Shown: piece by piece, positions 1 to 64,000 of the stretch
Layout: every line of letters starts with the position of its first letter
Position numbering within the stretch: position 1 is the first letter of the stretch
From: Actinomycetota bacterium
Lineage (GTDB): Bacteria; Actinomycetota; Acidimicrobiia; Acidimicrobiales; Ilumatobacteraceae
Assembly: GCA_041164425.1 (NCBI GenBank)
Contig: JBEAPO010000127.1
Coordinates: 47,586-111,585, forward strand
Direction of reading: 5' to 3'
DNA length: 64,000 nt
Notes under the pieces: generated by a model
Database searches by the model: none
The model's input: only the letters and a program-made list of their open reading frames with translations
What the model was told of the DNA's origin: nothing
Program-made: the position numbers and the translations under genes

Positions 1-1132
1 TGCTACCCGCACCCGGCACCGCGGCACTGTCGACGACGTGTGCTCCGAGCCGATCGCAGTGGCCGGTTCCGAGCGTGTGCAGGACCGACTCGGCACGTGC
101 GCGCAAGGTCTCGACCGAGGCGGTTGCCATCGTCCAGAACGGTATGTCGGTGCAGGCGCGCTTGGCAGCGAATGCGATGAGTGTTCGTTGCAGTGCGATG
201 AGTGTCTGGCCGCCGGGGCGCAGCGCGCGCATCAACGGATGTAAGCGGCAGGCCGCGACGAGGTCGGCGCGACCGGCGATGATGCCGCATTGTGGTCCGC
301 CCATCAACTTGTCGCCGCTGAACGTCACAAGCGCGGCACCTTCGGCGAGTACCTGACGAGCGGCAGGCTCACCGTGCAGCCACGTCGGCGGGGGACCATC
401 GATCCATGGGCATCGCGCGTCGAGAAGCCCGGAACCGATGTCGGAGACAACCGGGACACCGAGAGCCGAGAGTTCGGCAAGTGAGGGTTGCTCGGTGAAT
501 CCTTCGATGTGGAAGTTCGACGGATGGACCCGCATGATGAGCGCAACGTCGTTCCCACGCTTCGAAATCACGCGCGCAAAGTCGGATGCCCGGGTTTTGT
601 TGGTGGTACCGACGTCGACGAGACGTGCGCCTGATGTCTCGAGTACCTCGGGGATGCGGAACCCGCCACCAATCTCGACGCTCTCGCCCCTGGACACCGC
701 GACGTCGCGTCCGGCGGCGAGCGCGCCGACCACTAACAAGACCGCCGCTGCGTTGTTGTTGACTACGACGGCGTCTTCCGCACCCGTCAACTCTGCGAGC
801 AGAGTTGCCACTGCGGTGAGGCGAGAACCCCGAGCCCCGGAACCCAGGTCGAATTCGAGGGAAGTTGGGCGTGCCACGTCGACGAAACCGAAAAACGTTG
901 CGTCGAGCGGCGCGCGACCGAGATTCGTGTGGAGAAGCACGCCGGTTGCGTTGACGACGGGCTGCACCAGCGAGAGTTCGATGCCCCGAGCGATCTCGAG
1001 TGCGGTGGACTCGAAGTCGCCGCCACCGGCGATCGCGAGCCTTGCGCAGCGCACCGCGAGTGCGTGGGGCAGTGTCGAGCCGGCCGTGATGACGCGCGCG
1101 AGGGAGTCGACGGAGGGCGGGCGTTCGCTCAC
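1..1132 (-). CDS. selA: L-seryl-tRNA(Sec) selenium transferase SelA (3' end runs off the window)
   Basis: Absent from the ORF track because it is partial. Manual minus-strand translation from GTG at 1132 gives VSERPPSVDSLARV...LVQPVVNATGVLLHTNLGRAPL. Further downstream it gives TFSGDKLMGGPQCGIIAG, the SelA PLP-lysine motif FSGDKLxGGPQ. An alternative TTG start lies 9 nt upstream, with an in-frame TAG just beyond it. Confidence 0.8.
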   Translation of the reverse strand, partial: MSERPPSVDSLARVITAGSTLPHALAVRCARLAIAGGGDFESTALEIARGIELSLVQPVVNATGVLLHTNLGRAPLDATFFGFVDVARPTSLEFDLGSGARGSRLTAVATLLAELTGAEDAVVVNNNAAAVLLVVGALAAGRDVAVSRGESVEIGGGFRIPEVLETSGARLVDVGTTNKTRASDFARVISKRGNDVALIMRVHPSNFHIEGFTEQPSLAELSALGVPVVSDIGSGLLDARCPWIDGPPPTWLHGEPAARQVLAEGAALVTFSGDKLMGGPQCGIIAGRADLVAACRLHPLMRALRPGGQTLIALQRTLIAFAAKRACTDIPFWTMATASVETLRARAESVLHTLGTGHCDRLGAHVVDSAAVPGAGS

Positions 1133-1174
1133 GTTTGCCAACCTAATGTGCGTCCCGAACGGTCGCTAGCCTGC

Positions 1175-1651
1175 GTGTCAGTGGTCGTCTTCTTTCTCAT
1201 CTTCGTTGCGCTTCCCCTCGCCGAGATCTATGCGCTCATCAAGGTGGGGTCGTGGCTCGGCGTTTTTCCGACGATCGCCCTGCTACTGCTCGTCTCGGTA
1301 GTCGGGGCCGTGCTGGTGAAGCGCGAAGGTTTGCGCGTACTGCGTCGCATGCAAGAACAGGTTGTTGCCGGCAACATGCCTTCGAACGAGATTCTCGACG
1401 GCGTGTGCCTGCTGCTAGCGGGGCTTCTCCTCGTCGTGCCCGGGTTCGTCACCGATGTCGTGGGCCTCTTGCTGTTGTTGCCTCCCTTCAGACTGTTGCT
1501 TCGGTCGGTCCTGCGACGACGCAACGGCAAGAAGATTCAGGTCATCGCGACCTACAGCGGCCGCATCGTCGACAACGGCACGGTCCATGACGTGCACGGC
1601 ACTTTCGACAACCGCGGTCCTGTACCCGCACCAAAGGAGATCGAGCCGTGA
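1175..1651 (+). CDS. fxsA: FxsA family cytoplasmic membrane protein
   Basis: C-terminal part of track ORF 929..1651. The sequence VSVVVFFLIFVALPLAEIYALIKVG...LLLVVPGFVTDVVGLLLLLPPFR matches the FxsA pattern. GTG at 1175 was chosen as start; GTG at 1148 or 1181 are also possible. Confidence 0.75.
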   Translation: MSVVVFFLIFVALPLAEIYALIKVGSWLGVFPTIALLLLVSVVGAVLVKREGLRVLRRMQEQVVAGNMPSNEILDGVCLLLAGLLLVVPGFVTDVVGLLLLLPPFRLLLRSVLRRRNGKKIQVIATYSGRIVDNGTVHDVHGTFDNRGPVPAPKEIEP

Positions 1652-2496
1652 AGCACCGCGCATCGAGCGACCGTGAGATTCATGACGACGTTCCGGTGAA
1701 ACCCGCTGCCACCGTGATGCTGGTGCGCGACGATGACGCGACCCACGACATCGAGGTCTTCATGCTGCGTCGAACGCTGAACGCGGTGTTCGCGGGTGGT
1801 ATGTACGTGTTTCCCGGCGGCAAGGTCGACGATGTCGACGGTGGTGATCACATCGAACACCTCTGTGACGGCCTCACCGACGCCGAGGCGAGTCATCTGC
1901 TGCAGCTGCCATCAGGTGGACTCGCGTATTGGGTTGCGGCGATCCGCGAATGTTTCGAAGAAGCGGGAGTACTTCTCGCGCGGCACGCGTCGACGGGGGA
2001 ACCCGTGCGTTTCGACGACCCCACGGTCGCCGCGCGGTTCGCCGACTATCGCCACCATGTCCACGATGGCTCTCTCGGGTTGCACGAACTGTGCGACCGA
2101 GAATCGTTGCGTCTTGCCGCCGACTCCATTCGGTACGTCAGCCACTGGATCACCCCGAAAGGCGAAGTCCGCCGGTTCGATACCCGGTTCTTCCTCGCCC
2201 GTGCCCCGCAGGCCCAGGATCCTTTGCACGACGATGGCGAGACGATCGAGAGTCTGTGGGTGTCGCCGACCGAAGCACTCGAACGTTTCAAGCGCGGGGA
2301 ACTGGCGATGATCCCGCCGACCATCCGCAACCTCGAGTTCCTCGTTCCGCACGACACGGCGGACGAGGCTCTTGCCGCAGCAATGAAGGTGGGTATCCCA
2401 CCGGCAATCATCCCGCGCCTGCGGGTCAACGACGAAGGCAAGGTCACCGCTGTCGTGATGCCCGACGAACCGGGCTACGACGATTTGCCCGACTAA
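1648..2496 (+). CDS. NUDIX hydrolase
   Basis: 282-aa ORF with a Nudix box, GGKVDDVD...AAIRECFEEAGVLLA. Its GTGA start overlaps the fxsA stop. Confidence 0.85.
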   Translation: MKHRASSDREIHDDVPVKPAATVMLVRDDDATHDIEVFMLRRTLNAVFAGGMYVFPGGKVDDVDGGDHIEHLCDGLTDAEASHLLQLPSGGLAYWVAAIRECFEEAGVLLARHASTGEPVRFDDPTVAARFADYRHHVHDGSLGLHELCDRESLRLAADSIRYVSHWITPKGEVRRFDTRFFLARAPQAQDPLHDDGETIESLWVSPTEALERFKRGELAMIPPTIRNLEFLVPHDTADEALAAAMKVGIPPAIIPRLRVNDEGKVTAVVMPDEPGYDDLPD

Positions 2497-3711
2497 TCAG
2501 TTACGCGGCCGGATTGCAACGGCGACGCCGTCACTTTCGTCGCGTGCACTACAACCCGACATCGCTTCGAACGGAACCGTCTGCGCCGCGAGCACTGCAG
2601 CAATTTCGTTGAAGATCCGTGCGGCCTCACCCGTGCCGTGCAGCGCGACCGGCTCGCCGGCATCGCCGCCCGCGGCGACCGTGGGTTCGATCGGAACCTG
2701 ACCGAGAAGTTCGACGCCGATCTCTTCGGCCAGCGCGCGTCCACCACCGACACCGAAGAGCGCATACGACTCGCCGTGGTCGCAACGGAAGTGGCTCATG
2801 TTCTCGATGACCCCTGCCACGCGCAGAAAACTGCGGCGCGCCATGTCGGCTGCGCGGATCGCGACCTTCTGTGCGGAGATGGCGGGGGTGGTGACGATCA
2901 AGAGATCGGTGCGCGGCAACATACGCGCGAGACCCATCTGGACGTCGCCCGTACCGGGTGGCATGTCGATGAGCAGGTAGTCGAGGTGTCCCCAGTTGAC
3001 GTCGTTCAGGAACTGCTCGACGGCCTTCGTCAACATGAGTCCGCGCCACATCAGCGCCGTGCCCTCGTCGTCGACGAGCATTCCCGTCGACACGACCTTC
3101 AGGAGACCGTTACCGACGCGGCGTTCGTTCGGCAGGATCATCGGCTTGTCCCGACCCTCGACACGTTCGGCCTGCAGGCGGTCGGGCATGCCGAGCATTC
3201 GGGGAATCGAGAAGCCCCAGATGTCGGCGTCGAGTACACCGACGGTGGCACCGCTTGCTGCGAGCGCCGCTGCGAGGTTGACGGTGACGGAACTCTTACC
3301 AACTCCGCCTTTGCCGCTCGCGACCGCCAACACCCGTGCGTTCACCGGAACCGCGGTGTCGGCTGCATTCTCTCGTGCGTTCCAACGCGCCCGTGTCATC
3401 ACGGCCGTGCGTTCGTCGACCGTCATCTCGCCCCAATCGATGACGACCTTGGTGACCGAAGGGTGCACCTCGAGGCGTGACTCGATGTCCTTTTTCAACT
3501 GCGCACGCAAGGGACAGCCCTTGATGGTGAGCTTGAACCCGACGTGCACGACTCCGTCGCCGGCGACCGTGATCTCGCCCACCATGCCCAGGTCGACCAC
3601 GTTGTCTCCGAGTTCCGGGTCGATCACGGCCCGCAAAAGGTTGCGCACCGCATCGGGGGAGGGCAAAGACCCTGCCGACGAGCCCGGATTTCTGTCGGGT
3701 GCGCTTTCCAT
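2497..3711 (-). CDS. Mrp/ApbC/NBP35-family Fe-S cluster carrier ATPase with N-terminal DUF59 domain
   Basis: 404 aa. The N-terminus reads RAVIDPELGDNVVDLGMV (DUF59/MIP18-like). The deviant Walker A is VLAVASGKGGVGKSSVTVNLAAALA. Confidence 0.9.
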   Translation of the reverse strand: MESAPDRNPGSSAGSLPSPDAVRNLLRAVIDPELGDNVVDLGMVGEITVAGDGVVHVGFKLTIKGCPLRAQLKKDIESRLEVHPSVTKVVIDWGEMTVDERTAVMTRARWNARENAADTAVPVNARVLAVASGKGGVGKSSVTVNLAAALAASGATVGVLDADIWGFSIPRMLGMPDRLQAERVEGRDKPMILPNERRVGNGLLKVVSTGMLVDDEGTALMWRGLMLTKAVEQFLNDVNWGHLDYLLIDMPPGTGDVQMGLARMLPRTDLLIVTTPAISAQKVAIRAADMARRSFLRVAGVIENMSHFRCDHGESYALFGVGGGRALAEEIGVELLGQVPIEPTVAAGGDAGEPVALHGTGEAARIFNEIAAVLAAQTVPFEAMSGCSARDESDGVAVAIRPRN

Positions 3712-3740
3712 GCTCCAAATGTATCGGTATCATTTTTTGC

Positions 3741-4061
3741 ATGATCACTCTCACCGATGCAGCAGCAACGAAGGTCAAGCAACTGCTCGAGGCCGAGGGC
3801 GCAAACGACCTCGCGCTCCGCGTCGCGGTGCGTCCGGGCGGCTGCTCCGGCTTCTCCTACGAGATGTACTTCGACGGCGATGTCGCCACCGACGACACGC
3901 TCGCCACGTTCGGTGACGTGAAGGTGATCGTCGACCCCGCTTCTGCGCAGCTCCTCGAGGGTGCGAGCCTCGACTACAAGGACGGCCTGCAGGAAGCCGG
4001 TTTTGCGATCAACAACCCGAACGCAACGCGCACCTGCGGCTGCGGCAACAGCTTCAGCTGA
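3741..4061 (+). CDS. HesB/IscA/ErpA-family iron-sulfur cluster insertion protein
   Basis: MITLTDAAATKVKQLLEAEG...RPGGCSGFSYEM...ATRTCGCGNSFS, the classic C-x(n)-C-G-C signature. The ATG at 3741 lies inside track ORF 3699..4061. The gene is divergent from the Mrp gene. Confidence 0.9.
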   Translation: MITLTDAAATKVKQLLEAEGANDLALRVAVRPGGCSGFSYEMYFDGDVATDDTLATFGDVKVIVDPASAQLLEGASLDYKDGLQEAGFAINNPNATRTCGCGNSFS

Positions 4062-4968
4062 TTCCGTTGCGGGCGAATACCGCCCTCACCTCGTCCGCAT
4101 CGAAGATCGCATCGAGGCGATCGGTCAACACACCGTTTGCATCGGTGATGAAAAGCGCGGGCTCGTATTTCATCGCATAGTCCGTCACTGCCTTTGCCGG
4201 TGTGGTTGCGGTTCGGTCGGTGTAGATCTCGGCATGGATGAACGTCACCGCGTCGCCGACCTTGTCGCGCACCTCGAGAATCGCGTCGAGCGCGGGTGAA
4301 CACGTTCCCGTCTGGCAGTAGGCGGGTGTGCCGAGCAGGTATGCCACCGGCTTGTCGAGTGTCAACGCCTCGCGCAGTGTCACGTCGTGCAGCGGACACG
4401 CTGGCTCGCGCGTGCAAATGGGATCGACATCGCGCGCGTCAGACACCGTCGGTGTGTCGACTGGTGGCAGTGGATCACCGACGAGGGGAACGGCTACCTC
4501 CGACCGGTCGAGAATCTGAATCGATGAACCGGGTTTGTCGCTGCCGACGAGGTTGACGACGTAGATCCCGGGTTTGTCGATCGTCACTTCGAGTGGCCAG
4601 TACGGCTGGGGCACATCGGTGACGTGCGACGTCACGACGAGCGGGTCGTCGAGACCGATGCCTTTGCCGTCGATGTCGGTGATGGCGAAACTCAGCGCCG
4701 TGGGGATGTCGACATCCGCGCTGGCCGTCAATACGCCTTCGCTACCTGCCAGAGAGAACGGCAGGCGCAGACGTCCCGGAACCAGAACGTCGCCGGGGAA
4801 GCGCTTCACGAGGTCGAACCCGGCGAGGTCGAAACCTTTACCCGCACCCCCACTACCGCCGCACGCTGCGAGGAACGATGGTGCAACCACCGTCGCAGCG
4901 CCGATGCCGACACCGCGTTGAATGAACGCACGCCGTGAAAGACCGACCGCGCGAGAGACAGACGCCAT
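4054..4968 (-). CDS. Tat-signal lipoprotein, function unknown (possible thioredoxin-like C-terminal fold)
   Basis: Real start is the ATG at 4968 inside the artefactual 538-aa ORF 4054..5670. The N-terminus MASVSRAVGLSRRAFIQRGVGIGAATVVAPSFLAACGG has a twin-arginine motif plus a lipobox (LAAC). Confidence 0.7.
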   Translation of the reverse strand: MASVSRAVGLSRRAFIQRGVGIGAATVVAPSFLAACGGSGGAGKGFDLAGFDLVKRFPGDVLVPGRLRLPFSLAGSEGVLTASADVDIPTALSFAITDIDGKGIGLDDPLVVTSHVTDVPQPYWPLEVTIDKPGIYVVNLVGSDKPGSSIQILDRSEVAVPLVGDPLPPVDTPTVSDARDVDPICTREPACPLHDVTLREALTLDKPVAYLLGTPAYCQTGTCSPALDAILEVRDKVGDAVTFIHAEIYTDRTATTPAKAVTDYAMKYEPALFITDANGVLTDRLDAIFDADEVRAVFARNGIS

Positions 4969-4990
4969 GTCCGAACTATAAGGTTGCGGC

Positions 4991-5473
4991 ATGGCAGCCA
5001 AGAAGAAGACCGTCAAGAAATCGGCAACAAAAAAAGCCGTGTCGAAGAAGAGCACGGCAAAAAAAGGCACGGCAAAAAAAGGCACGGCAAAAAAAGGCAC
5101 GGCAAAGAAAGCCGCGAGCAAAGCTGCAGCGCCGGTGGGTCCGTACACGCCTGTCGTGCGTGCCGGCGATTGGGTGATCGTCTCGGGCCAGTTGGGTCTG
5201 AAGGACGGCGTCATGGCCAAGGGTGTCGCGGCGCAAACCGGACAGGCTGTTGTGAACCTGAAGGCACGTCTCGCCGAGGCGGGCGTCACCATCAATGACG
5301 TGAAGAAGACCCTGTGCTTCCTCACCGACATGGACACCTTCGCCACCTTCAATGAGGCGTACGTCGCCGGTTTCGGCAAGAGCCGTCCGGCGCGCAGCAC
5401 CATCGGTGTCGCGTCGCTGCCGGCGGGTGGCCAGGTGGAAATCGAAGCCTGGGCGTACAAGCCGCTACGGTGA
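4991..5473 (+). CDS. RidA/YjgF/TdcF-family protein with a ~45-aa Lys/Ala-rich N-terminal tail
   Basis: The core PVGPYTPVVRAGDWVIVSGQLG...TLCFLTDMDTFATFNEAY...PARSTIGVASLPAGGQVEIEAWA is RidA-like. The N-terminus reads MAAKKKTVKKSATKKAVSKKSTAKKGTAKKGTAKKGTAKKAASKAAA. Confidence 0.85.
   Translation: MAAKKKTVKKSATKKAVSKKSTAKKGTAKKGTAKKGTAKKAASKAAAPVGPYTPVVRAGDWVIVSGQLGLKDGVMAKGVAAQTGQAVVNLKARLAEAGVTINDVKKTLCFLTDMDTFATFNEAYVAGFGKSRPARSTIGVASLPAGGQVEIEAWAYKPLR
5051..5110 (+). repeat. Four tandem 15-bp in-frame repeats (ggcacggcaaaaaaa) encoding (S/G)TAKK x4
   Basis: Units lie at 5051-5065, 5066-5080, 5081-5095 and 5096-5110. They are near-identical and each contains an A5-A7 run, in an otherwise GC-rich genome. 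Confidence 0.95.
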
Positions 5474-5478
5474 CATCC

Positions 5479-5634
5479 ATGCCGGGCGCAATCGTCATCG
5501 TTCTCGCACTCCTCGCGTTCCCGATCATCGTCGGTCTGTCGACAGCAGCGATCGCTGCCGTGCTCGGTCACCTTCTGTGGAAGGACGGCGAGGCTCGCCA
5601 CGCCGACAGCGAACTTCTCGACACCAACGTCTGA
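5479..5634 (+). CDS. Possible 51-aa single-pass membrane peptide
   Basis: Below the track size cutoff. The product is MPGAIVIVLALLAFPIIVGLSTAAIAAVLGHLLWKDGEARHADSELLDTNV. GC3 is high, and the ORF exactly fills the gap between the RidA stop (5473) and the amidohydrolase start (5637). Confidence 0.35.
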   Translation: MPGAIVIVLALLAFPIIVGLSTAAIAAVLGHLLWKDGEARHADSELLDTNV

Positions 5635-5636
5635 TC

Positions 5637-7010
5637 GTGTCGCGCGCCGATCTCCTGGTGCGCAACGCACGCCTGGTTGCGACGGTCGACGCTCAGCGAC
5701 GTGAGATTCTCGGTGGCTGGGTCGCGGTCACCAGCGGCTTCGTGTCGGGAATCGGGTCGTCCATCGATCCTGCGCCATCCGCCGACACCGTCATCGATGC
5801 AACCGATTGTCTGGTGACGCCGGGTCTCATCAACACCCATCACCACCTGTACCAAAACCTCACGCGCGCTTATCCACCGATGACGAACGCCGCATTGTTC
5901 GGTTGGTTGAAGACTCTTTATCCGCTCTGGGCGGCGATCGACGAAGAAGCCGTGCACGTCAGTGCGTGGGTGGGCCTGGCGGAGCTTGCACTGTCCGGTT
6001 GCACCACCTCGACCGATCACCTCTATCTCTATCCGCGCGGCGCGGGTGACTTGCTCGGTGCGGAAATCGCCGCCGCCCGGGATCTGGGTGTGCGCTTCCA
6101 CCCGACGCGCGGGTCGATGTCGCTGTCGGAAAAAGACGGTGGTCTGCCCCCCGACCACGTGGTGCAGGACGATGACACGATCCTTGCCCAGTCAGCCGAG
6201 GCCGTGGCGAAGTATCACGACAGGTCACACGGCGCGATGGTGCGGGTGGCACTCGCACCGTGCTCACCCTTCAGCGTGACCGAAGATCTGATGCGTCGCT
6301 CTGCCGAACTCGCCGAATCGCTCGACGTGCGACTGCACACCCACTTCGCGGAGAACAGCGAGGACGACGATTTCTCCGTGGCGACTTTCGGTTGCCGGCC
6401 GACCGAGTATCTCGAGCGCACGGGTTGGTGCACCGATCGCACGTGGGTCGCGCACTGCGTGATGCCGAACCACGATGAGGTTCAGCGTCTCGGGCGCGCA
6501 GGAATCGGCGCGGCGCACTGCCCGAGCAGCAACCTCATCCTCGCTTCGGGCATCTCGCCCGTTGTTGATCTGCGCGCAGCGGGCGTGCACGTTGGTCTGG
6601 GTGTCGACGGTTCGGCCTCGGCCGACAGTGCGTCGTTGTGGCTCGAGGCACGTCAGGCGATGCTTCTCGCAAAGTTGCGCAGTGGTGCGGATGCTGGCAC
6701 CGCTCGGATGGCCCTCGAGTGCGCCACCATCGGTGGCGCGGGCTGCCTCGGGCGACTCGGCGAAATCGGTGAGCTCAGCATCGGTGCCGTCGGTGACATC
6801 GCGGTGTGGTCGCTCACCGGTCCCGCGTTCGCGGGTGCTGTGGCCGACCCCGTCGAGGCATGGCTGCGTTGCGGGCCGATCGCCGCGCGCGACACCATCG
6901 TTCAGGGCCGACCGGTCGTACGCGGCGGTCAACTGGTGAACAATCGCGTCGACGAGATGTTGCGCTTGCACGACACCATCTCGCGGCGTATCCAACGAGT
7001 CGCGGGTTGA
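5637..7010 (+). CDS. Amidohydrolase-superfamily deaminase (8-oxoguanine deaminase / AtzB-like)
   Basis: GTG at 5637 inside track ORF 5352..7010. Sequence VSRADLLVRNARLVATVD...VTPGLINTHHHLYQNLTRAY...HTHFAEN...GLGVDGSASAD shows the metal-binding HxH and downstream His/Asp pattern of the family. Confidence 0.8.
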   Translation: MSRADLLVRNARLVATVDAQRREILGGWVAVTSGFVSGIGSSIDPAPSADTVIDATDCLVTPGLINTHHHLYQNLTRAYPPMTNAALFGWLKTLYPLWAAIDEEAVHVSAWVGLAELALSGCTTSTDHLYLYPRGAGDLLGAEIAAARDLGVRFHPTRGSMSLSEKDGGLPPDHVVQDDDTILAQSAEAVAKYHDRSHGAMVRVALAPCSPFSVTEDLMRRSAELAESLDVRLHTHFAENSEDDDFSVATFGCRPTEYLERTGWCTDRTWVAHCVMPNHDEVQRLGRAGIGAAHCPSSNLILASGISPVVDLRAAGVHVGLGVDGSASADSASLWLEARQAMLLAKLRSGADAGTARMALECATIGGAGCLGRLGEIGELSIGAVGDIAVWSLTGPAFAGAVADPVEAWLRCGPIAARDTIVQGRPVVRGGQLVNNRVDEMLRLHDTISRRIQRVAG

Positions 7011-7576
7011 ACGCCTTCCTCGTCAGTTTCGGGGTCATCTTCGTTGCCGAACTCGGCGACAAGAGCCAGTTGATGGCACTGGCCTTCGCGACCCGGTACA
7101 AGCCGCTTCCCGTTCTCGTTGCGATCACGATTGCAACCGCCATCGTGCACCTCGCGTCGGTGGCGATCGGCGCCGTGGTTGGCGCGGCACTGCCGACGCG
7201 CCCGATCAATGCGATCGCCGCCGCGGCATTCGTGGTGTTCGGACTGTGGACACTGCGAGGTGACGAGTTGACGAGCGAGGACGAGGAGCGCGCCAAGCGC
7301 ACCGCGCGTCACGTCATCGTCTCGGTCGGCACGGTGTTCTTTCTCGCCGAATTGGGCGACAAGACGATGCTCGCCACCGTCACGCTCGCGACGCGTGAGG
7401 GAGTGGTGGGTACGTGGCTCGGGTCGACGCTCGGCATGGTCGCGGCCGATGCATTGGCGATCGTCGTGGGGCGAGCTCTCGGCTCGCGCCTTCCCGAGCG
7501 CGCGATCAGGGCCGGTGCGGCGGTTGCGTTCTTCGTCTTCGCAGTCGTGCTGGGCGTCGAAGCGTTTCGCGGCTGA
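7007..7576 (+). CDS. GDT1/TMEM165 (UPF0016) family cation transporter
   Basis: Two E-x-G-D-K-[ST] motifs: FVAELGDKSQLMA and FLAELGDKTMLAT. The TTG start at 7007 overlaps the upstream stop. The product LNAFLVSFGVIF resembles family N-termini. Confidence 0.8.
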   Translation: MNAFLVSFGVIFVAELGDKSQLMALAFATRYKPLPVLVAITIATAIVHLASVAIGAVVGAALPTRPINAIAAAAFVVFGLWTLRGDELTSEDEERAKRTARHVIVSVGTVFFLAELGDKTMLATVTLATREGVVGTWLGSTLGMVAADALAIVVGRALGSRLPERAIRAGAAVAFFVFAVVLGVEAFRG

Positions 7577-8272
7577 TCAGCCGTTCCAGCGCGACTGGCC
7601 GAAGCGGTAGCCGACGCTGCGCACCGTCTGGATCAGGTTGGCGTGTTCTTCGCCCAACTTCGCACGCAGACGACGGATGTGAACGTCGACGGTGCGTGCG
7701 CCGCCGTAGTACTCGTAACCCCAGACGCGCGAGAGCAACATCTCGCGCGTGAACACCTTGCCTGGGTTCTGAGCGAGGAACTTCAAGAGTTCGTACTCCA
7801 TGAACGTGAGATCGAGTGAGTGACCTTCGAAGGTGGCCTGATAGGTCTCGAGGTTGAGCACGAGACCTCCGTACTCGATGAGTTCGGCGCGTGTGACCGC
7901 ACCCTCTGAGAACGTGAGGTGCCGCAGGCGCGCTTCGAGTTCGCGCGGGTGGAACGGCGTCAGACAGAAGTCGTCGAAAGCGTCGTCGCGCATTTCCAAC
8001 TGCCCGAGTTCGGCTCCGGAAATGAGAAGGAGAATCGGACACGGTAACGCGTCGCGACGTCGCAGTGCGCGACAGAAAGCCCACGCCCCTTCGGGGTTCT
8101 GGTCGCAGGTGACGACCGCACCCGCCCACCCGCCCGCAGGTTCGTGTTCCAGCGCCTCGTCGGGCGATGCGACGGCCTTCCACCTGTAACCGGCGAGGTC
8201 GAGGGTCCGCGCGAGGTCGGCGGCCGGCGGGTCGGGCCAGACGACGAGGAAGTCAGGCGACGCGGACGACAT
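7577..8272 (-). CDS. glnR: GlnR-type orphan OmpR-family response regulator (nitrogen regulator)
   Basis: The winged-helix C-terminus DLTFMEYELLKFLAQNPGKVFTREMLLSRVWGYEYYGGARTVDVHIRRLRAKLG...VRSVGYRF closely matches actinobacterial GlnR. The receiver domain is atypical. The gene sits next to two glutamine synthetase genes. Confidence 0.75.
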   Translation of the reverse strand: MSSASPDFLVVWPDPPAADLARTLDLAGYRWKAVASPDEALEHEPAGGWAGAVVTCDQNPEGAWAFCRALRRRDALPCPILLLISGAELGQLEMRDDAFDDFCLTPFHPRELEARLRHLTFSEGAVTRAELIEYGGLVLNLETYQATFEGHSLDLTFMEYELLKFLAQNPGKVFTREMLLSRVWGYEYYGGARTVDVHIRRLRAKLGEEHANLIQTVRSVGYRFGQSRWNG

Positions 8273-8275
8273 CTG

Positions 8276-9631
8276 TTAGAGCGACCTCAGGTAGCGGTTG
8301 ACCTCGAACGGCGTGACCTGCGTCTTGTAGCCGCGCCATTCGTTGCGCTTGTTGCGCAGGAACCATTCGAAGATGTGTTCGCCGAGAGCATCGTGGACGA
8401 GTTCCGAGCGCTCCATCAGATTCAACGCGTCAGAGAGCGACTGCGGGAGTTGGCCGATACCCAACTTCGTGAGCGCGGTGTCGTCCATCTCGAAGAGGTT
8501 GGCGTCGGCCTCGACCGGAAGTTCGTAGCCCTCGGCGATGCCCTTCATGCCCGCTGCGAGGAGAACCGAGAAAGCGAGGTAGGGGTTCGCGGCAGGGTCG
8601 GGCGAACGGTACTCGATGCGCGTCGCGAGGGGGTTGCCCTTCTTCGGCACCGGAACACGTATGAGACCGCTGCGGTTGTTGCGCGCCCAGGAAATGTGCA
8701 CGGGCGCCTCGAAGCCGGGAACCAAACGCTTGTAGCTGTTGACGGTCTGGTTGGTGACGGCGGTGATCTCGGCGGCGTGGCGCAGAAGACCTGCCATGAA
8801 CGACTTCGCCGTTGTGGAGAGGTTGTACGGGTCGGACTCGTCGTAGAACGCGTTGTCGCTGCCGCGGAAGAGCGAGAGGTGAAGGTGCATGCCCGAGCCT
8901 TGAACTCCCTCGAGAGGTTTGGGCATGAACGTGGCGTGCACGCCGTGCGCTGCGGCGACTTCCTTCACCGCGAGACGGAACGTCATCACGCTGTCGGCCA
9001 TGGTCAACGCGTCGGTGTGGCGAAGGTCGATTTCGTGTTGGCTGGGTGCGTCTTCGTGGAAGCTGTACTCGACGGGAATGCCCATCGTTTCGAGCGTGCG
9101 AATGGTTTCTTTGCGCAACGACGTCGACATGTCGGAAGTGGTGAGGTCGAAGAACCCACCTTCGTCGAGCGGTTGGGGTGTTTCACCCGGCTTGGGTGGT
9201 GCGAAGTAGAAGTACTCGATGTCGGGGGCGACGTAGAACGAGAAGCCCTTTTCGACGGCCGCGTCGAGGTTGCGACGTAGAACCTGTCGCGGGTCACCGT
9301 TGAACGGCGTGACGTCGAGGTTGTGGATGTTGCAAAAGACGCGCGCCTCGGTGCCCTTCGGGTCGGCCCATGGCAACACCTCGAATGTGTTCGGGTCGGG
9401 GATCGCGAGAACGTCGGCTTCCTGCACGCGACTGAACCCTTCGATGGATGACCCGTCGAAGGTCATGCCGTCGATCAGTGCGTTTTCCAGTTCGGCCGGG
9501 CTGATGGCAAAGGACTTCAGGTTGCCGAGGATGTCGGTGAACCACAGCCGCACGAGACGTACGCCGCGCTCCTCGACGGTGCGAAGGACGTAGTCACGCT
9601 GCTGTTCTTGCTGTTCGAGCATCTCGCTCAT
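8276..9631 (-). CDS. glnA: Glutamine synthetase type I (GlnA2-like)
   Basis: Real start is the ATG at 9631 inside track ORF 8276..9919. Sequence: MSEMLEQQEQQRDYVLRTVEERGVRLVRLWFTDILGNLKSFAISPAELENALIDGMTFDGSSIEGF... Confidence 0.9.
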   Translation of the reverse strand: MSEMLEQQEQQRDYVLRTVEERGVRLVRLWFTDILGNLKSFAISPAELENALIDGMTFDGSSIEGFSRVQEADVLAIPDPNTFEVLPWADPKGTEARVFCNIHNLDVTPFNGDPRQVLRRNLDAAVEKGFSFYVAPDIEYFYFAPPKPGETPQPLDEGGFFDLTTSDMSTSLRKETIRTLETMGIPVEYSFHEDAPSQHEIDLRHTDALTMADSVMTFRLAVKEVAAAHGVHATFMPKPLEGVQGSGMHLHLSLFRGSDNAFYDESDPYNLSTTAKSFMAGLLRHAAEITAVTNQTVNSYKRLVPGFEAPVHISWARNNRSGLIRVPVPKKGNPLATRIEYRSPDPAANPYLAFSVLLAAGMKGIAEGYELPVEADANLFEMDDTALTKLGIGQLPQSLSDALNLMERSELVHDALGEHIFEWFLRNKRNEWRGYKTQVTPFEVNRYLRSL

Positions 9632-9669
9632 CTCCCAAGTCTGCCGTTGTTCTTGCCGAATGTGCTCAG

Positions 9670-9703
9670 CCGAAAAGCGAACCGGGGGCCCGAAGGCCCC
9701 CGG
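9670..9703 (-). terminator. Intrinsic terminator candidate after glnII
   Basis: Perfect 9-bp stem CCGGGGGCC (9682-9690) / GGCCCCCGG (9695-9703) with a 4-nt loop. On the minus strand it is followed by TTCGCTTTTCGG. Confidence 0.55.
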
Positions 9704-9740
9704 AACACGTTTTCGGTTGTGGTCTTGCGTGGACGGCGGT

Positions 9741-10751
9741 TCAGGCGCCGCAGACCGTCTCGAGGATGAGACGGGTGACCGTGTACGGGTCGCAGTTGGC
9801 GTTCGGGCGACGGTCTTCCGCGTAGCCCTTGCCGTCGCGGGCCACTGTCCACGGAATGCGGATAGAGGCGCCGCGGTGGGAGACGCCGTAGCTGAATTTG
9901 TTCCACGGCGCAGTCTCATGCTTGCCCGTGAGGCGGCTCTGGATGTCGTGACCGTAGTTCTCGACGTGCTCCATGACGCGGGTGCCGATGGCTTCGCATG
10001 CGGCGGTGATCGCCTTCATGTCCTTGTCCTCGCGCATCGCCTTCGTGGAGAAGTTCGTGTGTGCGCCCGCACCGTTCCAGTCACCCTTCTGGGGTTTGGC
10101 GGCAAGCGAGATGACGACGTCGAAGTCCTCGGCGATGCGGTGGAGCAACCAACGTGCGACGGTGAGGTGGTCGGACACGGTGAGTGCATCGGCGGCGCCG
10201 ATCTGGAACTCCCACTGTCCGGGCATCACTTCGGCGTTGGTTCCCTCGATGAGAAGGCCGGCTTCCATGCAAGCTTCGGTGTGCTCTTCGATGATCTGAC
10301 GACCAACGACGCGACCCGCGCCGACGCCGCAGTAATACGGACCCTGGGGAGCGGGCATGCCGCCACCTACCGGGAAACCAAACGGTGTGCCGTCAACGCG
10401 CATCATCGTGTATTCCTGCTCGATGCCGTAGATCATTTCTGCCGATTTGTACTTCTCGGCAGCTGCGGCGCATGCAGCACGCGTGTTGGTCGGATGCGGC
10501 TCGCCGGTTTGGGCGAGAAGAACTTCACAGAGGACGAGGATGTTCTTGCCACCACGAATCGGGTCGGGGCACGAGAAGACGGGCTTCAGCGCGCAGTCCG
10601 ACTTGTCGCCGGTTGCCTGCTCGGTCGATGAACCGTCGAAGCCCCACATTGGCGGGGTGGTGACGTTGTCCGCGAGGATCTTGGTCTTCGAGCGCAGCAG
10701 CGGCGTTGGCTCGGTGCCGTCAATCCAGATGTATTCCGCCTGATAGGGCAC
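9741..10751 (-). CDS. glnII: Glutamine synthetase type II (eukaryote-like GSII)
   Basis: GTG at 10751 is preceded by AAGGAG, inside the artefactual 821-aa ORF 9741..12206. Sequence: VPYQAEYIWIDGTEPTPLLRSKTK...GIEQEYTMM...GPYYCGVGA...GTNAEVMPGQWEFQIG...KGDWNGAGAHTNFS. Confidence 0.9.
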   Translation of the reverse strand: MPYQAEYIWIDGTEPTPLLRSKTKILADNVTTPPMWGFDGSSTEQATGDKSDCALKPVFSCPDPIRGGKNILVLCEVLLAQTGEPHPTNTRAACAAAAEKYKSAEMIYGIEQEYTMMRVDGTPFGFPVGGGMPAPQGPYYCGVGAGRVVGRQIIEEHTEACMEAGLLIEGTNAEVMPGQWEFQIGAADALTVSDHLTVARWLLHRIAEDFDVVISLAAKPQKGDWNGAGAHTNFSTKAMREDKDMKAITAACEAIGTRVMEHVENYGHDIQSRLTGKHETAPWNKFSYGVSHRGASIRIPWTVARDGKGYAEDRRPNANCDPYTVTRLILETVCGA

Positions 10752-10806
10752 TTGGGTCTCCTTCACAATGAGGGGTTCTGAACGGTGCACATCCTGCCGT
10801 GGGGCA

Positions 10807-10833
10807 GTTTCCCTTCCGTGTCCCGATTGTGAA
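10807..10833 (-). promoter_or_regulatory. Candidate GlnR box upstream of glnII (divergent from nadE)
   Basis: On the minus strand the sequence reads TTCAC-n6-GACAC-n6-GAAAC with an 11-nt period. The plus-strand pentamers GTTTC, GTGTC and GTGAA start at 10807, 10818 and 10829. This resembles the gTnAC-n6-GaAAC GlnR consensus and lies 56-82 nt upstream of the glnII start. Confidence 0.3.
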
Positions 10834-10880
10834 CGCTGTGTAAAGACGCACGGCGACGGACCCGTGGGTAGCCTCTCGCC

Positions 10881-12533
10881 GTGGCGAAACTGCGCCTCGG
10901 ACTGGCCCAAATCAACCCCACAGTGGGAAATCTGGCGGACAACACCGCTGTGATTTCGCGTGCCTACGCCGCCGCTGCTGCCGGGGGCTGTGACGTCGTG
11001 GCCTTCCCCGAACTCGCCATCACGGGGTACCCGCCCGAAGATCTCGTTTTGAAGCCCGGTTTCATCGCCGACAACCGCAGTGCACTCGAGGAACTGGTTG
11101 CCGCGACCCGTGCCACCACGCTCATCGTCGGGTTCGTCGACCATGCCGAGATGGCGGTCAACGGTGTCACCGAACGACTCCTCTTCAACGCCGCGGCCAT
11201 CGCGCGGGATGGTCGGCTGCTCGGCATCTACCGCAAGCAGCTGCTGCCGAACTACAGCGTCTTCGACGAAGAGCGTTACTTCGTACCCGGTCCCGACGAC
11301 CAGTCGATATTCGAGATCGCAGGTCACGGTGTCGCGGTATCTATTTGCGAAGACTTGTGGGCCGAAGGACCGGTTGCGTACCAGGCATCGCAAGGCGCAC
11401 GCGTGATCATCAGCATCAATGGATCGCCCTTTCATCGCGAAAAGCCCGAGGTGCGGCGAGATCTCGTTTCGGCGCGTGCACGCGCGAACGGTGTCGTGCT
11501 GGCCTACGTCAACCAAGTGGGTGGCCAGGACGAACTGGTCTTCGACGGGGGTTCGCTTGTCGCCGACGCGCGCGGTGCGGTCGTCGCGCAGAGTCCCTTC
11601 TTTGCCGATGATTTGTTGGTCGTCGACATCTCCGATGACGGAACCGTCACGACTCTCGAAGGCGGGGCATCGGGTGCACCATCCGACGATCTCGGCCAGG
11701 TCTACGACGCACTGGTGGTGGGAACGCGCGACTACGTGCGCAAGAACGGATTCACCGATGTTGTGCTTGGCCTGTCGGGTGGTATCGATTCGGCGCTGGT
11801 CGCTGCAATCGCAGTCGATGCACTTGGCGCCGAGCACGTACACGGTGTCTCTATGCCGTCGCGCTACTCGAGCGATGGCTCGCGCACCGACGCAGTGAAA
11901 TTGGCGGCGAACCTCGGCATTGATCTGCAGACAATCGAGATCGAACCCGCATTCGCCGCGTATCTCGGAATGCTCGACAACGCGTTCGCGGGCAAGCCCG
12001 CCGACCTCACGGAAGAGAATCTGCAGAGCCGAGTGCGTGGCACCGTCGTCATGGCGTTGTCGAACAAGCACGGCTGGATGGTCCTCACCACGGGAAACAA
12101 GAGTGAGATGGCGGTCGGTTATTTCACGCTGTACGGCGACTCGGTGGGCGGTTACGCGGTCATCAAGGACGTGTTCAAGCTGACCGTTTACGACCTGTGC
12201 CACCACGTCAACCGTCGCGCGGGTCGCGAGGTGATTCCCCGTGAGATCATCGAAAAGCCGCCGTCAGCCGAGCTGCGCCCCGACCAGCGCGACGACCAGT
12301 CGTTGCCGCCGTACGAGATTCTCGACCCGATTCTCGAGATGTACGTCGAAGACGACATGACAGCGGGAGACATCGTTGCTCTGGGTCACGACGAGGCGTT
12401 GGTCCGGCGGATCGCGCGCCTCGTCGACCTGAACGAATACAAGCGGCGTCAGTGTGCGCCGGGTGTGCGCATCAGTACGAAGGCGTTCGGCAAGGACCGG
12501 CGATTGCCGATCACGAACGCGTATCGCGGATGA
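10881..12533 (+). CDS. nadE: Glutamine-dependent NAD+ synthetase
   Basis: 550 aa. The N-terminal CN-hydrolase domain reads LRLGLAQINPTVGNL...FPELAITGYPPEDL. The C-terminal NAD synthase domain carries the P-loop GLSGGIDSALVAAIA. Confidence 0.9.
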   Translation: MAKLRLGLAQINPTVGNLADNTAVISRAYAAAAAGGCDVVAFPELAITGYPPEDLVLKPGFIADNRSALEELVAATRATTLIVGFVDHAEMAVNGVTERLLFNAAAIARDGRLLGIYRKQLLPNYSVFDEERYFVPGPDDQSIFEIAGHGVAVSICEDLWAEGPVAYQASQGARVIISINGSPFHREKPEVRRDLVSARARANGVVLAYVNQVGGQDELVFDGGSLVADARGAVVAQSPFFADDLLVVDISDDGTVTTLEGGASGAPSDDLGQVYDALVVGTRDYVRKNGFTDVVLGLSGGIDSALVAAIAVDALGAEHVHGVSMPSRYSSDGSRTDAVKLAANLGIDLQTIEIEPAFAAYLGMLDNAFAGKPADLTEENLQSRVRGTVVMALSNKHGWMVLTTGNKSEMAVGYFTLYGDSVGGYAVIKDVFKLTVYDLCHHVNRRAGREVIPREIIEKPPSAELRPDQRDDQSLPPYEILDPILEMYVEDDMTAGDIVALGHDEALVRRIARLVDLNEYKRRQCAPGVRISTKAFGKDRRLPITNAYRG

Positions 12534-13698
12534 CCTTCGAGTGACCGAGAATCAGCACTGCGGTTGCGCCTGCAAGCAAGGCTGAACCGACCGCCGCGGG
12601 CTCGACACCGTGGTTGTCGTAGAGACGCGTCGCGACAACCGACACCGCGGCGCGACCGAGGGTGCCCGCCCCGAGCAACAATCCCATACCGCGGCCACGA
12701 CGACCGGGCACCAGCATCGTGCCGATCGGCAGGAGGCTGACGATCGCGAATTCGAAGCCAATGATCACGAGCACCAGGCCGATGAGTGCGGGCGCGAGTC
12801 GGTCGCCGAAGCCGGCGATCACCACCGCAGAGGGCACCATGAGCACCGCGCCGAGAGCGACGCTTCGTTGCTTTCCCCACAGGTCGGTGAATCTGGCACT
12901 CGACGTCGACGAGAGAAGTTCCGCCAGGCCGAGCGAGAAGCCCATTGCAGCAAGACCGGCCTCGGAGAATCCGAACGTGTCCTCGAGGAAGGGACCGAAC
13001 GTTACGAAGATGCACTGGATCGCGCCCATGAGTGTGAAGCACGAGGCGATGGCGAGCCAACTGCCGGGCAGCAACACTCCGTGTTCGCCCGTCTGCGGTT
13101 CGTCGTGGTGGTGCGTCACGTCGTCGTCGACTGGCAGCCGATTGCTCACCACCCACGCCAGTGACACCACACCGATGGCACCAACAAGGTAAGCCCAACG
13201 CCAGTTGGTGGCAGCGGTGATGAGACCAAGCGAACTGACACCCACGAGCATTCCGAAGGCCCACGACATCTCCGTGAAACCGACGACGGCGCTTCGCCTG
13301 TTCCAAGGCACGTGATCCGCGATCCATGCACTGAGTGCCACATCGAAGCCGACCTTCGACGCACCCAAGATGATGAGCGCGAGCGTGAACACCGCAAGGT
13401 TCGGTGCTGCACCCGCGAGGATCGCGCCGAGACCGACACCGGCGAGTGAGACCCTCATCGCCTGTCGCCTCGTCATGCCGTCGACGCGCTGGCCGATCAG
13501 CGGCGAGGCGAGACCGGTGAGTTCCGAAACGGTCAGGGCGATTCCCATCTGCGAGATGGACATGTCGAAGCCGCGGGCGATCGTTGCGAGGAACGGTGGT
13601 GCAAACCTGTACGACGCGTTCGCCGTCGTGCGTGCGACTGTCAACAGGACGACGTGTCTGCGCACGACAGGCGAGAAGGATTCGTCGAATAGCCGCAT
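12511..13698 (-). CDS. MFS transporter
   Basis: 395 aa with roughly 12 predicted hydrophobic segments and an MFS-like loop, PLIGQRVDGMTRRQAM. Converges on and overlaps the nadE 3' end by 23 nt. Confidence 0.8.
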   Translation of the reverse strand: MRLFDESFSPVVRRHVVLLTVARTTANASYRFAPPFLATIARGFDMSISQMGIALTVSELTGLASPLIGQRVDGMTRRQAMRVSLAGVGLGAILAGAAPNLAVFTLALIILGASKVGFDVALSAWIADHVPWNRRSAVVGFTEMSWAFGMLVGVSSLGLITAATNWRWAYLVGAIGVVSLAWVVSNRLPVDDDVTHHHDEPQTGEHGVLLPGSWLAIASCFTLMGAIQCIFVTFGPFLEDTFGFSEAGLAAMGFSLGLAELLSSTSSARFTDLWGKQRSVALGAVLMVPSAVVIAGFGDRLAPALIGLVLVIIGFEFAIVSLLPIGTMLVPGRRGRGMGLLLGAGTLGRAAVSVVATRLYDNHGVEPAAVGSALLAGATAVLILGHSKVIRDTRS

Positions 13699-13700
13699 CG

Positions 13701-14324
13701 TCAGAGCGTGTTGCTGATCGTTGCGTTTCGCAGGACGTTGACGGACTCTTTCGCCGCCACTGTGCCATCAGCCGTAACGGTGAACCAGCACCCTTCGAGG
13801 TTCCGATGGCTGCGCTGATCGGGGTGTCCGAGCACGCGACGCATGACACGTATGACGCCGCTGTGCGTGACAAGAAGTCCGGTGGGTGCGGACGACGAAC
13901 TGCTTGGTTGCGTGCCGATTGGTTGCGTGGCGAGTGACACCAGCGCGGTGCGGACGCGTTCGAAGACGGACTCATCGGCCTCGTAACCCGCGGGTCGCAT
14001 GTCGTTGGCGAGAAAACCGGGGAACTGTTTTTCGATGTCCCGTCGGGTGAGGCCCTGCCACGGTCCGACGTCGACTTCACGAAGACCGGCACGGGCGGGC
14101 AGGAGTGGGATCGACAATTCGTGGGCGATGATGGCAGCCGTGTCGAGCGCACGCGAGAGGTCGCTCGATGCGACCCAGTCGAACCCCTTTAGTTTTCGCG
14201 CCGCCGATTGAGCCTGACGGCGGCCCTCGGGGGTGAGAGGGGAGTCGGCGTGGCCCTGCATTCTGCCCACCGAGTTCCATTCGGACTGGCCGTGGCGCAC
14301 GAGGAGGAACCGAGCGACCGTCAC
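13701..14324 (-). CDS. Histidine phosphatase family protein (phosphoglycerate mutase-like)
   Basis: Contains the RHG motif, FLLVRHGQSEWNSVGRMQGHADSPLTPEGRRQA. GTG at 14324 is preferred over the ATG at 14384 because it places RHG near the N-terminus. Lies 2 nt upstream of the MFS gene. Confidence 0.7.
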   Translation of the reverse strand: MTVARFLLVRHGQSEWNSVGRMQGHADSPLTPEGRRQAQSAARKLKGFDWVASSDLSRALDTAAIIAHELSIPLLPARAGLREVDVGPWQGLTRRDIEKQFPGFLANDMRPAGYEADESVFERVRTALVSLATQPIGTQPSSSSSAPTGLLVTHSGVIRVMRRVLGHPDQRSHRNLEGCWFTVTADGTVAAKESVNVLRNATISNTL

Positions 14325-14398
14325 ATCTTTCAGGTTATGCCGAGTGTTCTGGCTCTGCCGTATGTTCACCCGTGAGGCCGGCAATACCCTTGAAGTTC

Positions 14399-14638
14399 AT
14401 GGCGATCCTGCGACTCTTTGCGTCGGCCCGCGAAGCGGCGGGGCGGAGTTCCGACGTCATCGACGCGTCCACCGTCGGCGAATTGCTCGACGAGGCGTGC
14501 GGTCGGTACGGCGACGCTTTCGCCGCCGTTCTCGCTACCTGTCGCGTGTGGTGCAACGGTGACGAGACCGAGCGCGACGCACCGATTGGCCCGACCGACG
14601 AGGTCGCCGTCCTCCCTCCGGTTTCCGGTGGGTTCTAG
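14399..14638 (+). CDS. MoaD/ThiS-family ubiquitin-like sulfur carrier, C-terminus ...PPVSGGF
   Basis: MAILRLFASAREAAGRSSDVIDASTVGELLDEA...EVAVLPPVSGGF. ATG at 14399 lies inside track ORF 14372..14638. Confidence 0.65.
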   Translation: MAILRLFASAREAAGRSSDVIDASTVGELLDEACGRYGDAFAAVLATCRVWCNGDETERDAPIGPTDEVAVLPPVSGGF

Positions 14639-14698
14639 AGTACGGACATCGCCGCACCAGACGACCCCGCATCCGGCACGGACATCGACCCGTCGTCG

Positions 14699-15160
14699 TT
14701 GTCGCTCGGTGAACTCCGCGCGATGCGTTCGACGTTGCAGGAAGAGGAAGACGTCGTGTCGTTCGTGCGTCGCATCGCACAGGGTCGCCTCGACATCGTG
14801 CGGGAAGAGCGTGCGCGTCGTACTGCTGGATCACACGCAAGCACTGCACCCGCCGAACTGGCCACCGTTTTCGGCCAGCAGCAAGGCGCGGGTTCGGCGA
14901 GGCCTCCGCGCGACACGACAGTGAGCGCCGACCATCCGCGGGTCCTCGAACTCGCCGAGATCTGTGATCGACTCCACTTCGCCGACTTTGCAGACCTCGA
15001 CGACGACGAACTGAGCGCACTCGAAACCGCCTTGTCCGACTTCGAGGGTGGTCGATCAGTCGAACGCAAGGCGCTCTTCGGTCGAATCGACGCGCTCAGT
15101 CGCGAGCTCGTCGAGCGATACAAAAGCGGTGGCGCAACGGTCGACAGCCTCCTCGATTGA
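14699..15160 (+). CDS. RsiG-family protein (putative c-di-GMP-binding anti-sigma factor)
   Basis: Perfect E-x3-S-x2-R-x3-Q-x3-D motif EDVVSFVRRIAQGRLD at nt 14747-14794. A second helix carries a 4/5 copy, EGGRSVERKALFGRID, at nt 15044-15091. TTG start. Confidence 0.55.
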   Translation: MSLGELRAMRSTLQEEEDVVSFVRRIAQGRLDIVREERARRTAGSHASTAPAELATVFGQQQGAGSARPPRDTTVSADHPRVLELAEICDRLHFADFADLDDDELSALETALSDFEGGRSVERKALFGRIDALSRELVERYKSGGATVDSLLD

Positions 15161-15248
15161 CGAGTTTCAGAGAGACTCTCGAAATCCCCGATGTTTCGGG
15201 TATTTCGCCCAAGTAGCCATTCAGCCAATTCGTCACTAGACAGGCGGT

Positions 15249-15605
15249 GTGGACAAGCGTCTCGTCGACCTCGGCGACTTCATCAGGCAACGCCGTGAGG
15301 CCGCCCAGCAGTCGATCCGTGATCTCTCACGGCTTGCCGGCGTGTCGAATCCTTATCTCTCTCAGATCGAACGCGGTCTGCGCAAACCTTCTGCCGAGAT
15401 TCTGCAGCAGATCGCGCGCGCATTGCATGTGTCGGCCGAAACCTTGTACGTCCGCGCCGGCATTCTCGACGGTGACAGTCCGCGCAGTGGTTCATCCGCG
15501 CCGTCGGTAGAAGAGGCGGTGCTCGCCGACCCGCTGCTCTCGGCCGACCAGAAGAATTCGTTGTTGAGCGTCTACCGCACCTATGTGAACCCGGCGGCGA
15601 ACTGA
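15249..15605 (+). CDS. XRE-family helix-turn-helix transcriptional regulator
   Basis: SIRDLSRLAGVSNPYLSQIERGLRKPSAEILQQIARAL is the canonical Cro/C1 HTH. GTG start. The gene lies 1 nt upstream of mshA. Confidence 0.8.
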   Translation: MDKRLVDLGDFIRQRREAAQQSIRDLSRLAGVSNPYLSQIERGLRKPSAEILQQIARALHVSAETLYVRAGILDGDSPRSGSSAPSVEEAVLADPLLSADQKNSLLSVYRTYVNPAAN

Positions 15606-15606
15606 C

Positions 15607-16821
15607 ATGAAGCGCGTCTCGATTCTGTCGATGCATACGTCACCGCTGGCCCAACCGGGCATCGGCGACGGTGGCGGGATGAACGTTTATGTGCGCGAGC
15701 TCGTGTCGGCACTCGCCCACGCCGGCCTCGATTGCACCACGTACACCCGTGCGTGGCGGCCGGGGCTGCCGCAAGTTGTCGGGGTCGAACCGAACCACAG
15801 GGTCGTGCACATCGAGGCGGGTGACTACGACTTGCCCAAGGACGATCTCATGTCAGTCATCGATCCCTTTGCCGACGGTGTGCGCGACCACATTGCTGCC
15901 TCGGGAGGAACCGATGTTCTGCACGGCAACTATTGGTTGTCGGGCATCGCGGGCCACAGGCTGAAGCATGAACTCGACCTGCCCCTGGTAATGACCTTCC
16001 ACACCTTCGCCCGCGTGAAGGCCCAGGGTGGTGACCCCGAACCCGTCTCGCGCGAGAACGCCGAGTCGTCGATCATTGGTTGTACCGATGCGATCTGCGT
16101 GTCGTGCACGGAAGAGGAACGTCAGTTCAGGTCGCTCTATGGCGCGCCGCCGGGGTCGATCGAAATCGTCGCACCCGGTGTCGAGCACGCCTTCTTCGCA
16201 CCCGGCGAGCGGCGCGGGGCCCGCCATGCCCTCCGCCTAGCGAACGACGAGCCGGTGATGCTGTTCGTCGGCCGCATTCAGCCGCTGAAGGGCCTCGACG
16301 TCGCCGTCGAAACGCTGGCTCGCTTGGCCGACCGTCGCGCGCGTCTCCTGGTCGTAGGTGGCGCGAGCGGCAACGAAGGTGAGTCAGAATTCCTGCGAAT
16401 CAGCTCACTCATCGAAGCACATGGCCTCGGTGACCGCGTCGATTTCGTCGAGCCACAGGCGCACCACATTCTCTCCACGTACTACAGGGCAGCAGACGTG
16501 GTCATTGTCCCGTCGCGCAGCGAGAGTTTCGGCCTCGTCGCCCTCGAGGCTGCGGCCTGCGGCGTGCCCGTCGTTGCCAGCGGTGTCGGCGGCCTCATCA
16601 CGATCGTCGACGATGGTGTGACAGGTCACCTCGTTGCCGACCGCAGTCCCGATGTCTTCGCGCACCACGTTGATCGCATTCTCGCCAACCCGATCGAAGC
16701 GGCGGTGATGGGCGCTCGCGCCGCCGAAAAAGCACGTCGCTATACGTGGAACTTTGCCGCCGCGCGACTGCGGCGCGTGTATGCAGATGTGACGTCACGC
16801 GACCGCGTTGTTTGTCGGTAG
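15607..16821 (+). CDS. mshA: D-inositol-3-phosphate glycosyltransferase (GT4, mycothiol biosynthesis)
   Basis: MKRVSILSMHTSPLAQPGIGDGGGMNVYVRELVSALA is highly MshA-like. The GT4 C-terminal segment reads PSRSESFGLVALEAAACGVPVVAS. Confidence 0.85.
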   Translation: MKRVSILSMHTSPLAQPGIGDGGGMNVYVRELVSALAHAGLDCTTYTRAWRPGLPQVVGVEPNHRVVHIEAGDYDLPKDDLMSVIDPFADGVRDHIAASGGTDVLHGNYWLSGIAGHRLKHELDLPLVMTFHTFARVKAQGGDPEPVSRENAESSIIGCTDAICVSCTEEERQFRSLYGAPPGSIEIVAPGVEHAFFAPGERRGARHALRLANDEPVMLFVGRIQPLKGLDVAVETLARLADRRARLLVVGGASGNEGESEFLRISSLIEAHGLGDRVDFVEPQAHHILSTYYRAADVVIVPSRSESFGLVALEAAACGVPVVASGVGGLITIVDDGVTGHLVADRSPDVFAHHVDRILANPIEAAVMGARAAEKARRYTWNFAAARLRRVYADVTSRDRVVCR

Positions 16822-16827
16822 GCGAAC

Positions 16828-17289
16828 ATGAGCGAAATCTGGGCCGATGCCGACCGTGGCATTCTCGCCCGTCAGCTTGATGAGTGGTTGGGCACCTATA
16901 AGGAGAACAACCCGCTCTGTCTCGCCGTCGGCCGTGATCCCGATGACGACATGCATTGGTTCGTGCGTATGAAAGGCGAGGAGAAAGAGTTCACCACGGT
17001 GTGGCTCTCGCTCGGTCAGCGCACATTGCAATACGAGACCTACGTGATGCCGGCACCCGAGGAGAACGCTGCCGAGGTGTACGAGCAGGCCCTGCGTCGC
17101 AGCAACAAGATCGTCGGTGCCGCATTCGCGATCGGTATCGAGGATGCGCTGTTCCTGCGCGGTGAACTGGTGCTGTCGGGAGTCACCGAACCCGAACTCG
17201 ACCGTGTGCTCGGAACGCTGTACGCCACGGTCGAACGGCATTTCCCCGTTCTCATTCGGATCGGCTTCGCCAGCCGTTTCACGGCGTAA
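16828..17289 (+). CDS. YbjN-domain protein
   Basis: 153 aa. The position directly after mshA mirrors the mycobacterial mshA neighbourhood as I recall it. The family call is tentative. Confidence 0.6.
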   Translation: MSEIWADADRGILARQLDEWLGTYKENNPLCLAVGRDPDDDMHWFVRMKGEEKEFTTVWLSLGQRTLQYETYVMPAPEENAAEVYEQALRRSNKIVGAAFAIGIEDALFLRGELVLSGVTEPELDRVLGTLYATVERHFPVLIRIGFASRFTA

Positions 17290-17316
17290 ACGCACGATCG
17301 CAACTAGCCTGCGCTC

Positions 17317-18108
17317 ATGATCAACGGTGGAATCGCGATCATCGGTGGCGGAAACATGGGTGGTGCCCTGGCGCATGGACTCATCGCCGGCGGCCTCCCG
17401 GCCGGCGATCTCACGATCATCGAAGTCGATGCGAGCAAGCGCGACGCACTTCGTCACCGGTTCCCGGGTTCGAACATCATCAACGAACTTGAGGTGTGCA
17501 CGAACGCGGTCGTCGCCGTGAAGCCTGCTGACGCTGCCGGCGCCACGCGGGCTGCGGTTGGCTGCGGTGCCACGACCGTGTTGTCGATCGCGGCTGGCGT
17601 CACTTTGGCCACACTCGCGTCTGCCGCCGGTCCCGGCGTCGCCGTCATCCGAGCGATGCCGAACACACCGGCACTGGTGGGCGAGGGTGCTGCGGGTTTC
17701 GCGCTCGGCGAGGGCTGCGGTGCCCAAGCCGAGGCATTCGCAGCGGCCGTTCTCGGCAGCGTCGGTCTTGCCGTGCGGGTCGAGGAGTCGCTACTCGACG
17801 CGGTGACGGGACTCACGGGTTCGGGCCCGGCGTACCTCTTCTATGTGGCGGAAGCATTGATCGCCGCCGGTGTCGCCGAGGGCCTTCCCGCTGACACCGC
17901 AGAGGCGCTCGTACGCCAGCTGTTCCTCGGTGCGGGGACACTCCTTGCGCGGAGTCCGGAGTCGCCTACCCGCCTGCGTGAAAACGTGACCTCGCCCAAC
18001 GGCACAACGGCTGCTGGTCTTGCCGCACTGGCAGCGTCGGGTGGGCGCGAGGCGGTCATTGCGGCAGTGCGCGCGGCCACCGCACGCAGTGTCGAACTCG
18101 GTGCGTGA
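17317..18108 (+). CDS. proC: Pyrroline-5-carboxylate reductase
   Basis: IAIIGGGNMGGALAHGL...IRAMPNTPALVGEGA...VTGLTGSGPAYLFY...VTSPNGTTAAGL. Confidence 0.9.
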   Translation: MINGGIAIIGGGNMGGALAHGLIAGGLPAGDLTIIEVDASKRDALRHRFPGSNIINELEVCTNAVVAVKPADAAGATRAAVGCGATTVLSIAAGVTLATLASAAGPGVAVIRAMPNTPALVGEGAAGFALGEGCGAQAEAFAAAVLGSVGLAVRVEESLLDAVTGLTGSGPAYLFYVAEALIAAGVAEGLPADTAEALVRQLFLGAGTLLARSPESPTRLRENVTSPNGTTAAGLAALAASGGREAVIAAVRAATARSVELGA

Positions 18109-18160
18109 GGCAGTCTTTGTGACTCCGTATTAAGCAGTAAAAACTGCTTGCTTCAGCGGA

Positions 18161-18178
18161 TTGTGCAACTTTGCACGA
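18161..18178. promoter_or_regulatory. Palindromic operator candidate TTGTGCA-ACTT-TGCACGA (Rex- or CRP-like)
   Basis: The 7-nt arms are 6/7 self-complementary. The site matches 11/14 specified positions of the Rex operator TTGTGAAnnnnTTCACAA, and it also fits TGTGn-n6-nCACn. It lies in the AT-rich stretch after proC. Confidence 0.3.
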
Positions 18179-18212
18179 GTACGAAACTTTTTTGTGAAAA
18201 AGCGCCGTGACA

Positions 18213-18351
18213 CTTTTCTCACCCCCCGAAGAGGCCGTATGGTTTGGTTCTGATCACCGGTCGGTTCGCCGATCGGGAGTCGCGCCCGAAAGGGCCGCGC
18301 CGAGGGGTCGGTGTCATCGGGGGGTTGACACCGACCCCTTCGTTCTTTTTT
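18213..18351 (+). ncRNA. Candidate structured small RNA or 5' leader (5' end undefined)
   Basis: A short hairpin presents a C6 loop (ACCCCCCGA, 18221-18229). An 8-bp stem CCGGUCGG/CCGAUCGG carries a UUCG tetraloop (18257-18276). A 7-bp stem with one bulge carries a GAAA tetraloop (18281-18299). The element ends in a 13-bp terminator hairpin plus U-tract. The GC-rich core is flanked by roughly 40% GC DNA. Confidence 0.35.
18304..18351 (+). terminator. Rho-independent terminator
   Basis: Perfect 13-bp stem GGGGTCGGTGTCA (18304-18316) / TGACACCGACCCC (18326-18338) with a 9-nt loop TCGGGGGGT. It is followed by TTCGTTCTTTTTT. A U-tract is present only in the + orientation. Confidence 0.7.
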
Positions 18352-18424
18352 GGCGAAGTTTTTTTCGCGAGAAATTTTCGTTCGTTCGCATGACACATCG
18401 ATACATGCACGACACACTTGATGT

Positions 18425-19315
18425 GTGAGCACCCGTTTGCCATTCGACCACGTTGCACTGCTCACCGACTACGGCCTCGATGATGAATTCGTCGGTGTCA
18501 TGAAATCGGTCATCGCCGACATTGCGCCACACGTACGTATCACCGACATTGGTCACAATGTTCGTGCGTACGACGTGCGCGCAGGTTCGCTCATGTTGGC
18601 ACGGGCGATTCAGTACGTTCCGCGTGGCATCGTGGTAGCGGTGGTCGACCCGGGTGTCTCAACGAAGCGTCGCATGATCGCACTAGAGGTTGCCGGTGGC
18701 GAGGGCATCCTCGTCGGGCCAGACAACGGGCTTCTCGTTCCGGCCGCAGCAATGGTGGGTGGTGTCGAGCGTGCGGTCGTTCTCTCGAACGCCGACCTCC
18801 ACATCCCCGCACCCGGTGCCACTTTCGCTGGCCGCGACGTCTTTGCGCCAGTTGCGGCGCACCTCTGCAATGGTGTGGCGTTCGACGAACTCGGCGAACT
18901 CGTCGACCCCGACATACTCATGCCGGGCCTCGTCGGACTTCCCCAAATCGGAGAAGCCGAGATTCTCGCCGAAGTCACCTGGGTCGATGTGTACGGCAAC
19001 TGTCAGTTGAACGTGGGGCCCGATGATGTCATCGCGTTGGCTGGTGCGTCGCAGCGGCTCACCGTCGTCGTCGACGGCACGGATCGCAGCGCGCCACTTG
19101 TGCGCGCATTCGACGACATCCCCGAGGGTGCACTCGGACTCGTCATCGACTCGTACGGAATGTTGGCGTTGTCGAAGCGTCAGGACTCTGCTGCCCGCGA
19201 CGTGGGTCTCGCAAGTGGTGACCAGGTGGTGCTGCGCGCGGCTCAATCGGGCGAAACGGGAGCAACGATGCGGGTTTCGCTCGGACGAATCGTCCCCGAT
19301 GCCCCGCGCCAGTAG
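18425..19315 (+). CDS. SAM hydroxide adenosyltransferase / SAM hydrolase family (DUF62)
   Basis: VALLTDYGLDDEFVGVMKSVIADIAPHVRITDIGHNVRAYDVRAGS...VAVVDPGVST resembles the DUF62 (SalL/FlA-related) N-terminal pattern. GTG start. Confidence 0.75.
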   Translation: MSTRLPFDHVALLTDYGLDDEFVGVMKSVIADIAPHVRITDIGHNVRAYDVRAGSLMLARAIQYVPRGIVVAVVDPGVSTKRRMIALEVAGGEGILVGPDNGLLVPAAAMVGGVERAVVLSNADLHIPAPGATFAGRDVFAPVAAHLCNGVAFDELGELVDPDILMPGLVGLPQIGEAEILAEVTWVDVYGNCQLNVGPDDVIALAGASQRLTVVVDGTDRSAPLVRAFDDIPEGALGLVIDSYGMLALSKRQDSAARDVGLASGDQVVLRAAQSGETGATMRVSLGRIVPDAPRQ

Positions 19316-19324
19316 GTTGGAATC

Positions 19325-19408
19325 GTGAGGCCGGCCACCACCCTGACGATCGCGCTCCTGATCGGTGTCATCTTGGTGGCAGGCATCGTTCAGTTGTTGA
19401 TGCTCTGA
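19325..19408 (+). CDS. Possible 27-aa hydrophobic micro-ORF
   Basis: GTG-started VRPATTLTIALLIGVILVAGIVQLLML. No ribosome binding site was verified. It may be non-coding. Confidence 0.2.
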   Translation: MRPATTLTIALLIGVILVAGIVQLLML

Positions 19409-19437
19409 CGAGCCGTGTGATGCTCCGACGAGTCGTG
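19398..19437 (+). repeat. Two tandem 20-nt direct repeats immediately upstream of fadD
   Basis: tgatgctctgacgagccgtg (19398-19417) and tgatgctccgacgagtcgtg (19418-19437) are 18/20 identical. They end 8 nt before the fadD ATG. Confidence 0.9.
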
Positions 19438-19445
19438 GGGGAAGA

Positions 19446-20948
19446 ATGCCGACAGTTGAGACCGTTCCCGACAATCTGGCGGGTGTGATCGTCGGCCATC
19501 CCGCCGACAAGGTGGCGATCATCAGTCGGGGGCGGGCGACGACCTACGGCGAACTGCTGGGTCAGGTGCGCCGCTTCCGCGGTTCATTGCAGGGGATCGG
19601 TGTCACTCGGGGTGACCGCGTCGCGATCATGGCGGCAAACGGACGGCACTTCGTCGTGGCGTATCTCGCCGTCGTCGGAATGGGTGCCGTCGCCGTTCCA
19701 TTGAATGCCACGGCCACGCCGACCGAACTCGAACGCGAGATCAATGAGGTCGGTGCAAAGGCCGTCGTCGTCGGGCCTTCCGCGGCACCGTCGTGGGCAC
19801 GAATCACCGCGACCGCGGTCCCGACCGTAGAACACGTCGTCACCGCTGACATGGTCGACGAGATGGTGCGAACCGGAACCGAAGCACCCGAGGCGCATGT
19901 CCACCCCGATGACCTGGCGGTGCTGATCTTCACCAGCGGGACCGCAGGGGCGCCACGTGCGGCGATGCTGTCCCACGGCAACCTGCTGTCAAACCTCCGC
20001 AGCACGGTCCAGGCGACGCCGATGTACGCCGATGACCTGTCATTCGGCGTTCTGCCGATGTTCCACATCTTCGGCCTGAACGTGATGTTCGGATGCGTCA
20101 TGGCGACGGGAGGCACGATCGTGCTCGTCGAACGGTTCGACCCCGCGAGTGCCCTCGAGACGATCGTCGAGAGGCGCGTCACCGTCATGGCGGGCGCGCC
20201 GGCGATGTGGTCCGCGTTGGCGCAGATGCCCGGAGTCGATCGCTCGGCGATGGCATCGGTGCGACTTGCCGTCACGGGCGCGGCGAAGATGCCCGAGGAC
20301 GTGGCCGCGTCACTCGAGTCGAAGTGCGGCATCGTGCTCGCCGAGGGCTACGGACTGACGGAAGCGTCACCGGTCGTGACCACGGCCCGTGTCGTCGACG
20401 GTGAGGTTCTGTCGCCACGTGGCTCGATCGGTGTCCCTGTCGGCGGCGTCACGATTCGGCTCGTCGATGAGTCGGGTGACGACGCGCTTCCGGGTGACGA
20501 GGGTGAGATCTGGGTGAAGGGTCCGAACGTGTTCCGCGGCTACTGGAACGACGTCGATGCGACCGACCGGGTTCTCACACCCGAAGGATGGCTGCGAACC
20601 GGCGACATCGCCGTTGCCGACGACGATGGAAATCTCTTCATCGTCGATCGCGCAAAAGACCTCGTCATTGTTTCGGGTTTCAACGTGTATCCGGCCGAGG
20701 TCGAAGCGGTTGTTGCCGAACATCCCGGTGTCAGGTCGTGCGCCGTTGTGGGTGTCGCACATCCGCACACGGGTGAAGCAGTGAAGGTTTTCGTCGTGGC
20801 TGCACCGGGCGTCCATCTCGACGAAGAGTCGATCATCGAACATTCGCGCAAGAAGCTGTCGCGTTACAAGTGCCCAACGAAGGTGCAGTTCGTCGACGAA
20901 TTGCCGCTCAATGTGACGGGGAAAGTGCTGCGGCGAGCGTTGCGCTGA
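19446..20948 (+). CDS. AMP-dependent acyl-CoA synthetase/ligase (FadD-like)
   Basis: AMP-binding motif LIFTSGTAGAPRAAMLSHGN, plus GYGLTEASP, WLRTGDIA and the C-terminal GKVLRRAL. Confidence 0.85.
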   Translation: MPTVETVPDNLAGVIVGHPADKVAIISRGRATTYGELLGQVRRFRGSLQGIGVTRGDRVAIMAANGRHFVVAYLAVVGMGAVAVPLNATATPTELEREINEVGAKAVVVGPSAAPSWARITATAVPTVEHVVTADMVDEMVRTGTEAPEAHVHPDDLAVLIFTSGTAGAPRAAMLSHGNLLSNLRSTVQATPMYADDLSFGVLPMFHIFGLNVMFGCVMATGGTIVLVERFDPASALETIVERRVTVMAGAPAMWSALAQMPGVDRSAMASVRLAVTGAAKMPEDVAASLESKCGIVLAEGYGLTEASPVVTTARVVDGEVLSPRGSIGVPVGGVTIRLVDESGDDALPGDEGEIWVKGPNVFRGYWNDVDATDRVLTPEGWLRTGDIAVADDDGNLFIVDRAKDLVIVSGFNVYPAEVEAVVAEHPGVRSCAVVGVAHPHTGEAVKVFVVAAPGVHLDEESIIEHSRKKLSRYKCPTKVQFVDELPLNVTGKVLRRALR

Positions 20949-21684
20949 TGCGGGGTCGGGTGCCGACCGCATTCGATGCAACCATGAAACCCGCGAACAA
21001 AACGACCACACCGACGGCAAGGGTGACCGCGAAGGCCTTGTCTTTGCCGAGACGGCCGGCGAGGGTGCCGCTGGCGGAGAGGATGACCGCGCCGATTGCG
21101 ATCAGAACGTTGCCCAGCGCGAGCATGCGCGGGCTCGTTGCTGCGCGACGGGCCGATGTCGTGGCGGCCGGGATGCGACCCCGCGCGACGCGCAGTGCCG
21201 ACCAGAGCGCGCCGACGATGATCACCATCGCCGGTACCCCCGACCCGACGGCGGCGAGGATGCGCGGAGTGACGCCGAACAGTTCTTTGGCCGTGGGGAA
21301 GGAGTCCGGGTCGACCGGCGCCCTCATCGGAGCCATGACGACGACGCCCGTGGCGTAGCCCGACAGAAGGAGCAGGATCGTCCTTGTCGCGTCGCCGATG
21401 CGCCGGCCGAACAACAGGTAGACGGTGCCGAGCGCCAACCATGCGACGTTGAGAACCGCACCTGCGAGGAAGAAGACCCGGAACGTGACGGGGCTCCACC
21501 CACGGCTTTCGGCCCACCACAGTGCGCCCGCCCCGAGGACGAAGAGCGCCATGGCGACCGACCACGCGAGGTCGTGGGGACTGCGACGGCGGAACCACCG
21601 GTCGATGGTGAGGAGACAAAAGGCACTCGCCACGAGACACGCGCTCGCCGCGAGCGCGGTGGCAACGGCGTCGCCCTGGGTCAT
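20908..21684 (-). CDS. Integral membrane protein, unknown function
   Basis: About 7 hydrophobic segments. ATG at 21684 (MTQGDAVATALAASACLV) lies inside track ORF 20908..21756. Converges on and overlaps the fadD end by 41 nt. Confidence 0.55.
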   Translation of the reverse strand: MTQGDAVATALAASACLVASAFCLLTIDRWFRRRSPHDLAWSVAMALFVLGAGALWWAESRGWSPVTFRVFFLAGAVLNVAWLALGTVYLLFGRRIGDATRTILLLLSGYATGVVVMAPMRAPVDPDSFPTAKELFGVTPRILAAVGSGVPAMVIIVGALWSALRVARGRIPAATTSARRAATSPRMLALGNVLIAIGAVILSASGTLAGRLGKDKAFAVTLAVGVVVLFAGFMVASNAVGTRPRISATLAAALSPSH

Positions 21685-21747
21685 GTGTCGCAGGTTATAG
21701 GTCGAAACCCGACGAGGACTTTCTGGTTGGGGGGCGAAAGGCATAAC

Positions 21748-22449
21748 GTGTCCCACGTGTCGGACTCCCCTCGCCGTCGCATTCCCGAAGCTGCGCTTTC
21801 GCGACTGCCTCTCTATCTGCGCATCCTCGGCGAACTGTCGAACGATTCGATCGTCCAGGTCTCGAGCGAACAGTTGGCAGAACTGGCCGGCATGAATGCC
21901 GCGAAGGTGCGCAAGGACCTCTCATACCTTGGCAGTTACGGCACGCGGGGTGTCGGGTACGACGTCAACTTCCTCACGTACCAGATCCAACGAGAACTCG
22001 GACTCAACCACGACTGGCCGATCGTCATCGTCGGTGCGGGAAACCTCGGCCAGGCTCTCGCCAACTACGGCGGGTTCACCGAGCGCGGCTTTTCCATCGC
22101 GGGCGTCTTCGACACAGATTCCACGAAGGTCGGTGGTGTAGTTGGCGGGGCGCGCGTGCGTCACCTCGACGATCTCTCGCAGGTCGTGCAATCAAAGAAC
22201 GTGAGCATTGGTGTCCTCGCCACCCCCGGTGAGGCAGCCCAAGAGGCCACGAACCGGCTCGTGCGCGCCGGGGTTGGCTCGATTCTCAATTTTGCGCCCG
22301 TGGTGATCTCGGTGCCTCGCGGGGTGTCAGTCCGGCGGGTCGATTTGGCCGGAGAATTGCAGATTCTCAGCTATTACGAGCAGCGTCGGGCCGCAAACGC
22401 GGTGGCCCGCGAGGCCGCCGGTGGCCCTCCGCGGGTCGTCAGCGCATAG
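21748..22449 (+). CDS. rex: Redox-sensing transcriptional repressor Rex
   Basis: RIPEAALSRLPLYLRILGEL...AAKVRKDLSYLGSYGTRGVGYDV...IVIVGAGNLGQALANY, i.e. a winged helix followed by a Rossmann fold. GTG at 21748 follows GAAAGG. The position upstream of hemA matches Streptomyces. Confidence 0.85.
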   Translation: MSHVSDSPRRRIPEAALSRLPLYLRILGELSNDSIVQVSSEQLAELAGMNAAKVRKDLSYLGSYGTRGVGYDVNFLTYQIQRELGLNHDWPIVIVGAGNLGQALANYGGFTERGFSIAGVFDTDSTKVGGVVGGARVRHLDDLSQVVQSKNVSIGVLATPGEAAQEATNRLVRAGVGSILNFAPVVISVPRGVSVRRVDLAGELQILSYYEQRRAANAVAREAAGGPPRVVSA

Positions 22450-22461
22450 CGTGGGGTTGCT

Positions 22462-23724
22462 ATGTCGGTAGTGGTCATCGGTGTGAACCACCGCACGAGC
22501 CCCCTGCGGGTACTCGAGCGTGTTGCGGTCGGTGCCGACGCCATGCCGAAAGCGCTGCATGCGCTGTCTTCGAAGGACAACATTCGCGAGGCCGTGGTGT
22601 TGTCAACCTGTAACCGCACCGAGGTGTACGCCGTTACCGAGAAGTTCCACGCCGCCTACGACGACATCGCCGAATTCTTCTGCGAACTTGGCGGCCTGCG
22701 CAGCGACGAACTGCACCAGCACCTTTACAGCCAGCACGACGATGCTGCCGTTCGCCACCTCTTCGAAGTTGCATGCGGCCTCGACTCGGCCGTGATCGGT
22801 GAGAACGAGATCCTCGGCCAGGTCCGCGATGCGTGGTCGCTCGCCCAGTCCGCGGGCGCCGCGCGCACGACGCTCAACCTCTTGTTCCGTCATGCGCTCG
22901 AAACCGGCAAGAGGGCGCGCAGCGAGACCGGTATTTCGCGTTCGACGACGTCCATCTCATTCGCCGCCGTCGAAATGGCCCGCGAACTTCTCGGCACACT
23001 CGCCTACAGGAAAGTTCTGATCGTCGGTGCAGGCACGATGGGCGAAGGTGTTGCCGTTGCGCTCGCGATGAATTCGACGACCGAAGTCACGGTCATCAAT
23101 CGAACCGAATCTCGTGGACGTGACCTCGCCGAACGTCTCGGTGCGTCGATGCGGCCCATGTCCGAGTTGCGCGAAGCGCTGCTCGACACTGACGTCGTCG
23201 TAACGTGCATTGGGTCGGGGTCGTTCGTGCTTGATTGCGATCTCGTCGAGCCGATCATGTCGGGGCGATCCGGTCGCACGTTGTTCATCGTCGACATCGC
23301 GGTGCCCCGTGACGTCGAAGAATCCGTAGGAGCGGTTGCCGGCGTCGAACTGCGCAACCTCGACGACCTGCGCGACTGGGTGAAGTCCGGGGTTGAGAAC
23401 CGTGAAGGCGAAGCGTCGAAGGTCTCCGACATCGTGACGGAGGAGGTCGAGCGCTACGGTCTCGACGCCACCGCCCGACAGGCAGCGCCACTCATCGCCG
23501 CGATGCATGCCACGGCCGAAGAATTGCGCATCGCCGAGGTCGAAAGATACGCGAAGCGACTCGCGGAACTGTCCCCGGAACAGGCCGAGGCAGTCGAGGC
23601 ACTGACGCGCGGCATCACGGCAAAACTGTTGCACGAGCCGTCGGTGCGTTTGAAAGAGAGTGCGGGCACCCCGCAAGGTGAACGCCTCGCCGATGCGCTG
23701 CGCGATCTCTTCGATCTGCACTGA
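22462..23724 (+). CDS. hemA: Glutamyl-tRNA reductase
   Basis: VVIGVNHRTSPLRVLERV...AVVLSTCNRTEVYA...ENEILGQV...VLIVGAGTMGE. Confidence 0.9.
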   Translation: MSVVVIGVNHRTSPLRVLERVAVGADAMPKALHALSSKDNIREAVVLSTCNRTEVYAVTEKFHAAYDDIAEFFCELGGLRSDELHQHLYSQHDDAAVRHLFEVACGLDSAVIGENEILGQVRDAWSLAQSAGAARTTLNLLFRHALETGKRARSETGISRSTTSISFAAVEMARELLGTLAYRKVLIVGAGTMGEGVAVALAMNSTTEVTVINRTESRGRDLAERLGASMRPMSELREALLDTDVVVTCIGSGSFVLDCDLVEPIMSGRSGRTLFIVDIAVPRDVEESVGAVAGVELRNLDDLRDWVKSGVENREGEASKVSDIVTEEVERYGLDATARQAAPLIAAMHATAEELRIAEVERYAKRLAELSPEQAEAVEALTRGITAKLLHEPSVRLKESAGTPQGERLADALRDLFDLH

Positions 23725-23729
23725 CGAAG

Positions 23730-24632
23730 ATGACCGCATCACAGGGCGACACCGGCACGATCCGCGTCGCAACACGACCGAGTCCACAGGCGCGCACGCA
23801 GGCGCAGGCCGTCGCCGATGCGATCACCACGGCCACCTCGCGACCCTGTGAACTCGTCTTCGTCGAGAGCACCGGTGACGTGCGGGCCGATGTGCCGTTG
23901 CATCAGTTGGCCGGACAGGGAATCTTCGTGAAAGAGGTGCAGCGCGCCGTGCTCGACGGTCGCGCGGACATCGCCGTGCACTCGGCGAAGGACCTCCCAA
24001 CAGAGGGTGATCCCGGCCTCGTCGTCGGGGCATGGTGCGCGCGCCGTGATCCGCGCGACGCCCTCGTTGGGGCGCACCTTGCCGATCTCGTCGATGGCGC
24101 AAAGGTGGCGACCGGCTCTGCGAGGCGCCGTTCGCAGTTGCGCGCGGTGCGTCCCGACCTCGAATTCGTCGAACTGCGTGGCAACATTGGGACCCGCCTC
24201 GAACGGATACCCGAGGGTGGGGCAATCGTGATGGCCGTCGCGGCTCTCGAGATCCTCGGTCTCACCGACCGCATCAGTGAGACGCTCGACCCAACGGTTT
24301 TCGTTCCCATGGTCGGGCAAGGGTGCGTCGCGGTCGAACATCGATTCGGGGATTCCGCAGTGCGCGCCGCATTGTCGGCGATAGACGATGCGGCGACTCG
24401 GCTTGCCGTCGAGACCGAGCGTGCGTTCCTCGCGGTTCTCGGCAGTGGATGTTCCCTGCCCGTCGGGGCCCACGTGGATGCAACCGGAACGATCACCACG
24501 TTCCTCGCCGAGGCTGACGCACCGAAGGCTCGTTCCGTGGTGATGCAGGCCGATGTCGCGGACCCCGACACGGCGCAACTCGTGGCCGCCGAGTTGGCGC
24601 GCGTCTCGCGACGTGAACTCGCCGGTCGATGA
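23730..24632 (+). CDS. hemC: Hydroxymethylbilane synthase (porphobilinogen deaminase)
   Basis: IRVATRPSPQARTQA...GQGIFVKEVQRAVLDGRADIAVHSAKDLP...RGNIGTRL...GSGCSLPVGAH. Confidence 0.9.
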   Translation: MTASQGDTGTIRVATRPSPQARTQAQAVADAITTATSRPCELVFVESTGDVRADVPLHQLAGQGIFVKEVQRAVLDGRADIAVHSAKDLPTEGDPGLVVGAWCARRDPRDALVGAHLADLVDGAKVATGSARRRSQLRAVRPDLEFVELRGNIGTRLERIPEGGAIVMAVAALEILGLTDRISETLDPTVFVPMVGQGCVAVEHRFGDSAVRAALSAIDDAATRLAVETERAFLAVLGSGCSLPVGAHVDATGTITTFLAEADAPKARSVVMQADVADPDTAQLVAAELARVSRRELAGR

Positions 24633-25369
24633 CGATGGAAACCGACACGCCAAGAGGCGAACTCGCCGGGAGACGCGTCGTTGTCACTCGCCCGCGACAT
24701 CAACAAGACGAACTGGCCGAAGCACTCGCTTCGCTCGGTGCTGACGTCGTGCGACTGCCGCTCATCGACATCATCGAGGAACATGACGGCATTGTCGGCT
24801 TGCGAGACGAACTGAATGATGTCGACCGCATCGATTGGCTGGTCGTCTCGTCGCCGAACGGTGCGCGCGTCGTCGCCGCCTTGCACGAGGCTGGGTCTTC
24901 GCTGCCACCTATTGCTGCGATCGGTGCGTCCACGGCCGAAGCGATCGGACACGACGTCGACCTCGTGTCGAGACGCGCAAATGCCGCTTCACTCGTCGAC
25001 GAATTTCCTGCGGGCCACGGGCTTGTCGTCGTCGTGCAGGGCGACCGAGCTGATGCCACGCTCGTCGAAGGTCTCGAGGCAAAGGGTTGGCTGGTCTCTC
25101 GTTGCAACGTCTACCGAACCGTTCACACATCACCTTCGGCCGACGACATCGAACGCGTTCGGTCCGCGGATGCGGTTGTCTTCGCATCCGGGAGTGCCGC
25201 CGAGAACTGGGCGCGTCTGGTAGGTGCCGAATTTGGCGGAGCAATCGTGGTCATCGGACCGGTCACGAAAGCGGTCGCCGAGGGTGTCGGTCTTCGTGTC
25301 GATGCGATGGCCGATGAACCTTCGGTTGCGGGCATCGCTGCGGTACTCGCTTCGACGCTCAGCCCGTAG
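24629..25369 (+). CDS. hemD: Uroporphyrinogen-III synthase
   Basis: 246 aa. RRVVVTRPRHQQDELAEALASLGADVVRLPLI. An ATGA overlap joins it to hemC, and its position between hemC and hemB supports the call. No fused methyltransferase domain. Confidence 0.75.
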   Translation: MTMETDTPRGELAGRRVVVTRPRHQQDELAEALASLGADVVRLPLIDIIEEHDGIVGLRDELNDVDRIDWLVVSSPNGARVVAALHEAGSSLPPIAAIGASTAEAIGHDVDLVSRRANAASLVDEFPAGHGLVVVVQGDRADATLVEGLEAKGWLVSRCNVYRTVHTSPSADDIERVRSADAVVFASGSAAENWARLVGAEFGGAIVVIGPVTKAVAEGVGLRVDAMADEPSVAGIAAVLASTLSP

Positions 25370-25378
25370 CATTGAGGC

Positions 25379-26356
25379 GTGTTTCCCGTCTCTCGTCCTC
25401 GCCGCCTGCGATCGTCCGCAGCGATGCGCGAGCTCGTCGCCGAAACGCGACTCAGCGTCAATGACGTCGTCGCACCGCTGTTCGTGCGTGAGGGAGTCGA
25501 CCAACCGCAGCCCATCGCCTCGTTGCCAGGCGTTGTCCAACATTCTCTCGCATCGCTTGAAACAGAGATCGCGGAGTTGATCGACCTCGGTGTGCGAGGC
25601 GTCGTTCTCTTCGGTGTGCCGCTCGCGAAAGACCCCATCGGTTCTGGCGCGTTCGACCCGAACGGCATCGTGCAGGTGGCATTGCGACGCTTGCGCGAAC
25701 GATTCGACGACCGCATCGTCTTGATGGCCGACCTGTGCGTCGATGAGTACACATCGCACGGCCACTGCGGCATCGTTGACGAAAAGGGTCACGTCGACAA
25801 CGATGCGACCCTCGAGGTTTACGTGAAGGCCGCTCTGGCGCAAGCGACCGCTGGCGCTCACGTCGTTGCACCCAGCGGAATGATGGACGGACAGGTTGCC
25901 GCAATCCGTGCCGGCCTTGACGGCGGTGGTTTCGGTGAGACTGCAATCATGGGCTACTCGGCAAAGTACGCATCGGCGTTGTACGGCCCGTTCCGCGATG
26001 CGGTCGACGTTCAGATTGCCGGCGGGGGAAACCGCAAGGGTTACCAACAGGACTGGCGCAACGCGCGCGAGGCATTGATCGAGGTGGCGGCCGACATCGA
26101 ACAGGGTGCTGACATCGTGATGGTGAAGCCAGCGGTGGCATACCTCGACGTGATCGCCGCCGTTCGCGCGATGACGGACCTGCCGCTCGCCGCGTACCAC
26201 GTGAGCGGTGAGTACTCGATGCTGAAAGCCGCGGCGGCGAACGGCTGGATCGACCACGACACCGTGGCGCTCGAGCACCTCACCGCGATCAAGCGCGCCG
26301 GCGCCGACTTCATTCTCACCTACCTCGCCCACTGGTTCGCCGAAACGGCCCGATAG
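25379..26356 (+). CDS. hemB: Porphobilinogen synthase (ALA dehydratase)
   Basis: RPRRLRSSAAMRELVAETRLSVNDVVAPLFV...DLCVDEYTSHGHCG...APSGMMDG...MVKPA...YHVSGEY. Confidence 0.9.
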   Translation: MFPVSRPRRLRSSAAMRELVAETRLSVNDVVAPLFVREGVDQPQPIASLPGVVQHSLASLETEIAELIDLGVRGVVLFGVPLAKDPIGSGAFDPNGIVQVALRRLRERFDDRIVLMADLCVDEYTSHGHCGIVDEKGHVDNDATLEVYVKAALAQATAGAHVVAPSGMMDGQVAAIRAGLDGGGFGETAIMGYSAKYASALYGPFRDAVDVQIAGGGNRKGYQQDWRNAREALIEVAADIEQGADIVMVKPAVAYLDVIAAVRAMTDLPLAAYHVSGEYSMLKAAAANGWIDHDTVALEHLTAIKRAGADFILTYLAHWFAETAR

Positions 26357-26391
26357 CGCACGACCTCCGGACACGGAGAAGGAGACCCATC

Positions 26392-27747
26392 ATGGCGGCC
26401 ACGCCGATCCCGTACTGCGACGAGAATTCATGTGCCGCCGCTGGATGCGAACCGACGCTGTGCACGGGTGCGGGTGTGCGGTCGAACGCGGTGCTGTACG
26501 AGCGTTCGGCACGTGCGATTCCGGGAGGGGTGAACAGTTCAATCCGTGCCTTCAAGGCCGTTGGCGGCAGCCCGTACATCGTTTCTCGTGCAGAGGGCGC
26601 ACACGTGTGGGACGTCGAAGGGAACCGATACGTCGATCTCGTGCAGAGTTACGGCGCGATCATCCTCGGCCATGCGCATCCCGCCGTCACCGCGGCGCTG
26701 CGGGCTGCAGCGCCGGACGGCACCTCGTACGGGGCTCCGACTCCTCGTGAGATGAAACTTGCCGAGGCGATCTCGTCGCGCGTCGCAAGCTGCGAACAGG
26801 TGCGTCTCATGAATAGCGGCACCGAGGCGACGAGCACCGCGGTTCGTCTTGCGCGCGGCGCGACCGGGCGCAAACGCGTGGTTATCTTCAACGGCAATTT
26901 TCACGGCGCCACCGATGCGTTGCTCGCGGCGGGGGGCAGTGGTGTCGCCACACTCGGTCTTCCCGGAACGGCAGGTGTGCCCGACGAAGCAGTCGCGAAC
27001 ACGATCGTCGCGCCGTACAACGTCGTTCCGACACTCGACGATCGCGTTGCGGCGGTCATCGTCGAACCGGTGGCCGCAAACATGGGTGTCGTTGCGCCGG
27101 CCCCCGGTTTCTTGAAGGGCCTGCGCCGCGAGTGCGACCGCGTCGGCGCACTGCTCGTCTTCGATGAAGTGATCACGGGCTTCCGTCTCGGCGCGGGTGG
27201 CGCCCAAGAGAAGTTCGACGTGTGCCCTGATCTCACTTGTTTCGGGAAGGTGATCGGTGGCGGCCTGCCGATCGGTGCCGTCGGCGGTCGGCGCGATCTC
27301 ATGGCGACGCTGTCACCTCTCGGCAAGGTGTTCCATGCAGGCACGCTCGCGGGCAATCCGATGGCAACGGCTGCGGGTCTCGCGGCTCTCAACGAACTGA
27401 CCGATGACGTGTACATGGAACTCGCCGCACGCGCCCGCCGTCTCGCATCGATGTTGCGTGACGCTTGCGCTGCCGCGGGCGTCACGGCGCAGTTCCCCGT
27501 GGTCGGGACACTCGTCGGCATGTTCATGGGTGAAGCCGCACGCGGCGCGTTACCCGTCAACTTCGAAGATGCAAAGACGACCGACGAGGCACTGTACGCA
27601 AAGATGTTCCACGCGATGTTGGCCGAGGGTGTTGCTCTCGCTCCGGGTGCCTATGAAGCATTGTTCGTGGGCCTAGGCCACGACGACGCGGTTCTCGTCA
27701 ATCTGGCCGAACGCGTGCACCGTGCCGCCGGCCGACTCGGGGTGTAG
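26392..27747 (+). CDS. hemL: Glutamate-1-semialdehyde 2,1-aminomutase with a Cys-rich N-terminal extension
   Basis: Core reads ARAIPGGVNSSIRAFKAVGG...FDEVITGFRL...GKVIGGGLPIGA. A strong SD, GAAGGAGA, precedes the ATG at 26392. The first ~28 aa, MAATPIPYCDENSCAAAGCEPTLCTGAG, are extra relative to typical HemL. Confidence 0.9.
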   Translation: MAATPIPYCDENSCAAAGCEPTLCTGAGVRSNAVLYERSARAIPGGVNSSIRAFKAVGGSPYIVSRAEGAHVWDVEGNRYVDLVQSYGAIILGHAHPAVTAALRAAAPDGTSYGAPTPREMKLAEAISSRVASCEQVRLMNSGTEATSTAVRLARGATGRKRVVIFNGNFHGATDALLAAGGSGVATLGLPGTAGVPDEAVANTIVAPYNVVPTLDDRVAAVIVEPVAANMGVVAPAPGFLKGLRRECDRVGALLVFDEVITGFRLGAGGAQEKFDVCPDLTCFGKVIGGGLPIGAVGGRRDLMATLSPLGKVFHAGTLAGNPMATAAGLAALNELTDDVYMELAARARRLASMLRDACAAAGVTAQFPVVGTLVGMFMGEAARGALPVNFEDAKTTDEALYAKMFHAMLAEGVALAPGAYEALFVGLGHDDAVLVNLAERVHRAAGRLGV

Positions 27748-27750
27748 ACG

Positions 27751-28347
27751 GTGCGTCAGGTGTTGACGTGGCGTTTCGCACTCGCGATCGGCGTGCCGCT
27801 GATTGCGGCTCTGGCCTGGTGGTTGATCGCCGTACGCGCGGCTGGCGACGCCGCGCAATCCGAACGAACGCACTTCGTTTCTTACACGGCGTCCGTTGTC
27901 ACGGTGCAGGCCGATCCGAACTGGGCCGTGAAGAATGGTCTGACGACGGGTACCGCGCGGCTTGCACTCGATGATGGGCGCACGCTCTACGTCGCCGAGG
28001 CGACGCTCGGCGAGATTCTTTGCACCGATTTCTCGACGCCCAACGCATGCGTGCTGCTGGCCGAGATGTTGGGTGATGCTCCGATCTGGTTTGCGCTCAC
28101 GCCGGCGTCGGGCGACGAGCCGCTGTCACGCTTGCCTTTGCCACCCGTCGTCGACATGTTGAACGAAGGCGACCATGCGGTTCTGGAAAACGGTTGGGTG
28201 GTGCCCCTCGCGACGCCGACGAAGCGGGAATGCGAAACCGCAACCGCGAATCTCCGCGAGTTCATCGAGCGGTTCGGTCCCGACATGGAGGTGTCGCTCG
28301 ACTTGTCGACCGATGCCATCGATACCGTGCGTTGCACGGCCGACTGA
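27751..28347 (+). CDS. Hypothetical N-terminally anchored/secreted protein
   Basis: 198 aa with a TM segment, FALAIGVPLIAALAWWLIAV. It lies 3 nt after hemL. I recognise no family. Confidence 0.5.
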   Translation: MRQVLTWRFALAIGVPLIAALAWWLIAVRAAGDAAQSERTHFVSYTASVVTVQADPNWAVKNGLTTGTARLALDDGRTLYVAEATLGEILCTDFSTPNACVLLAEMLGDAPIWFALTPASGDEPLSRLPLPPVVDMLNEGDHAVLENGWVVPLATPTKRECETATANLREFIERFGPDMEVSLDLSTDAIDTVRCTAD

Positions 28348-29658
28348 TCAGGCGTTAGGGAACAGACGAACGACTCTCGAGGCCGCCTTGTAGGCAGCCT
28401 CCGCCGGACCCGTTTCATCCGGCCTCAACAGGTTCGCCATGATGCGGAGCACCCACTCCATGAGTGAGCGACTCTGCATGCCGACTCGCGAGAGCTCGCG
28501 CATCAACGCGGGTCGACCGATGACACGCGCGAAGAGTCGCGCGACCTTGAAGTACTGGCCGTACTCGGCGTCGAGCAGCGCGGGATACTGCTGCAGCACC
28601 GACGCATTGCCGGTGAGAAGCGCCTCGTGCAGGACCTCTGCGGCCATTCGTGCGGTTTCGTACGCGTAGTCGATGCCTTCACCGTTGAACGGGTTCACGC
28701 TGCCAGCCGCGTCGCCGATGACTAGGTGGCTCGCACCGACTTTCGGACCGACGGAGCCGCCCATCGGGATGCGTCCCGCAGTGGCTTTCTGGGTTGGTGC
28801 TTCGGGATCGATCTTCCACGAGTCGGCGACCTGGTGTGCGTACGCATCGAGGAGATGCGAAGTGTTCACGTCCTTGAAGTCGCGGAACGTGGACAAGAGA
28901 CCGACGCCGATGTTGACCGTGCCGTCACCGACCGGGAAGATCCAGCCGTAACCGGGCATCGAATTGCCGTTGCGGTCTTTCACGTCGAGCGCCGACTCGA
29001 TCCACGGATCGGCATGCAACGGGGATTCCCAGTACGTGCGAATCGCGGTTCCGTAGGGCCACTCACGCGTGCGGTAGGTGCCGAGTGCCCGACCAATACG
29101 GCTGTTCGCACCGTCAGCGACGATCACGTATTCGGCCTTTACATCGATCGTCGAGTCGTCGCCCTTCTTCTTTGCGACCACGCCGCGCACACAACCACGG
29201 TCCATGATCGGTTCGAGGGCTTCGTGGCCTTCGAGCAGCGTTGCGCCACTCTTTGCTGCGTTGTGCGCAACCATCATGTCGAGGTCACGACGGCGCACGA
29301 CGTAGCCATGCTGTGGGTAGGTGGGGTGCGTGGGCCACTGAAGCTCGAGAGCCTTGCCGTGTGCGGTCGCACGCAGGCCTTCGTAGCGGTGGAACTTGGC
29401 GAGTTCATCGGCGAGACCCATGTCGCCCAGCTGCTTCACTGCACGCGGAGTGAGTCCGTCACCGCAAGTTTTTTCCCGCGGGTACGACTTTTTTTCGAGG
29501 ACGATGCAGTCGTGTCCCAACTGCGAGAGCCAATAGCCGGCAGCCGCTCCGGCAGGTCCGCCGCCAACGACGAGGACTTCTGTGGAGATTTCACTCGACG
29601 CGGCCATGCGGTCGAGGGTAGAGGCGACCCGCGATCGATGCGCCACCGTGCCCGCCAT
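28348..29658 (-). CDS. Geranylgeranyl reductase-family FAD oxidoreductase (MenJ-like menaquinone reductase candidate)
   Basis: EVLVVGGGPAGAAAGYWLSQLGHDCIVLEKKSYPREKTCGDGLTPRAV...GDAAGSVNPFNGEGI. An alternative ATG start lies at 29607. Confidence 0.75.
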   Translation of the reverse strand: MAGTVAHRSRVASTLDRMAASSEISTEVLVVGGGPAGAAAGYWLSQLGHDCIVLEKKSYPREKTCGDGLTPRAVKQLGDMGLADELAKFHRYEGLRATAHGKALELQWPTHPTYPQHGYVVRRRDLDMMVAHNAAKSGATLLEGHEALEPIMDRGCVRGVVAKKKGDDSTIDVKAEYVIVADGANSRIGRALGTYRTREWPYGTAIRTYWESPLHADPWIESALDVKDRNGNSMPGYGWIFPVGDGTVNIGVGLLSTFRDFKDVNTSHLLDAYAHQVADSWKIDPEAPTQKATAGRIPMGGSVGPKVGASHLVIGDAAGSVNPFNGEGIDYAYETARMAAEVLHEALLTGNASVLQQYPALLDAEYGQYFKVARLFARVIGRPALMRELSRVGMQSRSLMEWVLRIMANLLRPDETGPAEAAYKAASRVVRLFPNA

Positions 29659-29670
29659 GCGGGCGGTGAC

Positions 29671-30495
29671 TTACTTCGCTGCCGTGGTTTCGCGTGGGTC
29701 GACGCCCACCGCGTTCGGCGGGGGCATCAACGCCTTGAAGTCCTCGGTGAGGGATACGAACGACGTTGATCCGCCTTCGAGTGCGGCGAAGATTTCGGAC
29801 TCAGGCGAGCACCAGTGCTCGTACTCCGCAGCCCACCGCTCGTCCTTCGGGTCTGCGCCTGCGAGGTCGTAGCGAATGTGACAAACGACACCAAGGATCT
29901 CGTACTCGGTGAGGCCGCCGCCGTACTTCTCACCCTGCTGGGGCATCGGGTTGCCGTTGTAAGAGAGAGGTGCATGTGCGCCGCCCTCACGGTCAGGGTC
30001 TCCGTACACCTTGATTCCCGCAGCGGCGTAGGCCTGGCTGCCGGTGTAGACGAAGTTCAGCATGTCCTCGATGTGGGGGAACGTCTTTAGGACCTCGCCC
30101 TGGTACAGAACCCGACCCGCACCACCCTGGCCGGCGGCACCGTGGCAGCCTGCGCAGCCGCCCCAGACCTCGGTTCCCATGGCAATCGGGCCTTCAACGG
30201 TCTTTTCGGCGGGTTTAATAGCCAAAACGTACAGAAAACCCCAGACTGGCAGCAGGCTGAGGGTGGCCATTGCCCAAAACGGAATCTTGCGCCGGGCCTT
30301 GGCGGCAGCGACCACGGGGGAGTCGGGTTTGGCGACCTTGGGGGCGGGTTCGGGCTTCGATGCGGCCTTGGCGGGGGCGGATGCAGCCGGGACCGCGGGG
30401 GTCGAGGCACCCGAGGCCGCAGGGGCCGCATCTCCGGAACCGCCAGCGCGCCGATCGCGGGAACGCTTGAGGAGGTGCTCGGGGATTTCGGTCAC
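29671..30495 (-). CDS. Membrane-anchored monoheme c-type cytochrome
   Basis: One CxxCH motif (GGCAGCHGAAG). The N-terminus MTEIPEHLLKRS is followed by an Ala/Pro/Lys-rich linker and a TM helix, IPFWAMATLSLLPVWGFLYVLAI. GTG start. Confidence 0.8.
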   Translation of the reverse strand: MTEIPEHLLKRSRDRRAGGSGDAAPAASGASTPAVPAASAPAKAASKPEPAPKVAKPDSPVVAAAKARRKIPFWAMATLSLLPVWGFLYVLAIKPAEKTVEGPIAMGTEVWGGCAGCHGAAGQGGAGRVLYQGEVLKTFPHIEDMLNFVYTGSQAYAAAGIKVYGDPDREGGAHAPLSYNGNPMPQQGEKYGGGLTEYEILGVVCHIRYDLAGADPKDERWAAEYEHWCSPESEIFAALEGGSTSFVSLTEDFKALMPPPNAVGVDPRETTAAK

Positions 30496-30680
30496 GGTGC
30501 GTCAGCCTAATCCTTCGCGTGGCGCGAAAGGGAATCTAACGCGCGTGTTCCATGACGCACGTGCAAAAGAGAATGTCACCGAAATAGGGGCCGACCGTCG
30601 GGTGCTGACTAGTGTTCGTCAGGAAGTTTCAGGGCTTCCCTGTCCCCTCGGTAGAGGGCCCGGAAAGGATCTTCGGCGAA

Positions 30681-31157
30681 ATGCTGGCAATCGACGTTCT
30701 CAAGTGGCCGGGAGTGAACCAGGCGTTCATCTTCTCATTCCTCCTGACCACCGTCCTTGCTCTCGTCGTGATTCCGTACGGCAAGCGCCGCAAACCGGGC
30801 ATTCCAGTGTCGTGGGGCGAAGCGATGATCGGCGCAACTTTCATCTTCGCGGTGCTGTTCCTCGCATTCGGCGTCGTGCCCCACCAGTGGATCGACCACG
30901 CCGACAAGAACCTCGGATGGCGCAAGGACAAGCCCCTTCTGGGTCCTGGCGGGATCCTGAAGGCGCAATCGAGCGGCGGCAGTTTTCCGTTCGAGATTTC
31001 CTACGAGGCGTTGCGCGACATCATCGTCGTCGTGATCCACGCTTTCTACATCGGCCTCTTCATGTACCTCGCCGTGTGGTGGCAAAAGCGCGGACAGACC
31101 CAAGCCAAGGAACTCGAGACCTCGACGTACGGTCGTCCGCTCGTACGCAAGACCTGA
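30681..31157 (+). CDS. Small polytopic membrane protein, unknown function (first gene of the respiratory array)
   Basis: Three hydrophobic segments. ATG at 30681 follows GGAAAGGA. The track start, GTG at 30612, is possible but uses rare AGG and GTA codons. Confidence 0.5.
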   Translation: MLAIDVLKWPGVNQAFIFSFLLTTVLALVVIPYGKRRKPGIPVSWGEAMIGATFIFAVLFLAFGVVPHQWIDHADKNLGWRKDKPLLGPGGILKAQSSGGSFPFEISYEALRDIIVVVIHAFYIGLFMYLAVWWQKRGQTQAKELETSTYGRPLVRKT

Positions 31158-31207
31158 TCGAACACGAACGCGAAATTCACTGACAAGAAAGGGAAAGGAG
31201 ACACCAG

Positions 31208-31621
31208 ATGGCCAAGACAGATGCGAACCCACCCATGCCCGACTGGTCGACCGAGTACCAGTTGGTCGAAGTCGACGCCGACTACCTCACCAAAGCCGTC
31301 AAGCCCAAGCAATTCATCCACATCGACCAGTCCGAGTGCATCATGTGCGAGGGCTGCGTCGACATCTGCCCGTGGAAGTGCATCCACATGGTCGACCCCG
31401 ATGCCGTTGCAGAAGCGATCGGCACGGAACAGCCGGGACTCGACCCGCGCGACAACGTGATGTTCATCATCGACGACGACGTGTGCACGCGCTGCGCATT
31501 GTGCGTCGATCGTTGTCCGACCGGCGTCATCATTCTCGGCAAGGTCGGCGCACCCGTCGCCACCGGCGACTCTCACACTCGTACCAACAACCACGGCTAC
31601 GCCTACGGAATGCGTTTCTAG
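31208..31621 (+). CDS. 2x[4Fe-4S] ferredoxin-type protein
   Basis: Two motifs: CIMCEGCVDICP and CTRCALCVDRCP. A strong SD, GGGAAAGGAGA, is present. Confidence 0.85.
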   Translation: MAKTDANPPMPDWSTEYQLVEVDADYLTKAVKPKQFIHIDQSECIMCEGCVDICPWKCIHMVDPDAVAEAIGTEQPGLDPRDNVMFIIDDDVCTRCALCVDRCPTGVIILGKVGAPVATGDSHTRTNNHGYAYGMRF

Positions 31622-31633
31622 GAGCACCCCCAC

Positions 31634-32419
31634 ATGGCAAAGACGATTGACGACCAACCCACACCGACGCTGAAGGACCGCGTCTCGAAGATCGGTGAGC
31701 AGATGCAGGGCAGCCAGGCCTGGAACTCGATCTTCCGACCCGGCTCGATTTTCCGCAAGGGTTACACCGACTCACCGCGTAACCGTTCGTACGTCATCAT
31801 GAACTCGGTGCTGTACCACTTGCACCCCGTGAAGGTGAAGCGTCACGCGGTGAAGGTCAGCTACACGCTGTGCCTCGGTGGACTCTCCTTCTTCCTCTTC
31901 ATCCTGCTCACGGTGACGGGCATCTTCCTCATGTTCTTCTACCGACCGACTGCCGCGAACGCATGGCAGGACATCCAGACATTGCAAACGTCGGTGACGT
32001 TCGGTTTGTTGGTGCGAAACATGCACCGTTGGGGTGCGCACCTCATGGTGCTCACCGTGTTCTTGCACATGGCGCGCGTCTTCTATCACGGTGCATACAA
32101 GCCGCCGCGCGAGTTCAACTGGGTCATCGGCGTGATCCTGCTCACGCTCACCTTGTTGTTGTCGTTCACCGGTTACCTGCTCCCGTGGGACCAGTTGGCA
32201 CTGTGGGCCGTTGCGGTGGGTACCAACATGATGGGTTACACCCCGGTCTTCGGTAGCCAGGTGCGTTTCGTTCTGCTCGGTGGTGTCGAGATCGGATCCG
32301 AAACGTTGCTGCGTTGGTACGTGCTGCACGTGATCATGCTTCCGTTCGTCATCGTCATCTTCATGGCCATTCACTTCTGGCGCGTCCGCAAGGACGGCGG
32401 AATCTCCGGACCACTGTGA
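31634..32419 (+). CDS. Cytochrome b6-like subunit (N-terminal four-helix, bis-heme part of a split cytochrome b)
   Basis: Heme-ligand His pairs lie in VRNMHRWGAHLMVLTVFLHMARV and WYVLHVIMLPFVIVIFMAIHFWRV. The protein ends after helix D. Confidence 0.9.
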   Translation: MAKTIDDQPTPTLKDRVSKIGEQMQGSQAWNSIFRPGSIFRKGYTDSPRNRSYVIMNSVLYHLHPVKVKRHAVKVSYTLCLGGLSFFLFILLTVTGIFLMFFYRPTAANAWQDIQTLQTSVTFGLLVRNMHRWGAHLMVLTVFLHMARVFYHGAYKPPREFNWVIGVILLTLTLLLSFTGYLLPWDQLALWAVAVGTNMMGYTPVFGSQVRFVLLGGVEIGSETLLRWYVLHVIMLPFVIVIFMAIHFWRVRKDGGISGPL

Positions 32420-32434
32420 TGGAGGTAATCAACA

Positions 32435-33151
32435 ATGACTGAGATCCCCGAACACCTCCTAAAGCGCGCCCAAGCCGCGCGTGAAAAAGCAGCCGGCGGC
32501 GATGCTGCCGACGGCGCATCCGGTGGTGACCGCATTCCCGACCAACTGCTCGACCGCACGAAGGCGGCCGGCTCGGGTGTCGCCGTTGCCGACAAGCCGA
32601 CGACCGTCGTCGCCGCGGCCGCCGCAGGTGGTCTGCCGATCGGGGCCGGACCCGGCGGGCACACGCAGCGTTTGCTCACCGTCGTCAAGTCCGGATCGAT
32701 CCAGGAAGTCAAGGCGGCTCCGGTCGACAAGGTGCACACGTGGCCACACCTGCTTGCCGTCGAGTTCGTCGCAGCACTCGCCTGCACGGCGTTCCTCTTC
32801 GTCTTCTCGTGGTTCGTGAACGCGCCGTTGCTTCAGGCCGCGAACGTCAACCAAACCCCGAACCCCTCGAAGGCGCCGTGGTACTTCCTCGGTCTGCAGG
32901 AACTGTTGACGATGTTCCACCCGATGATCGCGGGCGTGACCCTGCCCGGCATGGGTCTCATCGCGTTGATCCTTGCGCCCTACATCGACAAGAACCCCTC
33001 GAACAAGCCCGAGGACCGCAAGTTCATCACCAGCCTGATGACCGTGCACCTCATGTTCTGGGCGGTGCTGGTCATGATCGGTTCGTTCTTCCGCGGCCCG
33101 GGATTCAACTTCGTGTTCCCGTGGCGCGACGGCATCTTCTTCGAGTTGTGA
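32435..33151 (+). CDS. Cytochrome b C-terminal / subunit IV-like protein (PetD/QcrC-N-like)
   Basis: PEWY-equivalent motif SKAPWYFLGLQELLTMFHP and three TM helices. N-terminus MTEIPEHLLKRAQAA. GGAGG SD. Confidence 0.85.
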   Translation: MTEIPEHLLKRAQAAREKAAGGDAADGASGGDRIPDQLLDRTKAAGSGVAVADKPTTVVAAAAAGGLPIGAGPGGHTQRLLTVVKSGSIQEVKAAPVDKVHTWPHLLAVEFVAALACTAFLFVFSWFVNAPLLQAANVNQTPNPSKAPWYFLGLQELLTMFHPMIAGVTLPGMGLIALILAPYIDKNPSNKPEDRKFITSLMTVHLMFWAVLVMIGSFFRGPGFNFVFPWRDGIFFEL

Positions 33152-33178
33152 TCATCGGGATCTGAGAGGAACACACAC

Positions 33179-34033
33179 ATGAGCACTCCCCTCATCATCG
33201 CGTTGGCGGTTGCGGCGATCGTCATCCTCGGCGGACTCGTGTTCGTCACCGCGGCGCGCAAGTCCGAGGTGCGTGGCGCGGGCGCACTGTCACGCGAAAC
33301 CAAGAAGCGCGACCGCGGCGCGGTCTCGGCCACCGCCGGTGCGTCGGGTCGCGCCTACGAATCGGCCGCAACATCCACCTCGACCGAGGTAGCCGTGCGT
33401 GATTCGGTCGAACTCACCGAATGGGTCGCACCGGATCCCGAAGCGCTCGGCGAAACGCGTCGTGCGTTCTTCAACCGCGCAACGGTGACGTTGATGAGCG
33501 CGTCGCTCGGCGCGTTCGGCGCATCGCTCGTCGGCTTTCTGTGGAAGGGCTCGGCCGGTGGTTTCGGTTCGAAGATCGCCGTTGGCAAGATCGATGACGT
33601 CCTGCAAGGCATCAAGTCGAACAAGGGCTTCATGTACTACCCCGAAGCACGCGCATGGGTGACGGAGTACCCGAAGGATTCGCTCGCAAAGGCACAGGCC
33701 GTCTACGGCAGCCAACCCGCGGTGCTCGCCGGCATGGAGGCCGGTGTCGTGGCCCTGTACCAGAAGTGCCCGCACCTCGGCTGTCGCGTCCCCGATTGCA
33801 AGAGCTCACAATGGTTCGAATGTGGTTGCCACGGATCGATGTACAACCGCGTCGGTGAGAAGAAGGGTGGTCCCGCTCCGCGCGGAATGGACCGCTTCGG
33901 CGTCGCCGTGAACAACGGCGTGCTTGTCATCGACACGGGTGCCGTCTTTGGTGGCCCGCCGATCGGCGTCAACACCACCGGGCAAGAAGCCGAAGGCCCG
34001 CACTGCCTGGCCGCCGGTGGGGGTGGTCACTGA
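33179..34033 (+). CDS. Rieske [2Fe-2S] iron-sulfur protein
   Basis: CPHLGCRV...CGCHGSMYN. There is an N-terminal TM helix plus an internal Tat-like TRRAFFNRATV before a second TM helix. Confidence 0.9.
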   Translation: MSTPLIIALAVAAIVILGGLVFVTAARKSEVRGAGALSRETKKRDRGAVSATAGASGRAYESAATSTSTEVAVRDSVELTEWVAPDPEALGETRRAFFNRATVTLMSASLGAFGASLVGFLWKGSAGGFGSKIAVGKIDDVLQGIKSNKGFMYYPEARAWVTEYPKDSLAKAQAVYGSQPAVLAGMEAGVVALYQKCPHLGCRVPDCKSSQWFECGCHGSMYNRVGEKKGGPAPRGMDRFGVAVNNGVLVIDTGAVFGGPPIGVNTTGQEAEGPHCLAAGGGGH

Positions 34034-34035
34034 CC

Positions 34036-35058
34036 ATGGTCGCAGGTCTCACCGTCAACATCGCGTGGATCGTTCTCGCGGCCATCACCGTTTCGTGGGT
34101 CATCTACGGACTGTTCAACATCCGTGGGTCGCGTCGCGAATACGGATCCGAAATCGAACTGGCTGCGAACCGCAAGCCGTACTACGACGACGAAGTTCTC
34201 GAGGGGAAGAAGCTCGAGCGCACACAGTTGCTTGGTCTCGCGTTCCTCGCCGTCATCACCATCTCGCTTCCGCTCTACTGGGTTCTCGAACCCAGCCGCC
34301 AGTCGAACGCGGAGTTCGGATGGAGCAAGCGCTTCGCAAGTTGGGGCGGCAAGTTGTTCGATGTCACCGCCAACGGCGGCTTCAACTGCGCAGGTTGCCA
34401 CGGCGGCATGAAGGCCAACGGCGGCAACGCGCCTTTCGCGGTCACCGACCCGAAGACCGGTGAAGTGAAAGCCGTCAGCTGGAAAGCACCGGCGCTCAAC
34501 ACCGTGTACCAACGCTTCTCGGAGTCAGAGGTGCGGTTCATCCTCGAATACGGCCGTCCGTTCTCGCCGATGTCGCCATGGGGCACCATCGGCGGCGGGC
34601 CGATGAACGAACAGCAGATTCAGACGCTGCTCGACTACCTCAAGAGCATCCAGCTTCCCCTTGAAGAAGGAAAGATGCCGAAGGCAAAGGCCGACGAGAT
34701 TCAGGCCGAAGCCGAGCGACTTGTCAAGGCCGGCGCATACAAGTCGGTCGGTGAGGCACTGTTCAACCTCGACATCGATGGGGGTGCGTATTCCTGCGCA
34801 CGCTGCCACACGAAGGGTTGGTCTTACGGTGACGCACAGATCACCGGTGGCGGTGCCTTCGGCCCGAACCTCACCGGCGGGTCGACCGTGCGTCAGTTCC
34901 CCAGCCAGGACGAAATGATCGCGTTCATCAAGAACGGCTCGGAGTACGGCAAGAAGTACGGCGAACAGGGCCAGGGCGGCGGTCGTATGCCCGGTTTCGG
35001 CGCCACGTACACCGATGAGCAGATCAAGGCCATCGTGGAATACGTGAGGGGTCTCTAG
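34036..35058 (+). CDS. Membrane-anchored diheme c-type cytochrome
   Basis: Two CxxCH motifs (NCAGCHGG and SCARCHTKG). N-terminal TM helix. Confidence 0.85.
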   Translation: MVAGLTVNIAWIVLAAITVSWVIYGLFNIRGSRREYGSEIELAANRKPYYDDEVLEGKKLERTQLLGLAFLAVITISLPLYWVLEPSRQSNAEFGWSKRFASWGGKLFDVTANGGFNCAGCHGGMKANGGNAPFAVTDPKTGEVKAVSWKAPALNTVYQRFSESEVRFILEYGRPFSPMSPWGTIGGGPMNEQQIQTLLDYLKSIQLPLEEGKMPKAKADEIQAEAERLVKAGAYKSVGEALFNLDIDGGAYSCARCHTKGWSYGDAQITGGGAFGPNLTGGSTVRQFPSQDEMIAFIKNGSEYGKKYGEQGQGGGRMPGFGATYTDEQIKAIVEYVRGL

Positions 35059-35883
35059 ATGTTGTCAACTCTTCTCGCCGTCGGGTGGGAACCCGAGATT
35101 CGCGGTGCGCTCACGGTCATCATCGGTGTCGTTGCGTTGATGGGCAGCGTCTATCTCATCCTCGGCACGAACATGGGTGCGCGCCTCGGTCTGCTTGTCG
35201 CACTCGCCGGACTCTTCGGGTGGATGGCCACGATGGGTGCGATCTGGTGGACCTACGGCATCGGCCTCCAGGGTCGTCAACCAACGTGGAAACCCGCTGC
35301 CCCGATCTCGATCGTGCGTGATGCGCGTTTGCTCGATCGCGCAGAGGTCATCGGCGCGCCGATCAAGATCGATGCGGGTGCGACGCCGTCCGAAGTTGCG
35401 AAGGCAGCGCAGGCCGGGCTCATCGCCGACGGTTGGACCAGGCTCGATGACGCCGACCCGCGTCGTGGTCAGGCCGTCGCTTCGGCCGACGACATCATTC
35501 AGAACAAGGCCAAGGAGTACGCGGCCGGTGAGTACACCGCGGTTGCCGTGTACGACCGTGGTGGCGAACGTTGGCCGAAGATTTCCGAGTCGATCGACTT
35601 CACCGCGTTGCTGCACAAGCCGCGTTACGCGCTCGTCGAACTCGCATCGTTGGTGCCCCAGCGCACCGAGCCCGGTCGCGCTCCGGCTCGGCCCGTCATC
35701 GACAACGAACAACCACACCGCTATCTGCTCATGATCCGTGACCTCGGCTCGAAGCGTCAGCCCGCCGTGTTCATCACCATCGGATCCTCGATCATCTTCC
35801 TCATTCTCTGCTGGCTCCTTCATCGTCGCGACCGCTTCGTGAAGGAGAACGTTGCGGGTGAGTTGAATCCGGCGAAGGCCTAG
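35059..35883 (+). CDS. Hypothetical membrane protein between the bc-type genes and nuoA
   Basis: 274 aa. Two N-terminal and one C-terminal hydrophobic segments flank a soluble domain. The gap to the upstream gene is 0 nt and to nuoA 14 nt. Confidence 0.55.
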
Positions 35884-35897
35884 GGCGGAACCACACC

Positions 35898-36383
35898 GTG
35901 GGGCAATATCTCCCGATCATCGTCCTGCTGGTACTGGCGATTCTCTTCGGTGCGATCAGTTTTCTTGCGTCAACCCTTCTCGCCCCGAAGCGACCGCATG
36001 CAGCCAAAGAAGCTCCGTACGAGTGCGGTATCGTGCCGGGTCGCGAGCCACCACAACGATTCCCGGTGTCGTTTTACATCGTTGCGATGTTGTTCATCAT
36101 GTTCGACATCGAAATCATCTTCGTGTACCCGTACGCGGTCGACCGCGAGTTCCTCGGTTCGTTCGCGTTCTTCGAGATGCTCGCATTCAGCGCGGTCTTC
36201 TTCGTCGCGTTCGTCTATGTGGTCGCACGCGGTGCGCTCGACTGGGGTCCGATCCAGCGCGCGGGACGCATCGATTCGTCGCACGACGGTGTGATCTCGG
36301 CGAACCGCACAACGACATCGACCATCCGTCGTGTCGGCGCCGAGGGCCGCATCGAAATCGATCGCGAAGGAGCAGCGGCCTGA
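35898..36383 (+). CDS. nuoA: NADH-quinone oxidoreductase subunit A (operon 1), with ~40-aa hydrophilic C-terminal extension
   Basis: [43 protein letters not shown] start. Confidence 0.85.
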
Positions 36384-36967
36384 TGGGTGTGCGTGACGTT
36401 CTCGACGAGGGCCTCGGCGGTCTGCAGCACAACTTCCTCACGGGTCGCATCGAAGATTTGGTGAACTGGTCGCGGTCACGTTCGTCGTGGCCCGCATCAT
36501 TCGGTCTCGCGTGTTGCGCAATCGAGATGATGGCAACCGGAGCCGCGCACTACGACCTGGCGCGCTTCGGCATGGAAGTGTTCCGCGCGTCCCCGCGCCA
36601 AGCCGACATCATGATCGTTGCCGGGCGCGTGAGCCAGAAGATGGCGCCGGTTTTGCGACAGGTCTACGACCAGATGATGGAGCCCAAGTGGGTCATCTCG
36701 ATGGGCGTCTGCGCATCGAGTGGCGGCATGTTCAACAACTACGCCATCGTGCAAGGCGTCGACCAAGTCGTGCCCGTCGACGTCTACGCCCCCGGTTGCC
36801 CGCCAACACCCGAAACCCTCATCCATGCGATCGAGACCCTGCACCAACTCATCGAAGACGGCGAGATCCTGCGTCGTCGGAAGGAGACGGGCGCGGGTGC
36901 GAACGTGCACATCCAAGAAATTCCCGCCGGCTCTGTGACGACGCCGGTCATCCTCGGAAGCCGCTGA
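36383..36967 (+). CDS. nuoB: NADH-quinone oxidoreductase subunit B (operon 1)
   Basis: ATG at 36383 in a TGATG overlap. [12 protein letters not shown]...[12 protein letters not shown]...APGCPP (N2 ligands). Confidence 0.9.
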
Positions 36968-36969
36968 AC

Positions 36970-37467
36970 ATGAGCGACGAAACGACAATGACCGAACACG
37001 CACCTGCACCGACGCGGTACGGCTGTCCCGTCAGCGACTCCCGTGGCCAGGTCGTCATTCATCCGACGCGCGAGAACTACATCGCGACGCTGAAGGCGCT
37101 CGTCGACGACACCTTCGTGTTGTGCTCCGATCTCACCGCCGTCGACTACTCGACGTACGCATCGCGCATCGGACGTCCCGCCGAACGCTTCGAAGTCGTG
37201 CTCAATCTCATCTCACTCGAGCGACGCGAGCGGATCCGCGTGCGCGTCGCGGTACCCGATGCCGACCCGTCGTTGCCATCGGCTTTCGATCTGTATCCCG
37301 GTACCGAGGCAATGGAACGCGAGGCGTTCGACATGTTCGGCATCGTGTTCAGCGGCCACCCGGATCTCTCGCGCATCTTGATGCCCGAAGACTGGGACGG
37401 CCACCCGTTGCGCAAGGACTACGCGATCGGCCGCATTCCGGTTCAGTTCAAGGGGAGCCCGTCGTGA
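36970..37467 (+). CDS. nuoC: NADH-quinone oxidoreductase subunit C (operon 1)
   Basis: AMEREAFDMFGIVFSGHPDLSRILMPEDWDGHPLRKDY. Confidence 0.85.
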   Translation: MSDETTMTEHAPAPTRYGCPVSDSRGQVVIHPTRENYIATLKALVDDTFVLCSDLTAVDYSTYASRIGRPAERFEVVLNLISLERRERIRVRVAVPDADPSLPSAFDLYPGTEAMEREAFDMFGIVFSGHPDLSRILMPEDWDGHPLRKDYAIGRIPVQFKGSPS

Positions 37468-38813
37468 CCGACCTCATCACAGCGACGCCCGGGGCAACCG
37501 CCGAAGGCAATCAGGAAATGCGTGCACGCAGCGAGCTCACTGCGCGCGAGGTGATGCGCGAAGTCGGTGCGGTGTTGCGCATGACCGAGGCCCAGGCCGC
37601 GGCATTGGCGACCGACAACGTCGACCCGACCGAGATTCCCGAAGATCAGTCGATGATCATCAACATGGGCCCACAGCACCCGAGCACGCACGGTGTGTTG
37701 CGCCTCATGTTGGAACTTCAAGGCGAACGCGTTCTGCGGTGCAAGCCGATCATCGGCTACCTGCACACCGGCATGGAGAAGACCGGCGAAGACCTCACGT
37801 TCATGCAAGGCGGTACGAACGTCACGCGCATGGACTATCTGTCGCCACTGAACAACGAGTTGGTGTTCTCGATGGCCGTCGAGAAGTTGCTCGGTATCGA
37901 CGGCGACATTCCCGAGCGCGCCGTTTGGATGCGCATGTTGCTCTCGGAACTCAACCGCATGAGCAGCCATCTGTTGTTCCTCGCGACGAACGGCATGGAC
38001 ATCGGTGCCGTGTCGATGATGATCTACGGCTGGCGTGAGCGCGAAGAGGTTTTGCGTTTCTTCCAGAAGGTCACGGGTCTACGGATGAACCACAATTTCA
38101 TCCGACCGGGTGGTCTCGCCGCCGACCTGCCCGCTGGTTGGCGTGACGATGTGATCGACATTCTCGACCGTTTGCCCGATCGCCTCGCCGAATACGACAT
38201 CCTCATGACCGAACAGCCGATCTGGCGCGAGCGCCTGCAGGGTGTCGGTGTCATCACCGCACAGGAGGCCGTGGCGCTCGGCGCAACGGGTCCGATCCTG
38301 CGCTCCACGGGCGTGGCGTGGGACCTGCGTCGCGACATGCCCTACCTGCGCTACGACGACGTCGAGTTCGACGTCATCGTCGGTTCGTATGGCGATGCCT
38401 TCGACCGTTACGCGATCCGCCTGAACGAGATCCGCGAGTCCATGAAGATCGTTCGTCAGATCCTCGACCGAATGCCGTCCGGTGACTACCGCATCCAGGA
38501 CAAGAAGGTGACGCCGCCGCCGCGTGCCCGCATCGACGAGTCGATGGAAGCACTCATCCACCACTTCAAGATCTTCACGGAAGGCTTCAAGGTGCCCGAG
38601 GGTGAGGTGTACGTCGGTATCGAAAGCCCGCGCGGGGAAATCGGCTGCTACATCGTGAGCGACGGTTCACCGAAGCCCTACCGCATCCACATGCGCGCGC
38701 CCTCGTTCGTCAACATCCAGTGCCTGCCCCACATGATGCGCGACGGTCTGGTTGCCGACGCCGTAGCGGTGATTTCCTCCGTCGATCCCGTGCTGGGAGA
38801 GGTCGACCGATGA
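37464..38813 (+). CDS. nuoD: NADH-quinone oxidoreductase subunit D (operon 1); H-T-G variant of the HRGxEK motif
   Basis: GTGA overlap start. INMGPQHPSTHGVLRLMLEL...IGYLHTGMEKTGE. The Thr codon lies at 37767-37769. Confidence 0.9.
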   Translation: MTDLITATPGATAEGNQEMRARSELTAREVMREVGAVLRMTEAQAAALATDNVDPTEIPEDQSMIINMGPQHPSTHGVLRLMLELQGERVLRCKPIIGYLHTGMEKTGEDLTFMQGGTNVTRMDYLSPLNNELVFSMAVEKLLGIDGDIPERAVWMRMLLSELNRMSSHLLFLATNGMDIGAVSMMIYGWREREEVLRFFQKVTGLRMNHNFIRPGGLAADLPAGWRDDVIDILDRLPDRLAEYDILMTEQPIWRERLQGVGVITAQEAVALGATGPILRSTGVAWDLRRDMPYLRYDDVEFDVIVGSYGDAFDRYAIRLNEIRESMKIVRQILDRMPSGDYRIQDKKVTPPPRARIDESMEALIHHFKIFTEGFKVPEGEVYVGIESPRGEIGCYIVSDGSPKPYRIHMRAPSFVNIQCLPHMMRDGLVADAVAVISSVDPVLGEVDR

Positions 38814-39424
38814 GCCGTCTCACCGATGCCAACGTCTCGATCGCGAGCGAGATCATCGCTCGGTACCCGAGGCCGAAGTCGGCACTCATTCCGCTGTTGC
38901 ACCTCTCGCAAGAGCAGAACGGCTGGATCACCGACGAGGCAATGAAGCACATTGCAGAGCTCGTCGGTGTCACGCCAGCCGAAGTTCTCGGCACGGCCTC
39001 TTTCTACGAGATGTTCAAGTTCGAACCGGTCGGCAAGTACGTGATCAACATCTGCGGCACCATGTCGTGCGCGCTGATGGGTTCGGAAGAACTGTTGCAC
39101 CACGCCGAGCATCGTCTCGGCATCAAGGCCGGTGGCACCACCGCCGACGGCATGTTCACCATCGAGCACGCCGAGTGTCAGGCTGCGTGCACCGAGGCAC
39201 CATGTCTGCAGGTGAACTACCGCTATCGCTTTCGCATGACGACCGCGCAACTCGACGCATTGATCGATGACCTCGCGGCGGGAAAACTCGCCGAAGAGAT
39301 TCCGGCTCACGGCACTCTCGCTCGCGTGCGACAGCACATCCCCGCGGAACGCAGCGCGGGTGCGCTGTCTCCCGAGGTGCCCGGACAAGAGCCCGTGTGG
39401 ATGAACGGAAAGGCGGCGCTGTGA
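38810..39424 (+). CDS. nuoE: NADH-quinone oxidoreductase subunit E (operon 1)
   Basis: ATGA overlap. ALIPLLHLSQEQNGWI...INICGTMSCALMG...ECQAACTEAPC ([2Fe-2S]). Confidence 0.9.
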   Translation: MSRLTDANVSIASEIIARYPRPKSALIPLLHLSQEQNGWITDEAMKHIAELVGVTPAEVLGTASFYEMFKFEPVGKYVINICGTMSCALMGSEELLHHAEHRLGIKAGGTTADGMFTIEHAECQAACTEAPCLQVNYRYRFRMTTAQLDALIDDLAAGKLAEEIPAHGTLARVRQHIPAERSAGALSPEVPGQEPVWMNGKAAL

Positions 39425-40818
39425 CCGGTACTTACGCACACGCCGCGGGTTTCTACGCCGGCGATCGTCCGAAGATCGTGACCTCGCGGTTCGAACACGC
39501 TGATTCGCACACCATCGAGCGGTACCTCGCCACCGACGGTTACAAGGGTCTCCGCGCGGCGCTTGCGCGTCCCGCCGCCGACGTGCACGAGGAAGTGAAG
39601 AACGCAACGGTTCTGGGCCGCGGCGGAGCAGGCTTCCCGGCCGGCACGAAGTGGGGCCTCATGCCCGCGGGCAACTTCCCGCGGTACCTCGTCGTCAACG
39701 GTGACGAGAGCGAGCCCGGCACCTACAAGGACCGCCTGCTCATGGAGCGCGATCCGCACCAATTGATCGAGGGTTGTCTCATCGCGTGTTACGCGGCGGG
39801 TCTGTCGCGCTGCTTTCTCTACATCCGCGGCGAGATGGCGCAGGCGCAAGAGCGTGTTGCGGCGGCACTGAACGAGGCGTACGCAGCGGGTTACGTTGGC
39901 CGCAACATCCTCGGTTCGAATTTCTCGGTCGACATCGTGTTGCACTGGGGTGCCGGCGCGTACGTGGTCGGTGAAGAGACGGCGCTCATCGAGAGCCTCG
40001 AAGGCAACCGCGGTATGCCGCGTTTGAAGCCCCCGTATTTCCCCGCGGCGATCGGCCTTTACGGACAGCCGACGATCGTGAACAACGTCGAGACTTTGGC
40101 GAATCTTCCATGGATCGCTCGCAATGGTGCCGAGGCATACACCGCGATCGGAACCAAGACGTCTCCCGGTACACGCATGGTCGCGGTGTCGGGTCACGTG
40201 AAGCGTCCGGGCGTTTACGAGATCGTGAACGGCACGACCACCTTCCGCGATCTGCTCTACGGCGACGAGTTCTGCCAGGGCATCCGCAACGGCAACAAAC
40301 TGAAGGCCTTCGTTCCGGGTGGCGGTTCCGCGCCGTGGTTCCTTCCCGATCAACTCGACCTGCCGTTCGAGGCGAGCCAGGTCGGTCCGGCGGGTTCGAT
40401 GCTTGGGTCCGGTGCGATCATGGTGATGGACGAGACAACCGACATTCCTCATGCGGCACTCACGCTCACGCGTTTCTACGCACACGAATCGTGCGGCAAG
40501 TGCACACCGTGCCGCGAGGGTGGTACGTGGCTCGAACGCATCCTCACGCGCATCGTCGAGGGCAACGGCACCGACGCCGACCTCGACCAATTGATCGAAG
40601 TCGGGACGTCGATCTGTCCCGGTGACTTCCCGCATGCATCGAGTGAACGTCTCGGTCTGTCTGCGGTGCCTTTCCCGTACAAGATGACAACGATCTGTTT
40701 CGTCGGTCCGTCGGCGTATGCACCGGTCAATTCGGCGTTGACGTTGTTCCCCGAAGAATTCGCTGCGCGCGTCACGAAGCGCAACCGCATTCCCGTCACG
40801 GCAGTGGGCGGTGAATGA
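39421..40818 (+). CDS. nuoF: NADH-quinone oxidoreductase subunit F (operon 1)
   Basis: GRGGAGFPAGTKWG (FMN site) and ESCGKCTPCREG (N3). The GTGA overlap start at 39421 is preferred over the track start at 39397. Confidence 0.9.
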   Translation: MTGTYAHAAGFYAGDRPKIVTSRFEHADSHTIERYLATDGYKGLRAALARPAADVHEEVKNATVLGRGGAGFPAGTKWGLMPAGNFPRYLVVNGDESEPGTYKDRLLMERDPHQLIEGCLIACYAAGLSRCFLYIRGEMAQAQERVAAALNEAYAAGYVGRNILGSNFSVDIVLHWGAGAYVVGEETALIESLEGNRGMPRLKPPYFPAAIGLYGQPTIVNNVETLANLPWIARNGAEAYTAIGTKTSPGTRMVAVSGHVKRPGVYEIVNGTTTFRDLLYGDEFCQGIRNGNKLKAFVPGGGSAPWFLPDQLDLPFEASQVGPAGSMLGSGAIMVMDETTDIPHAALTLTRFYAHESCGKCTPCREGGTWLERILTRIVEGNGTDADLDQLIEVGTSICPGDFPHASSERLGLSAVPFPYKMTTICFVGPSAYAPVNSALTLFPEEFAARVTKRNRIPVTAVGGE

Positions 40819-43160
40819 TGAGCACGACCGAATCAAACACCGGATCCGAAACCGAACAGGAAGTCGTCGTCGACCCGAATGCGGTGACGATCAATCTGAA
40901 CGGCCGCGATGTGTCGGCTCGCAAGGGTGAGTTCATCATCGCCGCCGCCGACCGTGCGGGCGATTTCATTCCGCGGTTCTGCTACCACCCACGCATGAAG
41001 TCGGTCGGGATGTGCCGCCAGTGCCTCGTCGAAGTCGACGGACCGCGCGGGCCGATGATGGTCGTCTCATGCATGACACCCGTTGCCGAAGGACAGGTCG
41101 TCCGTACCGAAACCGATCAGGTCAAGCGCGCGCAGGAAGGCGTACTCGAACTGCTGCTGGCGAACCACCCGCTCGATTGTCCCGTGTGTGACAAGGGCGG
41201 CGAGTGCCCACTTCAAGACCAGGCGTTCTCGCATGGCCCTGGTGAGAGCCGGTACGTCGAGGAGAAGCGGCACTACGAGAAGCCCATCGCGATCAGCGAC
41301 CTCGTGTACCTCGACCGCGAGCGTTGCATTCTCTGCGACCGTTGCACGCGTTTCGCTAGCGACGTCGCCGGTGACCCGTTGATTTCGTTCACGCACCGCG
41401 GGAACAACACGCAGGTGTTGACTTTCCCCGACGAACCCTTTGCTTCGTACTTCTCGGGCAACACCGTGCAGATCTGTCCGGTCGGGGCGCTCACCGCCAA
41501 GCCCTATCGCTTCAAGGCCCGACCATGGGATCTGGAAGAGACCGAGAGCACCTGCACCACGTGTGCCGTTGGTTGCCGCGTCTCGGTGCAGTCGAGTCGT
41601 GACCAAGTCGTGCGACTGCAGGGCATCGACAACCCGGACGAGCCCGGCATGGGAACCCTCAACTGGGGTTGGTTGTGCGACCGCGGTCGCTTCAACTTCG
41701 AATCCATCTCCAGCGACGAGCGTCTCACTTCACCGATGTTGAAGGGCGACAAGGGTCTTGCACCAACATCGTGGGCCAACGCTCTGGAAGTCGCCGCGCG
41801 AACGATTCGTCTCGCAGTTTCATCTCGCGGTGCTGACAGCATCGCGATCCTCGGTGGTGCGCGTCTCGCGAACGAAGACATTCGCGCGTGGGCGATGCTC
41901 GCCGATGCAATGGGCATCTCGATGCGTGACCCCCAGATCGACGACGGTCTTCCCGCCGAGATTCTCGAACTGCCGCAGGCAAGCATCGACGACGCAGCGT
42001 CTGCATCGACGATCGTTCTTCTGGCTCCGGACCTGAAGGAAGAGCTACCGGTTCTCCACCTACGCCTCCGCGATGCGGCGACAAAGCGTGGGGTGAAGAT
42101 CGTCGAGATCGCTCCGAAGGCCTCGGGTCTCACGCGTCATGCATGGAAGTTCGTCCCCTACGAGCCCGGGAACCAGGTCGCAGCGGTCAAGGCCGCGCTT
42201 GCCGACGGGTCGATCAGCTCGCAGTTGTCGGGTGGCAACGTCGTAGTGGTTCTCGGACGGTCGAACCTCGCCGAGTCGGCCGACTTCACACTGCAGGCCT
42301 ACAACACGCTTGCTGCGGCCGTGCCAGGTGTCCGCGTACTTCCCGTTCTGCGGCGCGGCAACGTGCGCGGTGCCATGCAGCAGGGACTCGCGCCGACGTC
42401 AGCCGGCGACGCGCACGACATTCTCCGTGCCGCGGCGGACGGACGTATCGAGTGCCTCGTTCTCCTCGGTGCCGATCCATTGAGCGATGCACCTGATGCC
42501 GATCTTGCTCGCAGGGCGCTCGCGTCGGCGCGCAACATCATCGCGCTCGACACCTTCCCGACGGCGTCGTCGGTGCTTGCCGACGTGTTGTTGCCAGTGG
42601 CGGCCTATGCCGAACGCACGGGAAGTGTCACCAACATCGAGGGCACGATCAGTTGTCTTTCGCAGCGCGTCACCGCACGCGGAACCAGCCGCCCCGACTG
42701 GATGGTCGCCATCGAACTCGCCGAGCGACTCGGCCATGACCTCGGTGTGTCGTCGCTCACCGATCTCGCGGCGCAGCACGTCGAGAACACTGGACGCACC
42801 TCTCTCGAAACGCAAGGCCTCGTTGCGGCGGACCGCAACTCCTACGATCTTCGCCTCGTCGTTTCGCGGCGCATGTACGACCGAGCGGTTGGCACCGTCA
42901 CCAGTCGTTCGCTCACCAACCTCGGTGCCGGCGCGGCGGTGCACCTGAACCCGCGCGACATTGAATCCATCGGCACATCGGAGGGCCGCGACGTACGCGT
43001 GTCGACGTCCCGCACGTCGATCGTCCTGCCGGTGCGGGCCGACGCAAGAGTCACGAAGGGCACTGCGTGGGTTCCGTTCAACCAGGTCGGCGCCGACATT
43101 CGTGAGCTCATCGATTCCGACCAGCCGGTGATCGACGTTCGAGTGGAGAACCTGAAGTGA
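40815..43160 (+). CDS. nuoG: NADH-quinone oxidoreductase subunit G (operon 1)
   Basis: 781 aa. PRFCYHPRMKSVGMCRQCLVEV..., HPLDCPVCDKGGECPLQD, CILCDRCTRF. Confidence 0.9.
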   Translation: MMSTTESNTGSETEQEVVVDPNAVTINLNGRDVSARKGEFIIAAADRAGDFIPRFCYHPRMKSVGMCRQCLVEVDGPRGPMMVVSCMTPVAEGQVVRTETDQVKRAQEGVLELLLANHPLDCPVCDKGGECPLQDQAFSHGPGESRYVEEKRHYEKPIAISDLVYLDRERCILCDRCTRFASDVAGDPLISFTHRGNNTQVLTFPDEPFASYFSGNTVQICPVGALTAKPYRFKARPWDLEETESTCTTCAVGCRVSVQSSRDQVVRLQGIDNPDEPGMGTLNWGWLCDRGRFNFESISSDERLTSPMLKGDKGLAPTSWANALEVAARTIRLAVSSRGADSIAILGGARLANEDIRAWAMLADAMGISMRDPQIDDGLPAEILELPQASIDDAASASTIVLLAPDLKEELPVLHLRLRDAATKRGVKIVEIAPKASGLTRHAWKFVPYEPGNQVAAVKAALADGSISSQLSGGNVVVVLGRSNLAESADFTLQAYNTLAAAVPGVRVLPVLRRGNVRGAMQQGLAPTSAGDAHDILRAAADGRIECLVLLGADPLSDAPDADLARRALASARNIIALDTFPTASSVLADVLLPVAAYAERTGSVTNIEGTISCLSQRVTARGTSRPDWMVAIELAERLGHDLGVSSLTDLAAQHVENTGRTSLETQGLVAADRNSYDLRLVVSRRMYDRAVGTVTSRSLTNLGAGAAVHLNPRDIESIGTSEGRDVRVSTSRTSIVLPVRADARVTKGTAWVPFNQVGADIRELIDSDQPVIDVRVENLK

Positions 43161-44389
43161 CCGTCTTGTCGTTCCTGGCGATCGATCCGCTCCTCGAAGG
43201 CGATCTTCTTTGGACTCCGCTCCTCATCGTTCTGATGAAAGTGCTCGTGGTCTTTGTCGTTGGCCTCGTCGCCACGATGTTGATGGTGTGGTTCGAGCGC
43301 AAGGCGATCGCAGGCATGCAGAACCGCATCGGTCCGAACAAAGCGGGCCCCTTCGGTCTGCTGCAAACCCTCGCCGACGGCATCAAGTTGTTCTTCAAAG
43401 AGGATCTGTTGCCCGAGAAGGCCGACAAGTTCGTCTTCCGTCTCGCGCCGTACCTCTCGTTCGTGCCGGCGTTCCTCGCGTTCGCCATCATTCCGCTGGG
43501 CGGCGACTTCCGCGACGGCAACGGCGGTTTCGTCACGTGGTTCGGTGAGACGACCCGCGTGCAGTTGGCCGACCCGCCGGTCGGTGTTCTCTTCGCACTC
43601 GCCATCTCGTCGATTGCGGTGTACGGCATCATGCTTGCCGGCTGGTCGAGTGGGTCGAAGTACCCGTTGCTCGGTTCGGTGCGCGCATCCGCCCAGATGG
43701 TCAGTTACGAGGCCTCCCTCGGTCTTTCACTCGCTGCCGTCATCCTCGTTTGCGGCACGCTGTCGACGAGCGGCATCGTCGACGCCCAGTCATCGATTGG
43801 TTCATGGAACCTCGTGGCGACGGGCATCGTTCCTTTCCTCATCTTCCTGGTGTCGGCAACTGCCGAACTGAACCGTCCTCCCTTCGACCTCGTCGAAGCC
43901 GAACAGGAACTGGTCGGCGGATTCAACACCGAGTACTCGTCGATTCGTTTCGCCTTGTTCTTCCTCGCCGAATTCATGAACACGATCACCATGTCGGCGT
44001 TCATCGTCACCCTTTTCTTCGGCGGTCCGCAGCCCATCACGATCGGCGATACGACACTCGACATCCCACTCGTGCCGAACGGCCTCGAAGGCACCGTGTG
44101 GTTGTTGCTCAAGGTGATCGTTTTCCTCTACATCTACGTTTGGTTCCGCGGCACTCTTCCGCGGTTCCGTTACGACCAGCTGATGGACCTCGGATGGAAG
44201 TTCCTCATCCCTGCATCGCTCGGTTGGTTCATGCTCCTCGCCGCGCAGCGTCTCGCCGACGACCGCGGCTGGGACCAATGGATCGTCGTTCCGTTGTCGC
44301 TCGCGGTCATCATCGTCGCTTTCATGATGATGCAGCTCGCGTTCCGCGCCAGCGACCGGAACCGTGAAGCCGAAGGGGTGCAGTTCTAA
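43157..44389 (+). CDS. nuoH: NADH-quinone oxidoreductase subunit H (operon 1)
   Basis: WFERKAIAGMQNRIGPNKAGPFGLLQTLADGIKLFFKED...AELNRPPFDLVEAEQELVGGFNTEYS. Confidence 0.9.
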   Translation: MTVLSFLAIDPLLEGDLLWTPLLIVLMKVLVVFVVGLVATMLMVWFERKAIAGMQNRIGPNKAGPFGLLQTLADGIKLFFKEDLLPEKADKFVFRLAPYLSFVPAFLAFAIIPLGGDFRDGNGGFVTWFGETTRVQLADPPVGVLFALAISSIAVYGIMLAGWSSGSKYPLLGSVRASAQMVSYEASLGLSLAAVILVCGTLSTSGIVDAQSSIGSWNLVATGIVPFLIFLVSATAELNRPPFDLVEAEQELVGGFNTEYSSIRFALFFLAEFMNTITMSAFIVTLFFGGPQPITIGDTTLDIPLVPNGLEGTVWLLLKVIVFLYIYVWFRGTLPRFRYDQLMDLGWKFLIPASLGWFMLLAAQRLADDRGWDQWIVVPLSLAVIIVAFMMMQLAFRASDRNREAEGVQF

Positions 44390-45031
44390 ATGGGCTACCT
44401 GGGAGGATTCCTCGTCACCGTGCGTCAGCACGGCAAACGCAACCGCGTGACCACCGAGTACTCGGGTGGCCGCATGTTCCGTCGCGGCAAGAAGGAAAGT
44501 CGCGACGAGAAGATCGAAAAGCCCGAGCGTCTGCACGGACGTCACGTTCTCAACCGTTACGAGGACGGGATGGAAAAGTGCATCGGCTGCGAACTCTGCG
44601 CCGGCGTGTGTCCCGCCAAGTGCATCTACGTGCGGGGCAAGGACAACGATCCCGCCAATCCGACATCGCCCGGTGAACGCTTCGGTTTCGTCTACGAGAT
44701 CAACTACCTGCGCTGCATCCACTGTGACATGTGCGTGGAGGCGTGTCCGACAGAGGCGATCACCGAGACGAAGTTGTTCGAATTCTCTTTTACCAATCGC
44801 CGCGATGCGATCTACACCAAGTCGGAACTCCTCGTCGACGATTCCGGCAAGCCCCAGCACCTGCCGTGGGAGGACTGGCGTCCGGGTGAAGACCTGCACA
44901 CGTCGGGTTGGATGCGTGCGACATCGCCGAGCGGCGATGCCGACTTCGAGGGTGTCGTCGCATGGAGCGGTGAACTTGGCTACGGGGTGCGTGCGGCCGA
45001 GGCCGAGCAGTCCGAGAGGGATCGTCACTAG
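44390..45031 (+). CDS. nuoI: NADH-quinone oxidoreductase subunit I (operon 1)
   Basis: [12 protein letters not shown] and [12 protein letters not shown]. Confidence 0.9.
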
Positions 45032-45574
45032 ATGGAACTCTTCGTCTTCGTCTGCGCCGCCATCATGATTCTGGTGGGCGCACTCGGCGTGGTGTTGCGC
45101 TCGAATCCGGTGCACGCCGCGCTCAGCATGATCCTCACACTCTTCGGTGTGGCTGTGCTCTTCGTCGCGCGTGAAGCCAACTTCCTCGCGGCCGTGCAGG
45201 TGATCGTGTATGCGGGCGCGATCGTCGTTCTCTTCCTCTTCGTGATCATGCTCCTCGGCGTCGACCGTGCCGAAGATCTGCGCACCGAACCGCTCGGCAA
45301 CATCCAACGTCCTCTTGCACTCGTGCTCGGCGTCGGGATGTTCGCCGTACTCACGACCGCAGTCGTGCGATCACGCGACTCACTGCGCTTCAAGGGTGAG
45401 GGTGTTGCGACGGCAACCCTCGAGGATGCCGACGGCAACATCCGCCAAATTGCCCGGTCGATCTTCGGCGACTACGTGGTTGCGTTCGAACTCACGTCGG
45501 TGTTGCTCATCGTGGCCGTCGTGGGCACGGTCGTCCTGGCCCGCCGCCGCAAGTCTGAAAGGACGCCGTCGTGA
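45032..45574 (+). CDS. nuoJ: NADH-quinone oxidoreductase subunit J (operon 1)
   Basis: 180-aa hydrophobic protein. [21 protein letters not shown]...[18 protein letters not shown]. The position in the operon supports the call. Confidence 0.85.
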
Positions 45575-45891
45575 TTGCCGCCGCGGTTGTTCCCACCACG
45601 ACGTGGTACCTCGTTCTCGCGGCGGGGCTCTTCGCGATCGGCATGATCGGCGTCCTCGTGCGTCGGAATCCGCTCATCATGTTCATGTGCATCGAGCTCA
45701 TGTTGAACGCCGTGAACCTGACGTTCGTGGCGCTCGCCACCGAGCTCGCCGACATCAACGGCCAGACGGCCGTGTTCTTCGTTCTCGTCGTTGCCGCCGC
45801 GGAAGTCGTGGTCGGTCTCGGCATCATCGTTTCCATCATGCGTCGACGCCAGCAGGTGTCGGCCGACGACCTCGCGGCGCTGAAGGGTTGA
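45571..45891 (+). CDS. nuoK: NADH-quinone oxidoreductase subunit K (operon 1)
   Basis: [24 protein letters not shown]...[13 protein letters not shown]. Confidence 0.9.
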
Positions 45892-45895
45892 TCAA

Positions 45896-47806
45896 ATGCT
45901 CGACGTCGTTTGGTTGATTCCCGCCCTGCCGCTTGCCGGCTTCATCCTCCTCGTACTTTTCGGCCGCCGTCTCGGCGAACCGAAGGCCGGCTACCTCGCC
46001 GCCGCGATGTGCGGTGGAGCGTTCGTGGTCACCGCGCTCACGTTCTTCGACATGCTGTCGAAGGATGCCGAAGAGCGGTCGCACGTGGTCGATCTCTTCT
46101 CGTGGATTCCCGTGGGTTCGCTCGAGGTGAAGATGGCCTTCCTCGCCGATCCGTTATCGATCACGATGGCGCTCTTCATCACCGGCATCGGCACGCTCAT
46201 CCATCTCTATGCCGTGGGTTACATGCACGGTGATCCGAAGTTCTCGAAGTTCTTCATCTATCTCAATCTCTTCGCGTTCTCGATGCTCATGCTCGTGCTC
46301 GGCGAGAACCTCCTCGTCACGTTCCTCGGCTGGGAGGGCGTGGGTACCTGCTCGTATTTCCTCATCTCCTTCTGGCACACGCGCGAAAGCGCAGCGACTG
46401 CGGGCAAAAAAGCGTTCGTCACCAACCGCGTCGGCGACTGGGGCGTAATGACCGCGATGTTCCTGGCATTTGCATCCGTGGGCACGCTGTCGTACAAGGG
46501 CATCAACGACGCCGCGATCGGTGGATCGCTCAGCCACGTCACTGCGACGGCCATCGCACTGATGCTCTTCATCGGAGCATGTGGCAAGAGCGCCCAGTTG
46601 CCGCTGTACATCTGGCTGCCCGACGCAATGGAAGGTCCGACACCCGTGTCGGCACTCATCCACGCGGCAACGATGGTCACCGCGGGTGTGTTCCTGATGA
46701 CCCGCATGAACCCGGTGATCCACGAGGCATACACGTGGGCACCGATGATCATTGCCGTCGTCGGAGCGGCAACCGCGCTGTTTGCTGCGACCATCGCCGT
46801 CGCGCAGAACGACATCAAGAAGGTCCTCGCGTATTCGACCGTGTCGCAACTGGGTTACATGTTCCTCGCGGTCGGATCGGGTGCCTACATCGCGGCGATC
46901 TTCCACATGATCACCCACGCGTTCTTCAAGGCGCTCCTCTTCCTCGGTTCGGGTTCGGTCATCCACGGCATGCACCATGAACAAGACATGCGTCGCATGG
47001 GAGCCCTGCGCAAGCTCATGCCGGTCACCGCGGTCACCTTCATCATCGGGTGGCTGGCGATTGCGGGCGTGCCGCCGTTCGCCGGGTTCTGGTCGAAAGA
47101 CGAGATCCTTCTCTACGTTTACGCCAACAACCGCGGGCTCTACGTCGTCGGTCTCGTCACCGCACTGCTCACCGCCTACTACATGACGCGTCAGGTGATC
47201 ATGGTGTTCTTCGGCGAGGCGCGCTGGAACGACCACAGCGAGGAGCACGGTGCGCACGGCGACTTCAAGCCCCATGAGAGCCCGCGCATCATGTTGATGC
47301 CGCTCGTGGTTCTCGCCGGTTTGTCGATCGTCGGCGGCGTGTTGCAGTTGCCGTTCACGAAGGATCTCCACTTCCTCGAGAAGTGGCTCGAACCGGTCGT
47401 CGAACACGGCGAGGCGCACATCACCGGTTCGTGGGCGTACGACAACAAGTATCTCCTCATGGGCGTGGCGATCGTCGTTGCGCTTGCAGGTATCGCGGTC
47501 GCGGTCGGTGTCTACGGCAAGAAGAAGTTGAGGGCAATGGAGCCCGAAATCCTCGCCAATGGCTGGTTCTATGACCGCCTGGTGTCGAACTTCATGGGTG
47601 GACCCGGACGTCGTTCGTTCGACGCGGTTGCCTGGGCCGATGCGAACATCATTGATGGCGCGGTTCGTGGCACCGGTGTGGCCGTGCGATCGACCAGTGG
47701 CGTCGTGCGCAGGGTGCAGAGCGGCTTCGTGCGCGCCTATGCCGCGATCATTGCGATTGCGGTGATCCTCATGTTGGTGTGGTTCGTCTACAGGGGGATC
47801 GCATGA
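45896..47806 (+). CDS. nuoL: NADH-quinone oxidoreductase subunit L (operon 1)
   Basis: 636 aa. GWEGVGTCSYFLISFW...KSAQLPLYIWLPDAMEGPTPVSALIHAATMVTAGV. Confidence 0.9.
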   Translation: MLDVVWLIPALPLAGFILLVLFGRRLGEPKAGYLAAAMCGGAFVVTALTFFDMLSKDAEERSHVVDLFSWIPVGSLEVKMAFLADPLSITMALFITGIGTLIHLYAVGYMHGDPKFSKFFIYLNLFAFSMLMLVLGENLLVTFLGWEGVGTCSYFLISFWHTRESAATAGKKAFVTNRVGDWGVMTAMFLAFASVGTLSYKGINDAAIGGSLSHVTATAIALMLFIGACGKSAQLPLYIWLPDAMEGPTPVSALIHAATMVTAGVFLMTRMNPVIHEAYTWAPMIIAVVGAATALFAATIAVAQNDIKKVLAYSTVSQLGYMFLAVGSGAYIAAIFHMITHAFFKALLFLGSGSVIHGMHHEQDMRRMGALRKLMPVTAVTFIIGWLAIAGVPPFAGFWSKDEILLYVYANNRGLYVVGLVTALLTAYYMTRQVIMVFFGEARWNDHSEEHGAHGDFKPHESPRIMLMPLVVLAGLSIVGGVLQLPFTKDLHFLEKWLEPVVEHGEAHITGSWAYDNKYLLMGVAIVVALAGIAVAVGVYGKKKLRAMEPEILANGWFYDRLVSNFMGGPGRRSFDAVAWADANIIDGAVRGTGVAVRSTSGVVRRVQSGFVRAYAAIIAIAVILMLVWFVYRGIA

Positions 47807-49431
47807 TGTTCGCCGCCGAAGCCGCACACGGGTCGACCCTGACGTTCCCGATTCTCACCGCGCTCGTGTTGATTCCCGCCCTCGGCGGCATTCTCACGAT
47901 TCTCACCAGCAACCGTCGTCCCGAGGCGACGAAGTTCGTTGCCCTCGTCGCCAGCACCGTCACGGCCGGTCTCAGCATCTGGTTGCTCTCTTCGTTCGAA
48001 ACCGCCGATGCGGGATTCCAGTTCGTCTCGCAGCACCCGTGGATCCGTGACTGGGGGATCGGGTGGCACGTCGGCGTCGACGGAATCTCGCTGTTTCTTG
48101 TCGTCCTGACGGGTCTGTTGTTCCCGCTGGTCATTGCCGGCATCGACCCGCACCACGACCACAAGCGCTACCTCGGATGGATGCTGGTGCTCGAAGCGGG
48201 CGTCATGGGCAGCTTCATCAGCCTCGACCTTTTCCTCTTTTTCCTGTTCTTCGAGATCGTTCTTGTGCCGATGTACTTCCTCATCGGCGGATGGGGTTAC
48301 GACCAGCGCGTGTACGCGGCGACGAAGTTCTTCCTCTACACGATGTTCGGCTCGGCCTTCATGCTCGTTGGAATCATCGCAACCGCGGTACTCGCCAAGA
48401 ACAGTCTCGGCTACGTCACCTTCGACCTCGTGAAACTCGCCGAGAGTGCGGAGTTCGCTGCGTCGACGGGGCGTTGGCTCTTCATGGCATTTGCCATCGC
48501 CTTTGCGGTGAAGGTTCCACTCTTTCCGTTGCACACGTGGCTGCCCGATGCACACACCCAGGCACCCACCGGCGGCTCGGTCATCCTCGCGGGCGTGCTT
48601 TTAAAACTCGGCACGTACGGCTTCCTCCGCTTCGGTCTCTATCTCTTCCCCGAGGCATCGGTCTGGGCGCGTCCGTTGTTCCTTACCCTTGCGGTCATCG
48701 GCATTCTCTGGGGCGCCATCGCGGCAACCATGCAGAAAGACCTGAAGCGCCTCGTCGCCTACTCCTCGGTTGCCCACCTCGGTTTCATCGTCCTCGGTAC
48801 GTTCGCGTTCACGTCGCAGGCCATCACCGGTGGTGTCATGCAGATGGTCAACCACGGCATCTCGACCGGCGCGCTCTTCCTGCTCGTCGGGATGATTTAC
48901 GAGCGCCGTCACACGCGCGAGATCTCGCAGTTGAAGGGTCTCCAATCCGTCGCGCCGATCTTCGCCGCGGCATTCATGGTCGTCATGCTGTCGTCGATTG
49001 GAGTGCCCGGCCTCAACGGTTTCGTCGGCGAGTTCCTCATTCTCATCGGATCGTTCGGAAATGCACGGTGGTGGGTGGTCGTTGGTGCAACCGGTGTGAT
49101 CCTCGCCGCGCTCTACCTGCTGTGGGCTTACCAACGTGTCTTCCACGGTGAGCCCGACGAGGAGAATTCCTCGTTCGCCGAACTGCGACCCCGTGAAGGA
49201 CTGTTGCTTCTCACGTTCATCGCGGCGATCGTATTCACCGGCGTCTTCCCGAAGCCGATGCTCGACCGTATCGAGCCCAGCGTGAAGGCCCTTGTCGCCC
49301 ACGTCGAAGACCACACCGGTCGTACGCTCGAGTTCGAGGAGAAGGAAATCGCCCCCGTCGAACACTCGGGGGATCACTCCGATGACAAGTCCCAGTCAGA
49401 TGAGTCGGATTCCGAAGGGCACGGAGGCTGA
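47803..49431 (+). CDS. nuoM: NADH-quinone oxidoreductase subunit M (operon 1)
   Basis: ATGA overlap start. FFEIVLVPMYFLIGGWG...KVPLFPLHTWLPDAHTQAPTGGSVILAGVLLKLGTYG. Acidic/His C-terminal tail EHSGDHSDDKSQSDESDSEGHGG. Confidence 0.9.
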   Translation: MMFAAEAAHGSTLTFPILTALVLIPALGGILTILTSNRRPEATKFVALVASTVTAGLSIWLLSSFETADAGFQFVSQHPWIRDWGIGWHVGVDGISLFLVVLTGLLFPLVIAGIDPHHDHKRYLGWMLVLEAGVMGSFISLDLFLFFLFFEIVLVPMYFLIGGWGYDQRVYAATKFFLYTMFGSAFMLVGIIATAVLAKNSLGYVTFDLVKLAESAEFAASTGRWLFMAFAIAFAVKVPLFPLHTWLPDAHTQAPTGGSVILAGVLLKLGTYGFLRFGLYLFPEASVWARPLFLTLAVIGILWGAIAATMQKDLKRLVAYSSVAHLGFIVLGTFAFTSQAITGGVMQMVNHGISTGALFLLVGMIYERRHTREISQLKGLQSVAPIFAAAFMVVMLSSIGVPGLNGFVGEFLILIGSFGNARWWVVVGATGVILAALYLLWAYQRVFHGEPDEENSSFAELRPREGLLLLTFIAAIVFTGVFPKPMLDRIEPSVKALVAHVEDHTGRTLEFEEKEIAPVEHSGDHSDDKSQSDESDSEGHGG

Positions 49432-49433
49432 CG

Positions 49434-50945
49434 ATGTTCGCTGCTGAAACCCTCGCCGGGCCCTCGATCCCGTGGTTCAATCTCAGTCCGCTGTTGGCCT
49501 TGCTCGCCGGAGCGTGTGTTTTGATGCTCGGTGGATCGCTGCTGCCGCAGTGGCCGCGTGGTTTGTACGGCATCGTCAGTGCGGCAACGGCCGCGACGTC
49601 GATCGTTTTGTGCTTCTTCCTCTGGGACAATCTCTCCGATGGTCGTCCAGAAACGATCGTCAACGATGCACTCGCATTCGATCACTTCGCGGTTCTCGGA
49701 ACGATCACGATCTGTGTGGCGGTGCTTCTCGCCAGTTTGACGACGAGTGACTATCTCGTGCGCGAGGGTGAAGACGGACCAGAGCTGTTCGTGCTGTACC
49801 TCGCTGCAGCCATCGGTGGCATCGTCATGGTGGCGTCACAGGACCTCATTGTTCTGTTCCTCGGCCTCGAGACCCTCAGCCTCGCGTTGTACGTCCTCGC
49901 GGCGAGCAACCGCCGTCGCGAGGAAAGCCAGGAGGCGGGTCTCAAGTACTTCATCCTCGGCGGTTTCTCGTCGGCGTTCTTCCTCTACGGAATCGCGCTC
50001 ATCTACGGTGCGACGAAGCACACCAATCTCGGCCGCATCATGGAGTCGCTGTCGACCGAGCAGGTGTTCCCGCGTAACGACGTGTTGTTGCTCGTCGGTG
50101 TCGGTCTGCTCCTCGTCGGTCTTGCATTCAAGGTCGCCGCGGTGCCCTTCCAGGTGTGGACCCCCGACGTCTACCAGGGTGCTCCGACGCCCGTCACATC
50201 GTTCATGGCGTCGGCCGGCAAGACGGCGGCGTTTGCCGCGTTGTTGCGTGTCAGTGTGACCGCCCTCGAGAGTCGTGTCGACGACTGGCGCCCGGTCGTC
50301 TGGGTGCTCGCCGTTCTCAGCCTCGTCGTCGGGTCGGTGCTCGCCGTCACGCAAACCAATGTGAAGCGCATGCTCGCGTACTCGTCGATCAGCCACGCCG
50401 GCTTCATCCTGCTCGGTGTCGAAGCCGCGTCACACACCTCGTCGTCGAGCGCAGGCGACGGCATCGCATCGGCGATGACGTATCTGCTGCTCTACACGGT
50501 CCTCGTCATCGGAACCTTCACGATCGTCGGCCTCGTCGCCGGCCAGGGTGACGGCGCATCGAATCTCACCGACTTCCGCGGACTCGGTCGTCGTCGTCCG
50601 GCACTCGCGCTCGCGCTCACGGTTTTCCTTCTCGCCCAAGCCGGCATGCCACTGACGTCGGGCTTCGTCGCCAAGTTCGGCGTCATCCGCGCGGCGATCG
50701 AGACGCACAGCTATGCGATCGCAATCATCGCGATGCTGGCGTCGGTAATCGGTGCCTACCTCTACCTACGCATCATGGTGAGCGCATGGATGGAAGACGC
50801 CGAAGGCGAAGAAGCGGCGCCGAAGGTTCCGTTCCTCTCGGGTCTAGCGGTCACCGCGGCCGTCGTGTTCACGCTGGTCGTCGGGGTTGTTCCGGGTTGG
50901 TTGCTCGACGCGACGCGTCAGGTGATCTCGCTCGCCGGTCGCTGA
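49434..50945 (+). CDS. nuoN: NADH-quinone oxidoreductase subunit N (operon 1)
   Basis: 503 aa. LGLETLSLALYVLAA...FKVAAVPFQVWTPDVYQGAPTPVTSFMA. Confidence 0.9.
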   Translation: MFAAETLAGPSIPWFNLSPLLALLAGACVLMLGGSLLPQWPRGLYGIVSAATAATSIVLCFFLWDNLSDGRPETIVNDALAFDHFAVLGTITICVAVLLASLTTSDYLVREGEDGPELFVLYLAAAIGGIVMVASQDLIVLFLGLETLSLALYVLAASNRRREESQEAGLKYFILGGFSSAFFLYGIALIYGATKHTNLGRIMESLSTEQVFPRNDVLLLVGVGLLLVGLAFKVAAVPFQVWTPDVYQGAPTPVTSFMASAGKTAAFAALLRVSVTALESRVDDWRPVVWVLAVLSLVVGSVLAVTQTNVKRMLAYSSISHAGFILLGVEAASHTSSSSAGDGIASAMTYLLLYTVLVIGTFTIVGLVAGQGDGASNLTDFRGLGRRRPALALALTVFLLAQAGMPLTSGFVAKFGVIRAAIETHSYAIAIIAMLASVIGAYLYLRIMVSAWMEDAEGEEAAPKVPFLSGLAVTAAVVFTLVVGVVPGWLLDATRQVISLAGR

Positions 50946-50957
50946 GGCAACCTCTCG

Positions 50958-52166
50958 TCAGCGTTCGAGTTCCTCGACCTCGTAACCCGCGCTGCGCGCC
51001 GCGTCGACGACGTTGTCGGCGTGTTCGATGCCACGTGTCTCGAGGACGATCTGTACACCGGTTTCGCGAACATGGAGATCGACACCTTCGCGCACGTGCT
51101 CGACTTCGATGAGGTTCGCACCCTGGCCGGCCAGCAACGTGAGAAGGTTTGCGAGTCCACCCGGTCGGTCGGGAATACGCGCGAAGAGCAACAATCGTCG
51201 ACCGGCCTGTGTTTCGTGACGGCGAACGAGACCCGGCAGTAGGCCAAGATCGACGTTGCCCCCGGACAAGACGACGCATGTGACACCGTCGGTCGCGGGA
51301 CGCACGAGTCCACGCATCAACGCGGCGGCGCCGACTCCGCCACCACCCTCCACCAGCAACTTGCCACGTTCCATGAGAAGGATCATCGCGTCGGCGACGT
51401 CGTCTTCTTCCACGACCACGACGTCGTCGACGAATTCCTCGATGATGGGACGGGTCACCGCACCGGGCTTCTTCACGGCGATGCCGTCGGCGAGGGTGAC
51501 AACGGGTCCTTCGGGCGCAGGGAGGTGTGCGTACGGCGCGCACACCGACACCTGCACACCGATCACGCGAATACGAGGGTCGTGTTGTTTCAATGCGATC
51601 GCAGCACCACCGGTGAGTCCGCCACCGCCGAGCGGGATGATCACCGTGCGCAGATCGGCAATGTCTTCGACGAGTTCGAGGCCGAGAGTCGCCTGGCCCG
51701 CGACAACCGCGGGGTCGTCGTACGGATGGCAGAAGTTCATGCCCGTGGCGGCGGCGCGTTCCTTTGCAAGCGCGACCGCGTTGTCGAGTGAGTCACCGCC
51801 CTCCGAGATCGTCGCACCGTAGGCGCGGCATGCGGCGATCTTGGAAATCGAAGCACCGGCGGGTACGAAAATCTCGCATGCGATGCCGTTCACCTGGGCA
51901 GCAAAAGCGATCGCCTGCGCATGATTGCCCGCGCTGCCCGCGACGACACCGCTCGAAGCGCTCGGACCGAGCGACGCCACCTTGTTCATTGCGCCGCGGA
52001 TCTTGAATGAACCCGTCCGTTGGAGGTTTTCGGCTTTCAGGACGATGTTGCCGCCGCATCGCGCCGTGAGCGCGGCCGACTCGGTGATGGGAGTTCGCTT
52101 GACGTAAGCCGCGCCCGCTGCACGTGCCGCGAGGATCTGGTCACGAGTGATTGGTGCCGATCCCAT
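50958..52166 (-). CDS. ilvA: Threonine ammonia-lyase (PLP-dependent, with C-terminal regulatory domain)
   Basis: LKAENLQRTGSFKIRGAMNK (PLP Lys), GSAGNHAQA, and a C-terminal ACT-like segment. Confidence 0.85.
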   Translation of the reverse strand: MGSAPITRDQILAARAAGAAYVKRTPITESAALTARCGGNIVLKAENLQRTGSFKIRGAMNKVASLGPSASSGVVAGSAGNHAQAIAFAAQVNGIACEIFVPAGASISKIAACRAYGATISEGGDSLDNAVALAKERAAATGMNFCHPYDDPAVVAGQATLGLELVEDIADLRTVIIPLGGGGLTGGAAIALKQHDPRIRVIGVQVSVCAPYAHLPAPEGPVVTLADGIAVKKPGAVTRPIIEEFVDDVVVVEEDDVADAMILLMERGKLLVEGGGGVGAAALMRGLVRPATDGVTCVVLSGGNVDLGLLPGLVRRHETQAGRRLLLFARIPDRPGGLANLLTLLAGQGANLIEVEHVREGVDLHVRETGVQIVLETRGIEHADNVVDAARSAGYEVEELER

Positions 52167-52185
52167 TCGGAATTACCGTACCCCC

Positions 52186-52857
52186 GTGCGCGCGATCATG
52201 ATTGCCAACCATGCCGACGCCGATGGCGGCGAAGTAGCGGCGCGCTTCGAGCAACACGGGTGGGTTTTTGAAACCTGGAACCGCGAGGATGCTCCCGACT
52301 GGGATCCATTACCCGGCGACGTCGGTCTCGTCGTACCTCTCGGTTCGGACTGGTCGGTGTACTGGGCCGACATCGCCCCGAACGTCGCGGCCGAGTCGGC
52401 CCTGCTGCGAGCGGCCCACACCCGTGGGGTACCGATTTTCGGCATCTGCTTCGGGGGCCAGATGTTGGCCCACGCACTTGGTGGGACGGTCGAACGGTCG
52501 CCTGAACCAGAAATTGGATGGTTTTCCGTCGATTTCGGCCAAAAACTGGCAAAGTTTGGACAAGAAGTCTGGTTTCAGTGGCATTACGACCGGTTCGTGC
52601 CCCCGACGGGGGCAGAGGTTCTGGCCACCAGTGCCCAAGGAACCCAGGCCTTCATCATGGGTCGCAGCCTGGGGCTGCAGTTCCATCCCGAGATCACCCC
52701 GCGGATCGTCGAGCGTTGGTCGGCGGGCCAGGGGGAGGCCGAACTCGAGCGGGTCGGCATCGACCGCGCAGGGCTCATCGCCGCGACTCGTTCACATGCG
52801 CACGTGGCGGCAACGGTCGCGCATCGCCTCGTCGACTGGTTCCTCGCGAGCGTGTGA
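52186..52857 (+). CDS. Class I glutamine amidotransferase-like protein
   Basis: GVPIFGICFGGQMLAHALGG (nucleophile Cys) and LGLQFHPEITP (His/Glu). The start is uncertain: GTG 52147, GTG 52186 and ATG 52198 are all in frame. Confidence 0.75.
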   Translation: MRAIMIANHADADGGEVAARFEQHGWVFETWNREDAPDWDPLPGDVGLVVPLGSDWSVYWADIAPNVAAESALLRAAHTRGVPIFGICFGGQMLAHALGGTVERSPEPEIGWFSVDFGQKLAKFGQEVWFQWHYDRFVPPTGAEVLATSAQGTQAFIMGRSLGLQFHPEITPRIVERWSAGQGEAELERVGIDRAGLIAATRSHAHVAATVAHRLVDWFLASV

Positions 52858-52943
52858 CCGACTCGCTGGCGTACACACGTCAGGCTCAGCAACATCACGC
52901 CTATTTCTGTCCTGACGGGGGGTGGGTAGTAGTTTCGGAGGCG

Positions 52944-53309
52944 ATGTCCCCCTTCTTGCGGTCATACCTCACCGTCGTGTGGTTCGGCCTCGCGGCCTTC
53001 CTTCTCGGCGGATTGCTTTTGTGGCTCGCCTCGTTGCTGCGGCCGGTCAAGCCGACCCCGGAAAAGGTCCTCGCCTACGAGAGTGGTGTCGATCCGGTGG
53101 GCGAAGGATGGTCGCAAAGCCAGATCCGCTATTACGTCTTCGCACTCCTCTTTGTCGTGTTCGACGTCGAGGCGGTGTTTCTCTTCCCGTGGGCGACGCA
53201 ACTCGAGCGTTATGGGTCGTTCGGTCTGGTCGAAATGGGCGTTTTCGTCGCGGTCCTGCTGCTCGGACTCGTGTACGCATGGCGCAAGGGGGTCCTGCGC
53301 TGGGTCTAG
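52944..53309 (+). CDS. nuoA: Complex I-like subunit A (operon 2)
   Basis: ATG at 52944 after GGAGG, inside track ORF 52518..53309. YESGVDPVGEGWSQSQIRYYVFALLFVVFDVEAVFLFPWA. Confidence 0.85.
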   Translation: MSPFLRSYLTVVWFGLAAFLLGGLLLWLASLLRPVKPTPEKVLAYESGVDPVGEGWSQSQIRYYVFALLFVVFDVEAVFLFPWATQLERYGSFGLVEMGVFVAVLLLGLVYAWRKGVLRWV

Positions 53310-53345
53310 GCCGCGCAGGAGTCAGAACGGATCAAAGGAAAAGAC

Positions 53346-53897
53346 ATGGGACTCGTAGATCGTGGGCGACTGCCCAAATCACTGAATTCACTGTTCAACC
53401 TCGGGCGTTCGTATTCGCTCTGGGTGTATCAGTGGGGCCTTGCCTGTTGCGCAATCGAAATGGGTGCCGCCTTCGGCTCACCTCGTTACGACGTGATGCG
53501 TCTCGGCGTCATCCCGCTGCCGGCTAGTCCGCGGCAGGCCGACCTCGTCGTGATTTCGGGAACCGTCACCGACAAGATGGCACCAGCGGTCAAACGTCTC
53601 TACGAGCAGATGCCCGAGCCGAAGTACGTGATCTCGATGGGCAGCTGCGCGAACTGTGGCGGGCCGTACTGGGACAGCTATTCGGTGACGAAGGGCGTCG
53701 ACCAGATCATTCCCGTCGACGTGTACGTACCGGGATGCCCGCCGCGTCCGGAGGCATTGCTCGAGGGCATCGTTCTCCTGCAGCAACGCATCAAGAACGA
53801 AGACATGGGCGCACGTTGGCGTGGTGAAGGAACCGTCTCGCTCGCCGCATCCGCCGAAGCCGAGCGCAAGGGAGAACCCGTTGTCGTCGCTCGCTGA
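53346..53897 (+). CDS. nuoB: Complex I-like subunit B (operon 2)
   Basis: [13 protein letters not shown]...[12 protein letters not shown]...VPGCPPRPE. Confidence 0.9.
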
Positions 53898-54492
53898 AAT
53901 CACTGCCGCACTCGGCGATGTCATCGAGGAGTCGTTCGAAAAGGGTCCGGAAGGCAACGTCGACACGTGGATTCGCGTCAAGACTGAATCGTGGCGCGAC
54001 GCCGCACGCTCGTTGCGCGAGAAGCTCGGCTATGACTACTTCTGTTTCCTCTCGGCAATCGACTGGATGCCATCGCCGTACGGCCGTGGTGAGGAAGACC
54101 CGACCGTCGAACGCGAGCCGATCGACTCGACGGTCCGTCAGGGCTACGCCGGCGGTGCCACGCGCATGCAGGTGTTCGCACGTCTGGTCAACCACCGCAC
54201 GCGTCACGGCGTCACCTTGAAAGCCGACGTACCCGACGACTCGATGGCGGTCGATTCGTGGGTGGGTGTTTTCGCCGGCGCGAACTGGCACGAGCGCGAA
54301 ACGCACGAGATGTTCGGTATCGATTTCGCCGGACATCCCGATCTGCGGAACATGTATCTGCCCACTGACTTCGAGGGTTACCCATTGCGCAAGGACTTCC
54401 CGTTGCTCGCACGCATCGTGAAGCCGTGGCCGGGAATCGTCGACGTCGAACCGCTGCCCGGTGGCGGCGATGACGAAGGAGTCGCCGAATGA
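53881..54492 (+). CDS. nuoC: Complex I-like subunit C (operon 2)
   Basis: TTG at 53881 after [48 protein letters not shown]. Confidence 0.8.
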
Positions 54493-55661
54493 CGATGTTG
54501 GGTGACCGCCAGCAACTCGCGTACATAGCGTCACAGGCCGCGGACGCACGCGTGAACGTGGAACTCGAGACCGAGGGCATGACCCTCAACATCGGGCCGC
54601 AACACCCCGCGACACACGGAACACTGCGCATCATCGCGCGCCTCGACGGCGAGCAGGTTGTTTGGGCAGAGCCGTCGTGCGGCTACATGCACCGTGGCTA
54701 CGAAAAGCTCACCGAGGTGCGCACCTTCCCGCAGGTCACCGCGTTGGTGAACCGCATCGACTGGTTGGGAAGCTTTGCGAACGAGGTGCCTTTCATCCTC
54801 GCCGCGGAACAGTTGATGGGCATCGAGGCGCCACCGCGCGCGCAGTGGATCCGCACGATTCTCTTCGAACTGTCGCGCATCGCGAACGTGTCGCTCTTCC
54901 TCGGCGACCTCGGTGTGCAATTGGGTGCCATCACCCCGGTGTTCTTCGCTTTCCGCGATCGCGAGTACGTGCTGAATCTCATCGAGGGCGCGACGGGTGG
55001 TCGCTTCCATCCGAACTTCGACCGCATCGGCGGCCTGAAGGATGACCTGCCCGCCGGCTGGATCGATGAGACGCGCGCCGTCATGCGCAAGATGCGCAAG
55101 TTCTGCGACGAGATCGAAGGCCTTCTCTTCGGCAACGAAATCTTCGAGGCGCGTACACGTGGTATCGGCGTCATCCCGCGCGACGTCGCCCTGCAGTACG
55201 GCCTTTCCGGGGCAAACCTCCGCGGCAGCGGCGTCGACTGGGACCTGCGCCGCGACCAGAAACTGCCGATGGCGTGGGACAAGATCGACTGGAAGGTGTG
55301 GACGCACCCCGACGGCGACTCGTACGCGCGCTGCTGGATCCGCCTGCAGGAAGTTCGTGAGTCCACGTTCATGGTCGAGAAGTTGCTCGATTCCCTGCCG
55401 TCAGGCCCTGTCATGGCCAAGGTGCCACGCATCATCAAGGTGCCCGAAGGCGAAGCCTGGGTGTCGACGGAAAACCCGCTCGGCGAGATGGGCTACTACG
55501 TCGTCTCGAAGGGTGAACTCGGACCGTTCCGCGTGAAGATCCGCTCGGCAAGTTTCAACAACATCTCCATCGTGCCGTGGTTGCTGAAGGGCGTGTACGT
55601 GCCCGACATCATCACGATCCTCGCGTCGCTCTACTTCATTCTCGGGGACATCGATCGCTGA
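54489..55661 (+). CDS. nuoD: Complex I-like subunit D (operon 2); retains the H-R-G-x-E-K motif
   Basis: LNIGPQHPATHGTLRIIARL...CGYMHRGYEKLTE. The Arg codon lies at 54693-54695. Confidence 0.9.
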   Translation: MTMLGDRQQLAYIASQAADARVNVELETEGMTLNIGPQHPATHGTLRIIARLDGEQVVWAEPSCGYMHRGYEKLTEVRTFPQVTALVNRIDWLGSFANEVPFILAAEQLMGIEAPPRAQWIRTILFELSRIANVSLFLGDLGVQLGAITPVFFAFRDREYVLNLIEGATGGRFHPNFDRIGGLKDDLPAGWIDETRAVMRKMRKFCDEIEGLLFGNEIFEARTRGIGVIPRDVALQYGLSGANLRGSGVDWDLRRDQKLPMAWDKIDWKVWTHPDGDSYARCWIRLQEVRESTFMVEKLLDSLPSGPVMAKVPRIIKVPEGEAWVSTENPLGEMGYYVVSKGELGPFRVKIRSASFNNISIVPWLLKGVYVPDIITILASLYFILGDIDR

Positions 55662-56713
55662 TGTTGGGCCTGATTGCCAGCATTCCCTACTGGGCGCAGT
55701 CGCTGTTGCGGGTGCTCGGCGGAATCGTCGCCGTGCTTCTCCCCGCGGGAACCATCGTTTACGTCTTCCTCTTCAAGATGATGTCCTTCATGCAGAGCCG
55801 ACTCGGACCGATGGAGGCCGGGCCGTTCGGCTCGCTGCAGTTGTTCGCCGAAGTGGGGAAGTGGCTCCAAAAAGAAGACCTCTACCCCGAGCGCGCCGAC
55901 CGTTTCATCTTCAAGATCGCGCCGCTCATCGTCCTCTCCAGCACGTTCCTCCTCGTCGCGGTGGTGCCGTTCGGGCCCGATGCATGGTTCACCAACTTCG
56001 AGGCGGGAGTCTTCTACGCGCTCGCCGTCTCGTCGGTCTCGGTTCTCGGCATCCTGATTGCCGGTTGGGCAAGTGCGAACAAGTACTCACTGCTCGGTGG
56101 TCTGCGCGCTGCGGGTCAGTTGATTGCGTACGAACTACCGATGGTGCTCGCCGTCATCGGTGTCGTCATCCAGGCCGGAACGATGAACCTGCAACAGATC
56201 GTCGTTGCGCAGAATGCCGGATCGATCTTCGGCTGGGACGGTCTCGGCAACCCGTACATCCTCACCCAGTTCATCGGTTTCGTGATCTTCATGATCGCGG
56301 TTCAGGCAGAACTCACCCAGGCACCTTTCGACATGCCGATCGCGGAATCGGAACTCGTGTCGGGCTACATGACCGAGTACTCGGGCTTCCGCTTCCTCAT
56401 TTTCTTCATCGGTGAGTTTGCGACGGCCGGCGTGTTCGCTCTCATCGCCTCGATCCTCTTCCTTGGAGGTTGGGGCGTCCCGTTCGCGTGGTTTGGCTGG
56501 ACCAGCATCGACAGCATCGACAACTGGATGAACGTCGTTGGTCCGCTGATCATGTTCACGAAGATGATGCTCCTCGTCTTCGTCATCATGTGGGTGCGCT
56601 TCAGCTACCCGCGTTTCCGTGAGGACCAACTGCAGCGCTTCGCGTGGAAGGTTCTCATCCCGTTGTCACTCGTCAACATCATGGCGACGTCGGTCTTGAA
56701 GGTGGCGTTCTAA
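55661..56713 (+). CDS. nuoH: Complex I-like subunit H (operon 2)
   Basis: TGATG overlap start. [33 protein letters not shown]...[26 protein letters not shown]. Confidence 0.9.
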
Positions 56714-57204
56714 TGGCGAAGGTCCCCGGCCTACTAAAGGGCCTCGGTGTCACTCTCGGAACGATGGTGGAAACCGTCACCAAGGGTGCGAACACCGTGC
56801 AGTACCCGCACGAAAAGGAGACGCCGCCCATTCGTGCGCGCGGCGTCATCGCGCTGCACGAGGGCAACTGCACCTCGTGCATGCTGTGCGCGCGGTCCTG
56901 CCCCGACTGGTGTATTTACATCGAGGGTCACAAGGAACTTGCTCCTCCGCGTCGCGCGGGCGGAAAGCCGCGACAGGTGAACAAGCTCGACCGTTTTGAC
57001 ATCGACTACGCGCTGTGCATGTACTGCGGCATCTGTGTCGAAGTGTGTCCGTTCGACGCACTCTTCTGGAGCCCCGAGTACGAGTATTCCGAACCGCGTA
57101 TCGCCGACCTCCTCCACGACAAGGCCAAGTTGGGCGAATGGATGGAGACCGTTCCCGAAGCTCCCGAACTCGATGCCGGTGCCGAGAAGAAGGGCAAGAA
57201 GTAA
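56713..57204 (+). CDS. nuoI: Complex I-like subunit I (operon 2)
   Basis: TAATG overlap start. [12 protein letters not shown] and [12 protein letters not shown]. Confidence 0.9.
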
Positions 57205-57699
57205 ATGGTTGCCCAGAACATCGCGTTCGGCATCGTCGCCGCGATCATGGTGTGGGGCGCGCTACGCGTCGTCACCGTCAAGAACGTCGTGCACGCCGCG
57301 TTGTGGTTGGTGCTGGTTCTCGCGGGCGCCGCGGCCCAGTACGTCATTCTCGCCGCCGAGTTCGTTGCCATCACCCAGGTGCTCGTCTACATCGGTGCTG
57401 TGATGGTGCTTTTCCTGTTCGGCACAATGCTCACCCGCGCCCGCATCGGTGCCGAGCAAGAACTGAACAACAACTCGTGGTGGCTGGGTGTGCCGTCGGC
57501 GGGCATTCTGCTCGGCGTCATCACGCTCGCACTCGTCTCGGGTTTCGGCGACGAGGAACTGCCGAAGGATGCCGCGGTCGTAACGACGCAGGAGATTTCC
57601 GACCAGATCTTCGGTCCGTATCTGTTGCCGTTCTGGGCACTGTCGTTCGTGCTGCTCGTGGCCGTCATCGGAGCGATCGTGCTCGCGAGGAAGGACTGA
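57205..57699 (+). CDS. nuoJ: Complex I-like subunit J (operon 2)
   Basis: VKNVVHAALWLVLVLAGAAAQYV...TQVLVYIGAVMVLFLF. Confidence 0.85.
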   Translation: MVAQNIAFGIVAAIMVWGALRVVTVKNVVHAALWLVLVLAGAAAQYVILAAEFVAITQVLVYIGAVMVLFLFGTMLTRARIGAEQELNNNSWWLGVPSAGILLGVITLALVSGFGDEELPKDAAVVTTQEISDQIFGPYLLPFWALSFVLLVAVIGAIVLARKD

Positions 57700-57702
57700 C
57701 AC

Positions 57703-58002
57703 ATGCTCGTCAACCAATTCCTCATCCTCGCCGCAGTTCTGTTCTGCATCGGTGTCTATGGCGTGATCGCGCGCCGGAATGCAGTCATGGTCCTCATGTC
57801 GATCGAATTGATTCTCAACTCGGTCAACCTGAATCTCATCGCGTTTGCATTGCGCAACGGCAGCGTCGACGGACACATCTTCGCGCTGTACATCATCGCT
57901 GTGGCCGCGGCTGAGGTCGGCGTCGGCCTCGCGCTCGTGCTGCTCGTCTATCGCAACCGCAAGTCGATCGGCCTCGAAGAGCTGTCGGAGATGAAGGGCT
58001 GA
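57703..58002 (+). CDS. nuoK: Complex I-like subunit K (operon 2)
   Basis: RRNAVMVLMSIELILNSVNLNLIAF...IAVAAAEVGVGLAL. Confidence 0.9.
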   Translation: MLVNQFLILAAVLFCIGVYGVIARRNAVMVLMSIELILNSVNLNLIAFALRNGSVDGHIFALYIIAVAAAEVGVGLALVLLVYRNRKSIGLEELSEMKG

Positions 58003-58004
58003 TC

Positions 58005-60587
58005 ATGTTCGCTGCCTCTGAAGCCGCTGCCGAAACCGCCGCCGTCGCCTTGAAGTCGGGCTGGTTCCTCGAGAACGCCTGGATCATCCCGATCATCCCA
58101 GCCGTCGCGTTCGCGCTGATCATCTTCTTCGGCAAGAAGTTGCCAATGAAGGGCAGCGAACTCGGTGTGCTGTCGATGGTCGCCACGCTGGTCCTGGCGG
58201 GTGGCGCCGCGTTCCAGTGGATCGACCGCGTCAACTCGGCCTCCGAGGGCCAGTACATCGAACCCGTCATTCGCAGTTGGAACTGGTGGCAGAGCGGCGG
58301 ATTCGACCTCTCGATCGGCCAGCACATGGACGGCCTGTCGCTGACGGTTCTCGTTGTCGTGGCGTTCATTTCGACCCTCGTACAGATCTACTCGCTCGAG
58401 TACCTGCGCGGCGACCGCCGCTACACGCACTTCTTCGCGTCGTTGACACTCTTCTCCGCGGGCATGATGAACATGGTCATCGCCGACAACATGATCCAGC
58501 TGATCCTCGGCTGGGAAATCATGGGCCTCTGCTCGTTCATGCTGATCGGTCACTGGTGGGAGGACAAGGCGAACAGCCGCGCAGCACTGAAGGCGTTCTT
58601 CACCACCCGCACCGGCGACATCGGCCTGCTGGTCGGCACGAGCATCCTCTTCTTCAGCGCGAACTCGTGGACCCAAGAGCACCTCGGCGTTTCCGGCTTC
58701 AGCATCCGAGGCCTGTCGGCGTGGGCGCTCAGCGGCAGCCCCGGCAGCGTGGCAATCACGGCCGGCGCATTCGCCCTCTTCGTTGCGTGCATCGGAAAGT
58801 CGGGTCAGTTCCCACTGCACACGTGGCTGCCCGATGCCATGGCCGGTCCGACCCCCGTCAGCTCGCTCCTTCACTCCTCGACGATGGTCGTGGCCGGCGT
58901 CTTCCTTGTCGCGCGCCTCTTCCCCGTGTTCTACGAGGGAATGAACATCTACGGCTCGTCGATGAACTTCATCACGTTGATCGGCGGCATCACGATCATC
59001 ATTGCGGCGTTGCTCGCCTTCGTTCAGGACGACATCAAGAAGGTGTTGGCGTACTCCACCGTGTCGCAGCTCGGGTACATGATGATGGGTCTCGGTGCGG
59101 GCGCGTGGTTGCCGGCCGTGTTCCACATCTTCACCCACGCGTTCTTCAAGGCATGTCTCTTCCTCGCCGCGGGTTCGGTCAGTCACAGTGGCTCGCACCA
59201 CTCGTTCGACATGAAGAAGGACATGGGCGGCCTGCGCAAGTACATGCCGATCACCTTCGTCACCTGGGTCATCTCGACCCTCGCACTGTGCGGCGTGTTC
59301 CCACTGTCGGGCTTCTTCTCGAAAGACGAGATCATCGACAACGTCGGCTACGCGGGTTACGACATCTTCATGATCGTCGGCCTCGTCGGTGCCTTCATGA
59401 CTGCGGCGTACATGACGCGTGCGACGTACCTCACCTTCTTTGGCGAACCGCGTGGCGCAGCCGCCGGTGAACACCACGAAGAAGCCGGCCATGATGATCA
59501 CGGCCATGACGCGCACGCGGCAGGCCATGGGCACGGCCATGACGCGCACGCGGCAGGCCATCACGATGATCACGGCCACGGCCATGATGATCACGGTTCG
59601 CATGGTCCGCACGAGTCGAATGCTTTCATCACGGTTCCGCTCGTCATCCTCGCGACGTTGGCAATCGGCGCCGGTCTCTTGAACGCGACTCCCTTCGGTG
59701 AGAAGTGGGAGAACATGAAGAAGTGGATCGAGCCGCGACCCGTCGTCGTCGGCGACGTCGACCATGCGTCCGTTGGCGAGGTGCGCGGATTCCGCACGGC
59801 CGACACACTTCCCGCAACTCAAGATTCGGCTGTCAGTGAAGAGACTGTCCTCACCGAAGAGACCGCCGTGGCAATGGAAGAAGGCGTCTCACCCGAGGCG
59901 AAGGCCGCACCTGCTCCGTTGATGGCGACTGCCGCACCCGCCGCCGGTGGTGAAGAAGGTGGCGAAGAAGCCATCGCATACGCCGCCGAAGACGGTCACT
60001 CGGCCGAGGCGGGCGGTTACGACTCGCACGGTTCCGACTGTGGCAAGAAGACTCCCGAAGCCGGTGTCTGTTACGCGCCGTACGTGAAGCACGCGCCGTT
60101 CAAGTGGGCGAAGGCCGCGCTGTCGATGGCAATCGTGTTCGCGGGCCTCATCCTCAGTTGGCTGGTCAGCGTTCAGCTGTACACCCGCAAGCGCGGGTTC
60201 TTCGTTGGTCTCACGCAGAAGAACAAGTTGCTCGCGGCCGGCCACGCGTTCCTGGTGAACAAGTACTACCTCGATCACCTCTACGAGAAGATCATCGTCC
60301 GGGGAATCGCCCATCCGATCGCGAAGGGCGCGTACTGGATCAACCAAAACATCCTCGACGGCATCATCAACGGCACCGGTATCGGAGCCAAGGGTGTTGC
60401 TCGTTGGGTCTACCGCAACGTCGATCAGCGAGTGGTCGATGGCGCGGTGAACGGTTCCGGAGCAGTCGCCCGCGGTGCGGGTGGCGCTTTGCGCCCCGTT
60501 CAGTCAGGAAAAGTCAACCAATACGGGGCTCTGCTCTTTGCTGCTGCAGCAGTGGCCGGCCTCGTCCTAATCATCATCAACACCTGA
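58005..60587 (+). CDS. nuoL: Complex I-like subunit L (operon 2), 860 aa with His-rich and acidic insertions
   Basis: GWEIMGLCSFMLIGHWW...KSGQFPLHTWLPDAMAGPTPVSSLLHSSTMVVAGV. It is about 220 aa longer than the operon-1 paralogue. Confidence 0.9.
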   Translation: MFAASEAAAETAAVALKSGWFLENAWIIPIIPAVAFALIIFFGKKLPMKGSELGVLSMVATLVLAGGAAFQWIDRVNSASEGQYIEPVIRSWNWWQSGGFDLSIGQHMDGLSLTVLVVVAFISTLVQIYSLEYLRGDRRYTHFFASLTLFSAGMMNMVIADNMIQLILGWEIMGLCSFMLIGHWWEDKANSRAALKAFFTTRTGDIGLLVGTSILFFSANSWTQEHLGVSGFSIRGLSAWALSGSPGSVAITAGAFALFVACIGKSGQFPLHTWLPDAMAGPTPVSSLLHSSTMVVAGVFLVARLFPVFYEGMNIYGSSMNFITLIGGITIIIAALLAFVQDDIKKVLAYSTVSQLGYMMMGLGAGAWLPAVFHIFTHAFFKACLFLAAGSVSHSGSHHSFDMKKDMGGLRKYMPITFVTWVISTLALCGVFPLSGFFSKDEIIDNVGYAGYDIFMIVGLVGAFMTAAYMTRATYLTFFGEPRGAAAGEHHEEAGHDDHGHDAHAAGHGHGHDAHAAGHHDDHGHGHDDHGSHGPHESNAFITVPLVILATLAIGAGLLNATPFGEKWENMKKWIEPRPVVVGDVDHASVGEVRGFRTADTLPATQDSAVSEETVLTEETAVAMEEGVSPEAKAAPAPLMATAAPAAGGEEGGEEAIAYAAEDGHSAEAGGYDSHGSDCGKKTPEAGVCYAPYVKHAPFKWAKAALSMAIVFAGLILSWLVSVQLYTRKRGFFVGLTQKNKLLAAGHAFLVNKYYLDHLYEKIIVRGIAHPIAKGAYWINQNILDGIINGTGIGAKGVARWVYRNVDQRVVDGAVNGSGAVARGAGGALRPVQSGKVNQYGALLFAAAAVAGLVLIIINT
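59499..59561 (+). repeat. 33-bp-period tandem duplication inside nuoL (operon 2)
   Basis: The 30-mer cacggccatgacgcgcacgcggcaggccat occurs identically at 59499-59528 and 59532-59561, encoding HGHDAHAAGH twice. Confidence 0.95.
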
Positions 60588-60600
60588 GGAGCAATTCGGC

Positions 60601-62160
60601 ATGGACCAACTCCGTGACGCCAACTGGGTGCTCAGCGTCGGCACCTTCCTACCGCTAGCCGGTGTGCTGGTGATGCTGTTCATCCCCAAGGCAGAGGAAC
60701 AGTTGAACAAAGCGGTCGCGCTGCTGACAGCACTCGCGACGCTCGCGGTCGGCGTCTACACGCTGACGCAGTTCGACTACGACCAGGCCGGCAAGATGCA
60801 GTTCGTCGCCGAGACGAACTGGATCTCGGTGATCAAGAGCACGTATTACATCGGCGTCGACGGCATCAGCCTGCCGCTGTACTTCTTGTCGATGGTGATC
60901 ACGGTGCTCGTGATGATCTACAGCTGGAACCACATCCCATCACCCGGGAACCCGAAGGCATTCCTGATGCTGATGTTGGTCCTGCAGACGGGCATGGCGG
61001 GAACCTTCATCGCCCAAGATCTCATCCTCTTCTTCGTGTTCTTCGAACTCGTGCTGTTGCCGATGTACTTCATGATCGGTGTCTGGGGTGGAGAGAACCG
61101 CCAATACGCATCGCTCAAGTTCTTCCTCTACACGATGTTCGGCTCGGCACTCATGTTGGTGGCATTCCTCGCCTTGTTCTTCAAGACCGGCGCCGAGAGC
61201 TTCGCGATTCCGTATCTCGTCGAGAACGGCGCGGCAATCGCGAAGAACACGCAGGTCTGGATCTTCGCCGGAATGTTCGTCGGCTTCGCCGTCAAGGTGC
61301 CGATGTTCCCCTTCCACACCTGGTTGCCCGATGCTCACACGCAGGCACCGACCCAAGGTTCGGTCATCCTTGCCGCGATCCTGCTGAAGCTCGGTACGTA
61401 CGGCTTCATGCGCATCGCGATTCCGATTCTCCCCGACGCCGCCGTCGAGTGGGCGCCGTGGATCGGGCTCCTCGCAGTCATTGGCATCATCTACGGCGCA
61501 CTCGGATGCCTCGCGCAGTCCGACATGAAGCGCCTCATTGCTTTCTCGTCGGTGGCGCACATGGGCTTCGTGATGCTGGGTATCTCGACACTCACGTCGT
61601 TCGGTATGAACGCGGCCGTGTTCGGCATGGTCGCCCACGGGCTCATCACCGGCATGCTGTTCTTCATCGCGGGCAGCGTGAAAGAGCGCTACCACACCCT
61701 CGAGATCGCGCGCCTCAGCGGCATGTTGAAGCAGGTACCGAAGTTGGGGTGGATCCTCGGCTTCTGCGCAATGGCCTCGCTCGGTCTTCCCGGTCTCGCC
61801 GGATTCTGGGGTGAATTCCCCGCGATTCTCTCGGCCTACAACCCGGCCGACGGACTGTCGGAAGAGATCTTCCGCGTTTACATGGTCATCGCCGCACTCG
61901 GCACGGTGTTCGCTGCCGCTTACCTGTTGTGGCTCTACCAGCGCACCGCCTTCGGTGAACCGAACCCCGAGTTCACCAGCCACGGGCACGGACACGGCCA
62001 CGATGACGACCACGACGAGATCCACGACGTGAACGCTTTCGAGTGGGCCGCTTGGACGCCATTGCTCATTGCCATCGTGCTGTTCGGTGTGATGCCGAAC
62101 CTCATGTTCAAGATCATCGACCCGGCGGTCGCCACGATCGTCTCCGGATTCGGAGGCTGA
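60601..62160 (+). CDS. nuoM: Complex I-like subunit M (operon 2)
   Basis: FFELVLLPMYFMIGVWG...KVPMFPFHTWLPDAHTQAPTQGSVILAAILLKLGTYG. His-rich insert SHGHGHGHDDDHDEIHD at nt 61978-62031. Confidence 0.9.
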   Translation: MDQLRDANWVLSVGTFLPLAGVLVMLFIPKAEEQLNKAVALLTALATLAVGVYTLTQFDYDQAGKMQFVAETNWISVIKSTYYIGVDGISLPLYFLSMVITVLVMIYSWNHIPSPGNPKAFLMLMLVLQTGMAGTFIAQDLILFFVFFELVLLPMYFMIGVWGGENRQYASLKFFLYTMFGSALMLVAFLALFFKTGAESFAIPYLVENGAAIAKNTQVWIFAGMFVGFAVKVPMFPFHTWLPDAHTQAPTQGSVILAAILLKLGTYGFMRIAIPILPDAAVEWAPWIGLLAVIGIIYGALGCLAQSDMKRLIAFSSVAHMGFVMLGISTLTSFGMNAAVFGMVAHGLITGMLFFIAGSVKERYHTLEIARLSGMLKQVPKLGWILGFCAMASLGLPGLAGFWGEFPAILSAYNPADGLSEEIFRVYMVIAALGTVFAAAYLLWLYQRTAFGEPNPEFTSHGHGHGHDDDHDEIHDVNAFEWAAWTPLLIAIVLFGVMPNLMFKIIDPAVATIVSGFGG

Positions 62161-62164
62161 ACCA

Positions 62165-63676
62165 GTGTTGTCCTCGCTCCTCGCAGCAACGTCGTGGACG
62201 GCGCCCGTCGTCGACTACCACGGTCTCGCACCCGAGATCGTGGTGGCCCTCGGATTGTGCGTCGTGCTGCTCGTCGACTTGTTCCTGGCGGAGCGCAGCA
62301 AATGGCTGCTTGCCAGCCTCACCGGCTTCACACTCCTCGGGGCGTTCATCCCGGTGTTGACGCTCGCCCTCGACGATGCCGGTGTTCGTGCGATGTTCGA
62401 CGGTCGATACGTCATCGATGATTTCAGCCTCATCCTGAAGGGTCTGTTCCTTTTGGCGGGTTACGTCGTCGTGCTGTTGTCGACGACCTACATCGAAGAG
62501 GGTGAGTACTACCAGGGCGAGTACTGGGTCCTCATGTTGTCGAGCATCCTCGGCATGATGATGATGACCTCAAGTCGTGATCTCGTCTCGGTTTTCGTGG
62601 CGCTCGAGTTCCTTTCGATTCCGGCGTACATGCTGGCCGCATGGCGCAAGCGCGACGCAAAGAGCAACGAAGCTGGCGTGAAGTATTTCCTTCTCGGTGT
62701 GTTCGCCTCGGCGATCATGTTGTACGGCATGTCACTGCTGTACGGCGTCACAAACTCCACGCTGCTTGCCGACATCGGCGCATCGATCTCGGGTGAACTG
62801 ACGGCGGTGCGCGTTCTCGCGATTGTCTTCGTCGTCGTCGGTTTCGCTTTCAAAGTTTCGGCCGTTCCGTTCCACACCTGGGCCCCCGACACCTACGAGG
62901 GTGCGCCGACTCCCGTGACGGCGTTCCTCTCGGTGGCGTCGAAAGCAGCAGGTTTCGTTGCGCTTGTGACGGTGCTCTATGTCGCGGTGCCCGGCGGCTC
63001 CGACGTGTGGCAGCCGCTCGTCTGGGTGCTCGCCGTTCTCACGATGACCGTGGGCAACGTCCTCGCTCTGCGCCAGACGAACATCGTTCGCATGCTCGCG
63101 TATTCGTCGATCAGCCAGGGCGGCTTCATTCTCATGCCGCTCGCCGTGGCGGCGGAAGGTGGTGCTGGCGAAGCGGTGTTGCGTTCGGTCGTCACCTACC
63201 TCATCGTCTACGCGGCGACGAACCTCGGAACGTTCGCCGTGATTCTCGCCGTGAGCCGCAAGACACGCAGCGGTGAAATCTCGTCGTTCGGTGGACTGTT
63301 CAGTTACGCCCCAGGTCTCGGTGTCGTCATGACAATCTTCCTCGGTTCGCTCGCCGGCATTCCGCCGCTCGGTGGTTGGATCGGAAAGTTCTCCGCGTTC
63401 CAGGCCGTGCTCGAGGCGGGCACCGGTTGGGCCTACGCGATTGCGATCGTCGGTGCGGTGAACTCGGTCGTCGCGTTCGGCTACTACGGCAACGTGATGC
63501 GCGAGATCTGGATGCGACCGGTTCCCGACGGAGACACGACACAGGTCCGCACGCCGGCACCGTTGGTGCTCGCACTTTCGATCACCACGATTGCAACGCT
63601 GGCGCTCGGAGTGTTGCCCGGTGTGGCGCTGCACTTCGGCGATCTCGCCACCTTCGCCGGTGTCCTCGGCGGCTGA
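62165..63676 (+). CDS. nuoN: Complex I-like subunit N (operon 2)
   Basis: FVALEFLSIPAYMLAA...FKVSAVPFHTWAPDTYEGAPTPVTAFLS. Confidence 0.9.
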   Translation: MLSSLLAATSWTAPVVDYHGLAPEIVVALGLCVVLLVDLFLAERSKWLLASLTGFTLLGAFIPVLTLALDDAGVRAMFDGRYVIDDFSLILKGLFLLAGYVVVLLSTTYIEEGEYYQGEYWVLMLSSILGMMMMTSSRDLVSVFVALEFLSIPAYMLAAWRKRDAKSNEAGVKYFLLGVFASAIMLYGMSLLYGVTNSTLLADIGASISGELTAVRVLAIVFVVVGFAFKVSAVPFHTWAPDTYEGAPTPVTAFLSVASKAAGFVALVTVLYVAVPGGSDVWQPLVWVLAVLTMTVGNVLALRQTNIVRMLAYSSISQGGFILMPLAVAAEGGAGEAVLRSVVTYLIVYAATNLGTFAVILAVSRKTRSGEISSFGGLFSYAPGLGVVMTIFLGSLAGIPPLGGWIGKFSAFQAVLEAGTGWAYAIAIVGAVNSVVAFGYYGNVMREIWMRPVPDGDTTQVRTPAPLVLALSITTIATLALGVLPGVALHFGDLATFAGVLGG

Positions 63677-64000
63677 CGAACTTCGCGCGGCGATCGCCGC
63701 ACACGGTGGACCAATCCCGTTCCACCGGTTCATCGAAATCGCGCTGTACGGCGAACACGGCTTCTATGCCACCAGCGGTGCGGCCGGACGGCGTGGCGAC
63801 TTCATCACGTCCGCAGAGGTCGGCCCGCTCTTCGGTGCGGTCATCGCCCGTGCGCTCGATGCGTGGTGGCGGGAAATGGGAGAACCCGATGACTTCACGG
63901 TTGTCGAGGCAGGAGCCGGGCCCGGCACGCTGGCGCGCGCGATCCTCGCGGCCGCACCGATGTGCCTCGAAAAAGGCCGTTACATCGCCGTCGAGGTTTC
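63660..64000 (+). CDS. MidA/NDUFAF7-family (DUF185, COG1565) SAM-dependent methyltransferase, N-terminal part (runs off the window)
   Basis: Absent from the track because it is partial. GTG at 63660 overlaps the nuoN2 3' end by 17 nt. Product: VSSAADELRAAIAAHGGPIPFHRFIEIALYGEHGFYATSGAAGRRGDFITSAEVGPLFGAVIARALDAWW...VVEAGAGPGTLA. The PI-F-FME-ALY...GYY and GDF-T-PE---LFG patterns, followed by a GxGxG SAM motif, fit the family. Confidence 0.7.
   Translation, partial: MSSAADELRAAIAAHGGPIPFHRFIEIALYGEHGFYATSGAAGRRGDFITSAEVGPLFGAVIARALDAWWREMGEPDDFTVVEAGAGPGTLARAILAAAPMCLEKGRYIAVEV

Follow-up and report, generated by a model that had tools for sequence, protein, structure and literature searches.

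A MidA/NDUFAF7-like methyltransferase gene at the end of an 11-gene nuo operon in Acidimicrobiia, and its candidate target arginine in NuoD

Two nuo operons lie on a 64,000-nt stretch of DNA (hereafter ‘the window’) from a freshwater actinobacterium of the Ilumatobacteraceae (GCA_041164425.1, contig JBEAPO010000127.1, positions 47,586-111,585, forward strand), and the second of these runs directly into a gene resembling those for Dictyostelium MidA and human NDUFAF7. What does such a gene do at the end of a bacterial operon, and why is it attached to one complex I paralogue and not to the other? The preliminary description of this locus had put forward NuoD of the second operon (NuoD2) as a MidA-type substrate; we find this interpretation to be supported, as a prediction, by the sequence comparisons set out below.

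The methyltransferase gene and its operon

The operon to which the gene is attached (nuo2) comprises 11 genes in the contiguous order A, B, C, D, H, I, J, K, L, M, N, as assigned by Pfam scans and gene calls (Table 1). The same analyses found no nuoE, nuoF or nuoG across the operon, in agreement with the original count of 11 genes, lacking those of the N-module; operon 1 (nuo1) has the canonical 14. Spacing is tight: 36 nt separate nuoA2 from nuoB2, and from nuoC2 to nuoN2 every junction is either an overlap or a gap of <=13 nt, with nuoD2 and nuoH2 abutting at 55661. A GATase gene lies on the upstream flank.

The frame that starts at GTG 63660 differs from that of nuoN2, whose TGA stop occupies 63674-63676, and stays open for 113 codons up to the end of the window, which thus holds just the first third of midA. 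The complete gene, of 343 codons, can be read from a conspecific contig (L090; 99.64% identical in DNA to window positions 53660-64000), which encodes a protein (P0145, 343 aa) whose N-terminus is identical to the window's 113 aa; it would span 63660-64691, ending outside the window. This contig was reached via P0145, exact-sequence look-up of the window's NuoN2 and NuoM2 having returned no matching record. On it, midA is followed by a convergent TetR gene and is the terminal gene of the unit. The 17-nt overlap with nuoN2, which had been reported correctly, is a likely site of translational coupling.

Table 1. Coordinates of the nuo operons, the midA gene and the residues under comparison (window numbering)
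Feature	Position	Strand	Basis or context
midA/NDUFAF7-like methyltransferase gene, 5' 341 nt (113 codons)	63660..64000	+	PF02636, PDB matches, identity to P0145
nuoN2/midA overlap, 17 nt (GTGTCCTCGGCGGCTGA)	63660..63676	+	nuoN2 stop region against midA GTG start
nuoN2, final structural gene of operon 2	62165..63676	+	PF00361 at 2.1e-67; 503-aa gene called at the equivalent L090 site
nuo2 operon, 11 genes	52944..63676	+	Pfam scans; L090 gene calls shifted by +53659
nuoA2	52944-53309	+	start taken from ORF translation
nuoB2	53346-53897	+	
nuoC2	53881-54492	+	
nuoD2	54489-55661	+	
nuoH2	55661-56713	+	
nuoI2	56713-57204	+	
nuoJ2	57205-57699	+	
nuoK2	57703-58002	+	
nuoL2	58005-60587	+	
nuoM2	60601-62160	+	
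nuo1 operon, canonical, 14 genes A-N including E, F, G	35898..50945	+	internal contrast
NuoD2 Arg69 codon CGT, candidate methylation site	54693..54695	+	aligns with NDUFS2 Arg85; context GYMHRGYEKL
NuoD1 Thr codon ACC, Arg85-equivalent position	37767..37769	+	operon 1; context GYLHTGMEKT
NuoB2 Thr73 codon ACC	53562..53564	+	position of T. thermophilus Nqo6 Arg83 / PSST Thr
NuoB1 Arg codon CGC, Nqo6-Arg83 position	36626..36628	+	compensating Arg, Thr-type Q module

Membership of the DUF185/MidA family, claimed from the outset, is borne out both by sequence and by predicted fold. The 113-aa fragment matches PF02636 (Methyltransf_28) at 30.7 bits against a Pfam cut-off of 23.3, a domain also annotated (precomputed) on full-length P0145, and it finds in the PDB 1zkd (1.5e-14), 5ztz (Dictyostelium MidA; 2.5e-12) and 4f3n (3.9e-10), all of them solved DUF185/MidA/COG1565 proteins. 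In the window ORF, residues 82-90 (VEAGAGPGT) make up SAM-binding motif I (acidic-x-G-x-G-x-G), with G87, G89 and T90 invariant across actinobacterial and alpha-proteobacterial homologues; P0145 retains all of the columns invariant in these groups (GDFxT..E, GxGxGT, ANE..D, DY, D.T), with A142, N143, E144 and D147, D222 and Y223, and D260 and T262 present in the part of the gene beyond the window. The top six PDB matches of an AlphaFold model of P0145 (pLDDT 89, pTM 0.87), as found by Foldseek, are all MidA/COG1565 structures, among them 4f3n/4g67, 5ztz/5zu0 and 1zkd; their E values run from 2e-23 to 7e-20 and their TMq from 0.72 to 0.80, with other methyltransferases at TM <=0.4. Best of all is the Burkholderia thailandensis COG1565 protein (4F3N/4G67; TMq 0.76-0.80 for the P0145 model, and E 2.6e-26 for P0125, a full-length close relative).

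With NDUFAF7 and Dictyostelium MidA the nuo2 protein shares PF02636, the fold (TMq 0.77 to 5ztz/5zu0) and, within the N-terminal region over which MidA can be aligned, the GxGxG of motif I; by sequence, P0125 aligns with 5ztz over that region only. It differs from them in being bacterial, in being ~60-90 aa shorter (it has 343 aa, the chains of solved homologues 387-432 aa), in its low identity to MidA (22%, Foldseek), and in that its activity is predicted from sequence and model; its gene, moreover, sits inside a nuo operon, overlapping nuoN, and is paired with an 11-subunit complex without the NADH-oxidising module. Identity to alpha-proteobacterial homologues, themselves uncharacterised, is ~30-33% over the whole alignment.

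We also considered, and excluded, the reading of midA as a pseudogene: intact ORFs of 338-365 codons, with N-terminal identities of 57-75%, are present in most of the closest 80 species-level genomes, and the few shorter or longer reads trace to error-prone assemblies or to the ends of contigs. A search from the 113-aa fragment yielded solely truncated proteins of <=197 aa, two of them frameshifted copies from long-read assemblies, and is a poor guide to the length of the gene.

The target arginine and the NuoD/NuoB switch

In the LLHRGTEK motif of mature NDUFS2 the R is Arg85, as the preliminary description had it: the human segment matches residues 48-199 of 5xtd_Q exactly, which places R at 85. 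Arg69 of NuoD2, with Gly next to it, is the exact equivalent, aligning gaplessly with human, chloroplast and Thermus sequences (chloroplast NdhH likewise reads HRG). The codons previously singled out for this Arg and for the Thr of NuoD1 both read as described, and the latter residue falls in the same column as the Thr found in T. thermophilus Nqo4 and in M. smegmatis NuoD.

The NuoB subunits show the reciprocal states. Compared with mouse and bovine VAGTLTNKMAP, NuoB2 has Thr, and no Arg, at the Nqo6-R83 position, and NuoB1, compared with Thermus VAGRLSKKMAP, has Arg there. An inter-subunit residue switch between NuoD and NuoB has been published (Hameedi et al. 2021, PMC8042128), in which comparison of Thermus and Yarrowia places the two Arg side chains in the same space (PMC8042128). 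Operon 1 (NuoD Thr, NuoB Arg) corresponds to the Thermus Nqo4-Thr/Nqo6-Arg83 state, and operon 2 (NuoD Arg, NuoB Thr) to the mitochondrial one; judged by their aligned residues, the paralogues carry both states of the published switch, which is new here. In contrast to Thermus, a single genome here has the two states side by side, and a MidA gene accompanies only the one with Arg in NuoD.

To our knowledge, E. coli has no COG1565 gene. Its NuoCD has the HRG Arg in common with NuoD2, but unmodified (PMC3750175), so that presence of the Arg is not diagnostic of methylation, and the MidA gene is the extra ingredient of the locus described here. Nqo4 of Paracoccus denitrificans bears a symmetric dimethyl-Arg at the equivalent position (PMC3750175), and a review, drawing on bioinformatic and structural arguments, attributes the dimethylation to NDUFAF7 homologues of alpha-proteobacteria (PMC9006661, citing Shahul Hameed 2018); to say, as was done previously, that no function is established for bacterial MidA homologues is, on this account, a little too strong. 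Paracoccus thus offers a bacterial complex I with a methylated NuoD Arg, and alpha-proteobacterial homologues of the same family (R. palustris 1ZKD, for one) are the presumed enzymes, but these organisms have a canonical 14-subunit complex, the enzymes stand at the identity given above, and at the one alpha-proteobacterial locus included in our sampling, from Rhodopseudomonas, midA lies away from nuo in the order lgt-midA-Cu-oxidase_4.

Conservation of the nuoN-midA linkage

Whether midA stays linked to nuo genes in relatives had been named beforehand, like the mapping of Arg85 to the HRG motif, as a point on which the substrate proposal could fail; it came through both comparisons. Our scan covered the closest 80 loci, all from Acidimicrobiia, and 78 species-level genomes were scored: midA lies directly after nuoN2 in 77 of these, which is not an arrangement to be expected by chance, albeit a count that overstates the number of independent events, since most of the genomes belong to one family, Ilumatobacteraceae. 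The identical 17-nt overlap is found in 54 of the 78. Arg is kept in all 38 readable linked NuoDs, among them that of locus L057, which is only 43% identical; two that apparently lacked the motif proved to have the residue, L030 reading HRC and L070 coming from a frameshifted assembly.

Beyond these loci we sampled representatives of 50%-identity clusters, along with the alpha-proteobacterial locus. Among six relatives at 39-43% MidA identity, four have midA directly after nuoN, one has it three genes away, and one is unlinked, following the ATP synthase operon instead. Even a split or an interruption of the operon upstream (L085, L093) leaves the linkage intact, and an insertion between nuoN and midA was seen in just one of the 78 genomes, plus one locus outside the scan (L002). 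On the other side of midA, the downstream neighbour falls into 19 clusters among 54 loci; the idea of a synteny break immediately past midA is weakened by the presence, in 25 of those 54, of acs (acetyl-CoA synthetase) within ~2.5 kb downstream. The order nuo2-midA-...-acs is partly conserved, and some of the linkage seen among close relatives is therefore accounted for by common descent.

Proposed role and alternatives

Synthesising these observations, we think it probable, if by no great measure, that the midA product is a SAM-dependent methyltransferase of NuoD2 Arg69 acting in assembly of the NuoEFG-less complex, a role for which there is precedent in the human enzyme, NDUFAF7, which methylates the equivalent Arg of NDUFS2 at position 85 (PMC3829151). 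As the terminal gene of nuo2, midA would be co-transcribed with the operon, its translation probably coupled to that of nuoN2 via the 17-nt overlap, and its product would then methylate, probably symmetrically dimethylate, Arg69 beside cluster N2, at a step falling during assembly of the quinone module. No such methylation would be needed by the cell's other, canonical complex I, NuoD1 having Thr and the Arg being supplied by NuoB1. Points against this proposal are the distance of the subfamily from characterised enzymes, its shorter chain, the partly conserved wider synteny, the one distant member that lies off nuo, the unmodified Arg of E. coli, and a report of DNA methylation by a Wolbachia MidA expressed in E. 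coli (PMC12455994).

It is unlikely, though a case to be reckoned with, that the enzyme has a different substrate (another protein or a nucleic acid) and that its place after nuoN2 reflects inherited gene order. Such a reading would sit well with the broadly conserved local synteny of the clade, acs included, with the distant member that does not adjoin nuo, with the lgt and Cu-oxidase_4 neighbours of the alpha-proteobacterial gene, and with the subfamily being just ~22-33% identical to solved homologues; a Wolbachia MidA expressed in E. coli, furthermore, methylated DNA adenine and cytosine (PMC12455994). Inherited order does not readily account, however, for a start/stop overlap maintained across 54 genomes, for an adjacency to nuoN that persists at ~40% protein identity, even with a rearranged operon, or for insertions that are frequent 3' of midA and rare between it and nuoN. 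The family's sole experimentally known substrate, moreover, is the homologue of NuoD, and wherever the linked NuoD could be read it has the target Arg.

The place of the gene in the operon speaks for a part in nuo2 biogenesis but is silent as to which activity matters, and the protein might instead bind NuoD2 chiefly as a chaperone of assembly, methylation being dispensable or not taking place at all. Shahul Hameed et al. are said to have proposed, in 2018, a methyltransferase-independent contribution of MidA to complex I, which lends this some weight; retention of SAM motif I and of the other invariant columns would be unexpected had catalysis been lost, and we regard it as improbable. We give very little credence to the suggestion that the enzyme serves both complexes, for example by also modifying the Arg with which NuoB1 compensates: both Arg side chains do share the same space (PMC8042128), and the window has both configurations, but it is operon 2 that carries the gene, with none on operon 1, and the NuoB1 context (VAGRVSQ) is unrelated to that of HRG. 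We know of no reported methylation of a Thermus-type NuoB Arg, which also speaks against it.

Returning to the proposed methylation of NuoD2, our literature searches found no earlier genomic-context link of bacterial MidA to complex I, and no account combining NDUFAF7 with operon and nuoN; this lineage now gives such a tie, and links the modification to a complex without the NADH module. It also provides a concrete annotation for several hundred Acidimicrobiia genes presently labelled ‘SAM-dependent methyltransferase’ or ‘hypothetical’. The dimethyl-Arg beside cluster N2 may act either in assembly or as a redox tuner, and loss of NDUFAF7 blocks assembly in eukaryotes (PMC3829151, PMC8042128), which makes the role of the Arg hard to separate from that of its modification. 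Here, an Arg-type complex that comes with a MidA gene is found in the same cell as a Thr-type complex that lacks one, and this built-in control makes the bacterium a natural setting in which to learn what modification of the Arg does.

More tentatively, and at rather less than even confidence, we speculate that Arg methylation by MidA is of ancient origin, a step encoded within the operon by which the Arg-type quinone module matures, and that it extends beyond proteobacteria and mitochondria, and that in Acidimicrobiia it has become dedicated to the 11-subunit paralogue, with the canonical complex escaping it via the residue switch. If this is true, the modification would tune cluster N2 or the assembly of the quinone site independently of NADH oxidation.

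The nuoN2–midA junction and the nuo2 unit

As the preliminary description had proposed, the GTG start of midA, the MidA/NDUFAF7-like methyltransferase gene, at 63660 overlaps the end of nuoN2; the two genes are read in different frames, and with the nuoN2 TGA ending at 63676 the overlap is 17 nt. The midA frame stays open through the window end (113 codons), and the fragment already holds the SAM-binding motif VEAGAGPGT; it matches PF02636 in Pfam (Methyltransf_28, MidA/DUF185 family; 30.7 bits against a curated cut-off of 23.3) and, in the PDB, R. palustris DUF185 (1zkd, 1.5e-14), Dictyostelium MidA (5ztz, 2.5e-12) and Burkholderia COG1565 (4f3n, 3.9e-10).

The whole gene is found on contig L090 (GCA_049425205.1), which is 99.64% identical, gap-free, to window 53660-64000 and is therefore a conspecific copy that reaches beyond the window end. 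There midA has 343 codons (the window equivalent would be 63660-64691), and its product, P0145, from an Ilumatobacteraceae MAG, equals the window ORF at all 113 shared residues. An opposite-strand TetR-family gene overlaps the midA 3' end, followed by acetyl-CoA synthetase and yajQ genes; midA is thus the final gene of the nuo2 unit, which has no nuoE, F or G in its operon and, from nuoC2 onward, intergenic gaps all ≤13 nt.

Genes of the nuo2 operon; nuoC2 to nuoN2 are L090 gene calls shifted by +53659, nuoA2 and nuoB2 were read from the window itself
Gene	Position	Strand	Source	Stop
nuoA2	52944-53309	+	window	
nuoB2	53346-53897	+	window	
nuoC2	53881-54492	+	L090 call, shifted	
nuoD2	54489-55661	+	L090 call, shifted	
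nuoH2	55661-56713	+	L090 call, shifted	
nuoI2	56713-57204	+	L090 call, shifted	
nuoJ2	57205-57699	+	L090 call, shifted	
nuoK2	57703-58002	+	L090 call, shifted	
nuoL2	58005-60587	+	L090 call, shifted	
nuoM2	60601-62160	+	L090 call, shifted	
nuoN2	62165-63676	+	L090 call, shifted	TGA 63674-63676

NuoL2 has 860 aa against 636 in NuoL1 (660-860 aa among relatives), with a low-complexity insert rich in His, Asp and Gly at residues 488-536 (GEHHEEAGHDDHGHDAHAAGHGHGHDAHAAGHHDDHGHGHDDHGSHGPH; His-rich stretch at window 59466-59612) that could be a metal-binding loop, then an acidic Ala-rich stretch of ~150 aa and the C-terminal helices. Immediately 5' of nuo1, the canonical 14-gene operon, lies a cytochrome bc/b6f-like cluster (31208-35055) with genes for a 4Fe-4S dicluster protein, a cytochrome b split into an N-terminal and a petD-like portion, a Rieske protein and a c-type cytochrome. 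Together with nuo1, nuo2 and midA, this bc complex makes the window a respiratory island. Between the two nuo operons (50958-52857) sit a threonine dehydratase-like PALP/ACT-domain gene, on the minus strand, and a gene for a class I glutamine amidotransferase. This second gene ends 86 nt 5' of nuoA2, is on the same strand and might be co-transcribed with nuo2.

Family, fold and known relatives of MidA

P0145 keeps the residues invariant in an alignment of actinobacterial and alpha-proteobacterial homologues (GRxGDFxT..E, GxGxGT, ANE..D, DY and D.T). For its AlphaFold model (pLDDT 89.1, pTM 0.87), the six best PDB matches in Foldseek are 4f3n/4g67, 5ztz/5zu0 and 1zkd (E 2e-23 to 7e-20, TMq 0.72-0.80), followed by generic class I methyltransferases at TM ≤0.4. 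At 343 aa it is shorter than the solved MidA/COG1565 homologues (387-432-aa chains), sharing ~30-33% identity with alpha-proteobacterial homologues and 22% (Foldseek) with Dictyostelium MidA. Matched clusters at the 50% identity level number 8040 with E ≤1e-3 but just 266 with E ≤1e-30, and the actinobacterial MidA group is therefore a distinct subfamily.

In human cells NDUFAF7 symmetrically dimethylates NDUFS2 Arg85 and is required for assembly (PMC3829151); symmetric dimethyl-Arg is also found in Pichia and the bacterium Paracoccus denitrificans, and E. coli has the conserved Arg in unmodified form (PMC3750175). Bioinformatic and structural evidence has been reviewed as indicating methylation by alpha-proteobacterial NDUFAF7 homologues (PMC9006661, citing Shahul Hameed et al. 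2018), and a 2025 paper states that prokaryotic MidA function has been inferred solely in silico, whilst reporting DNA methylation by Wolbachia MidA expressed in E. coli (PMC12455994). The literature searched yielded no paper joining NDUFAF7, operon and nuoN. In Rhodopseudomonas, the single alpha-proteobacterium examined, no nuo gene lies within 10 kb of MidA, which is flanked by lgt and a Cu-oxidase_4 gene, whereas the window midA adjoins nuoN2. Some public records name the Rhodopseudomonas homologues (P0400, P0406) ‘ATP synthase subunit beta’, probably an inherited misannotation; JGI calls them ‘NADH dehydrogenase 1 alpha subcomplex assembly factor 7’.

The Arg85 position and the NuoD/NuoB switch

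The human NDUFS2 segment coincides exactly with residues 48-199 of PDB chain 5xtd_Q (the 430-residue mature protein), making the R of LLHRGTEK residue 85. NuoD2 GYMHRGYEK aligns without gaps with Thermus GYLHTGFEK and chloroplast NdhH GYLHRGMEK, and NuoD1 GYLHTGMEK with the HTG of M. smegmatis and Thermus. The mapping suggested earlier is therefore right: NuoD2 Arg69 (CGT 54693-54695) corresponds to Arg85, a position at which NuoD1 carries Thr (ACC 37767-37769).

In T. thermophilus the Nqo4 Thr is compensated by Arg83 of Nqo6 (NuoB), which occupies the same space beside cluster N2, and Yarrowia NuoB has Thr at that position (Hameedi et al., PMC8042128). Both states are present in the window: a NuoB1 Arg (36626-36628) aligns with Thermus R83 and an identical Arg in M. 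smegmatis, and NuoB2 Thr73 (53562-53564) with the Thr of mammalian PSST. The ‘paralogue-specific Arg’ of NuoD2 thus forms half of an already known design with two states, and midA accompanies the state in which NuoD provides the Arg.

Linkage in relatives and the proposed function

Our scan took one genome per GTDB species; the 80 closest loci are all Acidimicrobiia, mostly Ilumatobacteraceae, and 78 have DNA 5' of midA. In 77 of these 78, midA directly follows nuoN2 (gap -64 to +161 nt), which upholds the suspected adjacency, and in 54 genomes the 17-nt overlap recurs in identical register (GTGCCxTCGGCxGCTGA). The sole exception, L080, has ~9.5 kb of other genes in between (450-10000); in L002, found separately from the scan, a ROK-family gene is inserted. 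The Arg, likewise anticipated, is kept in 38/38 NuoDs reachable upstream of linked midA. The search pattern recovers 36 of them (GYMHRGYEK in 35, GYLHRGIEK in L057); L030 (387-720) reads GYMHRCYEK, with Cys for the Gly after Arg, either a real RG-context variant or a MAG error, and L070, a frameshifted assembly, still encodes the Arg.

The L057 NuoD is just 43% identical to NuoD2, yet midA lies downstream. Its nuo operon (1-10063) is a mosaic, with C, D and H ~39-44% identical to nuo2, L nearer to NuoL1 (50%), M and N operon-2-like (60-64%), no nuoI between H (end 2667) and J (start ~2682), and midA ~100 nt beyond the preceding operon. Separate contigs of one MAG (JBJTFU01; L020, L055) each carry a nuoN2–midA junction, which suggests operon duplication, strain heterogeneity or contamination of the bin. 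In the long-read metagenome assemblies L001 and L002 (midA region 10001-11100), frameshifts fragment midA and several nuo genes; such assemblies explain the many 140-aa ‘partial’ MidA database proteins.

Six cluster representatives have a MidA at 39-43% identity. In four of them (L083, L085, L093 and one JGI contig) midA directly follows nuoN; in L088 it lies three genes downstream, and in L086 it is elsewhere, after the ATP synthase operon. The L083 NuoD, with 74% identity to NuoD2, has GYMHRGYEK. Despite an interrupted or split 5' operon part, midA remains with nuoJKLMN in L085 and L093: DUF4178, PspA and PspAA genes separate nuoI from nuoJ in L085 (2557-4205), and Tad-pilus and STAS/anti-sigma genes precede nuoJKLMN in L093 (1-4179). 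In L086 (1-10981) P0372 (326 aa) lies ~2.3 kb 3' of a complete F1Fo ATP synthase operon, past a PadR gene and small ORFs.

Might midA simply have inherited its place after nuoN2 and serve a different substrate? The genomes are related and acs follows midA in 25/54 loci, so shared ancestry accounts for part of the pattern; however, three observations exceed it, namely the conserved overlap, the variable downstream neighbour (19 clusters among 54 loci, including luciferase-like, GT61, DUF6311, EamA and TetR genes, in contrast to a nuoN–midA junction almost never interrupted) and linkage at 39-43% identity, and we regard this explanation as unlikely. A mainly non-catalytic chaperone role appears less likely again, and activity on both complexes very improbable. 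We favour, with some confidence, a MidA dedicated to the 11-subunit complex, which would serve as its assembly factor and as an arginine methyltransferase with NuoD2 Arg69 as target.

Systems of this kind are already known. The novelty lies in the lineage, in a midA that is operon-embedded, probably translationally coupled and paired with a complex lacking the N-module, and in a single genome that holds both residue-switch states. We see here a clean, testable lead, not a surprise.
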